A stretch of 64,000 nt of DNA from positions 86,257 through 150,256 of the forward strand of contig CAZUDX010000004.1 in the NCBI GenBank assembly GCA_964618695.1, given 5' to 3'. Numbering within the stretch: position 1 is the first letter of the stretch; each line of letters opens with the position of its first letter. The stretch is from an uncultured Candidatus Bathyarchaeia archaeon. Lineage in GTDB: Archaea > Thermoproteota > Bathyarchaeia > Bathyarchaeales > Bathyarchaeaceae. Both the position numbers and the translations under genes were made by a program. Under the pieces are notes generated by a model. It did no database searches. It had not been told where the DNA came from and saw nothing but the letters and a program-made list of their open reading frames with translations. This document shows positions 1-64,000 of the stretch, in pieces.

Positions 1-1
1 A

Positions 2-1099
2 TTGTATAAACAGATAGCTAAATTGGTGGATGTGGTAGTCGTTGCGAACATTCCGAAACAACAGGAATCCTCTAAATCTTGTGAGGAAAAAAGTGAGTAT
101 GTTTTGAGATGTTGGAAAAGGGGTCCACGGTTTCTAACAAGCATTTTCGGTTCTGCGTTCAAAACTAGATCCAATGTTGTTCATTTGCAGCATGGATGGT
201 TTTTGTATGGGAATTTTATTTCTTCCATCCTTTTTCCATTTCTACTATTGTTTTTCCGTCTAAGTCAAAAACCTTGTGTTGTCACAATGCACACGGTGAT
301 ACAAAAAGATGCCCATCTTTACACTAATTCCTTGGTGAACTTCTTGGCAAGGATCGCTGTTCGGTTTGTTTCATTGTGTATTGTACAGTTTTCAGACAAA
401 GTCATAATGCATAATCCTTTGATGAAAAAAATTTTCCAAACCGAGTACATTAAAAAAGAAGAAAAAATCGCCATAATTCCTCATGGAATAAAGTCTTCAA
501 AGAAACCTGAGTCCTCCAAAAAGAAGGATAAAACAATCCATGTTTTGTCTCTGGGGTTCCTACGGAAAAGCAAAGGAATGGAATACTTAACTGAAGCATT
601 CAAAAAATTCCTCAAAAAATTTCCAGACGCAAAACTGGTAATCGTCGGAGGAAGTCATGCACATGACAAGCCAGACGATTCTGAAAGTTTCCAGCATTTT
701 CTGCCACCGAACATTCAGAAACGGGTGATGTTCACTGGCTTTGTTGATGAAAACCGTTTGGAGCAACTGATTTGGAGAAGTGATATTATTGTGTTGCAAT
801 CAACTGAGCCATATTATGTCGAGGCAAGTGGGGCTTTGGCAGCAGTTGCCGACTATGGGAAACCTGTTGTGTGCAGTAAAGTGCCAAAGTTTCAAAGCGA
901 ATTGCAAAGTGGGGAACACTACATTGGTGTTGCGCCATCCGACTCGAACGAGTTGGCTCAAGCACTTGCCTTGTTAATTGAGAATGAGGAACTTAGAAAT
1001 CTTCTTGGAAAAAACCTTAGAGAAAAATTCAAAAGCAGACACTGGAGTGCCGTGGCAAAAGAGCATGTAAATCTCTATAGATGTCTTTTGAAAACCTGA
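2..1099 (+). CDS. Glycosyltransferase, GT-B fold / GT4-like (5' end may be cut by window edge)
   Basis: 365-aa ORF. C-terminal GT1-type module (GFLRKSKGMEYLTEAFKKF..PDAKLVIVGG; EASGALAAVADYGKPVVCSKVP). Lies in a glycosyltransferase cluster. Confidence 0.65.
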   Translation: MYKQIAKLVDVVVVANIPKQQESSKSCEEKSEYVLRCWKRGPRFLTSIFGSAFKTRSNVVHLQHGWFLYGNFISSILFPFLLLFFRLSQKPCVVTMHTVIQKDAHLYTNSLVNFLARIAVRFVSLCIVQFSDKVIMHNPLMKKIFQTEYIKKEEKIAIIPHGIKSSKKPESSKKKDKTIHVLSLGFLRKSKGMEYLTEAFKKFLKKFPDAKLVIVGGSHAHDKPDDSESFQHFLPPNIQKRVMFTGFVDENRLEQLIWRSDIIVLQSTEPYYVEASGALAAVADYGKPVVCSKVPKFQSELQSGEHYIGVAPSDSNELAQALALLIENEELRNLLGKNLREKFKSRHWSAVAKEHVNLYRCLLKT

Positions 1100-1129
1100 A
1101 ACTAAAACGTGCCCAGAAAAAGCATATGA

Positions 1130-3397
1130 TTACTGCAGTTTCCCAAATAGTTTAATCCACTTCTCAGAGATTTTCTTCGCGTCAAACATTGAGGACCTCT
1201 CTATGCAATTCTTCCTCATCTCTTGGGGATAACCTTCCTTCCAAATCCTCGAAGCAAAACTCACCAACTCTTCATCGCTATTTACAAGCCAGCCTGTGAC
1301 GCCGTCTATGACGGATTCGCTGGGTCCCTGCCTGTTGTATGTCAGCACTGGGGTTCCACATGCCATGCTTTCGATAGGTATGTATCCGAATGGTTCATGG
1401 GAAAATGTGAAAAGGACGTAGAGGGCGTTGGAGTAAAGGTTCGCAAGTTCTTTGTTAGAAACTGAGCCTATGAATTCTATGTTTGGGTGTTTGGCGATGC
1501 AAGTAGGTATACCAGATGCCTTGTAGCCAAAGGCTTTTATTTTCACACCTGCGTCGGCTACCTGTTTGATGGCTGCAAACTTGGTTTCTTTATTATAGAC
1601 CCCGAAGTAGCTCAGTACATAATCTTGTGACGGTTCAGAGGTTGTAGGTTTGAAGAGAGTGCGGTCTAACGGGGGAGGAATCACATCTTCAACTTTAACG
1701 TCTAGTTCATTATACATAGAGGCACAAAACTTTGAGTTAGCTATCACTGAATCTGATAGATGGGAGTAGTCATTAACGGTTTTCTTCTCTAAATATCTCA
1801 ATACTGGCGCAACCAAAAGGTAGCTGTACTTGTAACGTGCAGGCATTTCAAGAAGCATGTCGTCAAGAGCTCTAGTTATTGGACCCTGAGCGTAATACAA
1901 GTGGGACTTGACCTTAATGCAAGATGAAGTATTGATCACTATCTCGTTTTCACCAAAATCTTCCAAGTTGACCGTGCTTCTCGATTTGAGTAGTGACTTT
2001 GCCCAAGCTTCAAGGATTGGAAATGACTGTATAATGTTGAAATTCGAACCTAAGCTTATGACTTCGATATCGTTTTTCTTTGCTAACCTCTTAACTTCTT
2101 CGCTGACACTTGGAGAAATGAGCCTAATGTTGTATCCATTTTTCTTTAGTTCCGTAGCTAAAAGAAATGGTGGTCTTGTTGAGCCTGCTGTTGTCATAAG
2201 AGGGTCGGTGATGAAAGTTATGTTCATTTGCTTGACTTCAGTGCGCACTTTTAAGCTAGGCTGTAACGCTTCTAGAATATGCCTAGTCGACTTCTCTATA
2301 GTAAATTCTTTTAGAGCCATCGCTTTGGCGCTTAAACCCATTTTAGCGGTCAGTTGCTCATCTTCTATTAAACGTTTCATGCTTTCCGCAACATCATCTG
2401 GATCATAGGGATTAACATGGAAACCGTTCTCCCCATGTCTGATGAATTCTTTTGTTCCCCCCTGTTTTGACACTATTGATGGCTTCCCAAAAAGTGCAGC
2501 TTCTATGGGAACTAGACCGAAAGGTTCATGCAAAGCTAAATGAACTATGAACTTGCAATTCTTGTAATAGCTTATGAGTTCTTTTTCATCAACGTGAGAC
2601 CGAAAAACCAGATCGTCTAAACCCAAATCACGGGCTGTAGACTGAACCTCCTCCCTTAAGGGGCCATCCCCTATTATAACAAGTTTCACTGCTGCCCTAT
2701 ACTTTGGCGGGAGTTGATGATACGCCTTCAGCAAGTTGAAGTGGTTCTTCATCGGAATCATCGCCCCAATGGCTAGCATGTAATTGTTCGAGTCATTGTC
2801 CACGTCGCTCTGGGTTTTGTGTTCAACCTCTATGCCTGGGTATGCAACCGATATCTTTTCGTCCAAGCCATAGAGTGTTTTGATGACTTGTCTTGTGTAT
2901 TTGCTGTTGGCGATTATCTTTGTGTAACGTCTGGCAGTTATTTTGTCTATGGCGCGAAGAAGATTAATTGAAGAGCCATAGAGTTTATCTGACAGAAATA
3001 CGTCAGTGAAAGTTTTGCCGTAGCATTCTCTGCTGGTAGGTCTGGTTGTGGAGCTTAACTCTTTGGAGGTTATTCCAGATAATTGATTTTCCCATAAGGC
3101 TCGGAGTGGTTCTCCACAATACCAAACAAGTTTGTTTTTAAGAAACATGGTTAGATAATAGGCTAGAAAGGGACCGATGTGATGGTGTATAAGCACTACG
3201 TCGAAAGATTTGAGGTTGTCTATCAGGTTTTTCAGGTTTCGAAAACCTTTGAGAGACGGTGGAAACCCAAAGGGCAAAGTGTTCAACACCATGTTTGAGA
3301 GTGCCCTTTTTTCCCAATCAGGATGTAATGGACCGTTGTAAAAAAGTTCAACATTGAAGCCTAGTTTTTTCAGGTATATGCCGTGGAGTATAGCCAT
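1130..3397 (-). CDS. Tandem GT4-GT4 fusion glycosyltransferase (two complete GT-B modules)
   Basis: 755 aa with two E-x7-E-type signatures: EPFGLVPIEAALFGKPSIVSKQGGTKEFIRHGENGFHV and EPFGYIPIESMACGTPVLTYNRQGPSESVIDGVTGWLV. The second module starts near MNITFITDPL. A conserved GT4 N-terminus (KIAILHHALGRFGGAEK) is in frame upstream of the first ATG, so the true start may be near 3451. Confidence 0.8.
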   Translation of the reverse strand: MAILHGIYLKKLGFNVELFYNGPLHPDWEKRALSNMVLNTLPFGFPPSLKGFRNLKNLIDNLKSFDVVLIHHHIGPFLAYYLTMFLKNKLVWYCGEPLRALWENQLSGITSKELSSTTRPTSRECYGKTFTDVFLSDKLYGSSINLLRAIDKITARRYTKIIANSKYTRQVIKTLYGLDEKISVAYPGIEVEHKTQSDVDNDSNNYMLAIGAMIPMKNHFNLLKAYHQLPPKYRAAVKLVIIGDGPLREEVQSTARDLGLDDLVFRSHVDEKELISYYKNCKFIVHLALHEPFGLVPIEAALFGKPSIVSKQGGTKEFIRHGENGFHVNPYDPDDVAESMKRLIEDEQLTAKMGLSAKAMALKEFTIEKSTRHILEALQPSLKVRTEVKQMNITFITDPLMTTAGSTRPPFLLATELKKNGYNIRLISPSVSEEVKRLAKKNDIEVISLGSNFNIIQSFPILEAWAKSLLKSRSTVNLEDFGENEIVINTSSCIKVKSHLYYAQGPITRALDDMLLEMPARYKYSYLLVAPVLRYLEKKTVNDYSHLSDSVIANSKFCASMYNELDVKVEDVIPPPLDRTLFKPTTSEPSQDYVLSYFGVYNKETKFAAIKQVADAGVKIKAFGYKASGIPTCIAKHPNIEFIGSVSNKELANLYSNALYVLFTFSHEPFGYIPIESMACGTPVLTYNRQGPSESVIDGVTGWLVNSDEELVSFASRIWKEGYPQEMRKNCIERSSMFDAKKISEKWIKLFGKLQ

Positions 3398-3494
3398 TTT
3401 TTCGGCTCCTCCGAACCTGCCTAGGGCGTGATGGAGAATTGCTATCTTAATTCTAAAGATCCTCCCATTGGTTTGAATAACCTAGACTTCTATT

Positions 3495-6400
3495 TTATCT
3501 GAGTACTTTTTGTTTTATGTACTTTCCCCACTGTTTAAGCTTTTTAGATGGGATAATCATTACCGGCACCACAATAATTAGAGTAACCACTGAAATTCGT
3601 ATTCCCAAGTCAGCGTAACTTTGTCCTGTGAAATATATCGTTACGTCGAAATCACCTGTCTTGTTTATGTAGTAACCGTTAACCAAAGAATACATTGGAA
3701 TCGGAGATATCTCTTCACCGTCTACGTAAGCTTTCCACCTTGGGTGGTAGGACTCTGAGAAGATCAAAAGAAACGGTTCATTACTGTTTTCAACGTGAGC
3801 CTTATACTTAGTTGGGTTTATCTTTTCATAGCTAACTTTTGGACCGGGCTTTGCCTCAAACAAATCATCCAAGAAACCGAAATCTCCCTCATCGTTTAGT
3901 GTCATCACCATGTCACTGAAATATGCTTCCCCTGTGGCGCTGATTGTTACGGTTTGTTCGCCAGAGTGAAGATAAAACGGTCCAGCCTCGTAATGTATAA
4001 TTTTGGCATCGGGACTGTTGCAGGAAATATCAATTGTTTCGTCGTTCACCTTCAGGGTTACAGTGCCAAATTGTGGACCAAATGCGAGCCGGAAGTCAGC
4101 CCTGTAAAATCCATCCTCTGGAATCAAAATGCTTCTTGAAACAGTAGGTTCTGCATAAGCTTTGAACTCCCATATGCTTACTAGGTCATATAAAGCTGTA
4201 ACAGAGGTGATGTAAAGTCTCAATTTTGTAGTTTTCACGGGTTCTGAGAACATGTGCACTCGGTCAAGAATGACGTTTCCGGTCACGTTAACTTGGTTAA
4301 CCCAATCAACTCCGTTCCATGTTTGTATTGTGTAGTTTTCTGCGTATGCATCTTCAAAAAGTATGTGTGCTCCGGTAAGTTCCTGCGGGGTTTCCCACTC
4401 AATTTGCAGCCATTGTGGCATCGATTCATGAGGTTTAGAAGCCCACCTCGTTTCCAAGTTTTGGTCGTTGGCTCTATTAGCGTCTAAGCCAATATTATCC
4501 CACACTCCAACCGAACTAGCAGAAATGGTGCCGTTGGGTGAAACGTTCATTCCCAACTCCTCTGCGTGTAGTCCAAAATCGCCTAAATCAACAAGTTGTT
4601 CCCCGTTTTCAAGCGAGTAAATGATCAGTTGGTCAAACTCTATTCTTTCCGAGGCACGTATCTCTATTAGGTGATCGCTGGCATCAAGATAAACAGGTCC
4701 AGCCTCGTACCACTCTGCCTCTGCATTGGAGTTGAGGTGTCGTACAGTGACGTTCGTGTTATTTATCCGCAACTGTGGAATACCTTGGTTTAGACCTTTA
4801 ACCAAGCGAATAGCAAACATGTATTGATCTTCTCGAGGAATTGAGAGCCTAGTTGAAAGCCACGGTATCGTATAAGCTTCGAATTCCCATACGCTTACCA
4901 AACCATATGCTGGAGCAGACGTCACGTAGAGCCGTAACTTCTTTGTTACCACAGATTCTGGGAACATATGCACTCGGTCAATCATAACGTTTCCTGTTAC
5001 GTTAACTTGATTAACCCATTCTTCACCGTTCCATGTCTGTATTGTGTAGTTTTCTGCGTACGCGTCTTCAAAAAGTATGTGTGCTCCGGTAAGTTCCTGC
5101 GGGGTTTCCCACTCAATTTGCAGCCACTGCGGCATCTCATAAGGTGTAGAAGCCCACCTCGTATTTTTGCGCCCGTCATTGGCTCCATCCGCCTCCAAGC
5201 TAATTGTGCCCCACACTCCGACCGAGCTGGCAGAAGCATTGCCTTCTGGCGAGATGTTTGCAGTTGGGCTTATGTTGTGAAAAACATAATCTTCAAAGGA
5301 TATTAAATTGGTATACCAATTTTCAGGAGGATCGAATGTGAAAGTGTTTTCAGCCTCCAAAACATAGATAATTCTGCCTGAGAATCTTTGGAGGGTTTCG
5401 ATTAAATCGTTCATCCTTGATTGGAAGAGGTTTGGTTTTACTATGGCAATGGTATCTATATCGTTGTAGCCTGTGCCGTCGTTTGCTAATGTGATTGTGT
5501 GTTCGCCTTTTTCCAAGTCCAGAGAGTTTATATTTACCCACATTAGCCTCGACCAAAAACGCGATCGTGGTTTAATTTCTCCAATAGGAGTCCCATCTAT
5601 CAGAACGGTTAGGTTTCCTCTGTTATCCACAAACGCAATCCTCAACCAGACGTCATAGTTTCCATTCGAATCAGTTTTGAATGGTATTTTTATGCTGGTA
5701 TTTCCTGAGGTTGTAAGAGTGTCTCCGCCCCACACAAAGCCTCCGACAGACCTCCAAGACGTAGCGGTAACCCAATTTCTAGAATAATTCTGAGATGAAA
5801 CACCATAATTTGCAGCTATTATGAAATTCGCTTCGTCTCTGAGAGATAACATCGTTGCATCCACTAAGTCAGTGTTAACCAAAATCAGCGCGTCTGAGTT
5901 ACTAAACAGGTCGGCGGAAAAGGAAGTTTCATCTGTTTGATGCGCAAAAATCAATCCTGTTTCATTAAGGTTGAATGTGTCGATCTTACATAATGCTGAG
6001 AAACTCTGTAAACCTCCCATGACATAAGCGTATTCGCCGGTCGCAAAAACCCCGGGGGTGTAATATTTGTTTTCAAGAATAATGGAGCTCTGGTTATAGA
6101 CTACGTCATAGCCTTCCTGTTGCAAGAAGAAGTTTCGTGTGTTATTTGACAGATATTCTGGTAAGACAACATATTTGTAATTAAACGGTCCAATCATTTC
6201 TAACATGTTTTCAGTTAACTCTTTGCGTGCCAGACGAAAACGCATGTAGTCAACGTAGTGGCGAGCTGGGGTGCTCCATCCTCCATCTTGAAGAACAGGT
6301 CTACCGTGAAGAAACGAGCTGTCGTAACCTATGTCATGCCCCCAGCCTAAGCTGGTTTTCATACCACTGAAAGCAAAATCAGACTCTTGTATAGACTTGT

Positions 6401-7928
6401 TCTCCCATTCAGAAGGACTATTGGTAGTGGTTATAATTTTGTAATCTCCTGCTTGCTGTGCAATCCAATCATACGGTTCAATGTAGCTTTCAGGAGGAGT
6501 ATAGACCTGTAAGCCTTGACTGAAAAAGTAGAAACAGGATAGAAAACCGCTTAGGAAAACTAAAATCAACAACAGGTAGCTCAGATAATGGAGAAACTTG
6601 TGTAAAATTTTAACGGTTCTATTTATCGAGTGCGCAACCTTTAATGAAATGTAGCTCTCATGCACTCTGATTGTAGGAGTTTCTATTTTTGCCTTCAGGA
6701 ACACTTGTTTTTCTGCATATTTCTTTTTTTGGATATACGTTACTAACATGTCGACTAGAACTGAAACAAAGAATGCGTTAGAGAAAGCGATTATCATAGC
6801 CATTCTGTTTGCAGCCCTGAAAACAGAGAAGTGCGGGATGTTAAACCATGCCCAAGTGAAAATGTCTCCGAAAGGTGGGTGAGGGCCCGTGGCTATGGCC
6901 GTACTGATTATAGCCGCAAAGGCAAAAAACAGGGTGTATCTGTCTCTGCGGATAAAAACTGTGCAGAAAGCAGGTATGAAAACGAGCAATAATAAAATGT
7001 TAAGCGGAACGAAAGGTACGCCAGAACCGCTGTACAAATTGACTGCCGTTGTGTATCCCCAGCTTTCTCCTGCCCGCATAGTGAAGGCATCTATCGTGTT
7101 TTTGTAACTTGATTGCACAGCATCTTCTAACGGGTAAGAATACGTTGCCGAATAATACGGTGCTCTTACATTAAACAGAAAAGGTATGATCCAAAAAGCA
7201 GAAACAAGGGCTAATGTCACGCCCAAAAGTGTTCCTGTCTTCAAAATGTTCATAGGCTTTATGTGGAAATTTTTGAACTTTACTGATTTGATTACAAAAA
7301 AGGCAGTGAATATTGCTAGAAAAATGCCGTAGATGACAATACTTTGTGGGTGAAAACCTGTTGCGAAGACGCCTAAAGCTAAAGCTACAGCTATAATGTT
7401 TTTGAAGCTCTGTTTTTTTAATGCTCTATCCATAAGTAAGAAAAGCAAGGGGGCTAAGGCGTAGCTGAAGATTATGTGGAGATGTCCTTCAGTGAATTGG
7501 GAGAAGATCCATTGATTCAAACAGTAGATTAACGAAGCGGAAAGAGCTGCCATGTGTCGAGAAGTATAATGGTAGGCAAAAGCGTACATTGTGAAGCCAG
7601 CCGTTAAAAACGATGAAAACATTAAAATTTTCACTGTGGCTCCTGCGTCTCTGCATACTGAGTAGATTATCATCATAAAAAAATCCATCGAGTCAATTCC
7701 TTGACTGAATCCAAAAGAAGATGGACGCCACGTGTAGAGCCATTTGAAATCGCTTTCCAATAAATATGCTCTAGATATCCATCCTAGAACATCTCCTCCT
7801 GCTGGCCATTCATTTGTGAAAAGCCATATTCGAAAAATAATAACGGTCATAGCGACAATTACTATAGAACTGATGCAAAGTCGGCGGTGTTTGCTGATGG
7901 CTGCTTTTAGCCATTCGAATATTTTCAT
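3495..7928 (-). CDS. Giant polytopic membrane protein with two F5/8 type C (discoidin) modules; AftD-like GT-C glycosyltransferase candidate
   Basis: 1477 aa. The N-terminal ~400 aa carry many hydrophobic segments. Two modules match the discoidin pattern (RWAS.P...MPQWLQIEWETPQELTGAHILFEDAYAENYTIQTWNG..WVNQVNVTGNV...LRLY.TS...WEF.AY). A C-terminal TM anchor is present (ISVVTLIIVVPVMIIP). Confidence 0.6.
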   Translation of the reverse strand: MKIFEWLKAAISKHRRLCISSIVIVAMTVIIFRIWLFTNEWPAGGDVLGWISRAYLLESDFKWLYTWRPSSFGFSQGIDSMDFFMMIIYSVCRDAGATVKILMFSSFLTAGFTMYAFAYHYTSRHMAALSASLIYCLNQWIFSQFTEGHLHIIFSYALAPLLFLLMDRALKKQSFKNIIAVALALGVFATGFHPQSIVIYGIFLAIFTAFFVIKSVKFKNFHIKPMNILKTGTLLGVTLALVSAFWIIPFLFNVRAPYYSATYSYPLEDAVQSSYKNTIDAFTMRAGESWGYTTAVNLYSGSGVPFVPLNILLLLVFIPAFCTVFIRRDRYTLFFAFAAIISTAIATGPHPPFGDIFTWAWFNIPHFSVFRAANRMAMIIAFSNAFFVSVLVDMLVTYIQKKKYAEKQVFLKAKIETPTIRVHESYISLKVAHSINRTVKILHKFLHYLSYLLLILVFLSGFLSCFYFFSQGLQVYTPPESYIEPYDWIAQQAGDYKIITTTNSPSEWENKSIQESDFAFSGMKTSLGWGHDIGYDSSFLHGRPVLQDGGWSTPARHYVDYMRFRLARKELTENMLEMIGPFNYKYVVLPEYLSNNTRNFFLQQEGYDVVYNQSSIILENKYYTPGVFATGEYAYVMGGLQSFSALCKIDTFNLNETGLIFAHQTDETSFSADLFSNSDALILVNTDLVDATMLSLRDEANFIIAANYGVSSQNYSRNWVTATSWRSVGGFVWGGDTLTTSGNTSIKIPFKTDSNGNYDVWLRIAFVDNRGNLTVLIDGTPIGEIKPRSRFWSRLMWVNINSLDLEKGEHTITLANDGTGYNDIDTIAIVKPNLFQSRMNDLIETLQRFSGRIIYVLEAENTFTFDPPENWYTNLISFEDYVFHNISPTANISPEGNASASSVGVWGTISLEADGANDGRKNTRWASTPYEMPQWLQIEWETPQELTGAHILFEDAYAENYTIQTWNGEEWVNQVNVTGNVMIDRVHMFPESVVTKKLRLYVTSAPAYGLVSVWEFEAYTIPWLSTRLSIPREDQYMFAIRLVKGLNQGIPQLRINNTNVTVRHLNSNAEAEWYEAGPVYLDASDHLIEIRASERIEFDQLIIYSLENGEQLVDLGDFGLHAEELGMNVSPNGTISASSVGVWDNIGLDANRANDQNLETRWASKPHESMPQWLQIEWETPQELTGAHILFEDAYAENYTIQTWNGVDWVNQVNVTGNVILDRVHMFSEPVKTTKLRLYITSVTALYDLVSIWEFKAYAEPTVSRSILIPEDGFYRADFRLAFGPQFGTVTLKVNDETIDISCNSPDAKIIHYEAGPFYLHSGEQTVTISATGEAYFSDMVMTLNDEGDFGFLDDLFEAKPGPKVSYEKINPTKYKAHVENSNEPFLLIFSESYHPRWKAYVDGEEISPIPMYSLVNGYYINKTGDFDVTIYFTGQSYADLGIRISVVTLIIVVPVMIIPSKKLKQWGKYIKQKVLR
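4250..4455. repeat. Intragenic repeat copy A (discoidin module core), near-identical to 4966-5172
   Basis: By-eye alignment. About 130 nt (ccgttccatgt.tgtattgtgtagttttctgcgta....tcttcaaaaagtatgtgtgctccggtaagttcctgcggggtttcccactcaatttgcagcca.tg.ggcatc) differ at only a few positions. The flanks are more diverged. Offset is about 716-719 nt. Confidence 0.85.
4966..5172. repeat. Intragenic repeat copy B (discoidin module core)
   Basis: See copy A. The + strand shadow ORFs 4254-4487 and 4968-5306 translate to nearly the same peptide, confirming the repeat. Confidence 0.85.
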
Positions 7929-8242
7929 TAAATCAGCTCTTCCTAAATCGGATAATCATAACTATGGAAACTTAAATAATCTTCGTAGAGATGCAATTGA
8001 AACTGAATTTGTGTCTGGAACTTGTCAGTTATATGGGCTGATGTTAATCAAAAGTGAAGATGTAAAAATGATAAGGTTTTACTGCAGTTACTGTGAAAGA
8101 GCGAGTGTTTTGTTTGATTTTTTTGTTGATCTTCTTTTTTAGCCTTTGAAGCGAAACGTTTTTCATATATTGATTTTGGGCGGATGTTTTTGGTTTGCTG
8201 TGTTTTAATGGGCAGAGTTCTCTGCAGTTTGTGCAGGTGTAA

Positions 8243-9274
8243 TTATACAATCGAGTCTAACATGTCAATGAACTTTTTCGGGTTTGTTGATCGTAAAATG
8301 AAGAATTTGTTTGCGCTGGCAGTTAGGTTTGAGATTATTTGCTGCTGTTTAGTTAACAGTTTTTCTAGGTTTACTTCTGGGTTGAAGTATGAGTAGCCTA
8401 GCATTATCGGATCAGTCCACAGTGGGAACTCGTGGGTTTTTGATATTGTGAGTTTGTTGTATGCGTTTTGGCTGTTTATTTCTTCTGTGCTTTCTTGATT
8501 GCGTTCCAAAAAGATGACGGTTTCCAGTTTAGTTTTCTGGATTACGCTTGGGTTTTCTATTGTCTTGTACAAGTCGGTGTATTGTGTGATTGGTTCGTTT
8601 ACGTGAAATTTTATTACTGGGGAGATTAGTTTGAGCATCGATTTTACGTAATCTTTTTGGTTGAGGGGTTTTCTTTTTATGCGATCAAAGATTGGGTGGG
8701 GGTCAGGATAGCAGTAGGCGTATCCTTTGTTGTCGACGATTGTTATGTCGTCTGATAGATATGAGAAACCGTATTCTTTTTTCAGGCTTTGAAGTGTTGT
8801 TAAAGTTTTGCCTGTGTTGGGAAACGCGCAAATTAGGATGCCGTTTCCTTTTTTAGATAAGCAGGCACCGTGCATGAAAGTGTATCCTTTGTTCAGCAGT
8901 TTGATGTCCATGATGAAGGGAATTGTTTCCCAGAGTGGGGTTATTCCGCCTATTTTTAGGTGCATTTTCAGGTAAGAGCTGGTTGCTGTGATTTTTGTTT
9001 CTTCGAGCAGGTTTTTTATCAGCATTTTTAGTTTGAAAAATGCTAAGGTTTTGTCGTAGTAGATCCATTTTCCGTTTGGTGTGCCGCAGATGTGTGGTAT
9101 GATTCTGATGGCTTCGTCAACGTTCACTTCGAAATCTTTCTCTACGTTTACGGTTATGTCTGGTTTTGTTTTTTCGACTGAAAAATATCTAAGTCGGCGG
9201 TCTACTAGTGATAGGTCAATGTTCGACTTGATTTTAATTAGTCCGTGAACGTTGTAGTTGAAGTCTGCCATCAC
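8243..9274 (-). CDS. HPr-kinase-like P-loop protein (HprK C-terminal domain-like), function unknown
   Basis: 343 aa. HGACLSKKGNGILICAFPNTGKTLTTL fits the HprK-type pattern H-G-x(n)-G-x-G-(I/V)-L-I-x-G-x-x-G-x-GK(S/T). The rest has no recognisable motif. Composition is K/N/T/I-rich. Confidence 0.4.
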   Translation of the reverse strand: MMADFNYNVHGLIKIKSNIDLSLVDRRLRYFSVEKTKPDITVNVEKDFEVNVDEAIRIIPHICGTPNGKWIYYDKTLAFFKLKMLIKNLLEETKITATSSYLKMHLKIGGITPLWETIPFIMDIKLLNKGYTFMHGACLSKKGNGILICAFPNTGKTLTTLQSLKKEYGFSYLSDDITIVDNKGYAYCYPDPHPIFDRIKRKPLNQKDYVKSMLKLISPVIKFHVNEPITQYTDLYKTIENPSVIQKTKLETVIFLERNQESTEEINSQNAYNKLTISKTHEFPLWTDPIMLGYSYFNPEVNLEKLLTKQQQIISNLTASANKFFILRSTNPKKFIDMLDSIV

Positions 9275-9753
9275 GGGTCGCTCTTTTGGTCTTACGATGC
9301 ACTTTACCCTAAACTTGTTAATATCATTGCTGTCTGTCTTTTGAGTTGTGTTACTGGGTGATCAAATTGAAGGGGTATTGGGGGCGCGGTTTTTCTATGT
9401 GAGTGTTTTGGGTGCGTGTTTAGCTTGGTTTGATGTTGTTTTGTTGTGGCGTGTTTGTCCGTTTTAGGTGTATTTGTGTAGTGTCGGTTAACGTTTTTTT
9501 TGTTGGTGCTTTGGTCTTAGGTTAATGTTTTTGTTTGAAATAGATGGGTGTGAACTTTGATTAGGTAATGTGTGGTGTGTGGGATTGTTGTTTTTTTTGG
9601 TGGTTTATCTCTGTTTGCGTGTATTATGTGTGGAAAAGCGTCTAAGAAGTAGTATGAATCTGGAATTAAAATACAGAAGATGACTGTATACAGCGTAAAC
9701 TTTTTAAGCATATTCCCTTCAACCTTAAGAAGGCGAAAAAACTTTAAAAGAAG

Positions 9754-12700
9754 ATGAGTAAGAAAATGAATCGAAAAAAGCTAATGATAATATTGGCGAC
9801 TACGACAATTTTGGCAATGCTGATATTTCCTATGATGGTTTCACAATTTGCAATCGCTGCAGTTTATGATCCAAATAATATGGTTGTACCCGGTGTGCTA
9901 TCAAGTGACACCTATACGCTTTATCCATATCAACTAAGCGATCTGACGATCGGTTTCTCCAAGTATGGAGAGTTGATAAATGGTGATGCGAAGGTTGGCT
10001 TGAAGTACCAGGGTATAGATGCGTTCGCTAACCCAGGTGTGCTTGAGAAGGACTGGAGTCAAGGTTGGTTCATTGACATTCACTATGTTGATCTTGCGAA
10101 CACTTACAAGCGTGCATGGGCTTTTGCGTTGTACACTGACTTGTCCGGGTCACAAGGTATTGGTGGACCTTGGCTAGAGGGATGTGTAAACGGGCCTATG
10201 GGAACACCTTATGGTGGACGCAAGACGAACGTGTGGGCTACCACAGATCCTATTGAGGTTCTGTATGATGGTCCTCGACGTTTTGTTGCTTTGTGTAACA
10301 CTACTATCTATGATAATGCGGACAAGACAGTTGATGATGCGTTGGTTAGCGTAGCTATCACGATCATATTCAACAAGGTCAAGAAACATGTGACACTGTA
10401 CAAGGATGTTAAGAGGTTGGATCGAGGAAAGTTCGGTAGAACGTTCCAGGTTGAATTCAGCAACCGTGGAGAATGGGATATTGGCACCTCATCGGCGCCA
10501 CCCGCCTATGGACACTTCTTCGACAATCTTCCTACAGTGTACAGTGGTGCATACCATGAGTTCTATGATTACTATGATCCTCTCGGATTTGATGTTGCAC
10601 AGATGTATGATACAGCCTATACTACTGTTGGGTTCGCGGCTTTCTGGCCTCCACTGTATGGGAAGCTGATGGACGGAACCACTCATATTACTAGGGATAC
10701 GATTCTGAGTTCGCTGTGTACAAAGGAACGAAATCAAACGTGGCTTGCTCTCGGCTCCCCATCTGAGAGGATTATAGACTGGAGCTCTTTGGGTTGGCCA
10801 TCTGCTGATCCTTATCCAATAGGGTTAGGAGAGTTTGATGATGAGCCAATGGTGTTCAAGAACAACTACTTGCTAGTTGGCGACGGTGTAGACTATATGT
10901 GGTACGGCGGTGGGTCTGACTACCTAGTGTTCACTGTTGAGCCACAAGACACTGACTACATCACACTTGTGTGGAAGCACATGGAGAATCCTGGAACAGA
11001 AGACCTGTGGCCTATTGAACCTGATACTCCATACGTTATCGGCGAGTGGGTTTTCGACCTAGAAAACGAAGATCACAAGAGAATGTTCAGGTGTGTAACC
11101 CTTTACGGATTAACAGACTTGAACGACGGAATGGACAACAATGACCCCTTTGCGGGCATCGACATGATAGACAGTGAAATCATGTATTATCTAGACGAAT
11201 GCTTCAACCCATACGACCTCAACGATGCAGTTCACAAACAGACAGCGAGACGCGTCGAATTCTTCGACGGAAACGGAGCCGAATGGACATACATCCTAAC
11301 CGATGGAGTTCGTTTCGGTTATGGAACGCCCACTGGCTACGAAGTAGATCAGATAGAGACAGCAGATGAATTCCCCTCTAGCTATTGGGGTTCATACTGG
11401 TTCCAAAACTGGCAAGACGAATATGCAGATATTGCACAAATCTACTACAGTCCTCTACAAAACCATACTCCTGACAAACATTGGTCTGTTAGAATGGTGT
11501 TAGACGCTGATGCAACCGATGAACGATGTTCAGTTAGAATAGTTCCCGAACAGAAAGTTTCCTTGGCTACAGCATTTTATAACGGAATAAGCTTCTATTC
11601 CTACGTAGATGCTCAGACTGGCGGTTCACCATACGATCTTCCCCAAATGAGATTCTATCTTGATACAGATCAAGACGGCCTTTGGGATGAAATACTGATA
11701 TGGGGACCCACAACCACAACTCTGGACGCTTGGGTTCTGAGCACTTTAGGCCTTACAACTCAAGTGGCTAGAATGGGTGACAGTCTACAAGACTTCGAAA
11801 ATTTCATTGACGGCGCAAACACAGACGGTACAAGAATAGACGCTAATAACACAATCCTATTCGTTGACTTGTTGATTGGAGGCTGGTCCGGTGTTAACGG
11901 TTCCGTGGTTTACGTCGACGATGTCAAGCTCGATGGTGTAACTTGGAACTTCGAAAACGGAAGACTTTCTCCAGAATCTTGGGATGACTACTGCACCTTT
12001 GCAGAAAGAGTCCTAGTATTAGGAGATACTCCAAGAGCACTTCAAGTACCAGCGAGATCATGGCAATTCGGCAGTGACTACACAATGGTTTGGAGTGGAA
12101 CACAAACAGACAGCTTCGTTGGCGACGGAGTCACTAGGACATTTGCCCTCTCTTTTGAAGGCATAATGGCAAACACTGAGATAGTATACAACGGAGAAGG
12201 CGCTGGCTTGTTGGCGGTACAGGAACAAGGCGTCGACTATACCATAAACTATGGTACAGGCGTAGTGACCTTTACTGTTGCACCACCAGCTCAGTCTCTC
12301 GTCCGTGTATTCTACCAATACTACCCGCGCGTCGTATTCAATGTTGAAGACATTCCACCGGTAGGCACCGACAACGTCAAAATCCTCTACTCAACAGTAG
12401 AGTATGAAAACTACAAACCAATGGGCAAATACGAGTGGATAACAGTTGGCAAGAATGCGGCAACTGTAGACTCTCTAGGTGCAGCATACATGACCGAAGC
12501 CTTCGACTCAAAGAAAGACATTGAAGTTGTCGCTGCAGCCTTGGACATAAGAGACCCAATATATGGAACTAATGTCCCATACGTAATGGCTGGAGCCACA
12601 ACAGGCACAAGGACAGACTACTACTTCGACTACCCGCAAGACAACAGATCAGGCCTACATGACGACTGGTGCACAACGATCCCAGTAGCAAGCAGCAACA

Positions 12701-13173
12701 TGCTCTTCACTGGAGGTCCACGTGCTAACCTAGGAACATTCTACTTCGACGAATGGTACATGGCAATGTATGCAGAAAATGAGTACGTTGTCAGTAACTC
12801 ATTTGGACAAAAAGACAAAATACTGGCGCTATCCTGCTGGGACAAGAACACTTACGCTAGCTACACTGACCCAATCTACGGAAGAAGCGGATTCGGAACA
12901 GTGTCCGTATACAAGGACCTCAACGGTACAATAGGCTTCTCAATATGGGGCATTGACGGACAGGACACCTACTTCCTAACCGATTGGTTCTGGGAGTATG
13001 GAATCCACTGGCTACAAGGCATAAACGACGGAGTCACCGACATAATCTTTGAAATCTGGTACCCAAGTTTCGATCCAATACACCCAATACTCTTCTATTG
13101 GGAATTACTAGGCACAATCAGCGAGAAACCACAACACGACTGCCCAATAACTGCAATACAACTTGGTCCTTAA
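9754..13173 (+). CDS. Large secreted surface protein, S-layer (glyco)protein candidate
   Basis: 1139 aa. Basic n-region plus hydrophobic signal (KKMNRKKLMIILATTTILAMLIFPMMVSQFAIA/AVYD). No further TM and no enzymatic motifs. Many N-x-S/T sequons, C-ending codon preference, and a T-tract follows. Confidence 0.5.
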   Translation: MSKKMNRKKLMIILATTTILAMLIFPMMVSQFAIAAVYDPNNMVVPGVLSSDTYTLYPYQLSDLTIGFSKYGELINGDAKVGLKYQGIDAFANPGVLEKDWSQGWFIDIHYVDLANTYKRAWAFALYTDLSGSQGIGGPWLEGCVNGPMGTPYGGRKTNVWATTDPIEVLYDGPRRFVALCNTTIYDNADKTVDDALVSVAITIIFNKVKKHVTLYKDVKRLDRGKFGRTFQVEFSNRGEWDIGTSSAPPAYGHFFDNLPTVYSGAYHEFYDYYDPLGFDVAQMYDTAYTTVGFAAFWPPLYGKLMDGTTHITRDTILSSLCTKERNQTWLALGSPSERIIDWSSLGWPSADPYPIGLGEFDDEPMVFKNNYLLVGDGVDYMWYGGGSDYLVFTVEPQDTDYITLVWKHMENPGTEDLWPIEPDTPYVIGEWVFDLENEDHKRMFRCVTLYGLTDLNDGMDNNDPFAGIDMIDSEIMYYLDECFNPYDLNDAVHKQTARRVEFFDGNGAEWTYILTDGVRFGYGTPTGYEVDQIETADEFPSSYWGSYWFQNWQDEYADIAQIYYSPLQNHTPDKHWSVRMVLDADATDERCSVRIVPEQKVSLATAFYNGISFYSYVDAQTGGSPYDLPQMRFYLDTDQDGLWDEILIWGPTTTTLDAWVLSTLGLTTQVARMGDSLQDFENFIDGANTDGTRIDANNTILFVDLLIGGWSGVNGSVVYVDDVKLDGVTWNFENGRLSPESWDDYCTFAERVLVLGDTPRALQVPARSWQFGSDYTMVWSGTQTDSFVGDGVTRTFALSFEGIMANTEIVYNGEGAGLLAVQEQGVDYTINYGTGVVTFTVAPPAQSLVRVFYQYYPRVVFNVEDIPPVGTDNVKILYSTVEYENYKPMGKYEWITVGKNAATVDSLGAAYMTEAFDSKKDIEVVAAALDIRDPIYGTNVPYVMAGATTGTRTDYYFDYPQDNRSGLHDDWCTTIPVASSNMLFTGGPRANLGTFYFDEWYMAMYAENEYVVSNSFGQKDKILALSCWDKNTYASYTDPIYGRSGFGTVSVYKDLNGTIGFSIWGIDGQDTYFLTDWFWEYGIHWLQGINDGVTDIIFEIWYPSFDPIHPILFYWELLGTISEKPQHDCPITAIQLGP

Positions 13174-13175
13174 AA

Positions 13176-13220
13176 GCCGACTAACAAGTCGCTAACCCCC
13201 CTTTCCTTTTTTTTATTTTA
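13176..13220 (+). terminator. Short hairpin plus C-run and oligo-T tract after the S-layer-like gene
   Basis: cgact-aaca-agtcg stem-loop, then cccccc and tttcctttttttttatttt. Archaeal termination typically uses oligo-T. Confidence 0.45.
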
Positions 13221-13424
13221 ATAATAGAGTCTATATTCTAAACAAGTTACATCACATAACCAAGCTTTAGTGTACAGCATGCACCAGCCCACTCTGACCA
13301 TTCAAAATACAAAAATCAAAACCAAACAGCACTGCAAATGTAAGCTTGGTAAAAGTTATCAGAAAGGAACGAACACATCCTTTCTAAGCCTAAGCTCTCC
13401 ACAAACAAAAAGGTAGTTCACCCA

Positions 13425-14579
13425 ATGACTAACATACTAGTCCCCTCAGCATCCCACCTACTCACAGACCACCTCCTATCCAGCGAAGGAATCACATGCT
13501 ACAACCTCTTCCAAAAACTACAAAAACACAACTACCACTTCGAAGCAATCTCAGACCGAATCCACATAAAAAAACCCCTAACCAACACCACATTTCACCA
13601 AACAAACACCACCGAAACAACACCAACCACCAACCCCATCAACAAATACTACAACCACATAGAATTCCTGATCAACAGCTACCGAAAATCCCTACAAATC
13701 CTACAGAAACAAAAAATCGACATAATACACCACATGCTACCCGCAATACACAACCAAACCTTCAACCTCCTACCAATCCTCAAAAAACCAAAACAACCAT
13801 TCATCTTCGGTCCAATATCCGCCCACATATACCCAAGACCCATAGACGAAAAAATGCTATCAAAACTAACAACCAACCTCCACAAAAAAACAATAAAAAA
13901 ATGCGACAGACTAATAACAATCACAAACCAAGTGAAAACACTCTACCAAAAAAACTTCGACCCAGAAAAAATATGGACAATACCCCTAGGTGTAGACACA
14001 GAACAATTCAAACCCCCAAAAAAACAAACACCCAAAAAAAATATTGAAATACTATTCGCAGGCTACCTCTACAAACTAAAAGGCGTAGAATACCTAATAA
14101 AAGCCCTACACACAATAACAAAAAAACGCCAAGACATAAAACTTAGAATCGTTGGAGAAGGCTCCGACAAACCACGCCTCATAAAACTAACTGAAACCCT
14201 AAAAATACAAGACAAAGTAATCTTCGAAGGCTTAGTCCCACACACGAAAATGCCAAAATACTACCAACAATGCGACATCTTTTGTTTCCCAACCCTCGGA
14301 GAACCTTTCGGAAAAGCCATAATAGAAGCCATGGCATGCGCAAAACCAGTCATCGCATCCAACATCGGCGGACCAGCCGAAATAATTCAACACCAAAAAA
14401 CAGGACTACTAGTCCCACCAGCCCAACCCAAAATCCTCGCCACAAAAATCCTAGAACTACTAAGCAACGAAACAGAACTAAAAAAAATGGGAGCAAACGC
14501 AAGAAAAACTGCCATAGAAAAATATTCATGGGAAAAAATAAGCGAAAAGTACCATAGCCTCTACCAAACTCTCAACTAA
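13425..14579 (+). CDS. Glycosyltransferase family 4
   Basis: 384 aa. Motifs: GVDTEQF, ILFAGYLYKLKGVEYLIKAL, EPFGKAIIEAMACAKPVIASNIGGPAEIIQHQKTGLLVPP. The coding strand is almost G-free. Confidence 0.8.
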   Translation: MTNILVPSASHLLTDHLLSSEGITCYNLFQKLQKHNYHFEAISDRIHIKKPLTNTTFHQTNTTETTPTTNPINKYYNHIEFLINSYRKSLQILQKQKIDIIHHMLPAIHNQTFNLLPILKKPKQPFIFGPISAHIYPRPIDEKMLSKLTTNLHKKTIKKCDRLITITNQVKTLYQKNFDPEKIWTIPLGVDTEQFKPPKKQTPKKNIEILFAGYLYKLKGVEYLIKALHTITKKRQDIKLRIVGEGSDKPRLIKLTETLKIQDKVIFEGLVPHTKMPKYYQQCDIFCFPTLGEPFGKAIIEAMACAKPVIASNIGGPAEIIQHQKTGLLVPPAQPKILATKILELLSNETELKKMGANARKTAIEKYSWEKISEKYHSLYQTLN

Positions 14580-14588
14580 ACCCTTTCT

Positions 14589-16073
14589 TTACCCTTTCAC
14601 AACCCCAATCGGAACCAACCGAACAACACGAGTCGCTATCCCAACCTTATCGCTCACATCCACCACCATATCCACATTCTTATACGCTGGATCAGCCTCC
14701 TCAGCTAAAACAACTGAACTAGCAGCTCTAACAACAATCCCCCTACCTTCCAAACCCTTCTTCACGTCTCCACCCCAAAACCTCCTCTTCGCAGCTGTCC
14801 TACTCAACACCCGACCAGCCCCATGAGCCGTAGAACCAAAAGAAACCTCCATAGCCTTAACCGTCCCCACCAACAACCAAGAACTCGTACCCATGCTCCC
14901 AGGAATAATAACCGGCTGCCCAACAGACCGATAATCAGCTGGAACATCCCGATGCCCAGGCGGAAAACAACGCGTCGCCCCTTTCCTATGAGTCCAAACT
15001 TTGGTCCGTTTTCCATCCACCACATGCTCTTCCTTCTTAGCAATGTTATGTGCAACATCGTAGACCAAATCCAACCCAAAATCTTCAGATGGCCTCTTGA
15101 AAACTTCCTCGAAACTCTGGCGAACCCAATGAGTAATAACTTGACGATTAACAAAAGCGTAGTTGACAGCACAAGCCATAGCCTGATAATAATCTTGAGC
15201 CTCATCACTTGTAGCGGGTGCACATGCAAGCTCTCGATCAGGCAACGAAATATTATATTTATGAACAGCCCGCTCCATGACACGCAGATAATCCGAGCAA
15301 GTCTGATGCCCGAACCCGCGTGAACCACAATGAATTAAAACAGTAACCTGTCCTTCATGAGTTACGCCGAAAGTTTTAGCCACTTGCCGATCGAAAATCT
15401 TGTCAACCTTCCCTATTTCCAAAAAATGGTTTCCTGAACCAAGAGTACCACTTTGAGGAAGACCCCGTTCCTTGGCTCTAGATGAAACCTTATCAGGGTT
15501 GGCGCCCTCCATCTGCCCCCCTTCCTCACAATGCTTTGCATCTTCAGGACGCCCTAACCCCTTCTTCACCGCCCATGGTATACCCTCAACAATTAATTGC
15601 TCAAGCTCATGTATATTCAAACGGAAATCTTTGCGGCGGCTACCCAGTCCGCTGGGAACATTCCTAAATATGGTTGTGGTTAAGGTTGCAAGGTAAGGTC
15701 GAATATCACTCTCCGAAAGGTTAGTGGTTAAAAGACGGACACCACAGTTGATGTCGTAGCCCACTCCCCCTGGACTAATTACACCATCTTCATAGTCCGT
15801 GGCTGCAACCCCGCCTATAGGAAAACCGTATCCTTCATGACCGTCAGGCAATGTAACCGCATACTTGTAAATTCCGGGTAAATGCGCAACATTAGCACAT
15901 TGGTCGAGGGTTCGATCAGTTCTTATCTTTTCTATGAGCCGCTCGTCGGCAAAGACCATGCCAGGAACGCGCATACCGGACTTGTAACTTGTGGGTATGC
16001 GCCAGCTATAATCATCAATCTTCTCGAGGGGAACAGGTGGTACCCGCCCTCGGAATTTTCTTTGCCTACTCAT
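14589..16073 (-). CDS. rtcB: RNA-splicing ligase RtcB
   Basis: 494 aa with RtcB hallmarks: GYDINCGVR, GSGNHFLE, HCGSRGFGHQ, PGSMGTSSWLLVG, STAHGAGR, AYKNVDMVVDV. Contiguous, no intein. Confidence 0.95.
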   Translation of the reverse strand: MSRQRKFRGRVPPVPLEKIDDYSWRIPTSYKSGMRVPGMVFADERLIEKIRTDRTLDQCANVAHLPGIYKYAVTLPDGHEGYGFPIGGVAATDYEDGVISPGGVGYDINCGVRLLTTNLSESDIRPYLATLTTTIFRNVPSGLGSRRKDFRLNIHELEQLIVEGIPWAVKKGLGRPEDAKHCEEGGQMEGANPDKVSSRAKERGLPQSGTLGSGNHFLEIGKVDKIFDRQVAKTFGVTHEGQVTVLIHCGSRGFGHQTCSDYLRVMERAVHKYNISLPDRELACAPATSDEAQDYYQAMACAVNYAFVNRQVITHWVRQSFEEVFKRPSEDFGLDLVYDVAHNIAKKEEHVVDGKRTKVWTHRKGATRCFPPGHRDVPADYRSVGQPVIIPGSMGTSSWLLVGTVKAMEVSFGSTAHGAGRVLSRTAAKRRFWGGDVKKGLEGRGIVVRAASSVVLAEEADPAYKNVDMVVDVSDKVGIATRVVRLVPIGVVKG

Positions 16074-16178
16074 AAAACCACCTTTAACTAAAGAGTTGCA
16101 GTGGGGAACTTATAAATTATGAGTGGCACATCACATGAAACGATAGATGCTATTCTCCTGCGCATGCATAAAACAATC

Positions 16179-17303
16179 TCAAATATGTGCTGACACTAGA
16201 GTTTTCTCTTTATTTCGGTCTGTTTTGAAGTCGTCTAACCAACCGGCTTTTGCATTTATTTTTCGCTTGAAGATTTTGCCCAATTTTTTTCTGTTTTTGG
16301 CTTGATGGTATTTGAAGTAAACTTCATCGTCAACAATGCCCACGATCTCGATTTTTCCTGTTTTGTGGGACATAATGTATCTGAAACGTTTACTGAGACC
16401 ATTGCATCTTGCTTTCGTTTTCTCTATGATATTGATTCCTTCACATATTGGAACTTGAAACTGCTTTTTAACTCTCTTGACAGGCCTGCATTGAAAAACG
16501 TAGTAAGGATTAACACCTATGCCCACGAGTTTGTTCATTAATTCTGCAAGTGTTTCAGCGCGGTCGTTTATTCCTTTCAGTAGAATTGTTTGGTTATTGA
16601 CTATTACCCCTGATTTAATCAGGTTGTCTACAGCCTCGGTTGACTGTTTAGTTATCTCTTTTGGATGATTGAATTGTGTAACAACCAATAGCCTTCTCTC
16701 TGGAGTAGAATTTTTAGCCATTAATTCTAGCAACTCATTATCTCGGAATCTTGAAGGAAATGTGACTGGAGTCCTGCTGCCAAACCTAACGAAGTCAAGG
16801 TGAGAAACATCAGATAACATTGATAAGAATCGTTCAATAACCTCGTTAGGAAGCACAAGCGGGTCACCCCCCGAAATCAAAACATTGTTAATCTCTTTAT
16901 GGTGCCTTATGTAACGCACTGGGGCTTCAAAATCCTGAATTACCTCGCTAGTTTCTCGTTGTCCAACGAGTCGCTTTCTAAAGCAATGCCTACAATACAT
17001 TGCACATCTGTTTGTGGCAAGTATTAGTGCAGTTTCAGAGTATTTGTGTTGAAGTCCCCGCAGTTTTGTGTTTTCCACTTCGCCACTAGTATCATAAGAA
17101 CCTTGAAGGTTCAATTCGTCTAATGATGGAATAGCCATTTTTCTTATCGGATCAGTGGGATCGCTCCAATCAATAAGCGACATGTAGTAAGAAGTTACTT
17201 TCATGGGGTGTCTTGCAGTGACCAGTTTAAGTTTTTTCCTTTCTTCATGTGATATATCAACATACTTGCTTAATTGTTCAATTGAACAGATTGTCCCGTT
17301 CAT
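16179..17303 (-). CDS. KamA-family radical SAM protein (lysine 2,3-aminomutase-like)
   Basis: 374 aa. CAMYCRHCFRK (CxxxCxxC) preceded by TNR, plus SGGDPLVL. The layout is typical of KamA/EpmB-type aminomutases. Confidence 0.75.
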   Translation of the reverse strand: MNGTICSIEQLSKYVDISHEERKKLKLVTARHPMKVTSYYMSLIDWSDPTDPIRKMAIPSLDELNLQGSYDTSGEVENTKLRGLQHKYSETALILATNRCAMYCRHCFRKRLVGQRETSEVIQDFEAPVRYIRHHKEINNVLISGGDPLVLPNEVIERFLSMLSDVSHLDFVRFGSRTPVTFPSRFRDNELLELMAKNSTPERRLLVVTQFNHPKEITKQSTEAVDNLIKSGVIVNNQTILLKGINDRAETLAELMNKLVGIGVNPYYVFQCRPVKRVKKQFQVPICEGINIIEKTKARCNGLSKRFRYIMSHKTGKIEIVGIVDDEVYFKYHQAKNRKKLGKIFKRKINAKAGWLDDFKTDRNKEKTLVSAHI

Positions 17304-17816
17304 TTACTTTTCATCTCCTTCTAAATCTTTAGTAAATCGATCAGTTACTGTGTTGGCTTTTGCTTGTAGAATCAGCCAGGAAGTTCGACCAATATCATAA
17401 ATAAAGACAAAGATTGCTCCAACAGCAATAATTGTCATAGCTGCTACCACTCGGGTTCCGATGTTGAATGAAATTTTTAGAAGAGGAATTATTGCAGCAA
17501 ATGCCAAGATTATGAGTATGATTGCTACCAAATCTTTTGTCACTCTATCTCTTGACCGCTGTTCTTGTATGCCCAAACGCGTAACAAAAAGACCTATTGC
17601 TTGGTCGGCTATGACCAAAACAGTGGATAATGCTCGTATCAGAAAAACTCCGGCAACAATTACAAAAACCAGCCAAGATAAGTAACCCAGTCCCGTAATT
17701 AGAGTGTCCAATAGTAGCGAAGAAAATAAGGCTAATGCCCCAAAAACCAAAGCTAGGGCTGTGTTAGCTAATAAACTGGGAAGCTCATCCCTGAATTCTT
17801 TACGGAGAGAGTTCAC
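17304..17816 (-). CDS. Integral membrane protein (about 4-5 TM), abuts the kamA-like gene
   Basis: 170 aa, strongly hydrophobic. Its stop directly abuts the start of the KamA-like CDS (17303/17304). Confidence 0.55.
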   Translation of the reverse strand: MNSLRKEFRDELPSLLANTALALVFGALALFSSLLLDTLITGLGYLSWLVFVIVAGVFLIRALSTVLVIADQAIGLFVTRLGIQEQRSRDRVTKDLVAIILIILAFAAIIPLLKISFNIGTRVVAAMTIIAVGAIFVFIYDIGRTSWLILQAKANTVTDRFTKDLEGDEK

Positions 17817-18315
17817 ACTTATCCAATCCTAAACTCGATCTCTTTCCATAAGTGTCGAATTCAGATATACACAGGTTACAAAGTAAGAGCATACATACTG
17901 TGTCAACGACAACTGGAAACGAGTTCTGTCTTCATATTCTTGCGAGACTTTATAAACCTTTAAAATCTGTCAAGGACTGGAAACAGTTAGTTCATGTCTA
18001 TTCCTCTAAATTTTGTCCATTATGTAGACTTGCACTCCGAACCAATTCACTAGCATCATCGTTTTTAGACTGAAATTTATTATTTATGCTATTTTTAACT
18101 GAATAAAGGTATTAAATCGTAAGGAAGACTTATAAAATATGCTGAGAATATTACATTTGGAAAAAGGTGAGCAAAAGGATCACTATGACTTTCTTTTGGA
18201 GTGCTTACCTTTTCATGAGGGATGAACGGTGATTTGGATAAGAAGAGTTACTGGAGAGGATGTTAGATCTGCACAAAAGTGGTTGTCGAAAGATCCACCC
18301 TTCAACCTGTAGAGA

Positions 18316-18570
18316 ATGAAAACAAGATTCCTGAGTGAGGGGTCCGTCAACAAGTTTAGACTATGGAGGGAAACATATACGGGAAAAGTAAGACCTGATC
18401 ATATCAAGAAGCTAGCTCGGGAATTGGTTGAGCGATTCCCTGATAGATTCACAACAGACTTTGAGAACAACAAAAAAATGGTGGATGCTCTTACCAATGT
18501 TTCGTCAACAAAAATTAGAAACCGAGTAGCAGGATATGCTGTTCACTTGACAGCCCAAAAAGGACATTAG
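18316..18570 (+). CDS. rps17e: 30S ribosomal protein eS17 (S17e)
   Basis: GKVRPDHIKKLARELVERFPDRFTTDFENNKKMVDALTNVSSTKIRNRVAGY matches the eS17 family. The conserved N-terminus starts at codon 22 (ACG at 18379), so the start is uncertain. Confidence 0.85.
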   Translation: MKTRFLSEGSVNKFRLWRETYTGKVRPDHIKKLARELVERFPDRFTTDFENNKKMVDALTNVSSTKIRNRVAGYAVHLTAQKGH

Positions 18571-18603
18571 CGTCTTTAATCAAAGCCATTTCTTTTTGGA
18601 GGT

Positions 18604-18837
18604 GTGAATGTAAATTTGGAAAACCTGAGTAAAATAGAAAGAGAAACTTTAGATTTCATAAAAGAAGCGGGGGAAATTCAGACCAGAAACTTACCCAATA
18701 GTAGGATGTACGGAGCAATCCCCAGCCTGAAGAACAAAGGATTAGTTGAAGTTTATAAGAAATACACCAGCATTTTTCGACGAAAGAAAAAGAAGTTCGT
18801 GAAATTAAGAAAAAACAAAAATTCTCTTGAAGATTAA
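18604..18837 (+). CDS. Small winged-helix-like DNA-binding protein with basic tail
   Basis: 77 aa, GTG start. ETLDFIKEAGEIQTRNL...LKNKGLVEV resembles wHTH, followed by an RRKKKKFVKLRK tail. Confidence 0.4.
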   Translation: MNVNLENLSKIERETLDFIKEAGEIQTRNLPNSRMYGAIPSLKNKGLVEVYKKYTSIFRRKKKKFVKLRKNKNSLED

Positions 18838-18980
18838 TGGTTTCAAGAAAGAATGCACGTTACTACTGATAACTGTTGCATAATAGTTTATGTTTCAAGA
18901 CTTTGTAGCCTCTGTATTAAAACCACAATCTTTAAGAACCGCTTCTATTCATTGAGCATGGTAAATCGGATGTAGATGAA

Positions 18981-19484
18981 ATGTCAGTTGAAGAACCATC
19001 TGAAAGTGAAGAATTGGTGAAGGTAGAAACGTTGACTCCGAATTCGAGAGGCGTCAACACTATTGTGAAGGTAGTTTCGAAAGGTGAAGTCAGGAGCGTC
19101 ACGGGAAGAGATTATTCTGTTCGCCGAGTTGCAGATGCCTTGGTGGGAGACGAAACAGCGTGCGTATACATGACTCTTTGGGATGACAAAATAGATGCGA
19201 TAAACGAAGAATCCACCTTGCGTATCACTAATGGTTACGTAAATCTCTTCAGAGGAAACATGCGCTTAAACATAGGAAAATACGGCAGCTATGAAGTAGT
19301 GGAAGATTCGCCTATCACTGAAGTCAACACTGAAAATAATTTGTCCGACAAACGGTACGAGCAAGAGAGACGATTCCGCAGACCATATGGTGGCGGAAGA
19401 AGCGGCGGATACGGTGGAAGAGGCGGCGGAAGAAGCGGCGGATACGGCAGCGGAAGAAGAGACTACCAGCGAAGAAGATACTAA
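18981..19484 (+). CDS. ssb: Single-stranded DNA-binding protein, single OB fold with RGG-rich tail
   Basis: 167 aa. OB-fold core (VNTIVKVVSKGEVRSV...GDETACVYMTLWDDKI...LRITNGYVNLFRGNMRLNIGKYG) plus tail GGGRSGGYGGRGGGRSGGYGSGRRDYQRRRY, as in crenarchaeal-type SSB. Confidence 0.75.
   Translation: MSVEEPSESEELVKVETLTPNSRGVNTIVKVVSKGEVRSVTGRDYSVRRVADALVGDETACVYMTLWDDKIDAINEESTLRITNGYVNLFRGNMRLNIGKYGSYEVVEDSPITEVNTENNLSDKRYEQERRFRRPYGGGRSGGYGGRGGGRSGGYGSGRRDYQRRRY
19392..19447 (+). repeat. 33-nt period tandem repeat encoding the RGG tail of SSB
   Basis: ggcggaagaagcggcggatacgg occurs at 19392-19414 and again at 19425-19447. Confidence 0.8.
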
Positions 19485-19558
19485 AACTTTTTTCCACTTT
19501 TCTTTTTTCCTTTTTCAACTTTTTGTAAATTTAGATAGGCTATTTTAGGATTTTTGGC

Positions 19559-20605
19559 TCAACAAGCCATCGTACTGTTTGTTTTTGGTTGCCTAGGGAT
19601 TCTTTTGAAGAGCTGATAAATTTGTCCAATACAGAAAGAGAGCGTTCTGAAGATGTCAATAACAGGGTATATGAATATTCTAGAGAATTTTTTGTTCTTG
19701 AGCGCCCTATATGCGTAGACTGACATCACCATAAGTAAAGGTACGCCTGTGAATCCAAATAGTAGCCAGCGGAAAATGCTGTAACTTGACGTAAGAGTCA
19801 GATATGTCAGGGATCCGGTTATTATCAGCCAGCTTATGAAGCCCATTAGTCCAAGAAACGACCATTTAGACACTGCGTCTTTCAGTTTTTTCTGTTTAAG
19901 CACAATACCGCTTCCTTTGCCGTACTGAAAGTTTTGTTTCAAAAATTCCTTAAGAGTTGATCTGTGTTTGTGCCAGACCAAAACGTCGGGGTCTAAAACC
20001 ATCTTGTAGCCAGCGTTGCAGACTCTGTCGGCAAACTCGACTTCGTCGAAGCCATATTGGATATTTTCGTCGAAGTATCCAACTTCTTCAGCTATTTTTC
20101 GTCTGAAAGCCATGTTGCATCCTGCTGGGTGGCGGAAGAATGGTTTTACTTTTTTGAGTTCTTCCCGTTTTGTGAAGATAGGCATCAGCCGTACTATGCT
20201 GTTGTCTGCGTATTGGGAAATGAAGTCGTTTTCGAGGGCGTTTGCGCTTCCTCCTACGCAGCTTACTTGTGGGTCTTTGAAGTTCTCGACGATTTTTGTT
20301 ATCCAGTTGCTGGGCACTACGCAGTCTGCGTCGGTGAAGGCTACGATTTCGCCGTTGCCGCATTTTATTCCAGTGTTTCTTGCAACGTTTAGCCCCTTTC
20401 TCTCCTCAACAATCAGTTTTACGGGATATTTTTTTACTATTTCTCGGGTTTTGTCTGTTGAGTTTCCGTCAACTACAATCACTTCTACTTTTTTTCTGTC
20501 GTAGTCCAGTCTCTGAAGGGAATCTAGTAGTGACTTGATGGTTAGTTCTCCGTTTCGGACAGGAACTACCACAGTGACTGAAGGGGTTGCGTCGGTGTCT
20601 TCCAT
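19559..20605 (-). CDS. Glycosyltransferase family 2 with C-terminal TM segments
   Basis: 348 aa. VTVVVPVRNGELTIKSLLDSLQRLDY..VEVIVVDGNSTDKT and a FTDADC (DxD-like) motif. Hydrophobic C-terminal third. Confidence 0.8.
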   Translation of the reverse strand: MEDTDATPSVTVVVPVRNGELTIKSLLDSLQRLDYDRKKVEVIVVDGNSTDKTREIVKKYPVKLIVEERKGLNVARNTGIKCGNGEIVAFTDADCVVPSNWITKIVENFKDPQVSCVGGSANALENDFISQYADNSIVRLMPIFTKREELKKVKPFFRHPAGCNMAFRRKIAEEVGYFDENIQYGFDEVEFADRVCNAGYKMVLDPDVLVWHKHRSTLKEFLKQNFQYGKGSGIVLKQKKLKDAVSKWSFLGLMGFISWLIITGSLTYLTLTSSYSIFRWLLFGFTGVPLLMVMSVYAYRALKNKKFSRIFIYPVIDIFRTLSFCIGQIYQLFKRIPRQPKTNSTMAC

Positions 20606-20745
20606 TAAAATCGCTTCTTTTATTACGTAGCGTAGAATTCACTCGAAACAATTTATTGTTTACGCCAAAAAAGGCTTTAAGTTAGCCCAGTCTTCTTTAT
20701 GAAACGAGCAAATGTGATGTTAGTTTAGTTAAAACTTGGTTCCGA

Positions 20746-21786
20746 ATGGTGGTATTTGTGTCTGAAGAGCGTTTGAGTTGCCCTTCTGTTTCGATTGTGG
20801 TAGTGAACTACAATGGCAGACAATTTTTGAGGCAGTGTTTAAGCACGCTTTTGGATACAAATTACCCTAATTTTGAAGTTATAGTTGTTGATAACGCTTC
20901 AACGGATGGGAGTTTCGAGGAGGTAGAGGAGTCTTTCGGTTCGGTTCCTAATGTGAGGCTTGTAAAGAATGGCGAGAATGTGGGACATGCTGAGGGTTGC
21001 AACGTTGGGGCGCGGTTGACTGAAGGGCGGTACCTTGTTTTTTTGGATAGTGACACAGAATTCAGGGATGAGAATTGGCTGTGGGAATTGGTTAGGGTTA
21101 TGGAGGGTGATGAGAGTGTGGGGTTGGCGCAGGCTAAGCTGGTGTTGGCGGAGGATAAAGGTTGTTTAGATTATGTTTGTGTGGCTGTTGATGCGTTAGG
21201 AACGTGGGCTGCGACTTATGGGTTAAAGGAGGATGGGATTAAAGAGAATTTGGAGATTTTGGCAGCGTCTTCAGGTTGCTGCATTGTTCGGAGAGAGATT
21301 TTCAATGAAATCGGGGGCTTTGACTCTGATTATTTCATTTATGATGATGACACTGACCTTTCTCTTCGGGCAAGGTTGTTGGGTTATCGGGTGTTGTTGG
21401 TTCCTTCTGCTTTTGTGATTCATCGTGGCGGCGTCTGGAGGGGGTTGAACAGTCGCACTCTTTTTCACTCTTCAAAGAATCGGGTGCGGACTGCGCTTAA
21501 GAATTATGAGTTGCGGAATGTTTGGTGGAGGTTTTCAGTTTTGAGTTTTTTCACGTTTGTGGTTTCTGTTGGTTTCGTTGTTTTGGGGAAGAGTGAAGAA
21601 GCTAAGGCTACTTTTAGGGGGCTGTTGAGTCCGTTGAAAGATTTTCGGAAGATATGGAGGAAAAGGCTTTTGCTTCAGTCAAAGAGGCGCATAAGAGACC
21701 ACGAGCTTGTCAACAAAGGTCTCATAAGAAACGACTTTCGGTCAACGCTTCAGGACTTCAAAATCAAACTGAAAAACATGCACTAA
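20746..21786 (+). CDS. Glycosyltransferase family 2
   Basis: 346 aa. VSIVVVNYNGRQFLRQCLSTLLDTNYPNFEVIVVDNASTDGS, FLDSDTEF (DxD). The coding strand is extremely G+T-rich. Confidence 0.8.
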   Translation: MVVFVSEERLSCPSVSIVVVNYNGRQFLRQCLSTLLDTNYPNFEVIVVDNASTDGSFEEVEESFGSVPNVRLVKNGENVGHAEGCNVGARLTEGRYLVFLDSDTEFRDENWLWELVRVMEGDESVGLAQAKLVLAEDKGCLDYVCVAVDALGTWAATYGLKEDGIKENLEILAASSGCCIVRREIFNEIGGFDSDYFIYDDDTDLSLRARLLGYRVLLVPSAFVIHRGGVWRGLNSRTLFHSSKNRVRTALKNYELRNVWWRFSVLSFFTFVVSVGFVVLGKSEEAKATFRGLLSPLKDFRKIWRKRLLLQSKRRIRDHELVNKGLIRNDFRSTLQDFKIKLKNMH

Positions 21787-21963
21787 CACTACATATTTCC
21801 CAATTTTAATCTCGGTTTGGATGATTTTTCGGAAAAAAAGCTGTTTTCAACAATCTGCTGTTATTAGTCTCCTAATATGAACTAAAGGAGGCACTCAGTT
21901 TCTATACGAGAAATGTGAAAACCTTTAAAGAAGCAACGTTTAGATGAGGTAAAGGCGAGACTG

Positions 21964-22746
21964 ATGAAGACTATAATTCGTACGGACAAGTTGTCCAAAC
22001 ATTATGGCAACGAGGTGAGGGCTGTTGACGAGCTTGACCTAGAAGTTTTTGAGGGAGAAACTTTTGGTTTGCTTGGTCCAAACGGGGCGGGAAAAACAAC
22101 CACTGTCAGGCTATTGAACTGCATAATAAAACCGACGAGTGGAACAGCCAATCTGAACGGCTACGACATCCTCAAAGATGAAACAGAAGTGAAACGGGTA
22201 ACGGGGTTACTCGCCGAGTCCCCAGGCTTGCACGAAAAACTAAGCGCCTACGAATTTCTGGAGTTCATGGGCGCCCTCTATGATGTCCCCAACGAGATAT
22301 TGCCGAAAAGGATTGAGGATTTGCTCAAGCTGTTTAGCCTCTATGACCGACGTGATTTTCTTCTCGAAAGCTACAGTCGCGGTATGAAACAGAAAATTTT
22401 GATTGCCGCAGCTCTCATCCATGATCCTCCTATTCTTTTCCTCGACGAACCAACATCCACATTGGATCCCCGCGCTGCCGTAATGGTTAAGGACTTGATT
22501 AAATCGTTAGCGGATAGTGCAGGGAAAACCATCTTCATTTGCAGTCACATTCTTCCCGTTGTAGAGGAGTTGTGCGACCGCATAGGCATAATTAACCAAG
22601 GCAAGCTCGTTGCTGTAGGCACAATAGACGAAATCATCGCTGAAGCAGGAACGAAGACCTTGGAAGACGCTTTCATTGCAATAACTGGCGGGGTCGAAGA
22701 GAAAGAACTTTTGGCGTGGAGGAAACAGAAGACTGCCAACCCCTAA
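21964..22746 (+). CDS. ABC transporter ATP-binding protein
   Basis: Walker A GPNGAGKTT, signature YSRGMKQK, Walker B ILFLDEPTS. Confidence 0.9.
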   Translation: MKTIIRTDKLSKHYGNEVRAVDELDLEVFEGETFGLLGPNGAGKTTTVRLLNCIIKPTSGTANLNGYDILKDETEVKRVTGLLAESPGLHEKLSAYEFLEFMGALYDVPNEILPKRIEDLLKLFSLYDRRDFLLESYSRGMKQKILIAAALIHDPPILFLDEPTSTLDPRAAVMVKDLIKSLADSAGKTIFICSHILPVVEELCDRIGIINQGKLVAVGTIDEIIAEAGTKTLEDAFIAITGGVEEKELLAWRKQKTANP

Positions 22747-22798
22747 ATGGCTAATTGTTGCGCGGAACGAATACCGCATACGCATCAACAGGATACGA

Positions 22799-24313
22799 AT
22801 GATAAAACCATTCTTTCCCTATCTAGCAATTGGGCTTTTAGCAGTTTACATAGTGTTCATTGCACCAGCACTCGTTAATTTGTTCGTAGACGACCTGATC
22901 GCCTTCTTCCTCTCCCAACTTGCTTTAGCGATGGTGCCAATCCTATTGTTCATGATTTTCTTCTACCTCCTGATACTTCCAATCACCTACACGTTGCAGG
23001 GCATGCAAGCAGGACAAGTAGAAATCTTCTTAGCAGCACCAATCAAACCAAGCGAAATTCTGCTAGGAGAGTTCTTGGGTGTAATGCCGTTTTACGCCAT
23101 CGCCATAACCGTAATCGCTGGCTTTTTTACAGCTGCTCTAACCCCATTGGGATTAGATATACTTCAGATATCGCTAATCATCATGATTTTTGTGATAACT
23201 TTTCTTTCCGCCATCTGGATTGGCACAGTGATTGCCGCCTTTGTACGAACAAAGTTTGCAAAATCCGCCCGCGGAAGAGATATCGGAAGAGCCTTATCGC
23301 TTGTGATTGCTTTGCCCATGATCGCAATAATGTACGCAATTATGGGAGGAGGCTTGCTTGACGCCTTAGCCGATCCAGGCACAAGCGGATTAACTAGAGA
23401 CATTCTAAGTCTGCTGCCTAGTTCTTGGGGAGCTGAGGTTATCGCCGACTTTGCAGCCAACCCCGGAAACATAGGTGCGGTTGGTTTCGAGACACTAATT
23501 CGATGCGGAGGGCTTGTCATTTTCTTTGTGGCAGTGCTGTGGCTTGGCACAAAAGCAGCTAATCGTGCCTACAGAATTGAACCAACTACATTCATAGCTT
23601 CCAAGGCTAAACCAGACGGATTCTTCTATAGAACCATTAGAAAGCTCGGGGGAGGCAAATCTTTCGGCACCCTCCTCGTATCCATATTCAAGGATTATGG
23701 TCGAAGACTCGAAAACCTTTCAAGAATAGCTTACATCGTGGGTCTAATAGCTATGGTAAACATTTTCTTTGGAGGCAGGGCTGAGGACCCAGAAGACACC
23801 CTCTTAATAGGAATATTCTTGTTTTCTTTTCTCGCAGTGTTAGTGGTTGGCACAGTGACCACTGGGGGAAAGGAAAGCCTCTTCATATACAAGAAGGCTC
23901 CTTCGGGTGTGGGAAGATTTGTTAAAGCGAGGCTGCTACAAGGTTGGCTGGTGGCAGTTCCGATCGGCGCAGTGATTACAGCGGTTTCAATTCTCCAAGT
24001 TCCTCAAACAAACATTATAGAACTGTTGACTTACACCGGATTCTTGGCGCAACTGGTTGCAGCGAACGTGGCTTTAGCTCTAGGTCTCGCTCTTTTGAAC
24101 CCAGAATTCTCTGAAAATACTCGCGCACAGATGATGGGGATGATGGTGAACGCGCAAGTAGCCATGTTTGCTTCCTTGGGAATTTTCATTGGGTCACTGA
24201 TAGTATTAGACCTAGGTTTTTTCAACACTATGCTTCTGCAATCTGCGGTGATTTGGCTACTGGGAATTGTGTTCCTCAACTTTGGAAGAAGAAAGCTCAG
24301 CAGAATTGAATAA
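22799..24313 (+). CDS. Polytopic membrane protein, putative permease partner of the 21964 ATPase
   Basis: 504 aa, many hydrophobic helices, immediately downstream of the ATPase. No family-specific motif recognised. Confidence 0.55.
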   Translation: MIKPFFPYLAIGLLAVYIVFIAPALVNLFVDDLIAFFLSQLALAMVPILLFMIFFYLLILPITYTLQGMQAGQVEIFLAAPIKPSEILLGEFLGVMPFYAIAITVIAGFFTAALTPLGLDILQISLIIMIFVITFLSAIWIGTVIAAFVRTKFAKSARGRDIGRALSLVIALPMIAIMYAIMGGGLLDALADPGTSGLTRDILSLLPSSWGAEVIADFAANPGNIGAVGFETLIRCGGLVIFFVAVLWLGTKAANRAYRIEPTTFIASKAKPDGFFYRTIRKLGGGKSFGTLLVSIFKDYGRRLENLSRIAYIVGLIAMVNIFFGGRAEDPEDTLLIGIFLFSFLAVLVVGTVTTGGKESLFIYKKAPSGVGRFVKARLLQGWLVAVPIGAVITAVSILQVPQTNIIELLTYTGFLAQLVAANVALALGLALLNPEFSENTRAQMMGMMVNAQVAMFASLGIFIGSLIVLDLGFFNTMLLQSAVIWLLGIVFLNFGRRKLSRIE

Positions 24314-24353
24314 CAGAAAGAGTGGAGGATGAAGCTCAGGCGGTATTCTTGTT

Positions 24354-25462
24354 TTAGTCTTCTCTCCAGTTTGTTATTAACGAACCTAGAACAATGAAGA
24401 ATATGGCGACCGCCAAGACTATTGCTGTGTTGTATAATGCACTTGATACGTTGCCATAAACCATAGAGTCTCTTAATCCATCGTTAAGATAGGTTAGAGG
24501 CAAAACCTTCGCAATCTCTCGCAGAAAATCAGGCATCATCTCTAGAGGAAAGAAGCTGCCCGAAAGAAACATCATTGGGAACGTTACCGCATTTGCAGCC
24601 GCATCAGCTGAATCGGTTTCTTTCACAAATCTTGCGATTACCATGCCCATTCCCGGAAAGGCTATTGCACCTGCCACGATCAAAATTATGGAGTATAAGT
24701 TCGGTAGAACTCTCAAATCGAATACCAAAACTCCAATGGTTAAAATAACCACTGTTGAAATTGCGCTCATGACGACTTCAAAGAGAATTACTCCGATAAT
24801 CCACTCGAATTTTGAGAGGGGCGTTGTGGCTAACTTCTTTAGTATCCCCAGTTCTCTGTTTCGGGTATTCCATCCAATAGCCCCGAATACGCCCGTGGTC
24901 ATTAGTGTCATTCCAATTAAGCCTGGAACAAAGAAATCTATGAACCTGTAATTTTCGGAGACCAAGCTTTCAGATTCGATTGTAACTACTTGAGGTGGGT
25001 TCTCTCCGGTTGTAACCGTGTTAAATACCTCCACTATCTGTTCAACCACGCCTCTTACTGTTGCCGCCGAAGTGTCAACCTCTGGTGGGACCGTCTTCAG
25101 AACAACACTTGCATTATGAGTAAGACACGACTGGTGGAACCCGTATGGTATCAGAAGCATCATTTCAACTCCCTCCTCATCAATATATTCTGCTGTGTCC
25201 TCAGCGGGGTCAACCATCTGAGCTTCAGAACACCAGTTTCATTCAACATAGCAACAAACGTGGCAGAAAATGGAGAGGGATCACCATCGATTATGTCTTG
25301 ATTTTGAATGTAAAAGTCAAATCTTGGATCGTCGCTAACGCTGAAGATTGCACCGAAGAGTAACATGAGGAGAATTGGAAAGGCAAGGGTCCAGAATAGA
25401 GTGTGCTTGCTCCTGAACCAGATTCGAAGGGCGCCACCCATAATTGCTAATATTCTCTTCAA
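24354..25462 (-). pseudogene. ABC-2 type permease, reading frame broken near 25215-25240 (pseudogene or 1-nt sequence error)
   Basis: The N-terminal fragment ORF 25160-25462 (TM1 plus start of the extracytoplasmic loop) and the C-terminal fragment ORF 24354-25217 (loop plus 5 TM) overlap in different frames. Together they give a normal-size (~370 aa) ABC-2 permease. The start overlaps the upstream ATPase stop (TTGA). Confidence 0.6.
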
Positions 25463-26391
25463 TGCAACTCACCTTCCACAATTTTCTTTCCTGTAAGATT
25501 AAGGAAAACATCTTCCAAATTTGGTCTTCGCACAATCAATTCTGCATACTTGGCTTTTTTTCCATTCAGCATCATTACGGCTTCTGGCAGGTCAGATTTG
25601 CCGTTTATAGGTACCCAAACGTCACCGTTCTCTAGTCTTGCTTTTGGAAACTTGTTTTTGAGAACTTTATGGGCTTCTTTTCCCCCTTCCTCAACAATTA
25701 AAGTGGTCTTTCCACCATGTTGCAGTATCAGTTCACTTGGGGTTCCATCAGCTATTATCTTTCCATGACTGATTATAACCACCCTGTCAGAAAGCACCTC
25801 AGCTTCATCCATGTAATGGGTCGTCAAAAAGATCGTTTTCCCTTGATCTCGTAACCCTTCAATAAGCTTCCAAACGTCTCTTCTTGCTTTTGGATCTAAT
25901 CCTGTAGTTGGTTCGTCAAGGAAAATAAGTTCCGGATCGTTAACCAAAGCTATTGCGATAGCTAATCTTTTCTTCAATCCGCCAGAAAGGTTCTTGTACA
26001 AAGTTTTGGCTTTGTCTTCTAAATCAACGAGTCTGATCAGCTCATTAACATCCATTCCGTGGCCGTACATTTTCTTGTAGTAGCTGAGGTTTTCTTTAAC
26101 AGTTAGGAGGTCAAAGGTGTTAAAATCCTGAGGCAAAACACCAACTCTTTTTCTTATTTGCTGTTGCCCCTTTCTGTCAGAAACATCAAAACCCAAAACT
26201 TTTGCCTTCCCCGCTGTCAAAGCTCGCAAACAAACAAGTATCTCAACAGTGGTGGTTTTGCCTGCGCCGTTTGGGCCTACGAAAGAAAAAACTTCGCCTC
26301 GGTTGACTGTGAAGGAAACGCCGTTGACGGCTGCTAACTCGCCGTACTTTTTCACAAGAGAATCAACGTTTATCACAGTTTCTTTGCTCAT
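25459..26391 (-). CDS. ABC transporter ATP-binding protein (ABC-2/DrrA-like)
   Basis: Walker A GPNGAGKTT, signature LSGGLKKR, Walker B LIFLDEPTTGLD. Confidence 0.9.
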   Translation of the reverse strand: MSKETVINVDSLVKKYGELAAVNGVSFTVNRGEVFSFVGPNGAGKTTTVEILVCLRALTAGKAKVLGFDVSDRKGQQQIRKRVGVLPQDFNTFDLLTVKENLSYYKKMYGHGMDVNELIRLVDLEDKAKTLYKNLSGGLKKRLAIAIALVNDPELIFLDEPTTGLDPKARRDVWKLIEGLRDQGKTIFLTTHYMDEAEVLSDRVVIISHGKIIADGTPSELILQHGGKTTLIVEEGGKEAHKVLKNKFPKARLENGDVWVPINGKSDLPEAVMMLNGKKAKYAELIVRRPNLEDVFLNLTGKKIVEGELH

Positions 26392-26450
26392 TTTGAGTCA
26401 CGTCTGTCATCAAGAGTCGGAAGATAAAGTTTCTCAATGGAGAATATGTA

Positions 26451-26669
26451 CTATCTTTTCACAATGCTCAGGATTTCCCTTACTGGATTGGGATATGCTT
26501 CAGCAAGTTCCCTTGCGACTTGGGGAGGAACTCCTTGAAGTACCAATGTTTTTTTGAATGTTGATTTTGCCCTTCGCCTTTTCACAATAGCCTGTGTGAT
26601 CAAACCCAAAGATTCAACGCATAGTCTGGAAAAATAGAGGACACCAGTGATAAGGGCTTTTACACCCAT
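26451..26669 (-). CDS. Small hypothetical protein (72 aa)
   Basis: ORF only. Lies between another small ORF and the ABC ATPase on the same strand. Confidence 0.3.
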   Translation of the reverse strand: MGVKALITGVLYFSRLCVESLGLITQAIVKRRRAKSTFKKTLVLQGVPPQVARELAEAYPNPVREILSIVKR

Positions 26670-26672
26670 GGC

Positions 26673-26957
26673 TTAGCCCTCATGTGTGCCCACTTTCATT
26701 CCTTTCAGGGTTTCACTCCACTTTGTCAGGGTTCCGAGATAATCTTTTGTCATCGACAAAGCCTGTTCTTCTGGGATACCGCCGTCTTTGAGGCTTTTGT
26801 AGAAGGTTGCTACGGCTTTGCCCATGTCGGCTGCGGCTTGGGGACTGAAAAGAGCATCCAATATTCCCTTTACAAGGCCTGGGACTTCTTTTGATATAGC
26901 TGCGAGGATACCTGCGATTTCTTCGGGTTTCGGCATTTCATGTTTACGTTCACTCAC
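26673..26957 (-). CDS. Small helical hypothetical protein (94 aa)
   Basis: ORF with non-repetitive, helix-prone sequence. Same strand as the ABC genes and upstream of them. Confidence 0.35.
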   Translation of the reverse strand: MSERKHEMPKPEEIAGILAAISKEVPGLVKGILDALFSPQAAADMGKAVATFYKSLKDGGIPEEQALSMTKDYLGTLTKWSETLKGMKVGTHEG

Positions 26958-27032
26958 TATTCTTCACCTCAAGTATAGTATACACTGGATAACATGTTTA
27001 GGTCTATTGGACAATTCTGACCAGTGAAGTGG

Positions 27033-27503
27033 TCAAGGTAAACTATAACGGTTTCCTTCTTTCACCAAAGCTTTCGATTGGATAAGTTGTTTTACTTTTT
27101 TTCTAACCGTGGTGCGTGACGCTTTTCCGCGTTGGCGTTTAATTTCTCGGGTAAGCTCGCTTAGGTTCTTGGGTCCTTTCACTGCTATGTAGTTTAGGAT
27201 TATTTTGTTTATTTCGTCTCTTTGAGAAGTGGATTCTATGAGGTGGCGTGCGGATACTATGCGGTTGAGGGTCTTTAATGGTTCTCCGTAGAGGGCTGTT
27301 CCCAGTTTTAGGCTTTGGAGAAAACTGACAACTTCAGGATATTTTTGGCTCTCTGTGAGGACAGCCTCCAGATAGTTGAGGCGATTGATTATCCAGTCTA
27401 GTTTTTCATTGAGGGCTTTGAGAGAGCCGTTAATATCTGACAAGGCTGATCGGGTGTATATTTCGTGGAACAGAAAATATGACTTTTGCCTATAAGGAAT
27501 CAA
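27033..27503 (-). CDS. Winged-helix transcriptional regulator
   Basis: 156 aa. The C-terminal part (ILNYIAVKGPKNLSELTREIKRQRGKASRTTVRKKVKQLIQSKALVKEGNRYSL) is wHTH-like. Heads the ABC-2 locus. Confidence 0.5.
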   Translation of the reverse strand: MIPYRQKSYFLFHEIYTRSALSDINGSLKALNEKLDWIINRLNYLEAVLTESQKYPEVVSFLQSLKLGTALYGEPLKTLNRIVSARHLIESTSQRDEINKIILNYIAVKGPKNLSELTREIKRQRGKASRTTVRKKVKQLIQSKALVKEGNRYSLP

Positions 27504-27552
27504 TATTTTATTGTGTTTTTACATAAGTTCATGTGGGTGGTGAGAGAATTCT

Positions 27553-28020
27553 ATGCCCAGACTTGTGAAGGGTGGTAAATATGTTTACGGTTGGTCAAAA
27601 GTAGGGAGTGATGGAAGAATTACCGTTCCTGATGAAGCTCTTGCAGAGTATAATTTGAAGAGAGGTAGCAAAGTAATTCTGTTGCTTGGCAGCAGTCGCT
27701 CTGGAGGATTTGCATTAACAAACGATTCACTGCTGAAGGATTCGCGTTTGTCAGTGATCTTGGATGAAAATCCTCAACTGGCTAGATTTAGTTTAGCTGA
27801 AGGAGAAGTCTTGAGGATTGCGGGGAAACCTTACTGTTGGGTTACGTTGAATAGTAATGGTTGTATTGTTGTTCCTTTGGAAACTCTGAAAGAATACGGA
27901 GTTGATGTGGGGGACCTTTTGCTTTCGGTGAGAGGAAGTCGTCTTGCATTAGGCTTTTGTAATAAGGGTCCATTAATAGCTGAGGCGAAACAACATTCGG
28001 GTCTACCCTTGTTCAAATAA
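27553..28020 (+). CDS. Tandem AbrB/SpoVT-type (swapped-hairpin) domain protein
   Basis: 155 aa with two copies of the AbrB-like signature: GRITVPDEALAEYNLKRGSKVILL and NGCIVVPLETLKEYGVDVGDLLLSV. Confidence 0.55.
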   Translation: MPRLVKGGKYVYGWSKVGSDGRITVPDEALAEYNLKRGSKVILLLGSSRSGGFALTNDSLLKDSRLSVILDENPQLARFSLAEGEVLRIAGKPYCWVTLNSNGCIVVPLETLKEYGVDVGDLLLSVRGSRLALGFCNKGPLIAEAKQHSGLPLFK

Positions 28021-28057
28021 TTTTGTAATGGTTATATGCGGAGTTTTCTAGTGACTG

Positions 28058-28261
28058 TTGTCTGTAAGTTGTGGATCAATTTGCGTAAAATCTATCAGTG
28101 TTAAGCGTTTATGTATAGGGTGTGGGGGCTTAGTGTTGAAGCTGTATTGTTGTCCAGAGTGTAGTGGAACTGAGGTTACTTGGGATAGGAGAGTTGGGAA
28201 AGCAGTGTGTCCTAAAGATGGAACTCCAGTCAGTGAATTTAGGTTGCTTGTTGATGGCTAA
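28058..28261 (+). CDS. Small zinc-ribbon protein (start uncertain, possibly GTG near 28133)
   Basis: CxxC...CPEC...CPKDG cysteine pairs. Confidence 0.3.
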   Translation: MSVSCGSICVKSISVKRLCIGCGGLVLKLYCCPECSGTEVTWDRRVGKAVCPKDGTPVSEFRLLVDG

Positions 28262-28316
28262 CCATTTGATTACGCACTAAAAAAGAGTGAAAGTTTTCCA
28301 CAGCCAGTGTTAGCGG

Positions 28317-28508
28317 TTAGGCTGCAACTAATCTCGGATGAGCTAAGTTAGCTTGGATTCGTCTGATGTTTTGTTCGGTTACTCCCAAGTCTTTGAGAAG
28401 CTTAAGTAGGTCGCCAAGGTTAACGATTTTTTTGCAATCTTGACAAACTCTTAATTCAGCGTAATATCTGGATATTTTTCCGTTACAATCAGGACATTCA
28501 AATAACAT
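28317..28508 (-). CDS. Small zinc-ribbon protein
   Basis: MLFECPDCNGK...RVCQDCKK (two CxxC pairs). GGGGGAG lies 6 nt upstream of this ATG. The longer ORF-track start (28598) lacks such support. Confidence 0.45.
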   Translation of the reverse strand: MLFECPDCNGKISRYYAELRVCQDCKKIVNLGDLLKLLKDLGVTEQNIRRIQANLAHPRLVAA

Positions 28509-28613
28509 GTCGACTCCCCCAATTAATATGGTGCGAAAGAAGCAGATATTAGTTTGCATTATCCTACTGTTCCATCGAAACGAGGAAACAGCTTCCAATT
28601 CTTTGCTAAAAGC

Positions 28614-28826
28614 TCATGATTTTTTCTTTTGCATAGCCAACTTTTTTTCTAGTGCCCTGATTTCTTTTTGAAGGTTTACGTTCTCGTTTTTCAATGTCCT
28701 GATTTGTTCTTGCAGGTGACCAAAAGTTTGTATAACCGTGTTCATGCAGGATGCGCATATGTGAACCTGGCCTTCTTTGGGTTCTTTTGAGGTTTCAATG
28801 CCAGACATCGCCAGACCACAAGCCAT
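28614..28826 (-). CDS. Small coiled-coil protein
   Basis: 70 aa with a heptad-like C-terminal half (LQEQIRTLKNENVNLQKEIRALEKKLAMQKKK). Confidence 0.3.
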   Translation of the reverse strand: MACGLAMSGIETSKEPKEGQVHICASCMNTVIQTFGHLQEQIRTLKNENVNLQKEIRALEKKLAMQKKKS

Positions 28827-28980
28827 ACCTTTCGTGGTTAATGCGTAAAATGCTTTTCCATCAAGATTATGATATTGAACGGTTAAGGAGAATCTATGAA
28901 GAGGCTAACCCAAAAAAGGTAAAATTGTTTTGCTGTTTTCTGATGGAAAAAAGCTTTGACCAGAAGTTTACAAAAAGGGT

Positions 28981-29349
28981 CTATATGACAGTTATTTTTC
29001 CGTATTTCCCGGTGGAAAGCTGCAACACATTTCTGAAAGATTTGGCGTACCCATTCTCGATTTTCACTTTATCGCCAACCATAACTTGGTTAATCTGTTC
29101 ATTCCAGAGCGTCAAAGTTATCGATCCTGTTTCATCTTTAATCGTAGCGTCTGCAACCATTAAAGGTCGATAACCATATTTATTGCGTACCTCGCGAGCG
29201 TAAGATTTTTCGGTAACTTCTGCTTCAACGTTGATTTCATTATCTCCCTCTTTAATATCGACTATTTTCACTTGAGTCACATCCTTTGAACAAACTCTTC
29301 CAGCGTATGATAAAGGCGTTCCCCTTCCCAACATGACCAACCAACTCAA
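28981..29349 (-). CDS. OB-fold protein, second SSB-like paralogue (no tail)
   Basis: 122 aa. INVEAEVTEKSYAREV...ADATIKDETGSITLTLWNEQINQVMVGDKVKIENGYAKSFRNVLQLSTGKYG parallels the OB core of the 18981 SSB. Confidence 0.55.
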   Translation of the reverse strand: MSWLVMLGRGTPLSYAGRVCSKDVTQVKIVDIKEGDNEINVEAEVTEKSYAREVRNKYGYRPLMVADATIKDETGSITLTLWNEQINQVMVGDKVKIENGYAKSFRNVLQLSTGKYGKITVI

Positions 29350-29465
29350 AAGTCTTACTATCCGGATTGGTTCATCAAATCAGCGAACCTACGGAGCTCC
29401 TCCACGGATGGAACCCAAAAATCCTGCCGAAATCAGTTTTTGATTAAACTTTTTCCAAAGTTTGG

Positions 29466-29481
29466 GTGGTGGGCCGGACCG
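29466..29481. repeat. 16-nt direct repeat of the tRNA-Val 3' end (candidate att remnant)
   Basis: gtggtgggccggaccg at 29466-29481 is identical to 31399-31414 (CCA, discriminator, 3' acceptor strand and part of the T stem of the minus-strand tRNA-Val), in the same orientation. Confidence 0.6.
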
Positions 29482-29569
29482 AACAATTGTTAAATTAAAA
29501 ACCCCCCTTTTTTTGGGTATCAGTTTTATAAATCGGTAATTATAACTTCAATGTGGGGAGGTAATAATT

Positions 29570-30391
29570 ATGGGTCAAAGGAATAGAATGCTTTTTTCTT
29601 TAATTTCTGGGATCATCATTTTTGGGGTGAGTACTGCTGTAGCATATATTTTCTTCAGCATTTTGGAATCCTCTGCTGAAGCGAGTTTACAAGAATGGAA
29701 ATTAGGAGGAGCATTTGCAGGATTTGTCTTCACAGCTTCTCTATTAACCTCTATTACCTTCCAATTTTATAAACAAATGACGACTGATCAGATTTCAGAA
29801 TATCGTGACCAAATTCAAGAACTTCAAGCCAAACTCGTCAAAGGGGCTCCACGTCCGGAAGGATATGTTATCGAAATAGACGAAAAACACAAAGTCGTCT
29901 TCTCTCGACCAAAAGAATGGTACCCCCTAAAAGGCATTCTATATCAATTTGTTGAAGAAAGAGCTCCTCATTTGAAACCTGCAAACTTCAATGTGGTTTA
30001 TCAAGGCGTAAGTGATCTATCTAAGTTATATAAACAACTTAAGCTTGGAAAATTTGATCCAAATAACTTTGACCCCAACAAAGTTATCGATGATATAATT
30101 ACGGTAAATCTTGAAATGCTAAATGCTTTTACTGGCTCAGATGAAGACAGGACTTTAACAAAAGAATATATAACTGTTGACGGAATCAAAAGTTTAAAGG
30201 TTACTAACCATTCTACTGTTCCTGACCTAACTGGAGAAGGCGAAACAAGAATGTGCCAATGTATGGTATTAACCTATGTACCAAAGTTAAATGCGTTGTA
30301 TCAGTTTACCTTTTCTGATGATGAAGAAGATTATCTGAAATCGAGTGAAATTTTCAACAGTGTAATTCGATCCATTCGGTTCCTGCCATAA
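29570..30391 (+). CDS. Membrane-anchored hypothetical protein (2 N-terminal TM)
   Basis: 273 aa. GGAGG 8 nt upstream of the ATG. Two hydrophobic helices, then a soluble domain with no recognised motif. AT-rich relative to neighbours. Confidence 0.5.
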   Translation: MGQRNRMLFSLISGIIIFGVSTAVAYIFFSILESSAEASLQEWKLGGAFAGFVFTASLLTSITFQFYKQMTTDQISEYRDQIQELQAKLVKGAPRPEGYVIEIDEKHKVVFSRPKEWYPLKGILYQFVEERAPHLKPANFNVVYQGVSDLSKLYKQLKLGKFDPNNFDPNKVIDDIITVNLEMLNAFTGSDEDRTLTKEYITVDGIKSLKVTNHSTVPDLTGEGETRMCQCMVLTYVPKLNALYQFTFSDDEEDYLKSSEIFNSVIRSIRFLP

Positions 30392-30624
30392 CGCGTTAAT
30401 TGAAATGACTCACGACTCACTTTCCATTCTTTTATATTCTGTATACTTTTTGTGTATACGCGAATAATGGAACTACCGTGTGTTGCCATGGTCATGCAGA
30501 AGAACAAGAGGATATAGTTGTGGATATTTTTGTTGAAGCTTAAAATTAGTGTTATATGGTCAAATAAACAGTGCTTGTTGCTTTTTAATGGTAATCTTTA
30601 ACAGTAAATGATCTGTTAATTTTA

Positions 30625-31380
30625 ATGGGGAAGAGTTTGAGGGCAAAATATCAAGTCTTTAGAGATGTTGGAGGAAAGTATAGATTTCGACTTCGGGATT
30701 CTAGTAACACAATTGTGGCTGTAAGTGAAGCTTATGAAAGTAAAGCTGGGTGTATAAACGGAGTAAAATCAGTGCAAAAAAATTGTCAATCTCAAATAGA
30801 AGACAAAACTATTGAAAGTGAAAGACGTCCGAATCCAAAGTACGAAGTTTTTGCAGATGTCAATTTAGCGTTCCGATTTAATTTGGTTGCGCCTAACGGT
30901 CAAATAATTGCCGCCAGTGAAGGTTACAAAAGCAAAAAGGGTTGTTTGAAAGGAATTGAAGCAGTTAAGAAGAGTTGTGGCGCAGAAATAGAAGACCTAA
31001 CTGTCAATCAAATTGCTGAAAAAGGATCAGAAAAAATTGGAAAACAGGTTTTCGGAAATGTAGATACGGGCATGGCGATGCTCTCTCCTCCTAATGTTGT
31101 AGAGTCTGGTTCAATTGTAACTTTTGAAGGGTACCTTATGACCAAAACAGGTAAAGGCATAGGAAAAGCCACAATCAAAATTCTGGAAAGTGATAGGTCT
31201 TTCATGGGTGATAAAGTGTTAACTTCTGGGGTAACAGGTGAAGACGGTAACTTCAGTATTAACTGGAAATCTTATCCAGCGGATTGGTGGGATGACTCAG
31301 TAGAGGTTTATGCAAGATTCGAAGGTTCAGAAATTTACAAACCAACCAGAAGCGCAAATTATAGAATAAGAGTTGTATGA
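30625..31380 (+). CDS. Protein with two YegP/DUF1508-like repeats and a C-terminal beta-sandwich-like domain
   Basis: KYQVFRDVGGKYRFRLRDSSNTIVAVSEAYESKAGCINGVKSVQKNC and KYEVFADVNLAFRFNLVAPNGQIIAASEGYKSKKGCLKGIEAVKKSC are two DUF1508-type repeats. The tail (GKATIKILESD...GEDGNFSINW) resembles carboxypeptidase-regulatory-like folds. Confidence 0.6.
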   Translation: MGKSLRAKYQVFRDVGGKYRFRLRDSSNTIVAVSEAYESKAGCINGVKSVQKNCQSQIEDKTIESERRPNPKYEVFADVNLAFRFNLVAPNGQIIAASEGYKSKKGCLKGIEAVKKSCGAEIEDLTVNQIAEKGSEKIGKQVFGNVDTGMAMLSPPNVVESGSIVTFEGYLMTKTGKGIGKATIKILESDRSFMGDKVLTSGVTGEDGNFSINWKSYPADWWDDSVEVYARFEGSEIYKPTRSANYRIRVV

Positions 31381-31399
31381 TGCCCCCAACAAAAGTCAG

Positions 31400-31476
31400 T
31401 GGTGGGCCGGACCGGATTTGAACCGGCGACCTTCTGCACGTCAAGCAGATGTCCTAACCAACTAGACGACCGGCCC
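31400..31476 (-). tRNA. tRNA-Val (anticodon GAC), CCA encoded
   Basis: Manual cloverleaf of GGGCCGG-TC-GTCT-AGTTGGTTA-GGAC-A-TCTGC-TTGACGT-GCAGA-AGGTC-GCCGG-TTCAAAT-CCGGT-CCGGCCC-A-CCA. All stems pair. Confidence 0.9.
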
Positions 31477-31504
31477 TTCAGTTTCTTTTAGGATGGTTTT
31501 CTCT

Positions 31505-31512
31505 TATTTAAG
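31505..31512 (-). promoter_or_regulatory. TATA box (CTTAAATA) for tRNA-Val
   Basis: 29-36 nt upstream of the tRNA 5' end. Confidence 0.5.
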
Positions 31513-31543
31513 TTTCAGTGGTGGTTTTTGTTTTCCCATAATG

Positions 31544-31551
31544 CTTAAATG
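31544..31551 (+). promoter_or_regulatory. TATA box (CTTAAATG) for tRNA-Ala
   Basis: 24-31 nt upstream of the tRNA 5' end. Mirrors the tRNA-Val box. Confidence 0.5.
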
Positions 31552-31574
31552 GTTTCTTGTCGGGTTAGTGTCGT

Positions 31575-31652
31575 GGGCGGGTAGATCAGCCTGGAACGAT
31601 CGCAGCGTTGGCATCGCTGAAGCCGCGGGTTCAAATCCCGCCCCGTCCACCA
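31575..31652 (+). tRNA. tRNA-Ala (anticodon GGC), CCA encoded
   Basis: Manual cloverleaf of GGGCGGG-TA-GATC-AGCCTGGAAC-GATC-G-CAGCG-TTGGCAT-CGCTG-AAGCC-GCGGG-TTCAAAT-CCCGC-CCCGTCC-A-CCA. The G3:U70 alanine identity pair is present. Confidence 0.9.
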
Positions 31653-31677
31653 TAATTTCTCCAAAAATGCGCGCGCG

Positions 31678-32154
31678 TTACGAAGTTTTTGGTCCGAACT
31701 TCTTATTCCAAAACCATCCAAGTTCGCCAAAAGATGTGACGAAAACAATGAATGTCCAAGCCGTCATTATTATCTGTAGAATTTGTGCCCCCTCGACCTC
31801 GCTGACGAATAAGGTTGTTGGCAACTGCGTTGTTATTGTTATCAAAGCTACAATAAGCCATACTATTAGTGCAAAAACGTAAGATTTAGCTCGTGCGCTT
31901 CTTCCCGGCAACCATTTGTACGTCAAAGCATAGATTATGCCAAGTATCAGTCCCAAAAAGGGTCCTCCGATTAGGAGTGAGAATGGATTCACTTTTAACT
32001 GCACGTAATAAACCCCCCATAAAGAAGGGTAGGTTTGGAAGCCCAGTATGGAAGCGAAAATAAAAAACATTGCTGGTACAGTTATTGCGTAAAAAATCCC
32101 GTAAACTAATCCCGCAACTATTCCAGCTTTAATGCCTCTCCCCAATTCAACCAA
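31678..32154 (-). CDS. Small integral membrane protein (4 TM)
   Basis: 158 aa, four hydrophobic helices. Confidence 0.5.
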   Translation of the reverse strand: MVELGRGIKAGIVAGLVYGIFYAITVPAMFFIFASILGFQTYPSLWGVYYVQLKVNPFSLLIGGPFLGLILGIIYALTYKWLPGRSARAKSYVFALIVWLIVALITITTQLPTTLFVSEVEGAQILQIIMTAWTFIVFVTSFGELGWFWNKKFGPKTS

Positions 32155-32215
32155 TAATAATCCCGAAAATGATGGGATTAAATTAAATATAAAATTTGCC
32201 TATATTTTCAATTAA

Positions 32216-32432
32216 GGTTGCACATATGCACGCAGGCTCCAACTCTTAACCCGCTATCAGATATTTACGGCAAGAAGGAACAGCTCGCTCTGGAAGAGTG
32301 TCGCCTTGTCACGGCACCTTATCCAGCAAGAATACAGGATTCTGAAAGGGAGCGACGCTTACGGTCGCCCACAGGAGGGACACCCTTCCGTGCCTAAACA
32401 GCCTCGCCAATCCGCTCGGCATGCCTCACCTC
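32216..32432. other. GC-rich, hairpin-rich non-coding segment (candidate structured RNA, identity unknown)
   Basis: Visibly higher GC than the flanks. Hairpins gcgac-gcttacg-gtcgc and ggaggg-aca-cccttcc, plus longer-range ggcac/gtgcc and actctt/aagagt complements. AT-rich TATA-like boxes (aaatataaaa, ctatatttt) lie just upstream on the + strand. Confidence 0.3.
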
Positions 32433-33653
32433 TCACTCGCTCCTTGAATGCTCCTTAAACAATATTGCCCCTACCAAAGAAAACAATACTCCCAAAGTGC
32501 AAACTATAAAAATAATCTGGTAAGAAAAAAATTCGTTTCCAGCTTGGTGTGTTGAGTCAATTATGAAACCCATGAAATACTGAAAGAATCCCCCACCAAT
32601 AAAGTTGAAGATATTAAGGCTTGCAATAGCTGAACCGGCGATTTCAAGAGGAAACACACTTGCAGGAATTGTTAGAAAAATACAGGTAATACCATAAGAA
32701 ATACCTAGAAAAGCAAGTAACGCAAGGAGTTGATAACTGTCAAGTGCTGCTCCAAAGATTGACATCAACAGCCAGTAAAGCAAGCTGAGGATTATACCCG
32801 TCAAAAGAACCGGTTTTTTTCTGTTCACTTTGTCTGAAATTATACCTGCTAATGGAAATGCAACCATAAAGCCTATGCTGATGAACATGAAAAAGAGACT
32901 TGCATTAGCGTTGCTCATTCCATAAACATCCATCAGGAAAGGACCAGCCCATAATCCTTGAAAACTTACGAAACATCCATAAACAAAGAACGGGACTGGC
33001 ATAATCTTTAGGAGCTGTCTGTTCGAAAGTATTCTTCCAAAATCTTTCCTAATGCTTCTCTTGCCTTTGAGCAACTTGTCTTCGCTGTCCTTAATGGCAA
33101 ACCAAGCAACTGCGACAAAGAGGAACATGAAGAGGAAGACAATCAGAAACGCTTCTCTCCAACCTAGAGACAATGTGAGAAGCGCCAATGGAGATGATGC
33201 AACTACGCCACCGACATGCCCAATAGATGTCAACGTTCCAGTCAGAGTTGCATATCTTTTCGGGTTAAAACTTGCAGCCAAAGCCTTAAGCGCAGAAATG
33301 TAGAAACCTCCTACCCCAAAACCAACGAGTCCTCGACCTAATGCCAGAATAGAAACTGTTGGACTCAAAGAGAACATTAAGTTGCCGCAAGAAGCTATTA
33401 TTCCCAATATGGTTAAGGTCTTACGTGTTCCTATCTTGTCAAGCATGATTCCAACTGGTATCTGTGCCACCGCGTAAGAATAGAAGTACATGCCAGACAT
33501 CAATCCGAGAACTGAATTATCCGTGTTGAAATCTGTTACCAAATTAGTTGCAATAGGTGCAGTTCCAACTCTATGAAAGATAGAGAAAAAGTAAAGAATC
33601 GACAATGTAACGAAAACGGCGAGTCCAGTTTTATCTCTGCTCATCGAATGCAC
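32433..33653 (-). CDS. MFS transporter
   Basis: 406 aa, about 12 TM, with the MFS-typical loop motif GIMLDKIGTRKT between TM2 and TM3. Confidence 0.8.
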   Translation of the reverse strand: MHSMSRDKTGLAVFVTLSILYFFSIFHRVGTAPIATNLVTDFNTDNSVLGLMSGMYFYSYAVAQIPVGIMLDKIGTRKTLTILGIIASCGNLMFSLSPTVSILALGRGLVGFGVGGFYISALKALAASFNPKRYATLTGTLTSIGHVGGVVASSPLALLTLSLGWREAFLIVFLFMFLFVAVAWFAIKDSEDKLLKGKRSIRKDFGRILSNRQLLKIMPVPFFVYGCFVSFQGLWAGPFLMDVYGMSNANASLFFMFISIGFMVAFPLAGIISDKVNRKKPVLLTGIILSLLYWLLMSIFGAALDSYQLLALLAFLGISYGITCIFLTIPASVFPLEIAGSAIASLNIFNFIGGGFFQYFMGFIIDSTHQAGNEFFSYQIIFIVCTLGVLFSLVGAILFKEHSRSE

Positions 33654-33779
33654 TTGAGTTTTCTCCCTTTTCTGATCAGCATTAGTTAGATTAATAATTA
33701 TTTAACTAACCTAGAATAAACTAAAGTAGAGAAATAAGGTGGACAAAAACTATGATAGAAAAAATTACTAAGGACAAAG

Positions 33780-33804
33780 GCGGGTTCAAATCCCGCCCCG
33801 TCCA
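33780..33804. repeat. 25-nt direct repeat of the tRNA-Ala 3' end (candidate att remnant)
   Basis: gcgggttcaaatcccgccccgtcca at 33780-33804 is identical to 31625-31649 (T arm, 3' acceptor strand and discriminator), in the same orientation. Confidence 0.8.
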
Positions 33805-34094
33805 TATTGCTTCTTCTTTCGTCTCGTCGGAGATTAGAGGACCTGAAGAGTTAGGTAATAAGAGTGAGTCCGATGATAAATGATTGAACGAGCTCAACAG
33901 TAAAAACTTGTTTTTATTGCGCCCCCCCGTTTTATCCCCTGAATTGATTGTTTTTGGCGATTTTTATCTGGTTCTAATGTAGTTTTTTTGTTCACTTCTC
34001 GTTTTTTCTGTTTTTTAATTTTGAACAAAGTTCTTAATTCTCCTTGATTTTAGGTCCTTTTTTACAACCAGCTGAATGAATTTTGGGCATTAAA

Positions 34095-34108
34095 TGAACA
34101 AACATTCA
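34095..34108 (+). promoter_or_regulatory. Inverted repeat TGAA-N6-TTCA, distal operator candidate upstream of amt
   Basis: aaaTGAAcaaacaTTCAac. Nearly the same 20-mer recurs 69 nt downstream. Confidence 0.4.
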
Positions 34109-34151
34109 ACTATACAGAAATTAACGGATAATTATTCATTTTATCCAAAGA

Positions 34152-34159
34152 TTTAAATA
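34152..34159 (+). promoter_or_regulatory. TATA box (TTTAAATA) of amt
   Basis: Canonical archaeal TATA sequence about 120 nt upstream of the amt ATG. The second operator copy follows immediately. Confidence 0.45.
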
Positions 34160-34163
34160 CAAA

Positions 34164-34177
34164 TGAACAAATATTCA
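34164..34177 (+). promoter_or_regulatory. Inverted repeat TGAA-N6-TTCA, proximal operator candidate overlapping the predicted TSS
   Basis: aaaTGAAcaaataTTCAct, 5 nt downstream of the TATA box. Confidence 0.4.
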
Positions 34178-34275
34178 CTTCTTTGTTGAATGGCTTGGGA
34201 GGCAGCAACAATCATGGAAACTAAAAACATCCAAAAAAACACTTCAAACACAACCAACCTTAAGAGGCACAAACA

Positions 34276-35523
34276 ATGGCAGTAGGAGACATAGCATGGA
34301 TCTCAACAGCAACTGCACTAGTTATGCTAATGACTCCAGCACTCGGATTCTTCTACGCGGGTTTAGTTAGAAAGAAAAACCTTGTTTCAACACTTGTTCA
34401 ATGTATAATAATATTCGCAGTATCAAGCTTAGTCTGGACATTTTGGGGCTACAGCATCACATTTGGCCCCAGCATAAACGGCATAATCGGCGACTTATCA
34501 TTAGTAGGATTAAACGGAATAGGTGTAAGCACCATAAGCTCTTATGCAACTCAAATTCCTGAACTACTTTTCTTTGCTTTCCAGCTAAAATTTGCGGCAA
34601 TCACTCCTGCTTTAATCATCGGAGCATTTGCCGAACGAATCAGATTTCGTTCACTTCTGATATTCACCGTACTTTGGTCAACATTCATTTACTCGCCTGT
34701 AGCGCATTGGGTATGGAACGCCAATGGATGGTTAAACTTTCTTGGTGCAGTTGACTTTGCTGGCGGCATAGTAATTCATATTACAGCCGGTTTTTCCGCA
34801 CTCGCTGCTGCGTTGGTTATTGGCAGACGAAAAACACCAAAAAAACAATCTGATAATGGCTGTAATGAAATCGAACACAAAGCATGCAACATTCCCTACG
34901 TAATATTAGGTGCATCGTTGCTCTGGTTTGGCTGGTTCGGATTTAATGCAGGAAGCGCACTAGAAGCAAACGCCATTTCCGTATCTGCGCTTGTAGCAAC
35001 TAACTTGGCTGCTGCAGCAGCTGCAACAAGTTGGATGATTGTTGATTGGCTAACTAAAGGGAAACCCTCAGCGGTTGGAATTTCTGTTGGTGCAGTTTGT
35101 GGATTGGTGGCGGTGACTCCAGCTTCAGGATTTGTTAGTGTTACGTCTGCGATTGTCATCGGTTTGGTTGCGGGAGTAATATCAAACCTAGTGGCTAACT
35201 GGAGGTTGGCAAAAACAAGAATTGATGACTCACTGGACGTCTTTGCTTGTCACGGAATAAGTGGCGTATGGGGTTCTATAGCTACTGGATTGTTTGCCAC
35301 AACCATGGTAAATAATGTAAATGGTTTGTTATATGGCAATTCTTACCTTTTGATTGCTCAAGTATTGTCTGTTCTATTTGTTGCTGCCTTCTCCTTTTTT
35401 GGCTCTTTTCTGCTACTGAAAATAATTAATGTCTTCTCTCCGCTGCGAGTGAGTCCAGAAGAAGAAGACACAGGTCTTGACCTAAGCCAACATGGAGAAG
35501 AAGCATACGATCTGGGATTCTAA
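34276..35523 (+). CDS. amt: Ammonium transporter (Amt/MEP family)
   Basis: 415 aa. Motifs FFYAGLVRKKN, DFAGGIVIHITAGFSALA, WFGWFGFNAGS, VFACHGISGVWGSI. Confidence 0.92.
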   Translation: MAVGDIAWISTATALVMLMTPALGFFYAGLVRKKNLVSTLVQCIIIFAVSSLVWTFWGYSITFGPSINGIIGDLSLVGLNGIGVSTISSYATQIPELLFFAFQLKFAAITPALIIGAFAERIRFRSLLIFTVLWSTFIYSPVAHWVWNANGWLNFLGAVDFAGGIVIHITAGFSALAAALVIGRRKTPKKQSDNGCNEIEHKACNIPYVILGASLLWFGWFGFNAGSALEANAISVSALVATNLAAAAAATSWMIVDWLTKGKPSAVGISVGAVCGLVAVTPASGFVSVTSAIVIGLVAGVISNLVANWRLAKTRIDDSLDVFACHGISGVWGSIATGLFATTMVNNVNGLLYGNSYLLIAQVLSVLFVAAFSFFGSFLLLKIINVFSPLRVSPEEEDTGLDLSQHGEEAYDLGF

Positions 35524-35532
35524 AACATAAGA

Positions 35533-35569
35533 GTCTACATTTAACTTTAAACATGATAAAAATGTAGAC
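35533..35569 (+). terminator. 10-bp stem hairpin downstream of amt
   Basis: gtctacattt (35533-35542) pairs with aaatgtagac (35560-35569) around a 17-nt loop. Confidence 0.4.
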
Positions 35570-35817
35570 CAAATTAGCACCTAGAATGTTTCAAGAATAT
35601 TGGAGAACCCTTGTTAGCTCTTCACCACTTTGCTAAGAAAATGTATCCCAAAAAACCAGATGAATTAAGAGAGGTCTTGACTGCTGAAACTATCAAAAGT
35701 TAGCAAAATCAAAAGTCGGTTGAATTCAAGTCATAACACCATAACGAACAGTTTTCCTCTTTAACTAGCCATTCTCAACTACCATTTGGCAACAGTTAGC
35801 ATTGAAATAACGTGTTT

Positions 35818-36312
35818 TCACAGTTGTATTAACGATTTCTCGTAGTCAGCAACTACGTGTTTCTTTCCTTTTTGAACAATCGTGTGCCCTTCTGCTTCCA
35901 GAAGCTTCGTTAACCCTTCTACTCCACCGGGATATTTTGGATTTAATACACCGCCCGTCTTTAAGGTGCGCCAGTAAGGCGTAATGTCTTCTACTCCGTT
36001 TTGTCTCTGCTCTTCAGCAGCATTGGCAGCCACCCAAGCAAAGATTCCCGTTGTCATTGGACAACCAATTGACGCCTTATGCTTCTTGGCAAGAGCCTCA
36101 CGAATCACATTAACTGTAACAAGTTTTCCTTCAGGCACTCTCCTCATCAACGCATCCACTTCCAAAGGCGCAGGAATAACAACTGTCCCAGTACCCCATC
36201 TTTGACTCATCTTCTCAGTGATCACCTCAACCTTAGGCAAACCCTTACTGTCATGTAGCTTCTCAACCCAACTCTTCCTTTTCTTAACCAAACTTCGCCA
36301 CCCCCAACACAT
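35818..36312 (-). CDS. MGMT-family / alkyltransferase-like DNA-binding protein (no obvious PCHR active site)
   Basis: 164 aa. From memory, KSWVEKL...LPKVEVI..KMSQRWG.GTVVIPAPLEVD...IGCPMTTGIFAWVAANAAEE...ITPYWRTLKTGG resembles the small archaeal 'MGMT family protein' group. Confidence 0.45.
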   Translation of the reverse strand: MCWGWRSLVKKRKSWVEKLHDSKGLPKVEVITEKMSQRWGTGTVVIPAPLEVDALMRRVPEGKLVTVNVIREALAKKHKASIGCPMTTGIFAWVAANAAEEQRQNGVEDITPYWRTLKTGGVLNPKYPGGVEGLTKLLEAEGHTIVQKGKKHVVADYEKSLIQL

Positions 36313-36369
36313 AACTAAATAGTCAATAGGTCGCGATAAATTTTATTCCACAACAACCATATCTGTTTC

Positions 36370-37530
36370 TCAAGAGCTAAAATCATGCGAGTAAACACTA
36401 CCATCCCACCAATACATAACATCATAATGTTGCCTAGCAAAAAACCCCGTCCAAGGCGAATCATAAATAATATCAAAATCATAACCATATTCCTCCACAA
36501 AACCATTCAGGGCACTCCAAATTATTGGCGACTGCTCATCAGCCTCCCACACCCCCCAAATCTTATCGTTTGGATTCCGAAAACCCGAACCATAATTTTC
36601 CGGAAGAACACAGGCTATCTTTTGAAGATTCGAAGTTCTATTCTGAGGATTTTCAGAAACAAAGTCACTAAACTGTTCAATAGCGCTGAAATGCTCTTCA
36701 GTCAATACCCCATAAGGTCCAGTTTCAGGATGATTAAAAACTGCAACGTATTTAGCTCCAGCCTTATACGCAATCACCATATCATCATAGAGCTCTTCCG
36801 CAGACTCAACGTATGGCTGCTCATAATATTTCCAAGCAATCATCACACCCCACGTTTTGTTGTGCATTTCCGCAGCTCCCCTACAAAGCGGCACGTTCAA
36901 CTCTTTGACGCGGTTCACTCCAAATTCAGCAAAGATAACGTCGTACCCCGCTTCGTAATCAAACCAGAAAAGACCATAATCCGATGTAACCAGTCTATCA
37001 GTCTTTATGAAGTCACGCATGTAAATGTACAAGAAATAAACATAGCTGTTGGCGCCGTCTCGGTAATCCAAAGGCGTGTAAGTGTCGAGATCGTACAACC
37101 TAAAATCTCCCAAGTCAAGTTGGTTTCCGCCCGGTTCATCATAAAGGTAGATGCCCAAAAAATCTTCTCCATAGACCTCCTCAGCTTCTATCGCCCATTC
37201 AATCGGGTTATAATCATATTGCCAAAAAGCCGGATGGGACATAAAAACAAAAAAAGACTGCCCAGCTTTCTGAGCATAACCGCAGACCTCATTGAGGCTA
37301 GTTTCATTCCGTATAACATCAGGATTATTAATAATAACCATGTTCGTGAAACCCTTCACCCTGTCAATTAATGCCTTTATTGCAGTAACATTGCCATCAG
37401 CCGTAACACCAACAAAAAACTCATCAACATTAGGGTCGCCCGTTTTCGGGGACTCGAAATAAACAATCGACAAGAGAAGAGCTGAAATCACTAATGCCGC
37501 AAGAACTGCTACCTGTATTTTACGTTTCAA
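36370..37530 (-). CDS. Secreted or membrane-anchored hypothetical protein
   Basis: 386 aa. N-terminal signal/anchor (MKRKIQVAVLAALVISALLLSIV). W/Y/D/F-rich, possibly a carbohydrate-active fold, but no motif recognised. Confidence 0.5.
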   Translation of the reverse strand: MKRKIQVAVLAALVISALLLSIVYFESPKTGDPNVDEFFVGVTADGNVTAIKALIDRVKGFTNMVIINNPDVIRNETSLNEVCGYAQKAGQSFFVFMSHPAFWQYDYNPIEWAIEAEEVYGEDFLGIYLYDEPGGNQLDLGDFRLYDLDTYTPLDYRDGANSYVYFLYIYMRDFIKTDRLVTSDYGLFWFDYEAGYDVIFAEFGVNRVKELNVPLCRGAAEMHNKTWGVMIAWKYYEQPYVESAEELYDDMVIAYKAGAKYVAVFNHPETGPYGVLTEEHFSAIEQFSDFVSENPQNRTSNLQKIACVLPENYGSGFRNPNDKIWGVWEADEQSPIIWSALNGFVEEYGYDFDIIYDSPWTGFFARQHYDVMYWWDGSVYSHDFSS

Positions 37531-37747
37531 AACTCGACCGCTCTCAACTTTTTAAACTAATTCTATCAAACCCTTATAAAAAACTAGTCAACCACCGAAC
37601 CGTCAGACGCGCAGCCCACACATTTAATATTATATCTTAAGCCACAAGATTTAATTTAGTATTCGACGTAATATACAGGGAAGGATTTACAGAAAACCGA
37701 CTTGAAATAAATCAGAACATGAAGCTTTGAAACGAAAAATGTAAGAT

Positions 37748-38200
37748 GTGGACTCTATGCCTATAACCAAACAAAAATTTGAAGGAGAAGGCCATCTAAG
37801 CAAGATGGAAGAAGAAATACTTTCATTCTTAAAAGAAAGGAAAGGAGCATTCACGTCTCAAGAGATAATGGCTGGCATACGCTATCTCACAGATTTCAAC
37901 ACTCCAGAAATAAGCAAGATGTCAGCTTTCGCCATAGCAGACTTCACAATAGTTCTCCACGATCTGGTTAAGAGAGGAACAATAAAGAAGAAGGTGGTCA
38001 GCAACCGAATGTACTTCATGCTAATAAGCACTCACCAGGCAAAATGCCCCAAATGCAACCAAGTTTTCGAATCCAAAAAAACTTGGAAGATGGCAGGGCG
38101 ACCAGACAAAACAGGCAAACGCTTTCAACTGCACATAGGTCTCTACAAATGCCCAAAACACGGAACCTTCAGGAAAGTTCTGGACAAAAGAAAAATCTGA
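37748..38200 (+). CDS. wHTH plus zinc-ribbon DNA-binding protein
   Basis: 150 aa. EEEILSFLKERKGAFTSQEIMAGI...LVKRGTIKKK, then CPKC...CPKHG. Confidence 0.45.
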   Translation: MDSMPITKQKFEGEGHLSKMEEEILSFLKERKGAFTSQEIMAGIRYLTDFNTPEISKMSAFAIADFTIVLHDLVKRGTIKKKVVSNRMYFMLISTHQAKCPKCNQVFESKKTWKMAGRPDKTGKRFQLHIGLYKCPKHGTFRKVLDKRKI

Positions 38201-38320
38201 AAAATTTCTATTTGGGTTCTATTAGCAGTGCTATGTTGAAAACAATGCTTTTTCAAAAAACTGCTGCTAGTAATATCAAAAACGAATCTTTGTAGGCTAT
38301 TATTCCTTACAGCCTAAAGT

Positions 38321-39466
38321 TTATGTGATCCAGCCAAAAAGCAGCCTGTATAGTCTGTGTTCTAGGATTGTTAGGGTTTTGGCTCTTCCGAATACGCGGA
38401 AATAATTTTTTCCCATTGCTTCGATCATGTCTCCAATATCATATCTGGGGAACAGACAAGACGAGATTATGAGCCGTCCCCATTCGCCTCTCTTGAGTTC
38501 GTGAAGCATCTTCACACCTTTGCCTGTCTCAACCTCAAAATAATATGTGTCATAGTTTGGGGAAATGTAAGGCAGATCATCAAGTTGTTGCGCAAACGCT
38601 CCTTCAGTGGCGCTGTACATCTCCACTATTGGAGCCTCACCAAAATATTTCCTGAGAACTGGTCCGTATTTGAAATGGATCTTTCTGACGCTGGTGCAGA
38701 CGAGGATTTTGAAGTTCCACAGGTCTTTAGGTTTCTTTCCGTGCTTCCGTTTAACGTATCTGGCGAAGGATGTGATTACTGGAGTTACGCCAATGGTGGC
38801 TACTACAGGCTGGTCTAGGGCTCGTTGGTAGACCAGTTCGAATCTTTTCTCCCAATCTGATTTGGTGATGCCGGGACCCAACGCGTCTATTTCTTCCTGT
38901 CTGGGCAGCAGGCTGACCTTATTCAGAATGGGGTTAAGTTTTGCGTAGGTTCCCGAACTGTAACCGTAGGTAATCTCTTGTCCCCCAACTTGTTTGGTAG
39001 TTACTGCTGACGGAAAGTTTAGGTTCAATATTTTTCCTGTCAGAACTTCCATGGACTTTTTCCTATACGCATAGTTGGTTATGGCTCGTGCTCCGCAGAG
39101 GAAAATTTGTTCGATATGTGTCTTTGTAACTGGCAAAACTTTTGCAGTGCCTGTGGAGCCTCGGGTCATGACCCAACATAAGGGGGGTTCAGACAGGATG
39201 GCGGAGTGGTTGCCTGCTTTGACTTGTTCAAAGTATGGTTGAAGACCAGCATAATTTATCTTTGGAATGTTAGTTCGAAATGAATAGGCATCTTCTGCCT
39301 CGGTAACTGAGTGTTCCTTCCCGTAAAGTGTTCTTGCGTATCCTTGAAGAAGGTTCTTCAGCACTTGCTGTTGTGCCTCGGCGGGATTCTGTAAAGCTTC
39401 ATACCAAGGATTAACAATCTGCTTCAGAATGTCTACTCCAATCATTGCTGCGTCATCGACCACCAC
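38321..39466 (-). CDS. GH3-family adenylate-forming enzyme (short form)
   Basis: 381 aa. The N-terminal layout (Q..VLKNLL......T.YG...FR.NIP...Y..L.PY......G......P......TRGSTGTAKVLPVT) matches GH3 auxin-responsive-promoter family proteins. Confidence 0.55.
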   Translation of the reverse strand: MVVDDAAMIGVDILKQIVNPWYEALQNPAEAQQQVLKNLLQGYARTLYGKEHSVTEAEDAYSFRTNIPKINYAGLQPYFEQVKAGNHSAILSEPPLCWVMTRGSTGTAKVLPVTKTHIEQIFLCGARAITNYAYRKKSMEVLTGKILNLNFPSAVTTKQVGGQEITYGYSSGTYAKLNPILNKVSLLPRQEEIDALGPGITKSDWEKRFELVYQRALDQPVVATIGVTPVITSFARYVKRKHGKKPKDLWNFKILVCTSVRKIHFKYGPVLRKYFGEAPIVEMYSATEGAFAQQLDDLPYISPNYDTYYFEVETGKGVKMLHELKRGEWGRLIISSCLFPRYDIGDMIEAMGKNYFRVFGRAKTLTILEHRLYRLLFGWIT

Positions 39467-39511
39467 GAGATAACGGTGCAGTTTCTTTTAAGGGGGATGT
39501 TAATTTGGCTT

Positions 39512-39916
39512 CTAGGTTCTTGGATTTCTTCCCCTAGCCGTAGCTGCTCCCACTATTACTCCAATTATCACGATTGCTCCAATTATGACTAAGACGAAGG
39601 GGAGGATTGATCGAAAAGTAATGACGCCAGTTGTTACAAGATAGGACATGAAGCCCACTAATATCAGAATTATACCGCCGATTAACGGACCTAAAATGCC
39701 GTACTCTCGCTTCTCATATTTTTCTTGCTGCTCTCCCTTCTCCATTTTCTCTTCTTTTTCCTGTTTTTCATGTTTCTCCTGTTTCTCAGCCTTCTCACTT
39801 CTATAATGAACCGTTGGCGTTGGTCCTTGCGCTAAAGCGGCGCCGCATTGGGGACAAAAAGTCATTTCTTCTCTGGTTTTAAAGCCACATTTCTGGCAAT
39901 AGGGCAATAAATTCAC
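39512..39916 (-). CDS. Zinc-ribbon membrane protein with EK-rich repeat linker
   Basis: CQKCG...CPQCG, then EKAEKQEKHEKQEKEEKMEKGEQQEKYEK, then 2 TM. Confidence 0.5.
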   Translation of the reverse strand: MNLLPYCQKCGFKTREEMTFCPQCGAALAQGPTPTVHYRSEKAEKQEKHEKQEKEEKMEKGEQQEKYEKREYGILGPLIGGIILILVGFMSYLVTTGVITFRSILPFVLVIIGAIVIIGVIVGAATARGRNPRT

Positions 39917-40028
39917 CTTTTTGCAGTTCTAATCTCCTATTATTTGAATGATGGGTATTTAAAATATACACCTCGAAATTTCGTGGAGAAATATTATAAG
40001 CTCTTACTGCAAGAATGCAATATTTGAG

Positions 40029-40517
40029 GTGGATTATTTGAACGATAGCACGAGGGCTCCTCGCAGATATGGAGAGGGATTAATTACCGCCATTTCTGTC
40101 GGATTCGTCTTCCTTCTTGTGGGGGCCATCTTTATCATCACCCCTAACCTATTTGACGGAATTGTTGATTTCTTTAAAGACTTCACGATAGTTGATGTTC
40201 CAAACTCTAACTGGGCACTTCCTGCACCGCAAATTCCGGGCAACCATATAGTAGTTTATGAGGCTGTAATGCAGTTCAGTTTCGCTATAGGACTATTTCA
40301 ACTCGTCATCCTAGCACTGAGATTTTTTGCCCCGTCACCATGGGGAAAAAGATCAGAGACTGTTGGAAACTTGGTTTTCTGGCTGGGCACAGGTTTTCTA
40401 ATTCAGACCTTCCTTCTTGAAACTACACAATGGTTCGTATTCTGTTCCACGATAATAATACTAATCGGTGTTTCTCTGATAGCAAGAGCAATGGTTATGG
40501 CAGCTTCGCGTATCTAA
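40029..40517 (+). CDS. Integral membrane protein (4 TM)
   Basis: 162 aa, hydrophobic helices. Confidence 0.45.
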   Translation: MDYLNDSTRAPRRYGEGLITAISVGFVFLLVGAIFIITPNLFDGIVDFFKDFTIVDVPNSNWALPAPQIPGNHIVVYEAVMQFSFAIGLFQLVILALRFFAPSPWGKRSETVGNLVFWLGTGFLIQTFLLETTQWFVFCSTIIILIGVSLIARAMVMAASRI

Positions 40518-40531
40518 CTAACAGCACGCGC

Positions 40532-41878
40532 CTATTGAGTTCCCGCACATAAGTATTGATTCTTCTCGAGTTCCAGCGGGCACCCTCCGCCACAGATTTG
40601 CAGTTGCGGGCACTCTTTGCATTTCGGTTCCACATATTCTCTCTTTCTCAACTTCACTGCAAGCGGGTGATTCCAGATTTTTTGCCACTCTTCCTTTAGT
40701 ATGTTGCCAAGACTCTCAAAGTAGCTTTGGCACGGATAGACATCACCGTTGGGTCCAACACACATGTTAATCATCGCTGCTGTGCAAGATTTGACGCCTA
40801 AACCCAATTTCACAGGGTCAAAACGACAATATTGGGTTGGAGTGTACCAAAGAAATTTTAGTCCCAGCTGACTCGCTTTGTCGTGGACTTTAGGCAACAA
40901 TTCTTTCAGGGTTTCAAGGGGCAAAGCGAATTCTTTGCTTATTTCGTTTGCTTTTCCTGAGTAAATTAAACTGTTACATCCAAAGGCGGCTACGCCCAGC
41001 TCTTTCAAATAGTCTATGGTTTCCAGAAAATGTGGGGCATTGTATCTGCTGAGAGTAGTGTTTGTGGTAGCGTAAATCTGCGTTGGAATCACGTTTTTGA
41101 TTCCAGCCACAGTTTCTTTCCAACTTCCTTTTGTCGCCGTCATTCGGTCATGAATTTCTGGCTTATGCGACTCAAGGGTCACTTGGATGAAGTCCAATCC
41201 AGTTTTTTCAAGGATTTCGACGTAGTTTTTGTCCTTTAGTTTTCTGCCGTTACTGATAAGACCCGTAACTAATCCTTTGTTTTGCGCGTAAAGTAGAAGC
41301 TCCGGCAGGTCTTCCCTGAGTGTTGGTTCGCCTCCAGTGAAGGTTAATATAAAAACGCCAATTTGGTGAAGGCGGTCAATAACTTGTTTCCATTGTTCTG
41401 TGGAGAGTTCCGAGGTTTCATGGGGTCCGCCAGCGTAGCAGTGTTCACAATTGTTTTGGCATCTGAAGGTTAGCGCCAAGTCCACACGCAACGGTGCCGA
41501 AAGCTGTTGGGTGAAGGGTTCTATTTTTTCCAAGTCGAGAAAAGATATGGGACAAATTTCTTCAGTCTGCGCCAAGGTGCTGATGGTGTAGATTAGCTTC
41601 TCATAATCAGTTCTCGCTGTCTTCTTGTCCACTCGGTACATGCTCTTAATCTTTGCAACGGCTTCATCTGTCGTCATGCCCTGCATAAAATAGAAAGCAT
41701 GAACAGTAGCTGTCTCGTTTAAGTAAAGAACAGTGTTGGCGTTTATCACCAAAAGTCCTTGACCGTCGGGTTCCACACGAAGCTGAAGAGCTAAACCCTT
41801 GAAATCGCCCTTCCCCCGATATGTGTAACGTCCACGGGGAGCCTTGGATTTATGCAAAAATTTGCGAACAAAACTCAT
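40532..41878 (-). CDS. Radical SAM / SPASM-domain enzyme with N-terminal PqqD-like (RRE) domain; peptide/protein-modifying maturase candidate
   Basis: 448 aa. LTFRCQNNCEHCYAG (CxxxCxxC) and TFTGGEPTL. The C-terminal Cys-rich SPASM-type region is CTAAMINMCVGPNGDVYPCQ...CKECPQLQICGGGCP. The N-terminal ~100 aa (LLVINANTVLYLNETATVHAFYFMQGMTTDEAVAKIKSMYRVDKKTARTDYEKLIYTI) look PqqD-like. Confidence 0.8.
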   Translation of the reverse strand: MSFVRKFLHKSKAPRGRYTYRGKGDFKGLALQLRVEPDGQGLLVINANTVLYLNETATVHAFYFMQGMTTDEAVAKIKSMYRVDKKTARTDYEKLIYTISTLAQTEEICPISFLDLEKIEPFTQQLSAPLRVDLALTFRCQNNCEHCYAGGPHETSELSTEQWKQVIDRLHQIGVFILTFTGGEPTLREDLPELLLYAQNKGLVTGLISNGRKLKDKNYVEILEKTGLDFIQVTLESHKPEIHDRMTATKGSWKETVAGIKNVIPTQIYATTNTTLSRYNAPHFLETIDYLKELGVAAFGCNSLIYSGKANEISKEFALPLETLKELLPKVHDKASQLGLKFLWYTPTQYCRFDPVKLGLGVKSCTAAMINMCVGPNGDVYPCQSYFESLGNILKEEWQKIWNHPLAVKLRKREYVEPKCKECPQLQICGGGCPLELEKNQYLCAGTQ

Positions 41879-41888
41879 GATTACACCT

Positions 41889-43523
41889 TCACCTCTTTAT
41901 TCCCACTCCTCCTCCTGCACAGGCGCAAGCACACGATACACAGGCGCATGCACACGCGCAGGCAGCACAAGCACATACACAACTGGACCTGTGGTGAGCC
42001 GGTTTTCTAGAAGATTTTGAAGTTGGCATGGGAAGTATTGCGTTGGCGAACTTTTCGATATTAGTCACTATATTGTTTGAGGTGTTTTCTACAGCCGTTG
42101 CGATGTTGTTGGCGAAGTCTGCGCCAGGAATTGTTGGAGGTTTCGTCGCTTTGCTGGGTGTTTCAATATTTGGTTTGTATGTGGGTTTAGGGTGATAGTG
42201 CCTGTAGCTGTACCAGTACCAAAACCAGAAGGGACTCGGCTCAAAGGCTGTGTTGCGGAAAGCTGTTTGGGTACGTGATTTAACGTTCGGGTCGAGTAAA
42301 AGCCACAGTAATTGCTCATCATAGGCTTTCGATGTTAACTCTGGCGTGCCCGCCTGTTCCACCTGTTTCCAGGCCTTTGCCACGATTTTCCGGTAATATT
42401 CTATGGTGTCGCGCCGGAGGTAACCCAGCAACTTTTTTTCAACAGTTCGTCTGAGAAGCATGATTGTTTGAGCAAGTTTCTCTTCGTCAAGGGTTCCGTC
42501 TTCTCTTATGGCGTTGAGGAAGTCGATTTCATAGTATCGAAGAGGATTTTTTCGAGTTCCAGTCTTGTCCTGAAAAGGTTTCATAATTCTAATTTTCAGC
42601 GAAGGGGTCGTGGACTCGACCCAAACTGCCCTCTTCTTCAAAAGACTGTACACAATTTCCGTGACTATTTGAGTTGGCTTTAGCCTGAGGAGGTAAGAAG
42701 CCTCCACAGCGGTTAGACCGCGCCTAATTCCAAGGGTTTCAACCCCGATTGTAGGCTTCTTATACGGTCTCTTGCGAATATTGATGACAACTGCGACAAT
42801 AACAACAACCGAAATTCCCAAAAGCAAAAACGCAGGCCAATAATTCTGAAAGAAATCAATTAAATCAGATTTTGTCTCATAAACCTGAACGTACTCTTTA
42901 GGAAAAGAGACTCCAAAATTGTATTTCTGACCCGGCGCCAGATTTTTTCTTTCCCAGTAAACAGATAACCTTCCATTTTCGGTTAGCACGTTGTCCCAGT
43001 CCACCGATGTTTTCACCAAGTCTTCTGTGACTCCAGACGGTAAAACAATCTGCACTCGCAGGTCGTATACGCTTGCTTCATCCCACCATGTTGGAATGAA
43101 CTGCATGCCAACGTTACCCGGGTTTTCAGTGTCTTCAAATATCATGCCAGCAACGTTTGTGGTGAGGTTGAATCTGACTGTTTGTCCAGCCATTAAGGGC
43201 GTGTTGAGGTTGACGCGCACCCTGTAATCGCTTCCAGAACTCGCATCAGAGGCGTCAAGCATGTAGCCTTGTTGGTCTATGGCTGTTCCTATGGTGAAGT
43301 CGCGTTTGGGTTGACCAACATATACAAAATTTATGTTAGGACCAGAATCGAGGGTTATGCTGATGTCATAGAAGAGGTCTATAGTGCCGTCTTCAGGGTT
43401 TATCCAAATTTTCACCCACTCGTGGTCCAGATGATATGTTCTCTGGGCGTTCACCGTGCCTGTAAACATCGCCAAGATTAATGTGACCGATAATGTGGCG
43501 AGCAGAAAACGGGTCTTCACCAT
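41889..43523 (-). CDS. DUF2207-like membrane protein with C-terminal (Cys-Ala)n tail
   Basis: 544 aa. Signal peptide (..FTGTVNA/QRTY), a ~200-aa extracytoplasmic beta-rich domain, a TM (WPAFLLLGISVVVIVAVVINI) and a cytoplasmic helical domain. The terminal sequence is SSCVCACAACACACACVSCACACAGGGVGIKR. GAGGTGA lies upstream of the next gene, 10 nt away. Confidence 0.6.
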   Translation of the reverse strand: MVKTRFLLATLSVTLILAMFTGTVNAQRTYHLDHEWVKIWINPEDGTIDLFYDISITLDSGPNINFVYVGQPKRDFTIGTAIDQQGYMLDASDASSGSDYRVRVNLNTPLMAGQTVRFNLTTNVAGMIFEDTENPGNVGMQFIPTWWDEASVYDLRVQIVLPSGVTEDLVKTSVDWDNVLTENGRLSVYWERKNLAPGQKYNFGVSFPKEYVQVYETKSDLIDFFQNYWPAFLLLGISVVVIVAVVINIRKRPYKKPTIGVETLGIRRGLTAVEASYLLRLKPTQIVTEIVYSLLKKRAVWVESTTPSLKIRIMKPFQDKTGTRKNPLRYYEIDFLNAIREDGTLDEEKLAQTIMLLRRTVEKKLLGYLRRDTIEYYRKIVAKAWKQVEQAGTPELTSKAYDEQLLWLLLDPNVKSRTQTAFRNTAFEPSPFWFWYWYSYRHYHPKPTYKPNIETPSKATKPPTIPGADFANNIATAVENTSNNIVTNIEKFANAILPMPTSKSSRKPAHHRSSCVCACAACACACACVSCACACAGGGVGIKR

Positions 43524-43966
43524 TTCGGTTCCTCAACTATTTCGAATGTTTGTTTGCAGTAGGGGCATGTTGCATATGGTACGCCGTCCACGATTTTGAT
43601 CTGGTCAGAGTTTACCGAAGCCGAGCAGTTGGGACATTTGAGGGCGACGGCGCTCATTTGCCCTGAAAATTCCAACTGTTGGATAATTGTTTTCGGCTTT
43701 CTGGTTATGTAGTAGGCAATTACGATGCCGACAACAAACAGCATAGCAGCAGTAATCAGTCGGGTCGTCTTTAGTTCAACTGAAATCGCTGCCCCAGTGG
43801 ACCAAGCGAATATGATACCGAAAAAAAAGAGAACCGCAACTATAATTGTGCCTAGCGCCGTTTTGAGATTCACGGATACATTTGAAATAACTTCAAGTAA
43901 TTTAATCTTACCACACGACAAGCAGCATAACCGAGATAATGTTAAGCGAAGTTTCAGAATGGGCAT
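43517..43966 (-). CDS. Two-TM membrane protein with C-terminal zinc ribbon
   Basis: 149 aa. CPNC...CPYC. Overlaps the downstream gene start by 7 nt and the nrdJ stop by 13 nt. Confidence 0.5.
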   Translation of the reverse strand: MPILKLRLTLSRLCCLSCGKIKLLEVISNVSVNLKTALGTIIVAVLFFFGIIFAWSTGAAISVELKTTRLITAAMLFVVGIVIAYYITRKPKTIIQQLEFSGQMSAVALKCPNCSASVNSDQIKIVDGVPYATCPYCKQTFEIVEEPKW

Positions 43967-46065
43967 ACGCCTGCTGGGCAGCCACCTGCATATTCAGAGT
44001 CTGCGCTTACGTGTTTTTCAGTAGCCATCTCCTTAGTCAAAAGTGGACCCACGTATAGAACCTGTTCCTTTTTGCTTCCGTACCGATAAACAGTTACCCC
44101 TTTGCATTTCAACTTGTAAGCCATCAGATATACTCTTCTAACGTCTTCCACAGTCGCGTCGGGCGGAAGATTCACTGTCTTCGAAACAGCGTTGTCTACG
44201 TATTTCTGGAAAGCCGCCTGCATTCTCACATGCCACTCCGCATCAATATCCAAAGCTGTTACAAAAATTCTCCGTACGTCTTTAGGAATATTCTCCATAT
44301 TTTGTATGGAACCTGTCTTCGCAATCTCCAACATTAAGTCCCTGCTGTAAAAGCCTCTTTCCATTGCCAGTTTTTCGAATGTGGGCTGTATCTCCAGCAA
44401 CCTTGTGCCCTCCATAACATTTCTAACAAAAGCCACAGCAAAAATCGGCTCTATTCCCCCTGAACAACCACCAATTATGCTTATTGTTCCCGTGGGCGCA
44501 ACTGTAGTGACTGTAGAGTTGCGAATCGTCTTGTAGCCCCTCTTCTCCCAGAGGCTACCCTTAAAGTTGGGGAAAGCTCCTCTCTTCTCACCTATCTCAA
44601 CAGACTTCTTCGTAGCCTCTTCACTCACGAATTTCATGACTTTTTCTGCCATAGCTAAGGCTTCTTCAGAATCGTAGGGGATACCCAACATGATGAGCAT
44701 GTCTGCGAAGCCCATGACTCCCAACCCGATTTTTCGGTTAGCACGGGTGAGTTCCCCGATTTCCTGCAAAGGATACTTGTTCACGTCAATCACGTTGTCT
44801 AAGAAGTGGACAGCGGTTCTGGTTACTCTTCTCAGTTTCTCCCAGTCCAGTTCTCTATCCTTAACCATTTTAGCCAAGTTGATGGAACCCAGATTACATG
44901 ATTCGAAAGGTAGCAGTGGCTGTTCTCCACATGGGTTAGTGCTCCGAATCTCTCCCACTTGCGGAGTTGGATTATGACGATTTATTTCATCAATAAAGAC
45001 AAGACCTGGGTCTCCTGTTCTCCAAGCATTGGCAACTATCAAATCAAAAATGTGACGAGCACGCAACTTAGTTTCAGCCTTTCCGTTTCGAGGATTAACA
45101 AGGGCAACTTCTCCATCCTTTTCCACAGCCTCCATGAACTCGTCCGTAACTGCCACGGAAATGTTGAAGTTTGTTAGAATTCCTTCTTTGGACTTTGCTT
45201 CAATGAACTTCAAAATGTCGGGGTGAGTCACGTCTAATATTGCCATGTTGGCTCCCCGTCTTCGTCCTCCCTGTTTAATCACGTTGGTTGCAGCGTCATA
45301 GATTGTCATGAACGAGACTGGTCCAGAGGCTATTCCTTTAGTGGAGCCTACTATGTCCCCTGCAGGTCTCAACTTCGAGAACGAAAAACCGGTTCCCCCG
45401 CCCGACTGATGGATCATCGCCATATTCTTCAAAGTGGTGAATATACCATCTATCGAATCCTCTACAGGCAGGACGAAACAGGCGGAAAGCTGACCAAGTC
45501 TGGTGCCTGCGTTCATTAGGGTCGGAGAGTTAGGTAGAAACTCTCGGTTCGCCATAACTTGATAAAAAGTTTCCTCAATCTGTTTTACGTCAGCTTTTTT
45601 GTCGTAGAGAACGTCTGCTTTAGCCACTGCTTTGGCAACTCTGCGAAACAACTGGCTTGGAGTCTCAACAACCTTGCCCTCATAATCTTTCATGAGATAC
45701 CTGTTTTTCAGCACTTTTATGGCGTTGACTCCCAGTTTTAAATCGTCAACAACACCGAAGAACTTTTTGAACTCTCTAATTTCTGTGCGCTTCTGACGAT
45801 ACAAAATATAGGATTTAGCCACATCAGCATATCCCTCCCTGATGAGAACCTCCTCAACAATATCCTGAACGTTCTCAACACTGGGAACTTTATTTACGAA
45901 TCGTTCGTTGAGGAGCTTTACCACATCTTCGGAAAGCCTCTTCGCAATGTCAACATCTCCCTTCTCAACAGCCTTTAATGCCTTGAGAATAGCGTTAGTT
46001 ATCTTGGTTTTATCAAAACTAACTATGCGTCCATCTCGTTTTGTGATCTTAGAAACTCTAACCAA
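43954..46065 (-). CDS. nrdJ: Ribonucleoside-triphosphate/diphosphate reductase, class II (adenosylcobalamin-dependent), with ATP-cone
   Basis: 703 aa. N-terminal ATP-cone (KRDGRIVSFDKTKITNAILKA), thiyl-radical loop TNPCGEQPLLPFESCNLGS, C-terminal Cys pair GGCPAGVCPF. No intein. Confidence 0.9.
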   Translation of the reverse strand: MVRVSKITKRDGRIVSFDKTKITNAILKALKAVEKGDVDIAKRLSEDVVKLLNERFVNKVPSVENVQDIVEEVLIREGYADVAKSYILYRQKRTEIREFKKFFGVVDDLKLGVNAIKVLKNRYLMKDYEGKVVETPSQLFRRVAKAVAKADVLYDKKADVKQIEETFYQVMANREFLPNSPTLMNAGTRLGQLSACFVLPVEDSIDGIFTTLKNMAMIHQSGGGTGFSFSKLRPAGDIVGSTKGIASGPVSFMTIYDAATNVIKQGGRRRGANMAILDVTHPDILKFIEAKSKEGILTNFNISVAVTDEFMEAVEKDGEVALVNPRNGKAETKLRARHIFDLIVANAWRTGDPGLVFIDEINRHNPTPQVGEIRSTNPCGEQPLLPFESCNLGSINLAKMVKDRELDWEKLRRVTRTAVHFLDNVIDVNKYPLQEIGELTRANRKIGLGVMGFADMLIMLGIPYDSEEALAMAEKVMKFVSEEATKKSVEIGEKRGAFPNFKGSLWEKRGYKTIRNSTVTTVAPTGTISIIGGCSGGIEPIFAVAFVRNVMEGTRLLEIQPTFEKLAMERGFYSRDLMLEIAKTGSIQNMENIPKDVRRIFVTALDIDAEWHVRMQAAFQKYVDNAVSKTVNLPPDATVEDVRRVYLMAYKLKCKGVTVYRYGSKKEQVLYVGPLLTKEMATEKHVSADSEYAGGCPAGVCPF

Positions 46066-46266
46066 CTTTCGCCCCCAAGATACTAATGTTCACAACTACT
46101 TTAATCTGTAGCCCTCAAATTAAGGATGATTTTGTGGCTATACTAATAACTATCTAAAGCAAGAAACGGGTTTTCTCTACGACCAGAAAGCCTTGTTGAT
46201 TAACTAAAAAAACAAAAAAGGGAAGGGGGAGATTTTCAGAAGGCTTAGTTCGCCATTGAGCCGTGT

Positions 46267-47655
46267 TTAGTATGGTAGAGTTTCCAGCCAGGGATAAAGC
46301 ATCTTTATCTTCGCTACTGCTTTGTCCACTTTTTCCTCTGGGTATTCGTATGGTAGTAGTTTGCCGTGGTTGTAGTCGTCGTAGGCTTGCATGTCAAAGT
46401 AGCCGTGACCGCACAGCAGGAAGAGAAGTGTCTTTTCCTCTCCAGTCTCCTTGCATCTTAAAGCCTCATCAATGACAGCCTTAATGGCATGGGTTGGCTC
46501 GGGAGCAGGTACTATAACCTCGCTTTTTATGAAGGTTTTTGCGGCGTCGAAGACCTCCAGTTGGTTATAGGCTTTGGTTTCTAACATGTTCGCATCCTTT
46601 AAGATGCTCAAAGTGGGCGCTATACCGTGGTAGCGTAGACCTCCAGCATGGATTGGCGGTGGTATGAAATTATGGCCTAAGGTATGCATTTTTACTAGGG
46701 GTGTAATTCTCGCCGTGTCGCCGTGATCGTACATGTATTTTCCTTTGGTGATCGAGGGACAAGCTGTCGCTTCAGTAGCTACAAACTTGGTATCTTTTGG
46801 CGCTTTTCCTGAAACTTTGTCGTGGTAGAAAGGCCAGAAGAGACCTGAGAAGCTGCTGCCGCCACCTATGCATCCGTAGATTACATCTGGATAATCGTCT
46901 ACTAATGCAAGCTGTTTCTGGGCTTCCTGTCCTACCACTGTTTGATGCAAAAGAACATGATTGAATACACTGCCTATACCATAATTCGCTTCTGGACTAA
47001 CCAACGCATCTTCTACAGCTTCGCTGATGGCAATTCCTAGGCTTCCAGTACTGTTAGGGTCTTCAGCCAAAACTTTTCTGCCAGCCTCTGTCTTGTTGCT
47101 TGGACTGGCGTAAACCTCGGCGTTATAAGTTTCCATCAGAACCCTTCGGTAAGGCTTCTGGTCGTAGCTGATCCGCACCATGTACACTGTGCAATCGAGA
47201 CCAAAAGTCATGCAGCCAAAGGCGAAAGCTGAGCCCCACTGGCCGGCTCCGGTTTCGGTAGCCATGCGTTCTTTGCCTGCTTTCATGTTGTAGTAAGCTT
47301 GTGCAACGGCAGTGTTGGGTTTGTGGCTTCCTGAGGGGCTAACTCCTTCATATTTGTAGTAGATTTTGGCCGGGGTCTTAAGCGCCTTTTCCAGTCGAGT
47401 GGCTCTGAAAAGTGGAGTGGGTCTCCACAGACTGTAGATATCTCGCACTTCGTCAGGGATGTCTATCCATCTTTCCTTACTCAGCTCTTGTCCGATAATC
47501 TCTTTGGGAAAGATTTTGGGAACGATTCCAGCTCCAGGTGCATGCGTTTCCGTTTCTATAAAGGGCGGCATCGGTTTAGGCAGATCCGGCAGTATGCAGT
47601 ACCATTTTTTGGGTATTTCTTCTTCGTCTAGCACTATCTTCTTTTTGGTTACCAT
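46267..47655 (-). CDS. trpB: TrpB2-type tryptophan synthase beta-like PLP enzyme
   Basis: 462 aa. [23 protein letters not shown] (PLP lysine), GGGSSFSG. Long N-terminal extension typical of TrpB2. No trpA nearby. Confidence 0.85.
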
Positions 47656-47759
47656 TGTTTTTTCACTCTCTTTCGGATTTGAAGAATTAACCTTTTTTAT
47701 ACCATAAAGTGATTATATAAGCTTTGCCGGATAACAGTTTACGTTGAGGAGAGATAGAT

Positions 47760-48263
47760 ATGTGGAGCCAAATCAAGGTCTTCTTTAACGATTTGCCTGC
47801 TCAACAGAGGGTGGCGAGGCTCTTGTTTGATAGGGGTTTCCAAGTCCGTGAGGACGGCAAAGTTGTGAGCGGTGGAATAGAGATACCTCACACTCAGATT
47901 GCCAAGGAAGCAGGTGTTGAACGCCGAGCCGTCGATAGCACCGTCCAAACTATACTCTCAAAGACAGAACTTACACGGATTTACAAGAATCTTAGACAGG
48001 TGTATTCGCTGCAGGAGGTGGCTCGCGAGTTTAACCTGAGCGTAATAGTTTTTGTTCCTGAGGACGCTAGCCAAACAGGAATTATAGCTAATGTTACGAA
48101 AAAGGTGTCGGAGCAGGGGCTTAGTATAAGGCAGGCTCTGGCAGAAGATCCTAGCATAAGTGCACACCCCAAATTGACTCTGATAATCGAGGGGGATATT
48201 CCCTCAGAACTGATAAGCGAGATAAGAAGACTGCCTGGAACCCGAAGCATCACCGTGTATTAG
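47760..48263 (+). CDS. ACT-domain regulator of amino-acid metabolism (archaeal COG2150-like)
   Basis: 167 aa. N-terminal HTH-like part (QRVARLLFDRGF...HTQIAKEAGVERRAV) and a C-terminal ACT-like part. Confidence 0.55.
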   Translation: MWSQIKVFFNDLPAQQRVARLLFDRGFQVREDGKVVSGGIEIPHTQIAKEAGVERRAVDSTVQTILSKTELTRIYKNLRQVYSLQEVAREFNLSVIVFVPEDASQTGIIANVTKKVSEQGLSIRQALAEDPSISAHPKLTLIIEGDIPSELISEIRRLPGTRSITVY

Positions 48264-48279
48264 CTGATTCAGCGTAGAG

Positions 48280-48831
48280 TTAGTTAAAAGTTGATTTGTT
48301 AGTGTAGATTTTGATGGCTGAGATCATTATCCATAAGACAACAATTTTTGATATGGTTTCTGGAACAGCTATGCCGATATTGAATATTTTTAATGCATAT
48401 ATTGTCCATGAGCCGAGAACGGTTACAAAGGTGATGAGCGCTACGGCGGATCTTTTTTCTACTGTATAAACGATTGAAGTGAGACTCAGCATCACAAAGT
48501 GGGGCACTGCCACGGCGTAGTGGAGAGAACCGTATGCTTCATTGAATGCTGCTAGCAACTGGACTAGAAAAGTTGAAACCAACAAGCAAAGGCTACTATA
48601 CTTGGCATGTTTTTTGAAGGCAGTTAGAGCGTAGATCATCAGAAGAAAACCCGAAAATAGTAGACCGAAGTTGAATATGAAGGCAACATTGCTGTCCTCG
48701 GCGTGTCCTAGGTCGCTTAATGCGTTATTTTCCCAACTGAACCATGGCGCCAGAACTAATGATGCTGCAATGGAAAAGTAAACTAGTAAGGGTCCAAAAA
48801 TTCCGAACAGCGCATAGACCCTTTCTTGCAT
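48280..48831 (-). CDS. DUF998-like integral membrane protein
   Basis: 183 aa, 6 hydrophobic helices, NALSDLG motif after TM1. Confidence 0.5.
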   Translation of the reverse strand: MQERVYALFGIFGPLLVYFSIAASLVLAPWFSWENNALSDLGHAEDSNVAFIFNFGLLFSGFLLMIYALTAFKKHAKYSSLCLLVSTFLVQLLAAFNEAYGSLHYAVAVPHFVMLSLTSIVYTVEKRSAVALITFVTVLGSWTIYALKIFNIGIAVPETISKIVVLWIMISAIKIYTNKSTFN

Positions 48832-48876
48832 AACTGAGTAACCCCTTAATTGTTGGTATTTATGTGGGAGTTGCTT

Positions 48877-49284
48877 TTAGGTGTAACTTCTGAACTTAAC
48901 TTCTTTTGCCGCGTCTCCAGAAACTATCTTCTTTTCCAGTTCTTCCACTTTGCATTTGCATCTGGAAACGTCGGCTATGACAATCCATTCAGCTGATTTT
49001 CCTCTCTTCAAGGTTCTGGATTCACTGGATAACAGGTCGACTCCCTGAGTTGCGAGGATGTTTGCCGCTTTTGCGAGAGCGCCGGGGATGTCTGAGAATG
49101 TGATGCTTAGTTCAACTAGTTTTGCTTCGGGGTCGGCGAAGGGAGCGATTCTGATCTCTTTCTCGTCTAAACTAGCTATTAGCATGACGTACATTCCTTC
49201 CGATAGCCTCACTGCTTCGCGAATTGAGGAGGGCATTGTGATTCGTCCTCTGGAGTCTATTCGAACTATCTCGGTCATTCGCAT
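48877..49284 (-). CDS. AbrB/SpoVT-domain plus ACT-domain fusion regulator
   Basis: 135 aa. VRIDSRGRITMPSSIREAVRLSEGMYVMLI (AbrB-like), then LSITFSDIPGALAKAANILATQGVDLLSSES (ACT-like). Divergent from the his operon. Confidence 0.55.
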   Translation of the reverse strand: MRMTEIVRIDSRGRITMPSSIREAVRLSEGMYVMLIASLDEKEIRIAPFADPEAKLVELSITFSDIPGALAKAANILATQGVDLLSSESRTLKRGKSAEWIVIADVSRCKCKVEELEKKIVSGDAAKEVKFRSYT

Positions 49285-49317
49285 GTTCTTTTGTCTCCAC
49301 TATTCCTTGCAGAAACC

Positions 49318-49326
49318 TTTATATAA
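49318..49326 (+). promoter_or_regulatory. TATA box TTTATATAA with purine-rich BRE-like AGAAAC upstream; candidate his operon promoter (possibly bidirectional)
   Basis: gcAGAAACcTTTATATAAgg in the 110-nt divergent intergenic region. Confidence 0.45.
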
Positions 49327-49393
49327 GGTGTGCGTAATATGGGTTCTAACCCACAAATTACCCACGGAGGACAAAAATTGCCAAGGAGGAATA

Positions 49394-50668
49394 ACGTTCA
49401 CCAGACTACACACCCCAAAAGGAACGAGAGACTATCTGCCTAACGAAGTTGACCAATATCGCTACATCGAAGACAAGCTAAAAAAAATTTTTGAATTATG
49501 GAACTACAGAGAAGTCCGCTCCCCCACAATCGAATTCGTTGAAACCCTATCCACAGGCGTCGGATCCGAACTGGTGGACACTATGTTCAAGTTCCAAGAC
49601 TTTGACGGAAAAATTTTAGCCCTAAGAGCCGAAATGACAGCACCAGTGGCAAGAATCGTGACAACTCGTATGCCATCTGTTCCAGAGCCGATTCGCCTGT
49701 TTTATGTCACAAACGTTTTCAGGTATAGCCAATCGTATCTGAAGCGAGAAAGAGAGTTCTGTCAGGCTGGAGTTGAACTTGTCGGCTGCAACACCCCAGA
49801 AGCTGACGGAGAAATTCTGGCTCTGCTTATTTCATCTCTCCAGAAAGTTGGCTTGAAGGAAGTGCGAATTGACCTAGGAAATGCCAGCCTCCTCAAGGAC
49901 CTGTTGGATGCGGCAGGTTTGGATGAACAACAGAAAAGTTCTCTTCAGAATTTTCTATCATGCCGAGACACGGTGAATCTAAAGAATTTCATGGAACAAA
50001 ACGATTTTCCTTCTAACCTAAGAGAGGCTTTCCGTCAGCTTTCTTGCTGCAGAAAATTGGATGAAGTTACGTCAGTATCACTTAACGGTTCAAAATATGA
50101 TAAGGCAAACAAACAACTGGGAAGCCTTTTAGAACTTCAGGAAATCCTCGTGGATTATAAGATAGACGACATGGTTTTCTTCGATTTTTCTTTAACAAAA
50201 CAGATCGGATATTACACTGGAATGGTATTCGAGGCTTCTGTTCCAAACTTAGGTCTCCCCCTCGGCGGCGGAGGCAGATACGACAACTTCATCGAAAAAT
50301 TTGGAAAACTCAGGCTCCCAGCAACAGGCTTCGCTCTGGAAATAGGAAAACTCCTCCAAGCCCTCACTGCACAGGGTTTCGAAATCCCAAAAAAGACAAA
50401 AACCAAGGTTATCGTAACGTCGAAATCTAGGAAAGCTGCAGTAGAAGCAGTTAAACTTCTTCGTGAAGCAGGAATCATCACTTCATTGGAAGCAACGAAA
50501 AGGAGCCTTGAGAAAACACTGGAATACGGAAAGTTTGTTGAAACAGATTACGTCGTTTCCGTTGCTTCATCACTCAAGAATCCTGTAACCGTTTACGACA
50601 TAAAGTCAAACGTTTCAAAAAGCCTAATGCTCGAAACGTTCCTTCGAGACATCGGAGGTCAATCTTGA
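49394..50668 (+). CDS. hisZ: ATP phosphoribosyltransferase regulatory subunit HisZ (HisRS paralogue); start codon unresolved
   Basis: HisRS-like core (PKGTRDYLP, LRAEMTAPVAR, FRYSQ...REREFCQAGVELVG, GGGGRYD). Motif 3 lacks the Arg (GFALEIGKL). It overlaps a short-form hisG, which requires HisZ. The alternative call is hisS. Confidence 0.6.
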   Translation, partial: TFTRLHTPKGTRDYLPNEVDQYRYIEDKLKKIFELWNYREVRSPTIEFVETLSTGVGSELVDTMFKFQDFDGKILALRAEMTAPVARIVTTRMPSVPEPIRLFYVTNVFRYSQSYLKREREFCQAGVELVGCNTPEADGEILALLISSLQKVGLKEVRIDLGNASLLKDLLDAAGLDEQQKSSLQNFLSCRDTVNLKNFMEQNDFPSNLREAFRQLSCCRKLDEVTSVSLNGSKYDKANKQLGSLLELQEILVDYKIDDMVFFDFSLTKQIGYYTGMVFEASVPNLGLPLGGGGRYDNFIEKFGKLRLPATGFALEIGKLLQALTAQGFEIPKKTKTKVIVTSKSRKAAVEAVKLLREAGIITSLEATKRSLEKTLEYGKFVETDYVVSVASSLKNPVTVYDIKSNVSKSLMLETFLRDIGGQS

Positions 50669-51309
50669 TGAACAAAAAGATTCGAATTGCTATACCAAAC
50701 AAGGGGCGCCTGAAGCAACCGGCGATTAAAGTTCTAGAGGGTGCAGGAATAGAGATTTTGGAAGAGGACAGAACCTACGTTTCCAAAACTTCTGACCCAA
50801 GATTCGAGGCAATCTTCGCCAGAGCCTACGACATACCCGTTTACGTCCAATACGGCGCCGTAGACCTAGGTATCACTGGTCACGACTTGATTCTTGAAAG
50901 AGAGGCAGACGTTCTTGAATTGTTGGATCTAGAATTTGGAAAATGCACTCTTGTTGTCGCTGCACCCGAAAAGTCGACTATTACTTCCATCAGTGAAGTT
51001 CCTGCTCTGACAAGAATAGCAACCGAATTTCCAGCCATTACCAGAAAATATTTCGAAAAATTGGGAATGCAAGTGGAAGTTTTGGAGGTCAGCGGAACAT
51101 CAGAGCTCGCCCCTAAACTGGGTCTGGCTCAGATAATCGTCGACATCACTTCAAGCGGCGAAACACTGCGAAAAAACAACCTTCGGGTAATCAGTTCAAT
51201 CCTTGGCTCAACTACCAGACTAGCTTGCAACAAGATCGCCTACAGAACCTTCGAGAAGGAAATCAACGAGCTTCTCGCCAAACTACGAGGAGGGTTAGGA
51301 AAAAAATGA
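50668..51309 (+). CDS. hisG: ATP phosphoribosyltransferase, short form
   Basis: 213 aa. IRIAIPNKGRL, DLGITGHDL, VDITSSGETLRKN. Confidence 0.9.
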   Translation: MNKKIRIAIPNKGRLKQPAIKVLEGAGIEILEEDRTYVSKTSDPRFEAIFARAYDIPVYVQYGAVDLGITGHDLILEREADVLELLDLEFGKCTLVVAAPEKSTITSISEVPALTRIATEFPAITRKYFEKLGMQVEVLEVSGTSELAPKLGLAQIIVDITSSGETLRKNNLRVISSILGSTTRLACNKIAYRTFEKEINELLAKLRGGLGKK

Positions 51310-52607
51310 GAATTGTAACCACTCAAGAATTCAAAGAGGAAATGATCACCCGAGTATTGAACAGGGGGAAATCTGACCTATCCACGACCTCCTCCTCAGT
51401 TAGAACAATAATAAAAGATGTCCAAGAAAAGGGTGACAAAGCCCTTTTACAGTACACTGAGAGGTTTGATAAAGTCCGCCTTCCTCCAGCAAAGCTCAAG
51501 GTTGACGAGAGGGAGATAAAAGAAGCATATGAAAAGCTGGAAGAAAGCCAGATTAATGCCTTAAAGAAAGCCGCTGCCAATATTGCAAGTTTTCACAAGA
51601 AACAACTCATAGAAAAGTGGACCATGGAAATTGTAGACGGCGTAACTGTTGGACAGGTTATTCAACCCTTAACATCTGTTGGTGTCTACGCTCCTGGAGG
51701 AAAAGCAGCCTATCCGTCTTCGGTGCTGATGTGTGCAATCCCCGCTCGGGTAGCTGGAGTCGTAAAGATCATTATCTGTTCCCCACCTGGAAAGGATGGA
51801 GACGTTAATCCGGCTCTTTTGGTGGCTGCCGATATTGCGGGAGTGAGTGAGGTATATCGTGTTGGAGGAGCGCAAGCTATAGCTGCTATGGCTTACGGCA
51901 CAGAAACAGTGCCAAAAGTAGACAAGATTGTTGGTCCAGGAAACGTCTTTGTGACAGCCGCAAAACTGGAGGTAAGCAAGGATGTGGCTATAGATGTTCC
52001 AGCTGGACCAAGCGAGGTATTGATAATTGCAGATGAGACTGGCAACGCTTCCTTCATTGCCTCAGACCTCCTTGCACAAGCAGAACACGACCCTCAAGCA
52101 TGGGCGATCCTATTAACCACGTCCGAAGCTTTAGCATCAGCAGTCAAGAAGGAAATTTACAGGCAGATGAAATCTCTTTCTAGAACAGAAATAATTGGGT
52201 CATCCATCCAAAAAGGAGGCTTAATAGTGATCATCAATAACATCGAAGAAGCAATAGAATACACAAATCAGATAGCTCCCGAACACCTACAAATCCAAAC
52301 TAAGAATCCCACAGAAGTTCTCAGCAAGATTCGAAACGCCGGAGCAGTCTTCCTAGGAAGCTACTCACCAGTTGCTTTGGGCGATTACTCTTCCGGATTG
52401 AATCACGTTCTTCCTACGGCAGGCTACGCAAGACTCTACTCAGGTCTCTCAACCTTAGATTTTGTTAAGACAATGAACTTTCTCCAATGCAACAAAGAAG
52501 GCTACCGGAAACTGAAGGAGACAGCAGTTACCATTGCTGAAATGGAGGGCTTTGATGCACATGCAAAATCGGTTTCAATAAGGGAGGATGAAAAAAATGA
52601 AGATTGA
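51306..52607 (+). CDS. hisD: Histidinol dehydrogenase
   Basis: ATG overlaps the hisG stop (ATGA). [40 protein letters not shown]. Confidence 0.92.
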
Positions 52608-53688
52608 AGACTTGATTCAAAAGGAAGTTAGAGACCTTTCTTGCTACGAAGTTAAAACTATCCTTGATCGAAAACTTGGAAAAAAAATCGTGAAGATGGA
52701 CTTCAACGAAAACTTCGCTATGACAAGTGATATTATAGAAAGACTGTTGCTTGATGTTTGCCGAAATGTGGATGTTCGGGCGTATCCTCCTCCTCGCGGA
52801 TGCATGGCAGTCAAAGCAATCGCAACCTTTCTCGGCTTCAAAGAATCTGAAATCTCTGTGGCGAACGGTGCAGACGAACTCATGGATTTACTAATGAAAG
52901 TGTTTGTACGAAGGGGTTCGAAAGTCTTGGTTGTTGAACCCACGTTTCCCATGTATACTTTCTTCACGCAATTGTATGGAGGCAAAACGGTCACAAGTAT
53001 GCTGAAATCCAACTTTGAATTGGATGTTGACGCTATATTGAAAAAAGCTGACAAGACTACTCGTTTGCTCTTCGTTTGTTCGCCAAACAATCCTACCGGC
53101 AGCCAATTTCGAGAAGCGGATATCAAAAGGCTCTTGCAGGAATTTAATGGTGTTGTTGTTGTGGACGAAGCATATGCTGACTTCGCTCGATATTCGGTCA
53201 TCAACTGGGTGAGAGATTATGAGAACCTTGCCGTCTTGCGAAGCTTTTCGAAGGCCTTCGGTTTGGCTGGACTTCGCCTCGGCTATCTGGTATCAAACAG
53301 TTCTATTGTAAAGTATGTTCAAAGAGTGATGGATCCCTTCAACGTGAACGTAGTAACTCAACAACTCATAACGTCTGCACTGCAGAAATGGAATTACTTC
53401 GAAGAGCGAATCAAATTCGTAATCAACGAACGAGAATGGCTGATGGATAACCTGAAACAAGTTGATGGAGTAACTCCATTTCCTTCAGATGCAAATTTCA
53501 TTCTCTTCAAAGTGACCAAAGGCAATCTCACCTCAGCCATCGTTAAAGAGAGACTGGAAAGCAGAAATGTTTTGGTTAAGGATAGGGGGCACCTGCCTCT
53601 CCTAGAGAATTGTATACGCGTCACAGTTGGAACTCGAAAAATGAACGAAGCCTTCCTTTCTGCCCTAAAAGAGTCTCTGGAGGAATAG
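52588..53688 (+). CDS. hisC: Histidinol-phosphate aminotransferase
   Basis: SPNNPTGSQF, VVVDEAY, SFSKAFGLAGLRLGY (PLP lysine). Confidence 0.9.
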   Translation: MKKMKIEDLIQKEVRDLSCYEVKTILDRKLGKKIVKMDFNENFAMTSDIIERLLLDVCRNVDVRAYPPPRGCMAVKAIATFLGFKESEISVANGADELMDLLMKVFVRRGSKVLVVEPTFPMYTFFTQLYGGKTVTSMLKSNFELDVDAILKKADKTTRLLFVCSPNNPTGSQFREADIKRLLQEFNGVVVVDEAYADFARYSVINWVRDYENLAVLRSFSKAFGLAGLRLGYLVSNSSIVKYVQRVMDPFNVNVVTQQLITSALQKWNYFEERIKFVINEREWLMDNLKQVDGVTPFPSDANFILFKVTKGNLTSAIVKERLESRNVLVKDRGHLPLLENCIRVTVGTRKMNEAFLSALKESLEE

Positions 53689-53693
53689 ATAAT

Positions 53694-54836
53694 ATGGCTT
53701 ACCGATTGTTGAACAAAGAACGGCAGATATACCTGAGAAAAGACGCTGAGGAGACTCTTCGTGGAATTGATAAGATAATCTTTGACTTCGACGGCGTGCT
53801 TGTTCAAACTTCCGAGTCATACCGCCAAACCATAAGGAGAGTTGTCGACTACTACTTCCTAAAAATTTTGGGTCTTGAAGGAGAAGAAGGAAAACTGGCT
53901 ACCTTACAGGATATTCAGAAGTTCAAGGACACGGGACTCTACAACAACGATTGGAACCTCTCCTACGCCTTCATCACCTACTACCTCAACCTCATAATGA
54001 GAAAACTTGAACAGAAAAATATCCTCCGAGACTTCACAAAACAATTCTACAACCTCCAATTCTCAGATTTTCAGAGCTTCACTAAAACCCTCAAAGAAGT
54101 AGGTGACTTCCTTAGGCGCTACGGAATAAACGGAACCGCCCTTGCCACTCTAAAGTATGATGATATTGTTGGCTTAGATTCGTTCTTAAAGCAAGCCAAC
54201 CTTGTAGATGACAAACAAAAGTTTGTTAAAAAGTTGGTGCCCTATGACCTTGAAAAGCCCGACCTTCTGAAGCGCTTGTTCGAAGAAACCTATCTAGGCA
54301 AAGACTTATTCAACAAAATTTATGGTGTTCCATCTTTCTTCAATTTTAGCGAAAGTTTTCTTAACAATGAAGAGATCATTCCCACAAAAGAGACCTTCAA
54401 CATGCTTGAACGGTTTGGAAAATTTGGGATATATTCGGGAAGACCCCGAATCCAAGGCATGTACATCCTAGAAAAATACAACTATGCAAGATATTTTGAC
54501 GAGAAAGGAGCTGTATTCCTCGGGGACCTCCTCAAATCTGAAGCTGAAATGGAAAAACTCGGAAAACCAGACCCCACCCTCTTCATAGAGTTGATCAACA
54601 AGTTCTCTGGTAAGACAAGCGGTGTTGTGTATGTGGGAGACGGAATCGCCGACGCCTTATTGGTTGAAAACGCAAGATCAGAAGGGCTTGAGGCCCTCGC
54701 GTTTTTAGGGGTATTGTCCTCGTCAGAGGATTCCAATAAACTTTTTACTGAATATGCCAAACATGGGGCTGACGCCGTTATAACGGATGTAAATGACATT
54801 CCATGCATACTCGCAAGTTTGGGAGGAAGTGTTTGA
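53694..54836 (+). CDS. HAD-superfamily hydrolase with large cap insertion, embedded in the his operon
   Basis: Four HAD motifs: IIFDFDGVL (I), YSGRPR (II), GKPDP (III), VGDGIADA (IV). About 200 aa lie between motifs I and II. Located between hisC and hisB. Confidence 0.7.
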   Translation: MAYRLLNKERQIYLRKDAEETLRGIDKIIFDFDGVLVQTSESYRQTIRRVVDYYFLKILGLEGEEGKLATLQDIQKFKDTGLYNNDWNLSYAFITYYLNLIMRKLEQKNILRDFTKQFYNLQFSDFQSFTKTLKEVGDFLRRYGINGTALATLKYDDIVGLDSFLKQANLVDDKQKFVKKLVPYDLEKPDLLKRLFEETYLGKDLFNKIYGVPSFFNFSESFLNNEEIIPTKETFNMLERFGKFGIYSGRPRIQGMYILEKYNYARYFDEKGAVFLGDLLKSEAEMEKLGKPDPTLFIELINKFSGKTSGVVYVGDGIADALLVENARSEGLEALAFLGVLSSSEDSNKLFTEYAKHGADAVITDVNDIPCILASLGGSV

Positions 54837-54837
54837 A

Positions 54838-55416
54838 ATGAGAAAAGTGAAGGTTGAAAGAAAAACGAAAGAAGTGGACATAGCCATCGAATTAGATGTC
54901 GACGGAAAAGGAAATGTAAAGGTGGAGACAGGCATCAAGTTTCTAGACCACCTTCTAGTCACATTAGGGAAACACGGTCTCTTCGACATGAAAGTCAAAG
55001 CAACAGGAGACCTAAAGCACCACATCAGCGAAGACGTAGCTTTAGTTTTGGGCGAAGCACTGCGTAAAGTAGTGGAAAAAAGGCGGAGCATTAAACGGTT
55101 CGGGTCAGCTTACGTTCCCATGGACGAATCCTTGGCAAGAGCCACAGTGGACTTGGGCGGAAGAGCCTACATAATTCGAAACCTTAGACTTATGCAATCT
55201 CAGATCGAAGACATGAAAACCGAGGACATTGAACACTTCTTCGACTCCTTAGCCCAAGCTTCGAAAGCAAACATTCACATAACTGTTCTCTACGGCAGCA
55301 ACGAACACCACAAAATAGAGGCAGCTACGAAAGCCCTAGCTCTTGCATTACGGCAGGCTCTAGAGTTGGAGCCAAGAATCGGAGACCAGGTTCCAAGCGC
55401 AAAGGGGGTTCTTTGA
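54838..55416 (+). CDS. hisB: Imidazoleglycerol-phosphate dehydratase (monofunctional)
   Basis: 192 aa. ERKTKEVDIAIELDVDG, DLKHHISEDVALVLGEAL, NEHHKIEAATKALALAL. Confidence 0.9.
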   Translation: MRKVKVERKTKEVDIAIELDVDGKGNVKVETGIKFLDHLLVTLGKHGLFDMKVKATGDLKHHISEDVALVLGEALRKVVEKRRSIKRFGSAYVPMDESLARATVDLGGRAYIIRNLRLMQSQIEDMKTEDIEHFFDSLAQASKANIHITVLYGSNEHHKIEAATKALALALRQALELEPRIGDQVPSAKGVL

Positions 55417-56027
55417 CGGCAGCTCAAGTGGCAGTCGTGAATTATGGCGTGGGAAACCTGAGAAGCATCAGGAGAGGACTCGAAAGATCAGGAGCTCAAG
55501 TCCAGATTACCCACAGCCCAAGTGACTTGCGTGAATCTGACGCCATAGTTCTTCCTGGTGTGGGCGCCTTTGCTCCCGCAGTCAAAAACCTAGCGCCAAT
55601 AACTGATGTTGTAGCGGAGGCGAGGGATGATGGAAAGCCTATTCTTGGAGTCTGTTTGGGTCTTCAGCTTCTCTTCACGCGGAGTAGCGAAGGCGGATCA
55701 ATCAGGGGACTGGACTTCATTTCAGGAGAGATCGTTAAATTGCCTGAGAAAGTAAAGACTCCTCAGATGGGATGGAACACCATTGAAATAGAGCAGTCTC
55801 ATCCACTACTTGAGGGGGTAAAAGACGGCTCTTACGTTTATTTCGTCCACTCCTATTACCCTCAGCCCTCAGACCCGGAAGTGACCGTGGCAACTACTGA
55901 ATATGGAGTCAGATTTCCTTCGATGGTGGCAAAAAAGAATCTGTTTGCGACGCAGTTTCACCCTGAAAAAAGCAGTAAAACCGGATTAACCATACTGAAG
56001 AACTTCGTGAGTATAGTGAAGAGGTAG
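55413..56027 (+). CDS. hisH: Imidazole glycerol phosphate synthase, glutamine amidotransferase subunit
   Basis: NYGVGNLRSI, GVCLGLQLL (nucleophile Cys), QFHPEKS. Confidence 0.9.
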   Translation: MTAAQVAVVNYGVGNLRSIRRGLERSGAQVQITHSPSDLRESDAIVLPGVGAFAPAVKNLAPITDVVAEARDDGKPILGVCLGLQLLFTRSSEGGSIRGLDFISGEIVKLPEKVKTPQMGWNTIEIEQSHPLLEGVKDGSYVYFVHSYYPQPSDPEVTVATTEYGVRFPSMVAKKNLFATQFHPEKSSKTGLTILKNFVSIVKR

Positions 56028-56032
56028 CCGAC

Positions 56033-56752
56033 ATGATAGTTATCCCTGCTGTTGACATTTTGGACGGGAGATGCGTTCGACTGGTTAGAGGTGACCCTGA
56101 AAAAAGCAAGGTCTACTACGAGGATCCTCTTGAGGCTGCTCAGTTGTTGGAGGAGCAAGGGGCACAGCTCATTCATCTAATTGACTTGGATGCTGCATTG
56201 GGTTCTGGACAGAACATGAAACCAATAAGAAGAATTTTAGAGAATATTGGTGTGAAGGTGCAGATTGGGGGCGGAATCAGAACGTTGGAGAAGACTGATG
56301 CTCTGCTGAAACTGGGTGCCTATCGGGTGATTTTCGGAACAGCGGCAGTTCAGAATCCGTCGTTGGTTGAAGAAGCTGTGCGCCGTTTCGGATCAAAGAG
56401 CGTTGCCGTGGCTGTGGATGAGAAAGAGGAAAAAGTGGTAGTTCGCGGCTGGAAGAACAAGTCTGAAATAGACTACCTAGACCTCGCTCGTTCTTTCGAA
56501 ACGATGGGAGTTGGCACCTTAATTTTCACGCCAATTAGTGTGGATGGAACGTTGAAGGGACCACAAATAGAAAAGACTGTGGAACTTGTGGAAGCGGTGA
56601 AGGTTCCGGTTATAGCGTCTGGTGGCGTAGCCGCCTTAAAGGATCTGGTCGAGTTGGCTGGGACTGGAGTGGAGGGTGTGGTGGTTGGCACTGCTCTTTA
56701 CGAGCGGAAGTTTACTCTAGAAGAAGCTTTGGAGGTTGTGAAAGGATGTTAG
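56033..56752 (+). CDS. hisA: ProFAR isomerase
   Basis: [27 protein letters not shown]. Confidence 0.9.
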
Positions 56753-57555
56753 CTAAGCGAATAGTGCCTTGTCTGGATGTTAAGGATGGGAAGGTTGTGA
56801 AGGGTGTGCAATTCGTGAATTTGCGAGTTGAAGGCGACCCTGCGGAGCTTGCTGCCGCCTATGAAATTCAGGGTGCGGACGAGGTGGTTTTTTTGGATAT
56901 TACTGCTTCCTACGAGAAGAGGGATACTATGTTGGATATTGTGAAAAAAACTTCGGACATGATTTCCATTCCCTTCACTGTGGGTGGTGGCATCAGGAAC
57001 ATTGGTGATATTCAGAATGCTCTTTCTTCTGGGGCAGACAAGGTTTCGTTGAACACTGCGGCGGTGAGAGAGCCTAAAATTGTGAAGGAGTCGGCTGAGG
57101 TTTTTGGTAGTCAATGTATTGTTGTTGCTATTGATGCTAAGAGAGTTTACGTGGACAGCAAAGTTTCTGGTAAGACGGTGGTAGAGACTTCAAAGGGTAA
57201 GTGTTGGTGGGAAGTTTATGTTGAGGGCGGAAGAGTGCCGACGGGAATAGATGCTTTAGCTTGGGCTAAGACTGTGAAAGATTTGGGTGCAGGGGAGTTG
57301 TTGCCAACCAGCATGGACTGTGACGGAACTCAAGATGGCTACGATATAGCTTTGACCCGTTCGATGAGTGAATTAACGAATTTGCCGATAATTGCCAGTG
57401 GAGGCGCTGGGAACCTTGAACACATCTATGAGGTTTTGACGGCTGGAGACGCTGACGCCGCCCTAGCAGCTTCTATCTTTCATCGGTCCCAGTATTCTGT
57501 GGGAGAAGTTAAGAGGTACCTTGCCGAGAAAGGAGTGCCAATGCGGCTAGTGTAA
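56746..57555 (+). CDS. hisF: Imidazole glycerol phosphate synthase, cyclase subunit
   Basis: [53 protein letters not shown]. Confidence 0.92.
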
Positions 57556-57571
57556 TGTGGGGTGAAGAAGT

Positions 57572-58249
57572 TTGGTCTTGAAACTGAGTGAAGCTGAGAT
57601 TGACGAGTTCGTTAAAAAGGTGAATTTTGAGAAGGGTAAGGGTCTTGTTCCGGTTGTTGTTCAGGACGCGTCAAACGATAGGGTGTTGATGCAGGCTTAC
57701 ATGAACGAAGAGGCTTTGCGGTTGACGTTGGCTAGTGGTAAGATGCATTTCTGGAGTAGAAGCCGTGGAAAAATGTGGATGAAAGGCGAAGAGTCTGAAC
57801 ACACTTCACTAGTACAGAATGCTATCTTAGACTGTGACGATGACGCGATTCTCTTTAAGGTTCAGCAGATAGGTCCGGTGTGTCACACGGGCGAAGAAAC
57901 GTGCTTCTACAAGCCCATAAAAGCAGAAGAAACATTGAAGGTTGATGCGAAAGTAATTGAGCGGATTTTTGAGGTGATAAACGAGCGGATACAGAATCCC
58001 ACTGAAAAGTCTTATGTTTCTCGTTTGACTGCTGAAGGAGAGGACGCTGTTCTTCAGAAGATAGGAGAAGAAGCAGTGGAACTTATCCTCGCAATAAAAG
58101 AGGACAAACCAAAAGAAATCACACACGAAGCCGCCGATGTGTTCTTCCACATCATGGTGCTCTTCGCCAAAAAAGGCATTACGCTCACCAGCATCTTCGA
58201 AGAACTAGAACAACGACACAAAAATAAAACACAAAAACCACAAAAATGA
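57572..58249 (+). CDS. hisI: Bifunctional phosphoribosyl-AMP cyclohydrolase / phosphoribosyl-ATP pyrophosphatase
   Basis: HisI part: LVPVVVQD...FWSRSRGKMWMKGEESEH...DCDDDAILFKV...VCHTG. HisE part: SYVSRL...KIGEEAVE...EAADVFFHIMVL. Confidence 0.9.
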   Translation: MVLKLSEAEIDEFVKKVNFEKGKGLVPVVVQDASNDRVLMQAYMNEEALRLTLASGKMHFWSRSRGKMWMKGEESEHTSLVQNAILDCDDDAILFKVQQIGPVCHTGEETCFYKPIKAEETLKVDAKVIERIFEVINERIQNPTEKSYVSRLTAEGEDAVLQKIGEEAVELILAIKEDKPKEITHEAADVFFHIMVLFAKKGITLTSIFEELEQRHKNKTQKPQK

Positions 58250-58376
58250 CCTAGACGGAAAACTACTGATTGTATATCCGTCGTAGATACTTCAGTTCCG
58301 AAAAACGGAATGCTTATATTGTATGTTTCTACTTGTTGGAAGCCTATAACAATGTTGAGAGGGATATTGATGGCTG

Positions 58377-59381
58377 GTGGACGTGTTTGTTCAAGCCCAA
58401 AATTCGCCGCTAAATTCAGTCGGCTCCTTATCCAGTGATTCTTACCTCAAAAAGGTACAACTTCTTAAACAAAAAATCGGAAAAACCCCTTTAGTGCATA
58501 TCGACAATGTCAACGGCAGTTCTATCTACGCAAAACTCGAATACTACAATCCTTTAAGCCACTCTGTCAAAGACCGACCAGCAGTTTACATGCTGGAAGG
58601 AGCAATAAAACAGGGGCTAATAACCTCAGAAAATTCCACGTTTGTTGAGGCTTCTTCAGGAAATCTTGGAATCGCCTACGGAGAAGCTGGCAAATTCTTG
58701 GGTCTAAAAACTTTAATTGTAATCCCCAGTGTTGTCGGCGAAGAAACTTACAGAAGAATTAAAAAAACTGGGACACAAGTTGAAATAACTCCGGATGGTT
58801 ACTGTCCCCTAAGAAACGAGAGAGACGGAGCGATAGCAAAAGTCAAAGACATGTTCTTGAATGACTCTGACAAGATATGGTTAGACCAATACAGCAACCA
58901 AGACAACCTTAGAGCCCACATTGAAGGAACAGGACCCGAAATCTGGAACCAAACAGAAAAAGAAGTGACAGACATTGTAATGGGAGTTGGCACCGGGGGG
59001 TCAATGATTGGCATCACACTCTACTTGAAGAGCGAGAAACCTGAAGTGAAAAGCATAGCAGTTCAACCTCAAAAAAACCATCACATTCAAGGCTTAAGAA
59101 ATTTCCAAGAGTCTTTAGAACCTGCTATAGTTAGAAAAAACAGGGACTCAATTGACGATTGGCTCGAAGTCAGCGATAAAGAAACCTTTGAAACCGCAAA
59201 ATACCTGTGGAAAAAAGGATATCCCGTTGGAACATCATCGGGACTCAACTACTTCGCAGCCAGAAAAATCTCAAAGAAAAACAAAAACTCAATCATAGTC
59301 ACCCTCTTCCCAGACACGTGGCGCAACTCCTTCAAACTGATGCAAAACTACATTCTAAACGGCAACCTCAACAAAAACTAA
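58377..59381 (+). CDS. Cysteine synthase / CysK-CysM-family PLP enzyme
   Basis: KLEYYNPLSHSVKDRPA (PLP lysine), SSGNLGIA, GVGTGGS. Confidence 0.75.
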   Translation: MDVFVQAQNSPLNSVGSLSSDSYLKKVQLLKQKIGKTPLVHIDNVNGSSIYAKLEYYNPLSHSVKDRPAVYMLEGAIKQGLITSENSTFVEASSGNLGIAYGEAGKFLGLKTLIVIPSVVGEETYRRIKKTGTQVEITPDGYCPLRNERDGAIAKVKDMFLNDSDKIWLDQYSNQDNLRAHIEGTGPEIWNQTEKEVTDIVMGVGTGGSMIGITLYLKSEKPEVKSIAVQPQKNHHIQGLRNFQESLEPAIVRKNRDSIDDWLEVSDKETFETAKYLWKKGYPVGTSSGLNYFAARKISKKNKNSIIVTLFPDTWRNSFKLMQNYILNGNLNKN

Positions 59382-59443
59382 GACGAAGGAAGCTGTCTTA
59401 GGCAAAGCTTTTAGAAAAACCAAGCTTCTATAGTTGGCAACAT

Positions 59444-60514
59444 TTGGTTGGACGAAGAATGAGTTGGGAAAAAACATTAGACAGATACGGAGCTGTAATC
59501 GAAGAGCAACTCAAAAAATTTCTAGACGAAACCACAAAAGAAGCAGAAGATTACCACGCCTTCATTGGGAATGTTTACTTTGACATTGAAGAGTTTGTGC
59601 TTCGGAAAGGAAAAAGACTGGCTTCCTGCAGCACACTCCTCACCTACAAGGGTTACACTGGAGCGATTGATGAAAAAATCTTAAAGGTCTGCGTTGGAAT
59701 CGAGCTATACCGCCACGCAATTTTGGTTCACGATGACCTAGTGGACATGGACGACCTCAGAAGAGGCGGAAACACTTTACATAAGAAGTTCATGAAAAGC
59801 TACGAACCCTACACCACCAGATTTGGAGAAGGCACCGCAGTCTTCGCAGGCAACATAGCATATTCACTAGCAATCCATGCCATAATGGACTCCGGTTTTT
59901 CAGAAGAAAAAATTGGCAAAGCATTGAATCTCCTCTCTGAGGGCTACAGGGATGTTAACGAGAGCCAAATCCTCGACTTGTTGTTCGAATCCAAAGATGT
60001 TGACGTTAACGAATGGACTGTTATGGCGGGTAAGAGAGCGGCTTCCCTCTTCAAAGTAACAATCCTTATTGGCGCTATATTAGGCGGCGCCCCAAAAAAA
60101 GATCATTCAATATTGACTGAAGCAGCCGAGAACATGGGATACTCCTTCGACATCCAAGACGACATCATAGACAGCTTCGCTCCAAAAGACGAGTATGGTA
60201 GACCTCCATGCGTAGACATAGCAACAGGAAAGAAACCCCTACACGTGATCTATGCTCTACACTCAGCAGATAAAACGAAATCTGAAGCTTTGAAATGCCT
60301 TCTCGGCAAAAAATTCCTTAACATCGGAGAGATAGAACTGGTAAGAACTTTGCTTAGGGAGAGCGGAGGACTAGAAGCCGCAAAGAAAACATCAAAAAAA
60401 CATGCTGAACAAGCAAGAGCATACATTGATCAAACAAGCCTAAGTGCTGAAATCAAAGAATTCTTCAGCAGCTTCATCAGATACATAGAAGAAAGCCTCA
60501 ACTGGTATAAATAG
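59444..60514 (+). CDS. Polyprenyl (geranylgeranyl) diphosphate synthase
   Basis: First DDxxD region LVHDDLVDMDDLRRG and second FDIQDDIID. The likely true start is the ATG at 59459. Confidence 0.85.
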   Translation: MVGRRMSWEKTLDRYGAVIEEQLKKFLDETTKEAEDYHAFIGNVYFDIEEFVLRKGKRLASCSTLLTYKGYTGAIDEKILKVCVGIELYRHAILVHDDLVDMDDLRRGGNTLHKKFMKSYEPYTTRFGEGTAVFAGNIAYSLAIHAIMDSGFSEEKIGKALNLLSEGYRDVNESQILDLLFESKDVDVNEWTVMAGKRAASLFKVTILIGAILGGAPKKDHSILTEAAENMGYSFDIQDDIIDSFAPKDEYGRPPCVDIATGKKPLHVIYALHSADKTKSEALKCLLGKKFLNIGEIELVRTLLRESGGLEAAKKTSKKHAEQARAYIDQTSLSAEIKEFFSSFIRYIEESLNWYK

Positions 60515-60617
60515 AACCAAAAACGATTAAACCTTTATTTTAACGTGCACGCATTGAAAGGTGTTGCGTAAGCGGTCAAGCGCCAAAATTTTTTCTAGTA
60601 GAATGAAGTGTAATCGT

Positions 60618-60872
60618 TCATTCTCTTCTATTGACTGTGATTTCCAGAATTGACCAGTTTGGATGGGCTTTGGTGAAAGCTTCATAGAATACTGTTTTCA
60701 TGTCAAGTTCGGAATCATGTTTAACTTTGTAACAGTTCATGAATTTGGTGCCCTTTGGATAGTTAGGCCTGCGGTGTAGAATGCTTACTGTCACGACTCC
60801 GTCAGAATTCTTGTGATTGAAAAGTCTCATGCAATAACCCTCCAATCGCTTTACTGACTTGCTTCTCGCCAA
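60618..60872 (-). CDS. Small hypothetical protein
   Basis: 84-aa ORF with non-repetitive sequence. Internal Met (MRLFNHK) is an alternative start. Confidence 0.3.
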   Translation of the reverse strand: MARSKSVKRLEGYCMRLFNHKNSDGVVTVSILHRRPNYPKGTKFMNCYKVKHDSELDMKTVFYEAFTKAHPNWSILEITVNRRE

Positions 60873-61336
60873 GTCCCCCCATGTTTATATCAAATCTTCT
60901 TAATTAAGATTTCCTACAGAGTCTTGCGCACCCACGCACATTTAACTATTTGATTACACAACATCATTCAGAAAAAATCTTAATATCTCACACTAACAAA
61001 ATCAAAACATCCGGATATATGCAAAAAACATATGCAGAATTCGAAGACAACAGAACTTTTAACCACATATGTTAAGAAGGATGACTTTCAGTTCATTTAT
61101 TAACAAAAATCTTTACAACTCATCAATAAAATGAACACCCCAATCATTCTTTCAACCATCCAAACAACAACTTGCCCTCAGTTTGGGTTGAGGATAATTT
61201 TTGACTTCTCTCGCGAAATGCGCACGCGAATCAGTATAATAAATGACCTAATAACCCAATAAAGTAACCCGAAGAGTTTCCATAACTTTATATTGTTGCA
61301 TGAGCATTCTGGGATTCAATCGGATGTCGTGAATGA

Positions 61337-64000
61337 GTGGTGACCACGAAATTCAAGGCTAATTCTAAACCTTTATTGACTCAAAAGTATCGCCCACTCG
61401 AGCTTGAACGTGAAGTTCGCGATTTTTGGGAAAAAAACCAAATACAAAAAAAATTGACAGAACACCGCGAAAAAAACAACAAGGGGCTGCTAGGTTACGT
61501 TGAAGGCCCACCAACATTGAATGGCATTCAACACGTTGGTCACGCTCGAGGCAGAGTAATAAAGGACTTCCGTTACCGCCTGAAAACCATGCAGAACTTC
61601 TATGTTACATTCTGGGCTGGCTGGGACACCCAAGGCCTACCCGTTGAACTGGAAGTAGAGCAAACTCTTGGTGCTAAGAACAAGAAAGAGTTGCTTGAAC
61701 GGGTAGGTGTAGAGCGTTTCGTTGAGGAATGCAAGAAGAGTATCCTGAAGTATCACCGTAAATGGGTTGAAGCTGACAAAAACTTGGGCATGTTCATAGA
61801 CCAAGACAAAGCCTACTATACCCACCAAGACAGGTATATCGAACGGGAGTGGCAATACCTCAAGAAAGCTTGGGAACAAAACCTTCTCGGAGAAGGCTAT
61901 TATGTTGTTGCTTACTGTCCCCACTGCCAAACATCGCTCAGCAACGCCGAAGTAGGTCTCGGATACAAAGAGGTTGAAGACCCTTCAATCCACTTCAAAT
62001 TCAGGCTAAGCGAAACCGAAAATGAATACTTCATCATCTGGACCACCATGCCCTTCACCCTAATCACGGACATGATAATCGGAGTCAACCCCAAAGAGGA
62101 CTACTCACGCGTCAGAGTGGAAGATGAAATTTGGATTCTTGCTAGTGGACGCGTCGAACCAATCATGGAAGAGTTGGGAGTAAAAAAGTTCAAAGTTCTC
62201 GAAGTTATGAAGGGCAAGGACTTGGTGGGTAAGAAATACGAGTACCCCTTCAAAGACATGATTCCCAAACAAGCAGAACTGGACGAATTGCCCTTAATCC
62301 ACACCGTAGTAGGAGAAGATTTTGTTGACGTTTCCACAGCAACAGGCATAGTACACCTCTCCCCAGCAAACGGCGAAGACGACTTCTTAGCTTCCCAAAA
62401 ACGCAAATTAACCATGTTCGCTCCATTTGATGACCAAGCAATGTTCACGAAGGAGGCGGGCGCGTTTGCCGGCTTCTTCGTCAGAAAAACAGACAGCATG
62501 GTTGTGGAGGAACTCCACAACAGAGGATTATTACTTAAAGTGAAAACCATCATCCACGAATATCCGACCTGCTGGAGGTCCCACCACAAACTCGTGTGGC
62601 TGGCGCGGAGAGAATATTTTCTTTGGACAGACAAAATAAATGACAAAGTAATGAAAGCCGCGCAAAAAGTAAACTACTTCTACGACAGCCCTAAAAACCG
62701 ATTTTTCGCCTTCTTGAAAGAAGGAAAACCATGGTGCATCTCCAGAGACAGAGTCTGGGGCTCACCCTTACCCATCTGGGTCTGCGAAAAATGCAACACC
62801 AAAACTCTGGTAGCTAGCAAGGAAGAATTGGTGGCGAAAGCTTTGGAGTTGCCCGGCAAAGACTTTGAACTCCACAAACCGTGGATAGACCGCGTGATAT
62901 TGAAGTGTGAGGAGTGTGGAGGTAGGATGGTGAGGGAGCATTTTGTGTTGGATGTCTGGCATAACAGCGGCGCCTCTTCCTATGCAAGGTTCACAGACGA
63001 AGAATTCAGCAAGTTTGTTCCAGTGAACTTTTTAACTGAAGCTGTAGACCAGACGCGAGGTTGGGCAAACTCGCTTCTTCTTGAACACGTGATATTAACT
63101 GGCAAACCCGAAGCTCCTTACGAAGAGTTTCTTTTCCAAGGTTTTGTGTTAGACGCGAAAGGAAGAAAGATGAGTAAGAGCCTCGGAAACGTAATAGAAA
63201 TCAACAAACTGCTTCAAGAACGGTCAGCCGATGTCTCCCGTTTCTACTTCTTATGGAAAACTTCACCCATCGATTCCATGAACTTCGACACCCAAGACCT
63301 CAGGGGACGCCCCTACCAAGTTCTCAGCACCCTCTACCACCTTCACAACTTCTTCCTACAAAACGCCGAATACGACCACTTCAACCCAAAAAAACACACC
63401 CTACAATGGGCAAACAAAACCAAGGAACTAAAAACCCCAGACCAATGGCTCCTATCCAAACTGCAACAGCTTGTTAAAGAATTCACCGAAAATGCTGAAG
63501 CATGCGAATTCAATTTCGCCCTATCCAAACTTGAAGACTTCGTTGTCAACATTTTAAGCCGCCAATATGTCCCCATGATTCGAAGAGACCTGTGGAGTGA
63601 CGACCCCGAAACCCTGAATCGTCGGCTTGCCGTCTATGCAACCCTCTGGTATGTCCTAAAAGAATTGGTTCTCCTTTTCAACCCAACTACTCCATTTCTG
63701 AGCGAAGCACTATACCAGAAAGTCTACAAAGAACTAGATGACTCCCTTCCTGAGACCGTGAATCTGGAAAACTGGCCTGAACCGGATGCCAATTTGACAG
63801 ATGCTGCCTTAGAAGAAGAATTTGAGTTTCTGCTGCAAAGCCTTCCTCTGGTGTATTCTGCTCGACAGTATGCCCAGTTGAAACGGCGATGGCCTCTCGC
63901 AAAGGCAATTGTCGTTTCACCCAAAAAACTTCAGGAAGCCCTGAAAAAATTGGAGACACTGTTTCTTGAACTCGCGAACATAAAAGCGGTTGAATATGCA
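61337..64000 (+). CDS. ileS: Isoleucyl-tRNA synthetase (3' end beyond window)
   Basis: Not in the ORF track because no stop is reached. I translated the frame by hand from GTG 61337 (TGA at 61334). It is open for 888 codons. Motifs: PPTLNGIQHVGHARG (HIGH-type), WDTQGLPVE, CWRS, DQTRGW, KMSKSLGN. Confidence 0.88.
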   Translation, partial: MVTTKFKANSKPLLTQKYRPLELEREVRDFWEKNQIQKKLTEHREKNNKGLLGYVEGPPTLNGIQHVGHARGRVIKDFRYRLKTMQNFYVTFWAGWDTQGLPVELEVEQTLGAKNKKELLERVGVERFVEECKKSILKYHRKWVEADKNLGMFIDQDKAYYTHQDRYIEREWQYLKKAWEQNLLGEGYYVVAYCPHCQTSLSNAEVGLGYKEVEDPSIHFKFRLSETENEYFIIWTTMPFTLITDMIIGVNPKEDYSRVRVEDEIWILASGRVEPIMEELGVKKFKVLEVMKGKDLVGKKYEYPFKDMIPKQAELDELPLIHTVVGEDFVDVSTATGIVHLSPANGEDDFLASQKRKLTMFAPFDDQAMFTKEAGAFAGFFVRKTDSMVVEELHNRGLLLKVKTIIHEYPTCWRSHHKLVWLARREYFLWTDKINDKVMKAAQKVNYFYDSPKNRFFAFLKEGKPWCISRDRVWGSPLPIWVCEKCNTKTLVASKEELVAKALELPGKDFELHKPWIDRVILKCEECGGRMVREHFVLDVWHNSGASSYARFTDEEFSKFVPVNFLTEAVDQTRGWANSLLLEHVILTGKPEAPYEEFLFQGFVLDAKGRKMSKSLGNVIEINKLLQERSADVSRFYFLWKTSPIDSMNFDTQDLRGRPYQVLSTLYHLHNFFLQNAEYDHFNPKKHTLQWANKTKELKTPDQWLLSKLQQLVKEFTENAEACEFNFALSKLEDFVVNILSRQYVPMIRRDLWSDDPETLNRRLAVYATLWYVLKELVLLFNPTTPFLSEALYQKVYKELDDSLPETVNLENWPEPDANLTDAALEEEFEFLLQSLPLVYSARQYAQLKRRWPLAKAIVVSPKKLQEALKKLETLFLELANIKAVEYA

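Follow-up and report, generated by a model that had tools for sequence, protein, structure and literature searches.

The window analysed here, that is, the full 64-kb stretch of DNA, contains a surface-protein gene flanked on both sides by genes of extreme strand composition (Table 1). The surface protein has no match in Pfam or NCBIfam, and its gene is hypervariable and mosaic among relatives: the N-terminal 500 aa are closer to those of the related locus L010, the C-terminus is closer to that of L001, and the centre is unalignable. To its left, and divergent from it, lies gene 8243-9274, named here by its coordinates; to its right lie a GT4 glycosyltransferase gene and, convergent with the latter, rtcB. 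GT4 (for which an exact-protein look-up gave no match) and gene 8243-9274 are part of a variable glycosylation/surface island that sister species lack. A methyltransferase gene occupies the equivalent place in L001 and L010, and gene 8243-9274 was considered as a hypermutated form of it; the two are without similarity, and gene 8243-9274 is a separate gene with orthologues of its own. No terminal, inverted or template/variable repeats were found between 7800 and 16200, and an Rfam scan for structured RNA in the non-coding tract returned two tRNAs only, at 31.4-31.65 kb.

Table 1. Genes and skewed patches of the window; k is the keto skew defined in the text.
Feature	Coordinates	Strand	Description
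Left patch	8100..9650	+ strand G+T-rich	k +0.22 to +0.70 per 100 nt; neutral sites +0.35 to +0.72
Gene 8243-9274	8243..9274	-	343-aa P-loop protein; weak match to HprK-related kinase A
Intergenic region, gene 8243-9274/surface-protein gene (divergent)	9275..9753		core 9401-9600 about 84% G+T on + strand
Surface-protein gene	9754..13173	+	1139 aa, large, secreted; N-terminal signal-like segment; putative 'S-layer' label
Right patch core	13250..14950	- strand G+T-rich	+ strand k -0.32 to -0.66 per 100 nt; neutral sites -0.66 to -0.95
GT4 glycosyltransferase gene	13425..14579	+	intact; Glycos_transf_1, E 3.5e-48
rtcB, tRNA-splicing ligase gene	14589..16073	-	E 3e-172
Second patch	20000..21786	+ strand G+T-rich	over divergent GT2 gene pair
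Weaker patch pair	56033..60514		hisA, hisF, hisIE (3' end of his operon) G+T-rich on + strand, +0.32 to +0.48
Weaker patch pair, second half	58377-60514		next two genes A+C-rich, -0.20 to -0.46

Strand composition was expressed as the keto skew, k = (G+T-A-C)/length, in 300-nt windows. Over the 64 kb its mean is 0 with a standard deviation of 0.15, and most of the stretch stays near 0, with no domain-wide skew. Two patches stand out: 8001-9700, with values of +0.30 to +0.56 and the extreme at 9301-9600, and 13301-15000, with values of -0.38 to -0.64 and the extreme at 13501-13800. That these are outliers, as a previous sequence-only reading had supposed, is borne out by 13,613 windows of 300 nt from 80 related Bathyarchaeia loci (1.36 Mb), of which 0.67% have |k| of at least 0.35 and 0.015% at least 0.55, while the maximum in unrelated loci (144 kb) is 0.31. 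The base counts per 60 nt given in that reading were all reproduced (A5 C4 G19 T32 at 9421-9480; G 1 at 13561-13620, 4 at 13501-13560, 3 at 13621-13680, and 4-7 over 14641-14880), but its figure of about 85% G+T for 9300-9650 is true only of the core (9421-9480, with about 84% over 9401-9600), the measured value for the tract being 76%.

The left patch has an abrupt outer edge at about 8000-8100 and an abrupt inner edge at about 9600; the final ~100 nt of the intergenic region, presumed to hold the surface-gene promoter, are unskewed. The right patch spans the convergent GT4/rtcB junction, and its outer edge fades through rtcB to end at about 15750. Runs of at least five T number 20 on the + strand and 3 on the - strand of the left patch, and 0 and 22, respectively, in the right patch. 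Patches in the window are 1-2.5 kb in size, the two flanking the surface gene 1.5-2.5 kb, and weaker ones of the same type lie at 20000-21786, 27000-28500, 35800-37750, 56000-58250 and 58400-60500. Other Bathyarchaeia have weaker patches too. To our knowledge, a comparable degree of A+C loss from one strand is otherwise found only in animal mitochondria.

In GT4, the skew is -0.84 at 4-fold sites (A85 C57 G3 T9, i.e., 8% G+T), -0.38 at codon position 1 and -0.24 at position 2. This order, in which 4-fold and intergenic sites lead, codon position 1 comes next and position 2 comes last, is the hallmark of mutation pressure. The 4-fold skew of gene 8243-9274 is -0.50 (its sense strand is A+C-rich), compared with -0.06, -0.09 and -0.22 in orthologues elsewhere with 72%, 68% and 59% aa identity, and that of rtcB, on its own sense strand and in quarters from 5' to 3', is 0.00, +0.29, +0.45 and +0.86. 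The sequence-only reading had argued against the codon usage of a single gene as the cause and had suggested looking at 4-fold sites by themselves; the skew is indeed largest there, it includes the non-coding DNA at 9275-9650, and it crosses both convergent junctions and divergent gene pairs (19559(-)/20746(+) and 27033(-)/27553(+)). The pressure respects neither gene borders nor the direction of coding. An explanation by codon usage or translational selection was rejected, neighbouring genes being opposite in sign and non-coding DNA being affected too, and so was amino-acid composition as the source of the rtcB skew, as the gradient sits at 4-fold sites and is missing from most relatives. The proteins have been reshaped, as that reading also held: K/T/N/P/Q/H make up a fraction of 0.47 in the N-terminal half of GT4, while low-skew orthologues have 0.33-0.36.

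The neutral-site skew does not end at the central gene. It declines roughly linearly across it: the 5' part has about +0.3/+0.4, zero is crossed near 10900, and the 3' part has -0.4/-0.5. The strength of the skew follows adjacency to this gene.

Comparison with relatives places the origin of the skew within the clade, where it is derived. At the 4-fold sites of GT4 it is -0.84 in the window, -0.71 in L001, -0.50 in L010 and -0.34 in L083, and the least skewed orthologues have -0.17 (L081), -0.12 (L082) and +0.20 (L105). Next to GT4, the last quarter of rtcB has 4-fold skews of +0.86, +0.56 and +0.71; most other relatives have about 0 to +0.2 there. For GT2, the 4-fold values are +0.64 (window), +0.72 (L001) and +0.38 (L010), and +0.05 to +0.19 in six sister species. 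Because L001 and L010, which were independently assembled, carry intact orthologous ORFs with skew of the same sign, the patches are not assembly artefacts.

A first parsimony run placed an already skewed GT4 in the ancestor; it is unreliable because directional pressure predicts parallel changes, and it was replaced by strict counts in which all others agree, together with the unskewed outgroup L105. By these counts, window-specific changes in GT4 run 16:3 toward A/C on the sense strand. For rtcB, the window branch has {A,C}->{G,T} changes in excess of the reverse, at 23:3 (quarter 2) and 13:2 (quarter 3); among clade-shared changes the ratio is 25:5 in GT2 and 13:0 in the 3' half of rtcB (six unanimous outgroups). 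Polarised in this way, as the sequence-only reading had advised, the substitutions support an active process acting in place. In the window lineage the skew continues to spread into rtcB, and it is increasing on the window and L001 branches; in L010, a sister species, it is being reversed, the counts toward and away from the skew on the losing branches being 0:12 (L010), 2:13 (L082) and 8:39 (L083). The flanking patches have been nearly stripped of A and C on one strand, apparently by recent, lineage-specific and strand-specific mutation.

Rates at 4-fold sites, estimated between the window and L001, are 0.27 and 0.31 in the two directions in control genes. In the patches they are 1.96 with the skew and 0.26 against it for GT4, 1.76 and 0.29 for rtcB quarter 4, and 1.57 and 0.26 for GT2, on the presupposition of a stationary process (from which rtcB quarter 4 clearly departs) and with 50-130 sites per gene. 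The favoured direction is about 6x background and the reverse direction is at the background rate; therefore, extra mutational input fits better than suppression in one direction. We give roughly even credence to the reading that in this Bathyarchaeia lineage a local, strand-specific mutation pressure has acted on the chromosome in place and left the patches behind. On the affected strand, which is + to the left of the central gene and - to its right, A and C would change to G or T several-fold faster than elsewhere and the reverse changes would occur at the ordinary rate, so that unconstrained sites would become ~90% G/T; codon positions 1 and 2 would lag behind 4-fold sites and yet be drawn along, and the proteins of GT4 and gene 8243-9274 would thereby be recoded. 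Against in-place mutation, overall 4-fold divergence in the patches (~31%) is barely above that of controls (~29%).

The same rates bear on a bias of selection or fixation acting on strand composition itself, under which A+C-rich sense transcripts would be favoured as unfoldable and devoid of start codons, stop codons and oligo-T terminators, the antisense strand being filled with terminators. The two strongest patches are A+C-rich in sense, with 0 and 3 runs of at least five T on the sense and 22 and 20 on the antisense strand, and transitions and transversions are equally biased, as if base class rather than mutational pathway counted. However, changes against the skew are not suppressed but keep to the background rate, and for GT2, where the comparison is nearly stationary, 26 differences are observed against the ~15 that a hand calculation expects under a fixation-bias model. 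About half of the patches also have the sense opposite to that of the two strongest: GT2, hisA/hisF, the 3' half of rtcB and 36370-37530 are G+T-rich in sense. Moreover, rtcB has been invaded on the antisense side and the skew changes partway along a single operon, his. We therefore consider such a bias quite unlikely.

The signs of the patches are equally awkward for damage associated with transcription, which the sequence-only reading had listed, along with R-loops, among its candidate causes. A non-template strand exposed in an R-loop would lose C and A, with rtcB read-through over GT4 and an upstream transcript toward the surface gene accounting for the main locus. As required, rtcB, GT2 and hisA/hisF are G+T-rich in sense, and, since a G-rich non-template strand favours R-loops, the effect could be self-reinforcing. 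Yet in GT4, gene 8243-9274, 58377-60514 and several genes of the related locus L015 the sense strand is A+C-rich and the G+T-rich strand is the template, and in rtcB the skew is zero at the 5' end and maximal at the 3' end. Archaeal RNA polymerase terminates at oligo-T runs, and antisense transcripts would meet one every ~75 nt; long ones would be stopped because of the 20 and 22 T runs on the G+T-rich strands. Known transcription-associated mutational asymmetry, a G+T excess on the non-template strand, resembles the patches in base classes and in its local, gene-scale extent and differs from them in that their sign is independent of sense, the two strongest being reversed. With sign unrelated to the sense strand, this cause now appears very unlikely.

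Mosaic acquisition had also been proposed, and the skewed genes might have come from a strongly strand-asymmetric replicon (a virus or rolling-circle plasmid) and be slowly reverting to host composition. Their position in a variable island that sister species lack, and the several side branches that are losing skew, would suit such a history. Against it, the core gene rtcB, which shares 94% aa identity with relatives, undiminished at its 3' end, gains skew at synonymous sites, mainly beside GT4; window and L001 branches are still gaining it, which acquired DNA reverting to host composition would not do; and patches in L015 lie over the housekeeping genes CofE, TYW1 and EndoV. Viral relatives of GT4 and gene 8243-9274 were searched for and not found and, with no terminal or inverted repeats in 7800-16200, a mobile element was likewise rejected. 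Foreign origin is largely contradicted and in our view highly improbable; the patches are probably not foreign.

The mutational spectrum narrows what the source of in-place mutation could be. One strand loses A and C alike, as first described: polarised changes on the affected, G+T-rich strand comprise 72 C>T, 84 A>G, 23 A>T and 14 C>G. Pure deamination, the cause first favoured, does not agree with this, as A>T and C>G rise in proportion with the transitions (transitions to transversions switching {A,C}/{G,T} at 4-fold sites are 176:56 in patches and 190:68 in controls). The unchanged ratio also counts against our preferred reading in its simplest form, as simple hydrolytic deamination does not predict it; a broad damage spectrum or an amplified background driver is needed. 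In single-stranded DNA, it is A and C that are specifically open to damage. The lesions N3-methyl-C and N1-methyl-A form mainly in single-stranded DNA, and their bypass gives both transitions and transversions (PMC8610418).

A dedicated DNA deaminase, or programmed hypermutation aimed at surface and glycosylation genes, would explain why the strongest patches lie in a surface/glycosylation cluster adjoining a hypervariable gene. There is no strong context, whether TpC or other (the C>T rate is lowest after T, at 0.068, and 0.156 after A), transversions take part, and housekeeping genes are affected as well (his genes and rtcB here; CofE, TYW1 and EndoV in L015). A Pfam scan of 57 window ORFs detected neither a deaminase nor a reverse-transcriptase domain, and no template repeat was found in the window. 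A motif-specific form of the DNA deaminase put forward in the sequence-only reading thus loses its footing, and a dedicated or programmed system seems scarcely credible. A diversity-generating retroelement would call for a template/variable repeat pair, a reverse transcriptase and adenine-specific changes; between 7800 and 16200 there is no such pair, the scanned ORFs lack a reverse-transcriptase domain, and C is affected as much as A.

Strand-specific error-prone synthesis is unlikely, though it accounts for several features. One strand per patch would be repeatedly remade, by repair, recombination-dependent synthesis or a low-fidelity polymerase, and G.T-type misinsertions would add G and T to the new strand. 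Nascent-strand G.T mispairs would yield A>G (84) about as often as C>T (72), whereas spontaneous deamination of adenine is far slower than that of cytosine; the transition:transversion ratio would be that of the background, and no context motif would arise. However, synthesis would have to converge on the central gene, and fill-in after resection would have the polarity opposite to that observed. From the sequence, this model and damage are inseparable.

Returning to local mutation pressure, the affected strand may be repeatedly single-stranded and so open to deamination or other A- and C-specific damage, or may alternatively be resynthesised repeatedly with errors. Its 3' ends point toward the central gene from both sides, the polarity expected of 5'->3' resection from breaks inside that gene; lagging-strand templates of forks converging on, or stalling at, the gene would have the same polarity. 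The surface gene is a plausible recombination hot spot because it is mosaic and hypervariable. As the trigger, breaks in the central gene, or forks meeting or stalling there, are nevertheless doubtful. A single central break would make the skew strongest mid-gene, where it is in fact weakest. The mirror image described in the sequence-only reading holds at this locus, and the polarity fits in L015 and L016 as well, but it fails to generalise: among the junctions of all loci, the + patch comes first at 5 and the opposite order occurs at 4, and since these do not differ significantly, the mirror arrangement could be coincidence. No shared motif was seen by eye at the sign-switch junctions 21787-21963, 58250-58377 and L015 3400-3800. 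A replication origin at the locus was rejected: the sign switches inside a coding gene, and no orc1/cdc6 occurs among the 57 ORFs scanned against Pfam.

Among the closest parallels is vertebrate mtDNA, whose heavy strand becomes G+T-rich through damage while it is single-stranded in replication. Both systems lose A and C from a single strand, most at 4-fold sites and to a comparable magnitude, with a skew graded by position (here into rtcB and across the surface gene) and an altered amino-acid composition. The patches differ in being 1.5-2.5 kb long, in a cellular chromosome with unskewed surroundings, in being on or off between sister species, and in having transversions in normal proportion rather than an excess of transitions only. 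In yeast and cancer, clusters of strand-coordinated mutations (kataegis) arise at break-induced replication or where double-strand breaks are resected (PMC6786661, PMC3521656). Kataegis shares with the patches the kb-scale one-strand tracts and the strand switch at a central point, with a polarity such as 5'->3' resection would give; its substrate is single-stranded DNA, as may be that of the patches. Unlike kataegis, in which single somatic events leave tens of mutations, usually at C in TpC, the patches are an evolutionary steady state, ~90% saturated, mutated at A as well as C without a motif, and any breaks here are putative. Replication-associated GC/TA skew is known in bacterial and archaeal chromosomes (PMC3269012, PMC12999951). 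There, too, G+T excess marks the strand thought to be single-stranded for longer, and the + to - switch is terminus-like, but the patches span kb rather than hundreds of kb, their amplitude is several-fold larger, and replichore-scale domains are absent from the window. A literature search found no description of kb-scale patches of this kind in archaea.

As a tentative extension, Bathyarchaeia chromosomes may hold zones, anchored to particular sites, where a single strand undergoes chronic exposure or resynthesis, for example through recurrent breaks or arrested forks at a hypervariable surface gene, giving heritable, near-saturated kataegis-like tracts that are on or off between sister species. 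Such zones would be a natural record of archaeal recombination or replication polarity and a local mutator speeding the evolution of surface-glycosylation proteins; they would offer a route, needing sequence only, to identifying the exposed strand in organisms that resist cultivation. Local strand-specific hypermutation, if true, predicts an asymmetric spectrum of new mutations in metagenomic population data, in the patches only, and means that mutation rate and spectrum vary about six-fold over a few kb and between sister species in an uncultured, slow-growing archaeon.

The patches also matter in practice. Their stop-free shadow frames affect gene calling, their resemblance to foreign DNA affects the detection of horizontal transfer, and their convergent composition affects phylogenetics, having misled simple parsimony for GT4. 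Rate variation of about six-fold would be enough to recode a protein: at 28 of 384 positions, GT4 has a base unique to the window.

Both patches of strand skew, the left at about 8100-9650 (+ strand G+T-rich) and the right with its core at about 13250-14950 (- strand G+T-rich), lie within a cluster of surface and glycosylation genes. The window is Bathyarchaeia DNA: the RtcB that it encodes has 94% identity with the protein of a Bathyarchaeia metagenome-assembled genome, and nearly all of the best 80 loci, which form our comparison set, are from Bathyarchaeia. Keto skew, k = (G+T-A-C)/length, has a mean of 0 (sd 0.15) in 300-nt windows across the window and peaks at +0.56 in the left patch and -0.64 in the right. 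An absolute k of at least 0.55 occurs in only 0.015% of windows (1.36 Mb flanking rtcB in 80 related genomes), which makes the patches outliers, as the sequence-only reading had expected, and the maximum in 144 kb of unrelated loci is 0.31. Every base count of that reading was reproduced exactly on recount; its 85% G+T for 9300-9650 was overstated, the true figure being 76%.

Coordinates, strands and remarks for genes, patches and other features of the window
Feature	Position	Strand	Remarks
Giant F5/8-type-C membrane protein gene	3495-7928	-	
343-aa P-loop protein gene	8243-9274	-	Weak match to HprK-related kinase
1139-aa secreted protein gene (central gene)	9754-13173	+	No family match; putatively S-layer-like in the sequence-only reading
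GT4 glycosyltransferase gene	13425-14579	+	
rtcB (tRNA-splicing ligase)	14589-16073	-	Core gene; convergent with GT4
Shadow ORFs (95-183 aa)	13496-14047, 14270-14557, 14804-15328, 14823-15323		
KamA-like radical SAM gene	16179-17303		
Gene adjoining the KamA-like gene	17304-17816		
Short gene for single-OB-fold single-stranded-DNA-binding protein (SSB-like)	18981-19484		
Patch, GT2 divergent gene pair	20000-21786		+ strand G+T-rich; strong
Weaker patch	27000-28500		
tRNA pair, divergent	31400-31652		Val-GAC (-), Ala-GGC (+)
Mechanical ORF	31493-31882		Overlaps tRNA-Ala; probably spurious
Weaker patch	35800-37750		
Weaker patch, hisA/hisF/hisIE	56033-58249		
Patch after hisIE	58377-60514		Sign opposite to the hisA/hisF/hisIE patch
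Moderately A+C-rich stretch	63201-63600		k about -0.35

Skew is greatest where selection is weakest. In GT4 it is -0.84 at 4-fold degenerate sites (A85 C57 G3 T9), against -0.38 and -0.24 at codon positions 1 and 2, and in rtcB the 4-fold skew on the gene's own sense strand rises by quarter from 0.00 through +0.29 and +0.45 to +0.86, so the right patch truly crosses the convergent junction, as had been claimed. The skew also runs on into the central gene: on a neutral-site track (4-fold sites plus intergenic DNA) the skew declines roughly linearly from about +0.4, passes zero near 10900 and then reaches about -0.5; beyond the gene, GT4 and the 3' end of rtcB stand at -0.8 to -0.95, and the skew is back at zero near 15750. 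The long stop-free shadow ORFs are indeed present and overlap GT4 and rtcB, both in alternative frames and on the opposite strand; they result from the composition and might lead gene callers astray.

A simple link to transcription does not hold, and the R-loop damage proposed earlier is unlikely: rtcB, GT2 and hisA/hisF have a G+T-rich sense strand, whereas in GT4, 8243-9274 and 58377-60514 it is the template that is rich in G+T. The patches span divergent as well as convergent gene pairs, and along the his operon the skew shifts. Oligo-T runs terminate transcription by archaeal RNA polymerase, and the G+T-rich strand holds 20 runs of at least five T versus 3 on the other strand at 8100-9650, and 22 versus 0 at 13250-14950; long antisense transcripts in the patches are therefore unlikely. 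No intrinsic-terminator-like run occurs in the sense transcript of 8243-9274 or in that of GT4, and past the GT4 stop codon none appears until well inside antisense rtcB. An antisense transcript in the patches would meet a stop about every 75 nt. Mobile-element or viral DNA is an improbable source of the patches, and a replication origin at them was rejected; orc1/cdc6 is absent from the 57 window ORFs scanned against Pfam.

Comparison with other loci (handles L001 to L105, mostly Bathyarchaeia) shows where the state occurs. Two relatives, L001 and L010, have their genes in the order seen in the window, all the way from GT2 to F5/8C, and possess a GT4 orthologue, with skew of the same sign there and at the 3' end of rtcB. 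In most other relatives GT4 is not adjacent and rtcB has a last-quarter skew of about 0 to +0.2, with L002 as an exception (+0.47). The 4-fold skew of GT4 falls from -0.84 in the window to -0.71 in L001, -0.50 in L010, -0.34 in L083, -0.17 in L081, -0.12 in L082 and +0.20 in L105; metagenome orthologues beyond L001 and L010 stand in other gene arrangements, with mild or no skew. Three orthologues of 8243-9274 (72%, 68% and 59% identity), none adjacent to the surface-protein gene, stand at -0.06, -0.09 and -0.22 at 4-fold sites, versus -0.50 to -0.52 in the window. Proteins have been reshaped, as suspected: K/T/N/P/Q/H residues make up 0.47 of the GT4 N-terminal half versus 0.33-0.36 in low-skew orthologues. 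By these comparisons the skew is regional, derived and changeable between lineages.

The KamA-like gene, its adjoining gene and the whole GT4/surface-protein/F5/8C island by rtcB are shared by the window, L001 and L010 alone (compared with L002-L011), and in sister species rtcB directly adjoins the SSB-like gene. Rearrangement of the island is shown by L081, L083 and L105, in which GT4 is differently arranged. Most of the closest relatives (L001-L004, L006-L008, L010, L011 and L013) conserve the SSB-like gene as a neighbour of rtcB.

Directional pressure makes parallel changes expected, and a first parsimony run was therefore set aside as unreliable. On the window branch of rtcB, polarised with outgroups on the sense strand, changes from A or C (M) to G or T (K) versus the reverse number 23:3 in quarter 2 (16 being C>T), 13:2 in quarter 3 and 5:4 in quarter 4, which is already saturated; clade-shared changes against six unanimous outgroups number 25:5 in GT2 and 13:0 in the rtcB 3' half. 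At GT4 sites on which the six other sequences are unanimous, changes with versus against the skew are 16:3 in the window and 9:1 in L001, with the opposite trend in L010 (0:12), L082 (2:13) and L083 (8:39); some lineages have thus acquired the state, while others have lost it.

Polarised counts on the affected strand are C>T 72, A>G 84, A>T 23 and C>G 14. The deamination signature proposed earlier holds in that both C and A are lost, and falls short in that transversions are included. Among 4-fold changes switching between K and M, the transition:transversion ratio in the patches (176:56) resembles that of controls (190:68), so the added mutational input is not transition-only; TpC-type sequence context was looked for in the patches and none was seen. 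Error-prone synthesis of one strand via G.T mispairs, by sequence alone indistinguishable from single-strand damage, would give alike A>G and C>T rates, which speaks for it; we give it a slim chance.

Whether mutation or selection is at work can be approached with a two-state relaxation estimate at 4-fold sites (window versus L001), which takes the process to be stationary and draws on 50-130 sites in each gene. Rates against and with the skew are 0.27 and 0.31 in control genes, 0.26 and 1.96 in GT4, 0.29 and 1.76 in rtcB quarter 4 (not stationary), and 0.26 and 1.57 in GT2, the cleanest case. In the patches the disfavoured direction runs at background and the favoured one about six-fold faster, which fits added mutation, as such input predicts, and not fixation bias, which would suppress the disfavoured direction instead.

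We consider the chances about even that a local, lineage-specific, strand-specific mutation pressure acts in place. The affected strand is + on the left and - on the right, its 3' end directed at the central gene on both sides. Resection in the 5'->3' direction, starting at breaks in that gene, would leave this strand single-stranded; equally, it would be the lagging-strand template of replication forks converging on or stalling at the gene. In single-stranded DNA, A and C are the specifically vulnerable bases, and in the exposed strand they may be hit by deamination or by N3-methyl-C and N1-methyl-A alkylation. Bypass of these two lesions yields transitions and transversions (PMC8610418).

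A break or fork trigger at the central gene, suggested by strand polarity, is the favoured source but less likely than not: skew is lowest, not highest, at the middle of the gene, and sign-switch junctions of this polarity number 5 versus 4 of the opposite one over all loci, an excess that is not significant. The gene itself is hypervariable and mosaic. Residues 1-500 of its protein are 60-85% identical to L010 and 44-56% to L001, residues 500-900 are unalignable with any relative, and the C-terminus (residues 900-1100) is closer to L001; the flanking genes are 82-94% identical between close relatives. This pattern suggests alleles shuffled by recombination, and such hypervariability and mosaicism make the gene a plausible recombination hot spot.

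Among known systems, vertebrate mitochondrial DNA has a heavy/light-strand asymmetry that patch composition resembles, but the two part on a defining point, in that patch changes are not transition-only. Kataegis at resected breaks shares the local strand switch, whereas the patches are without its TpC motif; they also differ from replication-linked skew in not having the scale of a replichore, and from transcription-associated asymmetry in that their sign is independent of transcription sense. We rate them as strand asymmetry from damage to, or resynthesis of, one strand. A literature search found genome-scale archaeal skew analyses and no account of nearly saturated patches of kilobase size that change over evolution.

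Other patches in the window are weaker, with both signs present. The GT2 patch has counterparts at 5164-7357 in L001 and 4365-6588 in L010 and is limited to these three (4-fold skew +0.64 in the window, +0.72 in L001 and +0.38 in L010; six sister species with the same gene order, +0.05 to +0.19). Along the his operon (hisS-like/hisG/D/C/B/H/A/F/IE; region 49058-60514) the 4-fold skew is slightly negative and then +0.3 to +0.5 in the last three genes, followed by -0.2 to -0.46 in two genes for a PLP-dependent enzyme and a polyprenyl synthetase. Stretches of 0.6-1.6 kb at 17817-18980, 26392-27032, 28021-28750, 60515-62100 and 62647-64000 have no ORF of at least 110 aa and no Rfam match.

Two distant Bathyarchaeia loci, with RtcB 76-77% identical, carry a strong + then - patch pair directly downstream of rtcB (L015, 1200-6900; L016, 11200-15900), so the patches seem to be a wider trait of the class. 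These span housekeeping genes (RDD, CofE, metallo-beta-lactamase-fold, TYW1, translin and endonuclease V), and patches are not restricted to accessory genes.

Follow-up and report, generated by a model that had tools for sequence, protein, structure and literature searches.

What does a radical SAM enzyme with the architecture of a peptide maturase act on, when the only Cys-rich sequence encoded beside it is the end of a large membrane protein? This question is raised by three genes, here called A, B and C, in a 64,000-nucleotide stretch of DNA (the window) from an uncultured Candidatus Bathyarchaeia archaeon. A previous interpretation, made from the DNA sequence alone and called here the sequence-only reading, suggested that the enzyme C modifies the tail of the membrane protein B while it remains part of that protein. 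We used gene anatomy, structure models and comparison of loci to assess this proposal and its alternatives. Neither Pfam nor NCBIfam holds a model for the A-B-C system, and our literature search found no paper on it.

Three tightly packed genes

An ORF scan places the genes on the minus strand of the window: A at positions 43517–43966 (149 aa as the longest ORF, with an ATG at 43966), B at 41889–43523 (a 544-aa ORF) and C at 40532–41878 (a 448-aa ORF). These coordinates agree with the sequence-only reading, as do the two junctions. Specifically, A and B share 7 nt (ATGGTGA, 43517–43523), and B is separated from C by a 10-nt spacer, where the sequence GAGGTGA covers the stop codon of B some 11 nt ahead of the ATG at 41878. 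With genes that overlap or lie 10 nt apart, the operon leaves no intergenic room, and no small precursor ORF is present inside or beside it, as had been noticed earlier; nor is any small ORF conserved across the loci compared.

The sequence-only reading also had A overlapping the stop codon of nrdJ. That stop codon (43954–43956) does fall inside the longest A ORF, but the overlap may reflect the choice of the longest ORF, because A homologues start roughly 28–32 codons further in. The true start of A probably lies near the GTG at 43871–43873. The overlap is lineage-specific, seen once among 29 genome loci and twice among 80 metagenome loci, and the linkage of the module to nrdJ is weak or incidental.

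B is a membrane protein with an invariant Cys-Ala tail

The B protein opens with a signal peptide and a beta-sandwich ectodomain; after a single transmembrane (TM) segment come a winged-helix/helical domain in the cytoplasm, a disordered linker and a Cys-Ala tail. It is a type-I membrane protein whose cytoplasmic domain spans about 290 aa. The single central TM segment (42774–42842, minus strand, approximately residues 228–250, with residues 231–249 assigned by the topology analysis) has a KD hydropathy of 2.96, corresponds to a helix at residues 220–250 in the AF2 model, and is followed by RKRPYKKP. Seven Lys or Arg residues occur in the 20 residues after this segment, versus two before it. 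Because of the signal peptide, the single TM segment and this positive-inside distribution, the tail is predicted to be cytoplasmic, which supports the topology suggested earlier.

The ectodomain (residues 29–208) is modelled with pLDDT values above 90, and its fold resembles ribophorin I/OST1 (8pn9_E, 5.8e-11) and the N-domains of M1 peptidases in Foldseek searches. The match to human RPN1 covers 438 aligned columns, with identities of 8–13% among the ribophorin and M1 matches, and a B homologue from Methanooceanicella is named ‘OST subunit 1’ in RefSeq. However, OST1 has no counterpart of the B tail or of a radical SAM partner, and we found no evidence linking B to oligosaccharyltransferase. 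The cytoplasmic domain has no match in Pfam or the PDB.

B had also been described as DUF2207-like, but this label is weak. B resembles DUF2207 proteins (PF09972/PF20990) in its signal peptide, extracytoplasmic beta-rich domain, TM segment and low-complexity, Gly-rich C-terminal tail, and some B members carry this label at NCBI. However, the window B has no match to Pfam DUF2207 even at E<10, either as an entire protein or in parts. One of ten distant B members scores 23.9 bits against the DUF2207 N-terminal domain (cutoff 24.4), the other nine give no match, and DUF2207_C matches none of the members tested. Canonical DUF2207 tails are Gly/Ser-rich and are not known to carry the Cys-Ala motif. 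We know of no reported radical SAM partner for DUF2207 proteins, and no literature containing both ‘DUF2207’ and ‘radical SAM’ was found.

The Cys-Ala tail (41907–41981, minus strand, residues 515–539) follows a flexible, Gly-rich linker and consists of the blocks CVCAC, CACACAC and CACACA, separated by AA and VS and ending in GGG. The sequence-only reading had recognized ten Cys residues in this C-terminal CVCACAACACACACVSCACACA-GGG tail; they lie at residues 515–535, and B has exactly these ten and no others. The tail is disordered in the AF2 model (pLDDT <30) and therefore accessible.

Conservation is greater in the tail than in any other region of B (0.85 versus 0.35–0.58 elsewhere). Its amino acids are unchanged in 120 close homologues and across the genome loci of 22 Bathyarchaeia species, despite varying codons at these loci (TGT 128 and TGC 92; GCT, GCC, GCG and GCA 60, 46, 35 and 26). 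In the library of representative sequences, B forms 595 clusters at 50% identity. A Cys-Ala tail is found on all 100 representatives that are complete at the C-terminus, with the strict CxCxC..CxCxC pattern in 97; the other three are two fragments with a disrupted tail, one of them plainly frameshifted, and one member with a shorter, 5-Cys tail. Furthermore, a 7-Cys version, CACACACAGCACACAGGGR, closes B relatives of about 30% identity in Chloroflexota and Zixibacteria, and an identical 19-aa tail occurs in 106 of 118 bacterial B homologues whose overall identity is 37–55%. These patterns indicate that the tail is under strong selection at the protein level.

Upstream of the tail, a segment at residues 464–497 (42033–42134, minus strand; PTIPGADFANNIATAVENTSNNIVTNIEKFANAI) is modelled as two helices (467–484 and 489–496) and is conserved from archaea to bacteria (PTLPGAxFA...F). 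The RRE of C might recognize this pre-tail segment in the manner of a leader.

C combines an RRE with radical SAM and SPASM domains

The C protein has the RRE, radical SAM and SPASM architecture of peptide maturases, as the sequence-only reading had assigned with a PqqD-like element, a CxxxCxxC core and a Cys-rich SPASM region, and its orthologues in bacteria and other archaea are 43–53% identical over the full length. The radical SAM core (41009–41473, minus strand, residues 136–290) scores 83.4 bits against PF04055 (cutoff 29.5, 2.6e-23) and carries the CX3CX2C motif of the SAM-cleaving [4Fe-4S] cluster (C140, C144 and C147; CQNNCEHC at 41438–41461), which is invariant in orthologues. The SPASM region (40580–40828, minus strand, residues 351–433; PF13186, 42.4 bits, cutoff 21.5, 8.4e-11) holds eight invariant Cys residues, C351, C365, C373, C383 and C420-X2-C423-X5-C429-X3-C433. 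Their spacing includes C365...G378-x4-C383 and conforms to the 7-Cys motif for two auxiliary [4Fe-4S] clusters (CX9-15GX4C ... CX2CX5CX3C ... C).

The PqqD-like RRE occupies the N-terminus (41567–41833, minus strand, residues 16–104). The window C scores 17.2 bits against Pfam PqqD (PF05402), under the cutoff of 23.4, which is passed by two relatives, an orthologue (L034, 30.4 bits) and a Cys-less paralogue (L037, 24.7 bits); two further orthologues reach 22.2 and 21.7 bits. In an AF2 model of only moderate quality (pLDDT 66), this domain has four strands within residues 16–53 and three helices within residues 55–104; PqqD-like domains are winged-helix-like units of about 90 aa with a three-stranded sheet and three helices. 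The nearest solved relatives by sequence are SkfB (2.7e-21), SuiB (1.3e-13) and PqqE, and the nearest full-length folds found by Foldseek are SkfB (8.7e-11) and SuiB (1.1e-10), both of which bear an RRE. Thus, profile scores of relatives, the model and the fold matches together place the N-terminus of C among PqqD-like RREs.

Scores against curated maturase families in NCBIfam, the SCIFF maturase family included, all fall far under the cutoffs (SkfB 93 of 300 bits, AlbA 85 of 850, StsB 80 of 625). The top scores of C go to the cofactor-modifying NirJ2 and AhbD (151 and 128 bits) rather than to sactisynthases and are far under the cutoffs of 500, and its chemistry is therefore not fixed by sequence similarity. 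We rejected a heme/d1 radical SAM identity (NirJ2, AhbD) on these scores and the presence of the RRE.

B and C stay together in Archaea and Bacteria

C lies directly downstream of B at all 26 informative genome loci, which represent distinct Bathyarchaeia species, and B lies upstream of C at 67 of 67 metagenome loci. Outside Bathyarchaeia, the two are adjacent in 10 of 11 contexts, drawn from Zixibacteria, Anaerolineales and other bacteria, Thermoprotei and Methanooceanicella (Methanocellales). One locus, L035, carries a pair of tailed B paralogues and lacks a radical SAM gene within 6 kb. Because most loci come from Bathyarchaeia, the large counts are phylogenetically non-independent, and independent support amounts to some 6–8 lineages. 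Among the loci compared, no C orthologue adjoins a small peptide gene instead of B. The proposal of the sequence-only reading survives the neighbourhood comparison that it had set in advance, tailed homologues with a radical SAM gene downstream against a radical SAM gene beside another peptide gene.

The module occurs in the gene orders A-B-C, B-C-A, A-B-B-C and A'-B-C, and its flanks differ, while B and C stay adjacent. A, B and C form a conserved module in both Archaea and Bacteria, of which the B-C pair is the constant core. In Methanooceanicella, a non-homologous 2-TM protein stands in place of A, and B, C and the tail are retained; A is not universal in the module, and some lineages can dispense with it or replace it.

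A putative modification of the B tail

We propose that C binds the cytoplasmic C-terminus of B and modifies the Cys-Ala tail, most probably by forming thioether cross-links, and we rate the chances of this proposal as about even. The PqqD-like RRE would dock on B at about residues 464–497 and place the tail in the radical SAM/SPASM active site, where 5′-deoxyadenosyl-radical chemistry would alter it while it is still joined to B. The likeliest product would be several thioethers of the sactionine or ranthionine type, from Cys sulfur to a carbon of the Ala, Val or Ser residues in between; since two-residue spacers separate the CxCxC blocks, these cross-links could shape the tail into a hairpin or a ladder. 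Instead of a secreted peptide, the outcome would be a knob borne by the protein on the inner membrane face, with a structural or a redox/metal-binding role. A, as a membrane-anchored zinc ribbon, would be an accessory partner that may act in docking or assembly. The pairing of a radical SAM enzyme with a Cys-tailed protein, found in distantly related archaea and bacteria, points to something undescribed at this membrane face, either a protein modification or a metal site.

The closest known systems are the RRE-fused sactipeptide and ranthipeptide maturases (SkfB, AlbA, CteB/SCIFF and PapB), with which C shares its three domains and two auxiliary-cluster motifs. SkfB is the best PDB match to C by sequence and fold alike, and in both settings the coding sequence for a Cys-rich target directly precedes the enzyme gene. 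In contrast to sactipeptides and ranthipeptides, which are free peptides of 40–60 aa, the candidate target here is the last 25 or so residues of a 544-aa membrane protein. The short separate precursor of SCIFF-type RiPPs is absent, the end of B being the only Cys-rich sequence; no protease or exporter gene is conserved near the module; and the alternating Cys-Ala core is unlike any core described.

The sequence-only reading set its proposal against enzymes that act on short free peptides, a contrast that overlooks SPASM enzymes acting on proteins, such as anSME, whose substrates are sulfatases, and QhpD, whose substrate is QhpC. anSME/AtsB, likewise of the radical SAM/SPASM type, modifies a Cys within a full-length folded protein, and an anSME structure (4k38) is among the Foldseek matches to C. 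However, anSME has no RRE and makes one formylglycine per protein, whereas the B tail is a multi-Cys array; the anSME-type target C/S-x-P/A-x-R is absent from the tail CVCACAACACACACVSCACACAGGG. QhpD is a SPASM enzyme that installs several Cys-to-Asp/Glu thioethers in QhpC, the gamma subunit of quinohemoprotein amine dehydrogenase, and this subunit stays in the mature enzyme. QhpC differs from B in being a small, soluble, exported subunit of about 100 aa, the B tail has no Asp or Glu to serve as acceptors, and dehydrogenase genes are absent near the module.

Alternative roles for the tail and for C

The main rival to tail modification, somewhat unlikely in our judgement, is that the tail is an unmodified, metallothionein-like metal or Fe-S site (Zn, Cu(I) or Fe-S), with B as a sensor or scaffold in the membrane. 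The linkage of C would then have another reason: it might exchange clusters or electrons via the tail, or act on another substrate bound by B. CxC repeats are typical metal ligands, as in metallothioneins and CopY-type tails (CopY, CxCxxxxCxC, is a precedent in the literature), and the B tail shares their dense CxC pattern and small intervening residues. All Cys residues of B lie there, in CxCxC blocks with small spacers between a Gly-rich linker and GGG, and L035 has tailed B genes with no radical SAM gene nearby. However, unlike those tails, the B motif lies at the C-terminus of a membrane protein genetically linked to an RRE-bearing radical SAM enzyme, and it is rigidly invariant at its Ala, Val and Ser positions too, beyond what simple metal ligation needs. 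The fused RRE argues for peptide binding, and adjacency as near-universal as that of B and C, in Archaea and Bacteria alike, typically marks an enzyme and its substrate.

That C acts on a lipid or cofactor at the membrane, with B and A as docking partners and a tail of unrelated role, is improbable. The best NCBIfam likeness is indeed to tetrapyrrole-modifying enzymes (NirJ2, AhbD and AhbC), but the scores (at best 151 versus 500 bits) and the RRE, a peptide-binding element, speak against such a substrate. GDGT-MAS, a lipid synthase, likewise matches C in the sequence search of the PDB, but this match spans only the radical SAM core (residues 129–236). Phospholipid-synthesis genes follow the module, but at only two related, Chloroflexi-like loci.

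We consider it very improbable that C modifies A instead. A has two TM helices by hydropathy (residues 36–54 and 70–88) and a C-terminal, cytoplasmic zinc ribbon (43556–43636, minus strand; C111-x2-C114 ... C134-x2-C137), whose Cys residues are conserved in archaeal and bacterial homologues and whose profile matches are weak (HypA 1.2e-3, YnfU 4.6e-4). Its C-terminal EEPKW is conserved from Bathyarchaeia to Chloroflexota, and bacterial homologues (30–40% identity, E 1e-16 to 1e-21) end in ...CPYCGxT[FY]xxxEEPKW. A Lys-Trp cross-link as made by SuiB or WgkB could be imagined at this end, given that SuiB is the second-best structural match to C and that WgkB and KxxxW maturases are among its NCBIfam matches. 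However, adjacent Lys and Trp would be an unlikely cross-link geometry, and the Lys is missing from one Thermoprotei lineage, where the motif reads EEPIW. Moreover, A is the gene that moves when the order changes, and its replacement in Methanooceanicella leaves B, C and the tail in place.

Finally, a functionless tail, produced by translation of a TGYGCN microsatellite or by a wrongly called end of the ORF, has a negligible probability. Tandem Repeats Finder does give a 12-nt repeat at 41916–41964, a weak one (score 49, 70% matches), but this origin is ruled out by amino acids that are invariant over 22 species at freely varying synonymous sites and by a motif that archaea and bacteria share in proteins about 30% identical overall, with frameshifted tails confined to fragmentary database entries.

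Organization of the three-gene module

The three minus-strand ORFs of the module lie at window positions 43517–43966 (A, 149 amino acids), 41889–43523 (B, 544 amino acids) and 40532–41878 (C, 448 amino acids), exactly where the sequence-only reading had placed them. A and B overlap by 7 nt (ATGGTGA), and B and C are separated by a gap of 10 nt, with the sequence GAGGTGA spanning the B stop codon. No small precursor ORF fits in the operon, which upholds the earlier impression, and no conserved protease or exporter was found near the module. An overlap of A with the stop of nrdJ (43954–46065; NrdJ_Z profile, 766 bits) had also been described. This gene does end inside the longest version of A, but the overlap may be only apparent, because homologues of A start roughly 28–32 codons after the longest start in the window. 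Membership of nrdJ in the unit is rejected, as the gene is adjacent in just 1 of 29 genome loci and 2 of 80 metagenome loci. In the genome scan, the closest relative alone has it upstream of the module; the remaining flanks vary. The window comes from a Bathyarchaeon, and the nearest relatives belong to Candidatus Bathyarchaeum (86–92% identity).

B and C form a constant pair

The genome scan yielded 29 loci, all from Bathyarchaeia. Where the contig extends far enough, in 26 loci, C always sits directly 3′ of B; A sits directly 5′ of B. A metagenome scan seeded with C placed B upstream in 67 of 67 loci and A in 47 of 47 with enough sequence. The 80 loci kept in this second scan are all close Bathyarchaeial relatives (69–89% identity), and thus they are not independent and do not phylogenetically widen the test for C without B. 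Every Bathyarchaeial locus recovered carries the module.

Outside Bathyarchaeia, the order A-B-C recurs in loci L030, L032 (Zixibacteria), L034 (Anaerolineales) and L036, as well as in L037, where C carries frameshifts. Among other arrangements, L118, a short contig, has B-C, the Thermoprotei loci L119 and L122 have B-C-A, and L120 has A-B-B-C. A non-homologous protein with two transmembrane (TM) helices takes the place of A ahead of B-C in Methanooceanicella nereidis, a methanogen in culture (L121; assembly GCA_021023085.1, contig PGCK01000005.1; B homologue WP_230741659.1). The sole exception outside Bathyarchaeia is L035, which has two tailed B genes with neither A nor C within 6 kb. The bacterial proteins share 43–53% identity with the window proteins for C (full length) and 30–40% for A, and only about 30% for B apart from its tail. 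These gene orders make B and C the constant pair, whereas A is frequent but replaceable. The expectation that C orthologues would accompany Cys-tailed B proteins is therefore strongly borne out.

An invariant Cys-Ala tail on a membrane protein

B contains exactly ten cysteines, all within residues 515–535. The pattern C[VI]CACAxCACxCACVSCACACA[GS]GG is kept in all 120 of its closest homologues (71–100% identical), and across 22 genome loci the codons of the tail vary freely beneath invariant amino acids, which rules out an artefact of DNA repeats. Searched exhaustively with HMMER, a set of 1.84 billion cluster representatives yielded 595 relatives of B (about 600 clusters at 50% identity). Full-length members at just 29–37% identity end in CACACACAGCACACAGGGR, or in ...CACACACAGGGGCT, and 106 of 118 bacterial relatives of one distant member have an identical 19-residue end at an overall identity of 37–55%, a rigidity of conservation that few short motifs match. 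All 100 C-terminally complete representatives carry a Cys-Ala tail, and 97 retain the strict CxCxC..CxCxC pattern; the other three are two fragments with a disrupted tail, one of them plainly frameshifted, and a protein with a shorter five-Cys tail. The mean majority frequency is 0.85 in the tail, the best-conserved region of B, versus 0.35–0.58 elsewhere. The tail is a selected feature of the protein. In two family members (P0266 and P0297) the motif does not end the protein: about 90 more amino acids (GGGFCFRLRKGMK...) come after it, as a result of either a natural fusion or read-through into the following gene.

Neither Pfam nor NCBIfam yielded a match to B. An AF2 model built from a 145-sequence alignment (pLDDT 77) predicts a signal peptide, a confident beta-sandwich (residues 29–208) and one TM helix (220–250), followed by a cytoplasmic winged-helix/helical domain (265–445), two helices at 467–496 and a disordered stretch at 498–544. 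The fold of the ectodomain is akin to that of ribophorin I/OST1 and of M1-aminopeptidase N-domains. The ‘DUF2207-like’ label given to B on first inspection stands for, at best, a remote kinship of the ectodomain. A profile of the cytoplasmic domain gave no meaningful match among PDB sequences and Pfam. Seven Lys or Arg residues follow the TM helix and two precede it, which argues that the C-terminal 290 residues are cytoplasmic and supports the location originally proposed for the tail.

The tail itself (window 41916–41981, residues 515–536) has a Kyte-Doolittle hydropathy of 2.25 over 19 residues, so automatic predictors may take it for another TM helix and thereby place the C terminus on the opposite side of the membrane. 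Such a helix, or a tail anchor, is nonetheless unlikely, given that the model is disordered here and that the bacterial version has only 15 residues, poly-Gly flanks and a single terminal Arg. Topology also rules out a sorting signal of the PEP-CTERM or PGF-CTERM type.

Among a further group of proteins (P0271, P0272, P0282, P0288 and P0303), some share only the ectodomain with B (55–64% identity) and differ wholly in their C-terminal parts, and others, of 766–774 amino acids, have duplicated ectodomains. The ectodomain is thus modular, and the cytoplasmic domain and tail are the constant unit. Protein A has two TM helices, a cytoplasmic CxxC...CxxC zinc ribbon and EEPKW at its end.

C resembles RRE-bearing peptide maturases

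C matches the Pfam models Radical_SAM (2.6e-23) and SPASM (8.4e-11). Its invariant cysteines are C140/C144/C147, in the CX3CX2C motif, and C351, C365, C373, C383 and C420-x2-C423-x5-C429-x3-C433, the latter set making up a complete SPASM signature. The N-terminal 105 or so residues, modelled as strands at 16–53 and then three helices at 55–104, score only 17.2 bits against the PqqD profile (cutoff 23.4). The corresponding region exceeds this cutoff in the L034 orthologue (30.4 bits) and in a Cys-less paralogue from L037 (24.7 bits), and two further orthologues reach 22.2 and 21.7 bits. Together these matches corroborate the RRE, radical SAM and SPASM architecture first read from the sequence. 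The solved proteins closest to C by sequence are peptide maturases with an RRE, namely SkfB (2.7e-21), SuiB (1.3e-13) and PqqE; SkfB (8.7e-11) and SuiB (1.1e-10) are also the best full-length fold relatives. No NCBIfam equivalog is approached, the top score being 151 bits for NirJ2 against a cutoff of 500.

Chloroflexi-like loci encode a second paralogue of C, 33–42% identical (L120:13384–14532, L037:9446–10576 and L036:12615–13662, the last interrupted by the locus end). The L120 and L037 copies keep the RRE-like N terminus, have lost CxxxCxxC and all SPASM cysteines, and contain two cysteines in total. The paralogue has the look of a ‘pseudo-rSAM’ without catalytic activity, which may have kept the ability to bind the C terminus of B.

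A candidate maturation system for the B tail

An RRE-bearing radical SAM/SPASM enzyme is encoded immediately downstream of a conserved, disordered, Cys-rich sequence, with no alternative precursor and with a compatible cytoplasmic location. This arrangement is the one expected of a substrate and its maturase, and on these grounds we propose that C is the maturase of B. The earlier suggestion that C modifies the tail is partly supported: its neighbourhood prediction is strongly borne out, whereas the modification and its chemistry are what we infer from the observed anatomy, conservation and linkage. The RRE of C would dock the enzyme on the conserved segment of B ahead of the tail (residues 464–497), and C would modify the tail in place. 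The most likely chemistry is the joining of the CxCxC blocks by thioether cross-links, because SkfB, the closest solved relative, is a thioether-forming maturase and the core of the tail holds only Cys, Ala, Val, Ser and Gly. The modified product would probably stay on B, since neither a protease nor an exporter is conserved nearby.

The strongest competing explanation is that the tail is a metal or Fe-S binding site in its unmodified form. Next in weight, C could act on a non-peptide substrate with B as its membrane partner. That A is the substrate of C is unlikely, as the Methanooceanicella locus replaces A.

We regard maturation by C as a serious possibility, if one somewhat short of even odds, in the following full form: a mode of protein maturation not recognised before, in which RRE-guided C cross-links the (Cys-Ala)n tail of B into a prosthetic structure, possibly metal- or cluster-bearing, that stays attached at the cytoplasmic membrane face, common to Archaea (Bathyarchaeia, Thermoprotei and Methanocellales) and Bacteria (Chloroflexota and Zixibacteria). 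If this model is correct, RiPP-type chemistry would serve to make a cofactor or signalling element carried on the protein, rather than a secreted natural product.

Relation to known systems

By analogy, C may work in the manner of sactipeptide and ranthipeptide maturases, although the module has no short precursor and its scores fall below the family cutoffs. The sequence-only reading had set the module apart from systems acting on short free peptides. That contrast holds for sactipeptides and ranthipeptides, but SPASM enzymes that act on proteins already exist: anSME modifies sulfatases and QhpD modifies QhpC. The two pairs are unlike B-C in their architecture, target motif and setting. A, B and C have no Pfam or NCBIfam model that covers them, and no description of an A-B-C system was found in the literature on the tail motif, on Cys-Ala repeats, on DUF2207 with radical SAM, or on Bathyarchaeia SPASM/RiPP enzymes.

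Radical SAM/SPASM enzymes that depend on an RRE are known, with few exceptions, to produce small secreted peptides. In this system, C is tied to the tail of a 540-amino-acid membrane protein, which would extend RiPP-type chemistry to the maturation of membrane proteins in situ. The B family is large and uncharacterised, and it spans Archaea and Bacteria. Bathyarchaeia rank with the most abundant archaea of sediments, and the recurrence of the module in each of their recovered loci gives it ecological reach.

Neighbouring genes and other window features

A UbiE/Methyltransf_11-type methyltransferase lies near the module in several bacterial loci (L030:9061–9846, L032:9138–9800, L037:10775–11530 and L034:2428–3345) and is absent from the genes beside the window module (40029–47655). 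It may be a lineage-specific extra tailoring step. In two of the bacterial loci, an ORF of 53–54 amino acids comes after this methyltransferase; these ORFs, which are hydrophobic, contain no more than one Cys and are not seen in the remaining loci, were rejected as precursors. A UbiE-like methyltransferase also lies within about 1 kb 3′ of the C paralogue, directly in L037 and past a 246-amino-acid gene in L120. Phospholipid-synthesis genes (CDP-alcohol phosphatidyltransferase, lysophospholipid acyltransferases and PAP2) lie directly 3′ of the module in two related bacterial loci (L036:10441–12580 and L120:10327–13356), which may be only local synteny.

Downstream of C in the window is a cluster (38321–40517) encoding a GH3-family adenylating enzyme (38321–39466), a membrane protein that has a zinc ribbon, an EKQEK-rich repeat and a weak match to DUF2207_C (39512–39916; E 4.8e-4), and a 162-amino-acid membrane protein with no family match (40029–40517). 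These genes recur together in several Bathyarchaeia loci at about 2–8 kb from A-B-C and hence do not belong to the module. Rfam matched nothing in the 64-kb window other than two divergently oriented tRNA genes (31403–31476, minus strand; 31575–31649, plus strand). Against the rest of the window, strong GC-skew blocks stand out at 8001–10000 (+0.32), 12001–16000 (−0.24 to −0.29) and 56001–58000 (+0.33).

Follow-up and report, generated by a model that had tools for sequence, protein, structure and literature searches.

We report a gene pair, located in a 64,000-nt stretch of DNA (hereafter the window) from an uncultured Candidatus Bathyarchaeia archaeon (GCA_964618695.1, contig CAZUDX010000004.1, positions 86,257-150,256, forward strand), that joins a membrane protein ending in a cysteine-alanine repeat to a dedicated radical SAM (rSAM)/SPASM enzyme. 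Across archaea and bacteria the two genes lie next to each other, occur and are lost together, and diverge in step, and the reading towards which we lean, if only slightly, is that the tail, predicted to be cytoplasmic, would be what the enzyme acts on in cis, probably to form thioether cross-links. The pair belongs to a compact cassette (coordinates are those of the window):

40532..41878, minus strand, gene for the 448-aa radical SAM/SPASM enzyme (Pfam Radical_SAM 83 bits, SPASM 42 bits)
41889..43523, minus strand, gene for the 544-aa tailed membrane protein (no Pfam or NCBIfam match; AF2 mean pLDDT 83.4)
43517..43966, minus strand, gene for a small two-TM zinc-ribbon membrane protein (kept upstream in most Bathyarchaeia and bacterial loci)

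The cassette junctions measure -7 nt and +10 nt: the stop of the small ORF overlaps the start of the tailed gene (ATGGTGA), and the enzyme gene begins 10 nt past the tailed gene's stop, behind GAGGTGA/AGGTG, with the next gene following 14 nt past the enzyme stop. There is no intergenic space in the cassette for a separate small precursor ORF, and no protease or transporter is conserved within it. A scan for sigma-70 promoters and intrinsic terminators gave background-level counts only, under models that are uninformative for an archaeon, and no NCBIfam model reached its cut-off for any of the three cassette proteins in either their archaeal or bacterial forms.

Linkage of the two genes is close to complete. 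In 74 of 82 loci the enzyme orthologue immediately follows the tailed gene, on the same strand, with E-values mostly between 1e-110 and 1e-275; it is adjacent upstream at one further locus and within 3 kb at another, while three loci are cut by contig ends and the last three carry the enzyme elsewhere in the genome, where it is matched at E 1e-130 to 1e-147 as against about 1e-29 for generic rSAMs. Among 121 genomes of the class, 27 have both genes, none has the tailed gene alone, 93 have neither and one has the enzyme alone, as a fragment that lies close to where its contig begins, these counts being drawn from non-independent kin, which overstates their statistical weight. In sister species the three-gene block is absent as a unit and one unrelated gene fills the slot, and in two cases (G011 and L036) the tailed gene and the enzyme gene are degraded together. 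The system extends from Bathyarchaeia to other archaea, Chloroflexota and several further bacterial phyla.

The tailed protein is encoded by a single-copy gene and matches no Pfam family at E<=0.01. From the N-terminus it comprises a signal/anchor (residues 1-26), a beta-sandwich ectodomain (29-208) and a single TM helix (221-249) with RKRPYKKP behind it; beyond these lie a helical domain (270-434), conserved helices at 467-496 and, after a low-complexity linker, the tail. The fold of the AF2 model resembles that of ribophorin I/OST1 and of the N-domain of M1 aminopeptidases. By the positive-inside rule, the tail and the domains that follow the TM helix are predicted to lie in the cytoplasm. 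To judge by the AF2 model and hydropathy profile, this plan resembles that of DUF2207 (PF09972/PF20990) and TIGR04222 proteins, in which an extracytoplasmic N-terminal domain precedes a TM helix and a cytoplasmic region whose end is Gly-rich and of low complexity. A suggestion in an earlier note on this DNA, made from the sequence alone, that Gly/Cys-rich tails occur in DUF2207-family proteins is borne out only weakly, by one NCBI homologue record of that name, and finds no counterpart in Pfam for the window protein itself. Matches among 88 family members are all weak (PF09972 in three, best E 5.5e-5; PF20990 in four, best E 1.2e-4), TIGR04222 and DUF2207 scores all fall under their cut-offs, and direct DUF2207 membership is unsupported by Pfam and NCBIfam alike. 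The DUF2207 literature searched, at the level of titles and abstracts, mentions neither an rSAM partner nor a Cys-Ala tail. The tail marks a large, only weakly DUF2207-like family that has no curated model.

The C-terminus of the 544-aa protein reads CVCACAACACACACVSCACACAGGGVGIKR, and is resolved into the following elements:

42036..42125, minus strand, residues 467-496, candidate recognition ("leader-like") helices (alignment conservation; AF2 helices 467-484 and 489-496)
41916..41981, minus strand, Cys-Ala core, C515-A536 (invariant Cys, Ala and Gly columns in a 17-codon core, 82 loci)
41907..41915, minus strand, GGG, G537-G539 (GG invariant; first G is G or S)
41892..41906, minus strand, C-terminal VGIKR (IKR extension specific to a sub-lineage)
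41889..41891, minus strand, stop codon of the tailed gene

The core is built of the blocks CVCAC, CACACAC and CACACA, separated by AA and VS, each a two-residue linker. The protein has ten cysteines, about 2% of its residues, all of them in the tail, within 21 residues and with every spacing either CxC or CxxC, the clustered pattern that characterizes metallothionein-like sequences. This Cys pattern is far beyond chance: CxCxC matches the tail three times, whereas none of the other open segments of 60 aa or longer (9,473 in total over the six frames of the 2.0-Mb genome) gives more than a single short match. The minus-strand codons quoted in the earlier note are identical to the window sequence, and the mixed codon choice it described holds in the window and across loci. 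The protein does not end on GGG as that note had it, since five further residues, VGIKR, are present, the IKR extension overlapping the ribosome-binding site of the next gene; and the range that it gave, 41889-41990, contains the tail but also takes in the stop codon and the R-S-S codons before the first Cys. In the AF2 model the tail has pLDDT <50, consistent with a flexible segment that the method leaves unmodelled.

Relatives preserve the tail to a degree that shows extreme purifying selection at the peptide level. Its length is constant in all 120 of the closest homologues (71-100% identity). The core persists in archaeal and bacterial relatives down to about 27% identity and, among the 50%-identity representatives, in most of the 150 that were listed out of 595 with E<=1e-3. 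Within the 17-codon core, 82 loci show no change in six Cys, four Ala and two Gly columns, and third positions differ in 62% of pairs as against 7-10% at positions 1 and 2; Cys is divided between TGT (367) and TGC (351), and Ala draws on each of its four codons (81 loci with a parsable tail). Archaeal tails carry 7-10 Cys, while the bacterial form, CACACACAGCACACAGGGR, is 16-19 residues long plus GGGR; most relatives terminate in GGGVG, GGGAG or GGGR, and one homologue at 88% identity (P0002) in GGGVGLKR. Tail length steps by whole Cys-Ala units and in the first blocks only, with bacterial block 1 made of 3-5 units and the extra archaeal block holding 0, 2 or 3 Cys, and the last block, CACACA-GG, shows no variation across loci. 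Two frameshifted tails are exceptions (L036 and P0268), the former from a long-read MAG in which the enzyme gene is also fragmented and which is a pseudogene or an assembly error. Tandem repeat analysis (TRF) of the tail DNA detected no period-2 (dinucleotide) array and nothing beyond a weak pattern of period 12 (70% matches, 15% indels, score 49). The earlier claim that selection acts on the peptide, and that the DNA is no slipped (CA)n repeat, is strongly supported by the fixed peptide and saturated synonymous change, and the homologues, when searched for the two patterns that the claim was said not to survive, namely length-variable (TG/CA)n with frame changes or absence of the tail in all close relatives, displayed neither, the two frameshifted tails apart.

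The neighbouring enzyme has the architecture of a complete RRE-rSAM-SPASM maturase, with the following features:

41567..41833, minus strand, PqqD-like RRE domain, residues ~16-104 (Pfam PqqD 17.2 bits; AF2 four strands and three helices)
41438..41461, minus strand, CxxxCxxC cluster motif, C140, C144 and C147 (invariant in 31 orthologues, conserved in 69)
40580..40828, minus strand, SPASM region, C351, C365, C373, C383, C420, C423, C429 and C433 (Pfam SPASM; orthologue conservation)

The SPASM cysteines, of which the C-terminal four show the conserved spacing C420-x2-C423-x5-C429-x3-C433, agree with the seven-cysteine pattern of SPASM domains and would bind two auxiliary [4Fe-4S] clusters. The PqqD score of the window enzyme lies below the gathering score of 23.4 bits, whereas that of a bacterial orthologue (L083), at 36.6 bits, lies above it. 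The enzyme is modelled with a pLDDT of 84.9 and a pTM of 0.87, and the solved sequences and folds closest to it are those of the peptide cross-linkers SkfB, SuiB, PqqE and CteB, with Foldseek alignments to SuiB and CteB spanning 436-467 columns, near full length for the 448-aa query. It carries the CxxxCxxC motif, SPASM and RRE by which RiPP maturases are recognized, but has beside it no short leader-core precursor of the kind that is later cleaved and exported, and the only substrate candidate is the C-terminus of the 544-aa membrane protein. The enzyme tree divides (100/99) into two clades: the bacterial enzymes are paired throughout with tails that have an AG linker, the archaeal enzymes with tails that have a V[SG] linker. 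Assignment to the families tried was rejected in each case: CrpC (TIGR04463, rSAM_vs_C_rich) at 37.9 bits against a cut-off of 525 (G000:C4:127241-127747), with other rSAMs of the genome scoring higher; StsB (NF045574) at 76.2 against 625, with eight other rSAM genes of the genome scoring higher; the ACGX system (TIGR04340) at 76 against 400; and HxsC at 67 against 268.

From this context we infer the tail as substrate, the docking site and the chemistry in a model where the tail acts as the "core peptide" of a RiPP-like modification carried out in cis while the membrane protein stays full-length. The beta-sandwich would face the outside, with the C-terminal ~290 residues in the cytoplasm and the flexible tail at their end. 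The co-translated enzyme would dock via its N-terminal PqqD-like domain, probably on a helical segment upstream of the tail, for which the moderately conserved residues 467-496, located 20-45 residues before the first Cys and differing between archaeal and bacterial forms, are a candidate recognition element. It would then modify the tail through 5'-deoxyadenosyl radicals, the favoured chemistry being Cys-S to carbon thioethers (sactionine or ranthionine) between Cys-Ala blocks, possibly to the invariant glycines, which may leave the tail as a rigid cross-linked hairpin or meander. Adjacent Cys-x-Cys leaves little room for sactipeptide or ranthipeptide ring sizes unless the links join blocks. 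The term "cross-link-ready", which the earlier note had offered beside "metallothionein-like", is the reading best supported by context, given the dedicated RRE-radical SAM-SPASM enzyme next door. We put at even chances the fuller proposal that the enzyme rebuilds the (Cys-Ala)n tail into a multiply cross-linked, possibly metal-binding or redox-active structure without leader cleavage or export.

CxC is a classic metal-thiolate motif, so conservation of the repeats alone does not prove enzymatic modification. The tail could accordingly be a metal- or iron-sulfur-binding, metallothionein-like element with which the enzyme is linked in function, without covalent change of the tail, the main rival to the substrate reading, though one that we consider rather unlikely; the enzyme might then help to assemble or insert a cluster, or draw on the tail as a donor of clusters or sulfur. 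The concentration of all the protein's cysteines in the tail fits such a role, as do the two-residue [AV][GS] linkers, which are compatible with tight turns that would set Cys opposite Cys and the thiols on one face of a beta-hairpin, and a metal-related role is also suspected for the modified protein CrpA by its authors (PMC13692751). Simple metal binding, however, needs no RRE-rSAM-SPASM enzyme of peptide-cross-linker kinship, and the invariance of Ala and Gly exceeds the usual needs of metal ligation. The neighbourhood, whose flanks vary among loci, has no conserved metal transporter or chaperone, and where a metallothionein is a small soluble Cys-rich protein, this tail sits on a single-pass membrane protein of 544 residues. 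Metal binding and cross-linking are compatible, as a cross-linked tail could still bind metal.

The small protein of the cassette, with two TM helices, a C-terminal zinc ribbon, an invariant EEPKW end and a true start probably near residue 32, is an accessory cassette member conserved from Bathyarchaeia to Chloroflexota. Its ORF is translationally coupled to the tailed gene, and SuiB-type relatives of the enzyme make Lys-Trp links, so that either this protein or an unannotated small peptide might be the real substrate, the Cys-Ala tail having an unrelated role. We regard this as improbable: no small ORF was found next to the pair in nine loci (L045, L046, L047, L049, L051, L056, L057, L058 and L080, comprising a Thermoproteota group, L047, L051 and one Methanomicrobia genome) that keep the tailed gene and the enzyme, which weakens the case for it as a conserved substrate; the tight junctions of the cassette leave no space for a further precursor; and it is the tail type, rather than the small protein, that tracks the deepest split of the enzyme tree. 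Somewhat less probable again is a hydrophobic Cys/Ala/Val tail serving as a membrane-inserted or S-acylated anchor, with the enzyme acting elsewhere. Kyte-Doolittle means over 19 residues reach 1.7-2.25 for windows starting at residues 513-524, near the values of weak TM segments, but membrane anchors tolerate wide variation whereas the tail is invariant at Cys, Ala and Gly, the bacterial tail is short for a TM helix, and no acyltransferase is conserved nearby. That the tail is a functionless, neutral in-frame (TG/CA)n microsatellite can be dismissed almost entirely, for although the first blocks vary by whole Cys-Ala units and two tails are frameshifted, there is no period-2 array, length is constant among close homologues, the last block does not change, third positions diverge around a peptide fixed across two domains of life, and one of the two frameshifts accompanies a broken enzyme gene.

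Returning to the tail as substrate, our literature search returned no paper on this system, including under Cys-Ala repeat, CACACAGGGR, the bacterial tail, and DUF2207 with radical SAM. An unusually constrained motif of 20-30 residues with a dedicated maturase is present in hundreds of uncultured anaerobes of both domains without a family model or a paper, and would, if the proposal is true, represent a widespread, undescribed post-translational modification of anaerobes. To our knowledge, radical-SAM cross-linking concerns almost only short exported natural-product peptides, with few whole proteins among its targets (QhpC and, very recently, CrpA). The dedicated rSAM maturases of the Haft-type ACGX (TIGR04340) and His-Xaa-Ser (HxsB/HxsC) systems likewise act with a target that bears a short strict repeat, with different target proteins and motifs.

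Among the nearest published systems is CrpA/CrpB/CrpC of Methanococcus voltae, in which an archaeal RRE-rSAM-SPASM enzyme is paired with an adjacent Cys-rich protein of possibly metal-related role, and CrpC installs thioethers (ranthionine, by mass spectrometry) on CrpA, a whole protein and not a short peptide (PMC13692751). Unlike the tailed protein, CrpA is a soluble 28.8-kDa protein with ten copies of a 17-residue repeat and C-x-x-Q/D motifs, and has no membrane-borne (Cys-Ala)n tail. The filter of that study, at least 5% Cys for proteins >250 aa (PMC13692751), would have missed the tailed protein because of its low overall Cys content, and filters on overall cysteine content miss systems of this kind. 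A pyrite proteomics paper on the same organism (PMC9431491) proved unrelated to the tailed-protein family. In quinohemoprotein amine dehydrogenase, the radical SAM enzyme QhpD forms several intra-chain Cys cross-links in QhpC, and the cross-linked subunit remains part of the functional protein (PMC7876137), as we propose for the tail; QhpC is, however, a small soluble periplasmic subunit with Cys to Asp/Glu links and no repeat tail, and its enzyme is unrelated at the family level. Another near system is StsA/StsB/StsC of Streptomyces sparsogenes with the related BlaA/BlaB, which share with ours a CxCxC core followed by glycines, the acceptors in their case, and an RRE-bearing rSAM/SPASM enzyme, and where StsB links Cys2/4/6 of CxCxC to Gly11/13/15 through three Cys-S to Gly-C-alpha bonds in a hairpin (PMC10288494). 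StsA is a short leader-core peptide whose GxGxG acceptors lie beyond a loop, at eleven to fifteen residues within the core, whereas in the tail described here GGG directly follows the last Cys-Ala and 7-10 Cys are arranged in two or three blocks. If modified, this tail would define a new class of rSAM substrate, probably with a new cross-link topology, and would open a first way into the function of this large DUF2207-like membrane protein family.

The closing codons quoted in the earlier note match the minus strand of the window exactly, and they lie at the end of the middle gene of a three-gene cassette, which comprises the following features:

43517..43966, minus strand: small protein, two TM helices plus zinc ribbon, C-terminal EEPKW; its last 7 nt are shared with the beginning of the tailed gene
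41889..43523, minus strand: tailed gene (membrane protein, 544 aa), C-terminal end ...HHRSS-CVCACAACACACACVSCACACA-GGG-VGIKR
C515 (41979..41981) to A536, minus strand: Cys-Ala tail, then G537-G539 (GGG), five more residues and the stop at 41889..41891
40532..41878, minus strand: radical SAM (rSAM)/SPASM enzyme, 448 aa, beginning 10 nt past the tailed gene's stop

In the best-supported reading, the tail would be the enzyme's substrate in cis, a RiPP-like 'core' that ends a full-length membrane protein. The main rival sees in the tail a metal-thiolate or Fe-S binding site; metal binding and enzymatic modification are not mutually exclusive. All ten cysteines of the protein are confined to residues 515-535, and the gene is single-copy. 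Six-frame translation of the entire genome (2.0 Mb in 16 contigs, 95% complete) gave 9,473 open segments of 60 aa or longer, with no other long alternating-Cys run among them. The GGG described earlier is present, but the protein does not end there, as VGIKR comes after it. The enzyme's ribosome-binding site (GAGGTGA/AGGTG) overlaps the last tail codons. In this lineage (41878..41906), IKR extends the tail by three residues beyond the usual ...GGGVG end, overlaps the rSAM gene's Shine-Dalgarno-like GAGGTGA and is replaced by LKR in an 88%-identical relative.

The pattern CVCACA[AST]CAC[AV]CACVSCACACA[GS]GGVG is found with zero length change in 120/120 closest homologues, most of them metagenomic proteins of Bathyarchaeota, at 71-100% identity. 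Searched against 1.84 billion cluster representatives, the protein has 595 relatives at E<=1e-3; among the 150 matches listed, a Cys-Ala tail ends nearly all full-length relatives, to about 27% identity. In these listed matches the archaeal form has V[SG] as its linker and a Cys count of 7-10, a second form reads CACACACAGCACACAGGGR, with a GGGR end in 72 of the 150, and a third ends in CACACACVSCACACACAGGGGCT. Up to its GGG, the bacterial form CACACACAGCACACAGGG is written in C, A and G only, which are also nucleotide letters, and type-guessing software could take its fragments for DNA. When Cys conservation is set against synonymous variation, as the earlier note had proposed, Cys columns are among those that prove invariant (in an 88-sequence alignment these include C526, C531, C533, A534, C535, A536 and G538) while 53% of codon pairs differ synonymously across the 17-codon core of 82 loci. 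Third positions of this core differ in 62% of pairs, versus 7% for first and 10% for second positions, and non-synonymous change is limited to five columns. In the 81 loci with a parsable tail, the Cys codons comprise 367 TGT and 351 TGC, and Ala is spelt with each of its four codons. Length differences occur in the first blocks only and are multiples of a complete Cys-Ala unit, the last block (CACACA plus GG) showing zero variation, and just two frameshifted tails were seen, in the database homologue P0268 and in locus L036, where the neighbouring gene is also fragmented. Tandem Repeats Finder reports no dinucleotide array in the tail DNA; the sole pattern that it picks up has period 12 and is degenerate (70% matches, 15% indels, score 49). 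The fixed core peptide, variable synonymous sites and whole-unit length changes thus refute a slipped (CA)n microsatellite and bear out the earlier proposal of selection on the peptide.

The tail travels with the enzyme. Across the 82 loci, which come from Bathyarchaeia, other Thermoproteota, Methanomicrobia/Methanocella, Chloroflexota, Zixibacteria, Cloacimonadota and others, a specific enzyme orthologue lies directly downstream of the tailed gene on the same strand in 74; of the remaining eight, one has it adjacent upstream, one has it within 3 kb, three are cut off by a contig edge and three have it elsewhere in the genome, these last scoring E 1e-130 to 1e-147 versus ~1e-29 for generic rSAMs. 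Among 121 genomes sampled evenly from the window's class, which are related and hence give descriptive counts rather than a test, both genes are present in 27, the tailed gene alone in none, the enzyme alone in one (a fragment near a contig start) and neither in 93; wherever both matches are full length, the 27 have them on the same contig at adjoining coordinates. The two genes are both degraded in genome G011 (G011:C55:49920-51872). The breakage there and in L036:5854-8152 (truncation, internal stops, frameshifted tail) means either that the two genes decayed together or that the long-read assembly is faulty. The enzyme tree separates a bacterial from an archaeal clade (support 100/99), all bacterial partners having an AG-linker tail and all archaeal ones a V[SG]-linker tail. 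Cassettes resembling those of Bathyarchaeia, with tailed proteins 36-55% identical to that of the window, also occur in L021, L025 and L042, whose MAGs bear the labels Candidatus Acidoferrum, Methanocella and Nanoarchaeia, a placement that could stem from mis-binning or horizontal transfer.

Within the window's genus, the other two species lack the cassette. Sister DNA homology stops at about 43977, the 3' end of a ribonucleotide reductase gene, and one unrelated Zn-ribbon gene of 196-199 aa fills the slot (L090, G093:C1:1719000-1725500, 3115-3836; L091), followed in G093 by a homologue of the window ORF 40029..40517; the three genes at 40532..43966 therefore behave as one gain-or-loss unit. 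The small Zn-ribbon ORF lies upstream of the tailed gene in most Bathyarchaeia and bacterial loci, was not detected next to the other two genes in nine loci that keep both of these, and ends in EEPKW (43517..43531) in nearly all archaeal and bacterial orthologues. Its annotated start at 43966 is probably too far upstream, since homologues begin near residue 32, and its product is regarded as an accessory protein, perhaps a membrane tether or chaperone. Nearby, a 134-aa protein (39512..39916, minus strand) has a zinc ribbon at its N-terminus, a repeat rich in E and K (EKQEKHEKQEKEEK...) and a C-terminal part that is hydrophobic; it shows a weak DUF2207_C match (20 bits) and no conservation beside the cassette in other loci.

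The enzyme retains an invariant CxxxCxxC (C140/144/147) and a complete set of SPASM cysteines. Its N-terminal domain scores 17.2 bits against PqqD in the window and 36.6 bits in a bacterial orthologue (gathering score 23.4 bits), and AlphaFold2 (pLDDT 84.9, pTM 0.87) models residues 16-104 as four strands plus three helices. Its nearest solved sequences and folds, with near full-length alignments, are SkfB, SuiB (with and without peptide), PqqE and CteB; no NCBIfam model reaches its cut-off. Some bacterial (Anaerolineae) cassettes carry, 1-3 kb downstream, an additional paralogue that is shorter and has a PqqD domain and part of a radical-SAM domain, with no SPASM match (L083:9088-10329; also L070, L072, L074, L076, L077 and L078), absent from the archaeal window.

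An AlphaFold2 model of the tailed protein (mean pLDDT 83.4) and its hydropathy profile delineate:

residues 1-26: signal or anchor
residues 29-208 (window 42900..43440): beta-sandwich ectodomain
residues 221-249: one TM helix, then RKRPYKKP
residues 270-434: cytoplasmic helical domain
residues 467-496: helices
between these helices and the tail: low-confidence linker (AlphaFold2)
residues 516-535: tail without model (AlphaFold2, pLDDT below 50)

By the positive-inside rule the tail would be cytoplasmic. The protein is DUF2207-like at best, as it has no Pfam or NCBIfam match and DUF2207 or DUF2207_C matches are weak and confined to 3-4 of 88 relatives; the earlier note's suggestion of this family thus survives in those matches and in the NCBI record name of one homologue, but not for the window protein itself. 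TIGR04222 gives a sub-threshold match in one bacterial member. In Foldseek comparisons, ribophorin I/OST1 resembles both the ectodomain and the general layout of the protein, and the N-domain of M1 aminopeptidases resembles the ectodomain; these matches carry no information on the tail. Ribophorin I/OST1, from the eukaryotic oligosaccharyltransferase, has a similar beta-sandwich followed by one TM helix and a cytosolic part (E ~1e-11), but the TM-score is only ~0.28.

The substrate-in-cis reading draws on the enzyme's architecture and relatives, its PqqD-like RiPP recognition element (RRE) and co-inheritance, on a tail predicted to be flexible and cytoplasmic, and on junctions of -7, +10 and +14 nt that leave no room for a separate precursor. 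The enzyme would dock on helices 467-496 and, by analogy, thioether formation on the tail would be the favoured chemistry. Given its invariant two-residue linkers ([AV][GS]) and the small side chains that alternate with Cys, the tail could fold into a tight hairpin or a meander of three strands, and its thiols would then all point to the same side.

Related chemistry is known: StsB makes bonds from Cys2/4/6, which form a CxCxC motif, to Gly11/13/15 within a hairpin (PMC10288494), CrpC acts on an entire Cys-rich protein of an archaeon and adds thioethers to it (PMC13692751), and QhpD cross-links QhpC (PMC7876137). Our literature search found no paper on a system of Cys-Ala-tailed protein and rSAM/SPASM enzyme. 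Membership of the enzyme in the CrpC or StsB families is rejected (37.9 bits against a cut-off of 525, and 76.2 against 625). Overall, the pair resembles Crp and Qhp as a protein-modifying rSAM system, and its tail recalls the StsA motif; unlike all three, it has no cleavage or export machinery, its repeat is (Cys-Ala)n-GGG, and its presumed substrate is the tail of a membrane protein.
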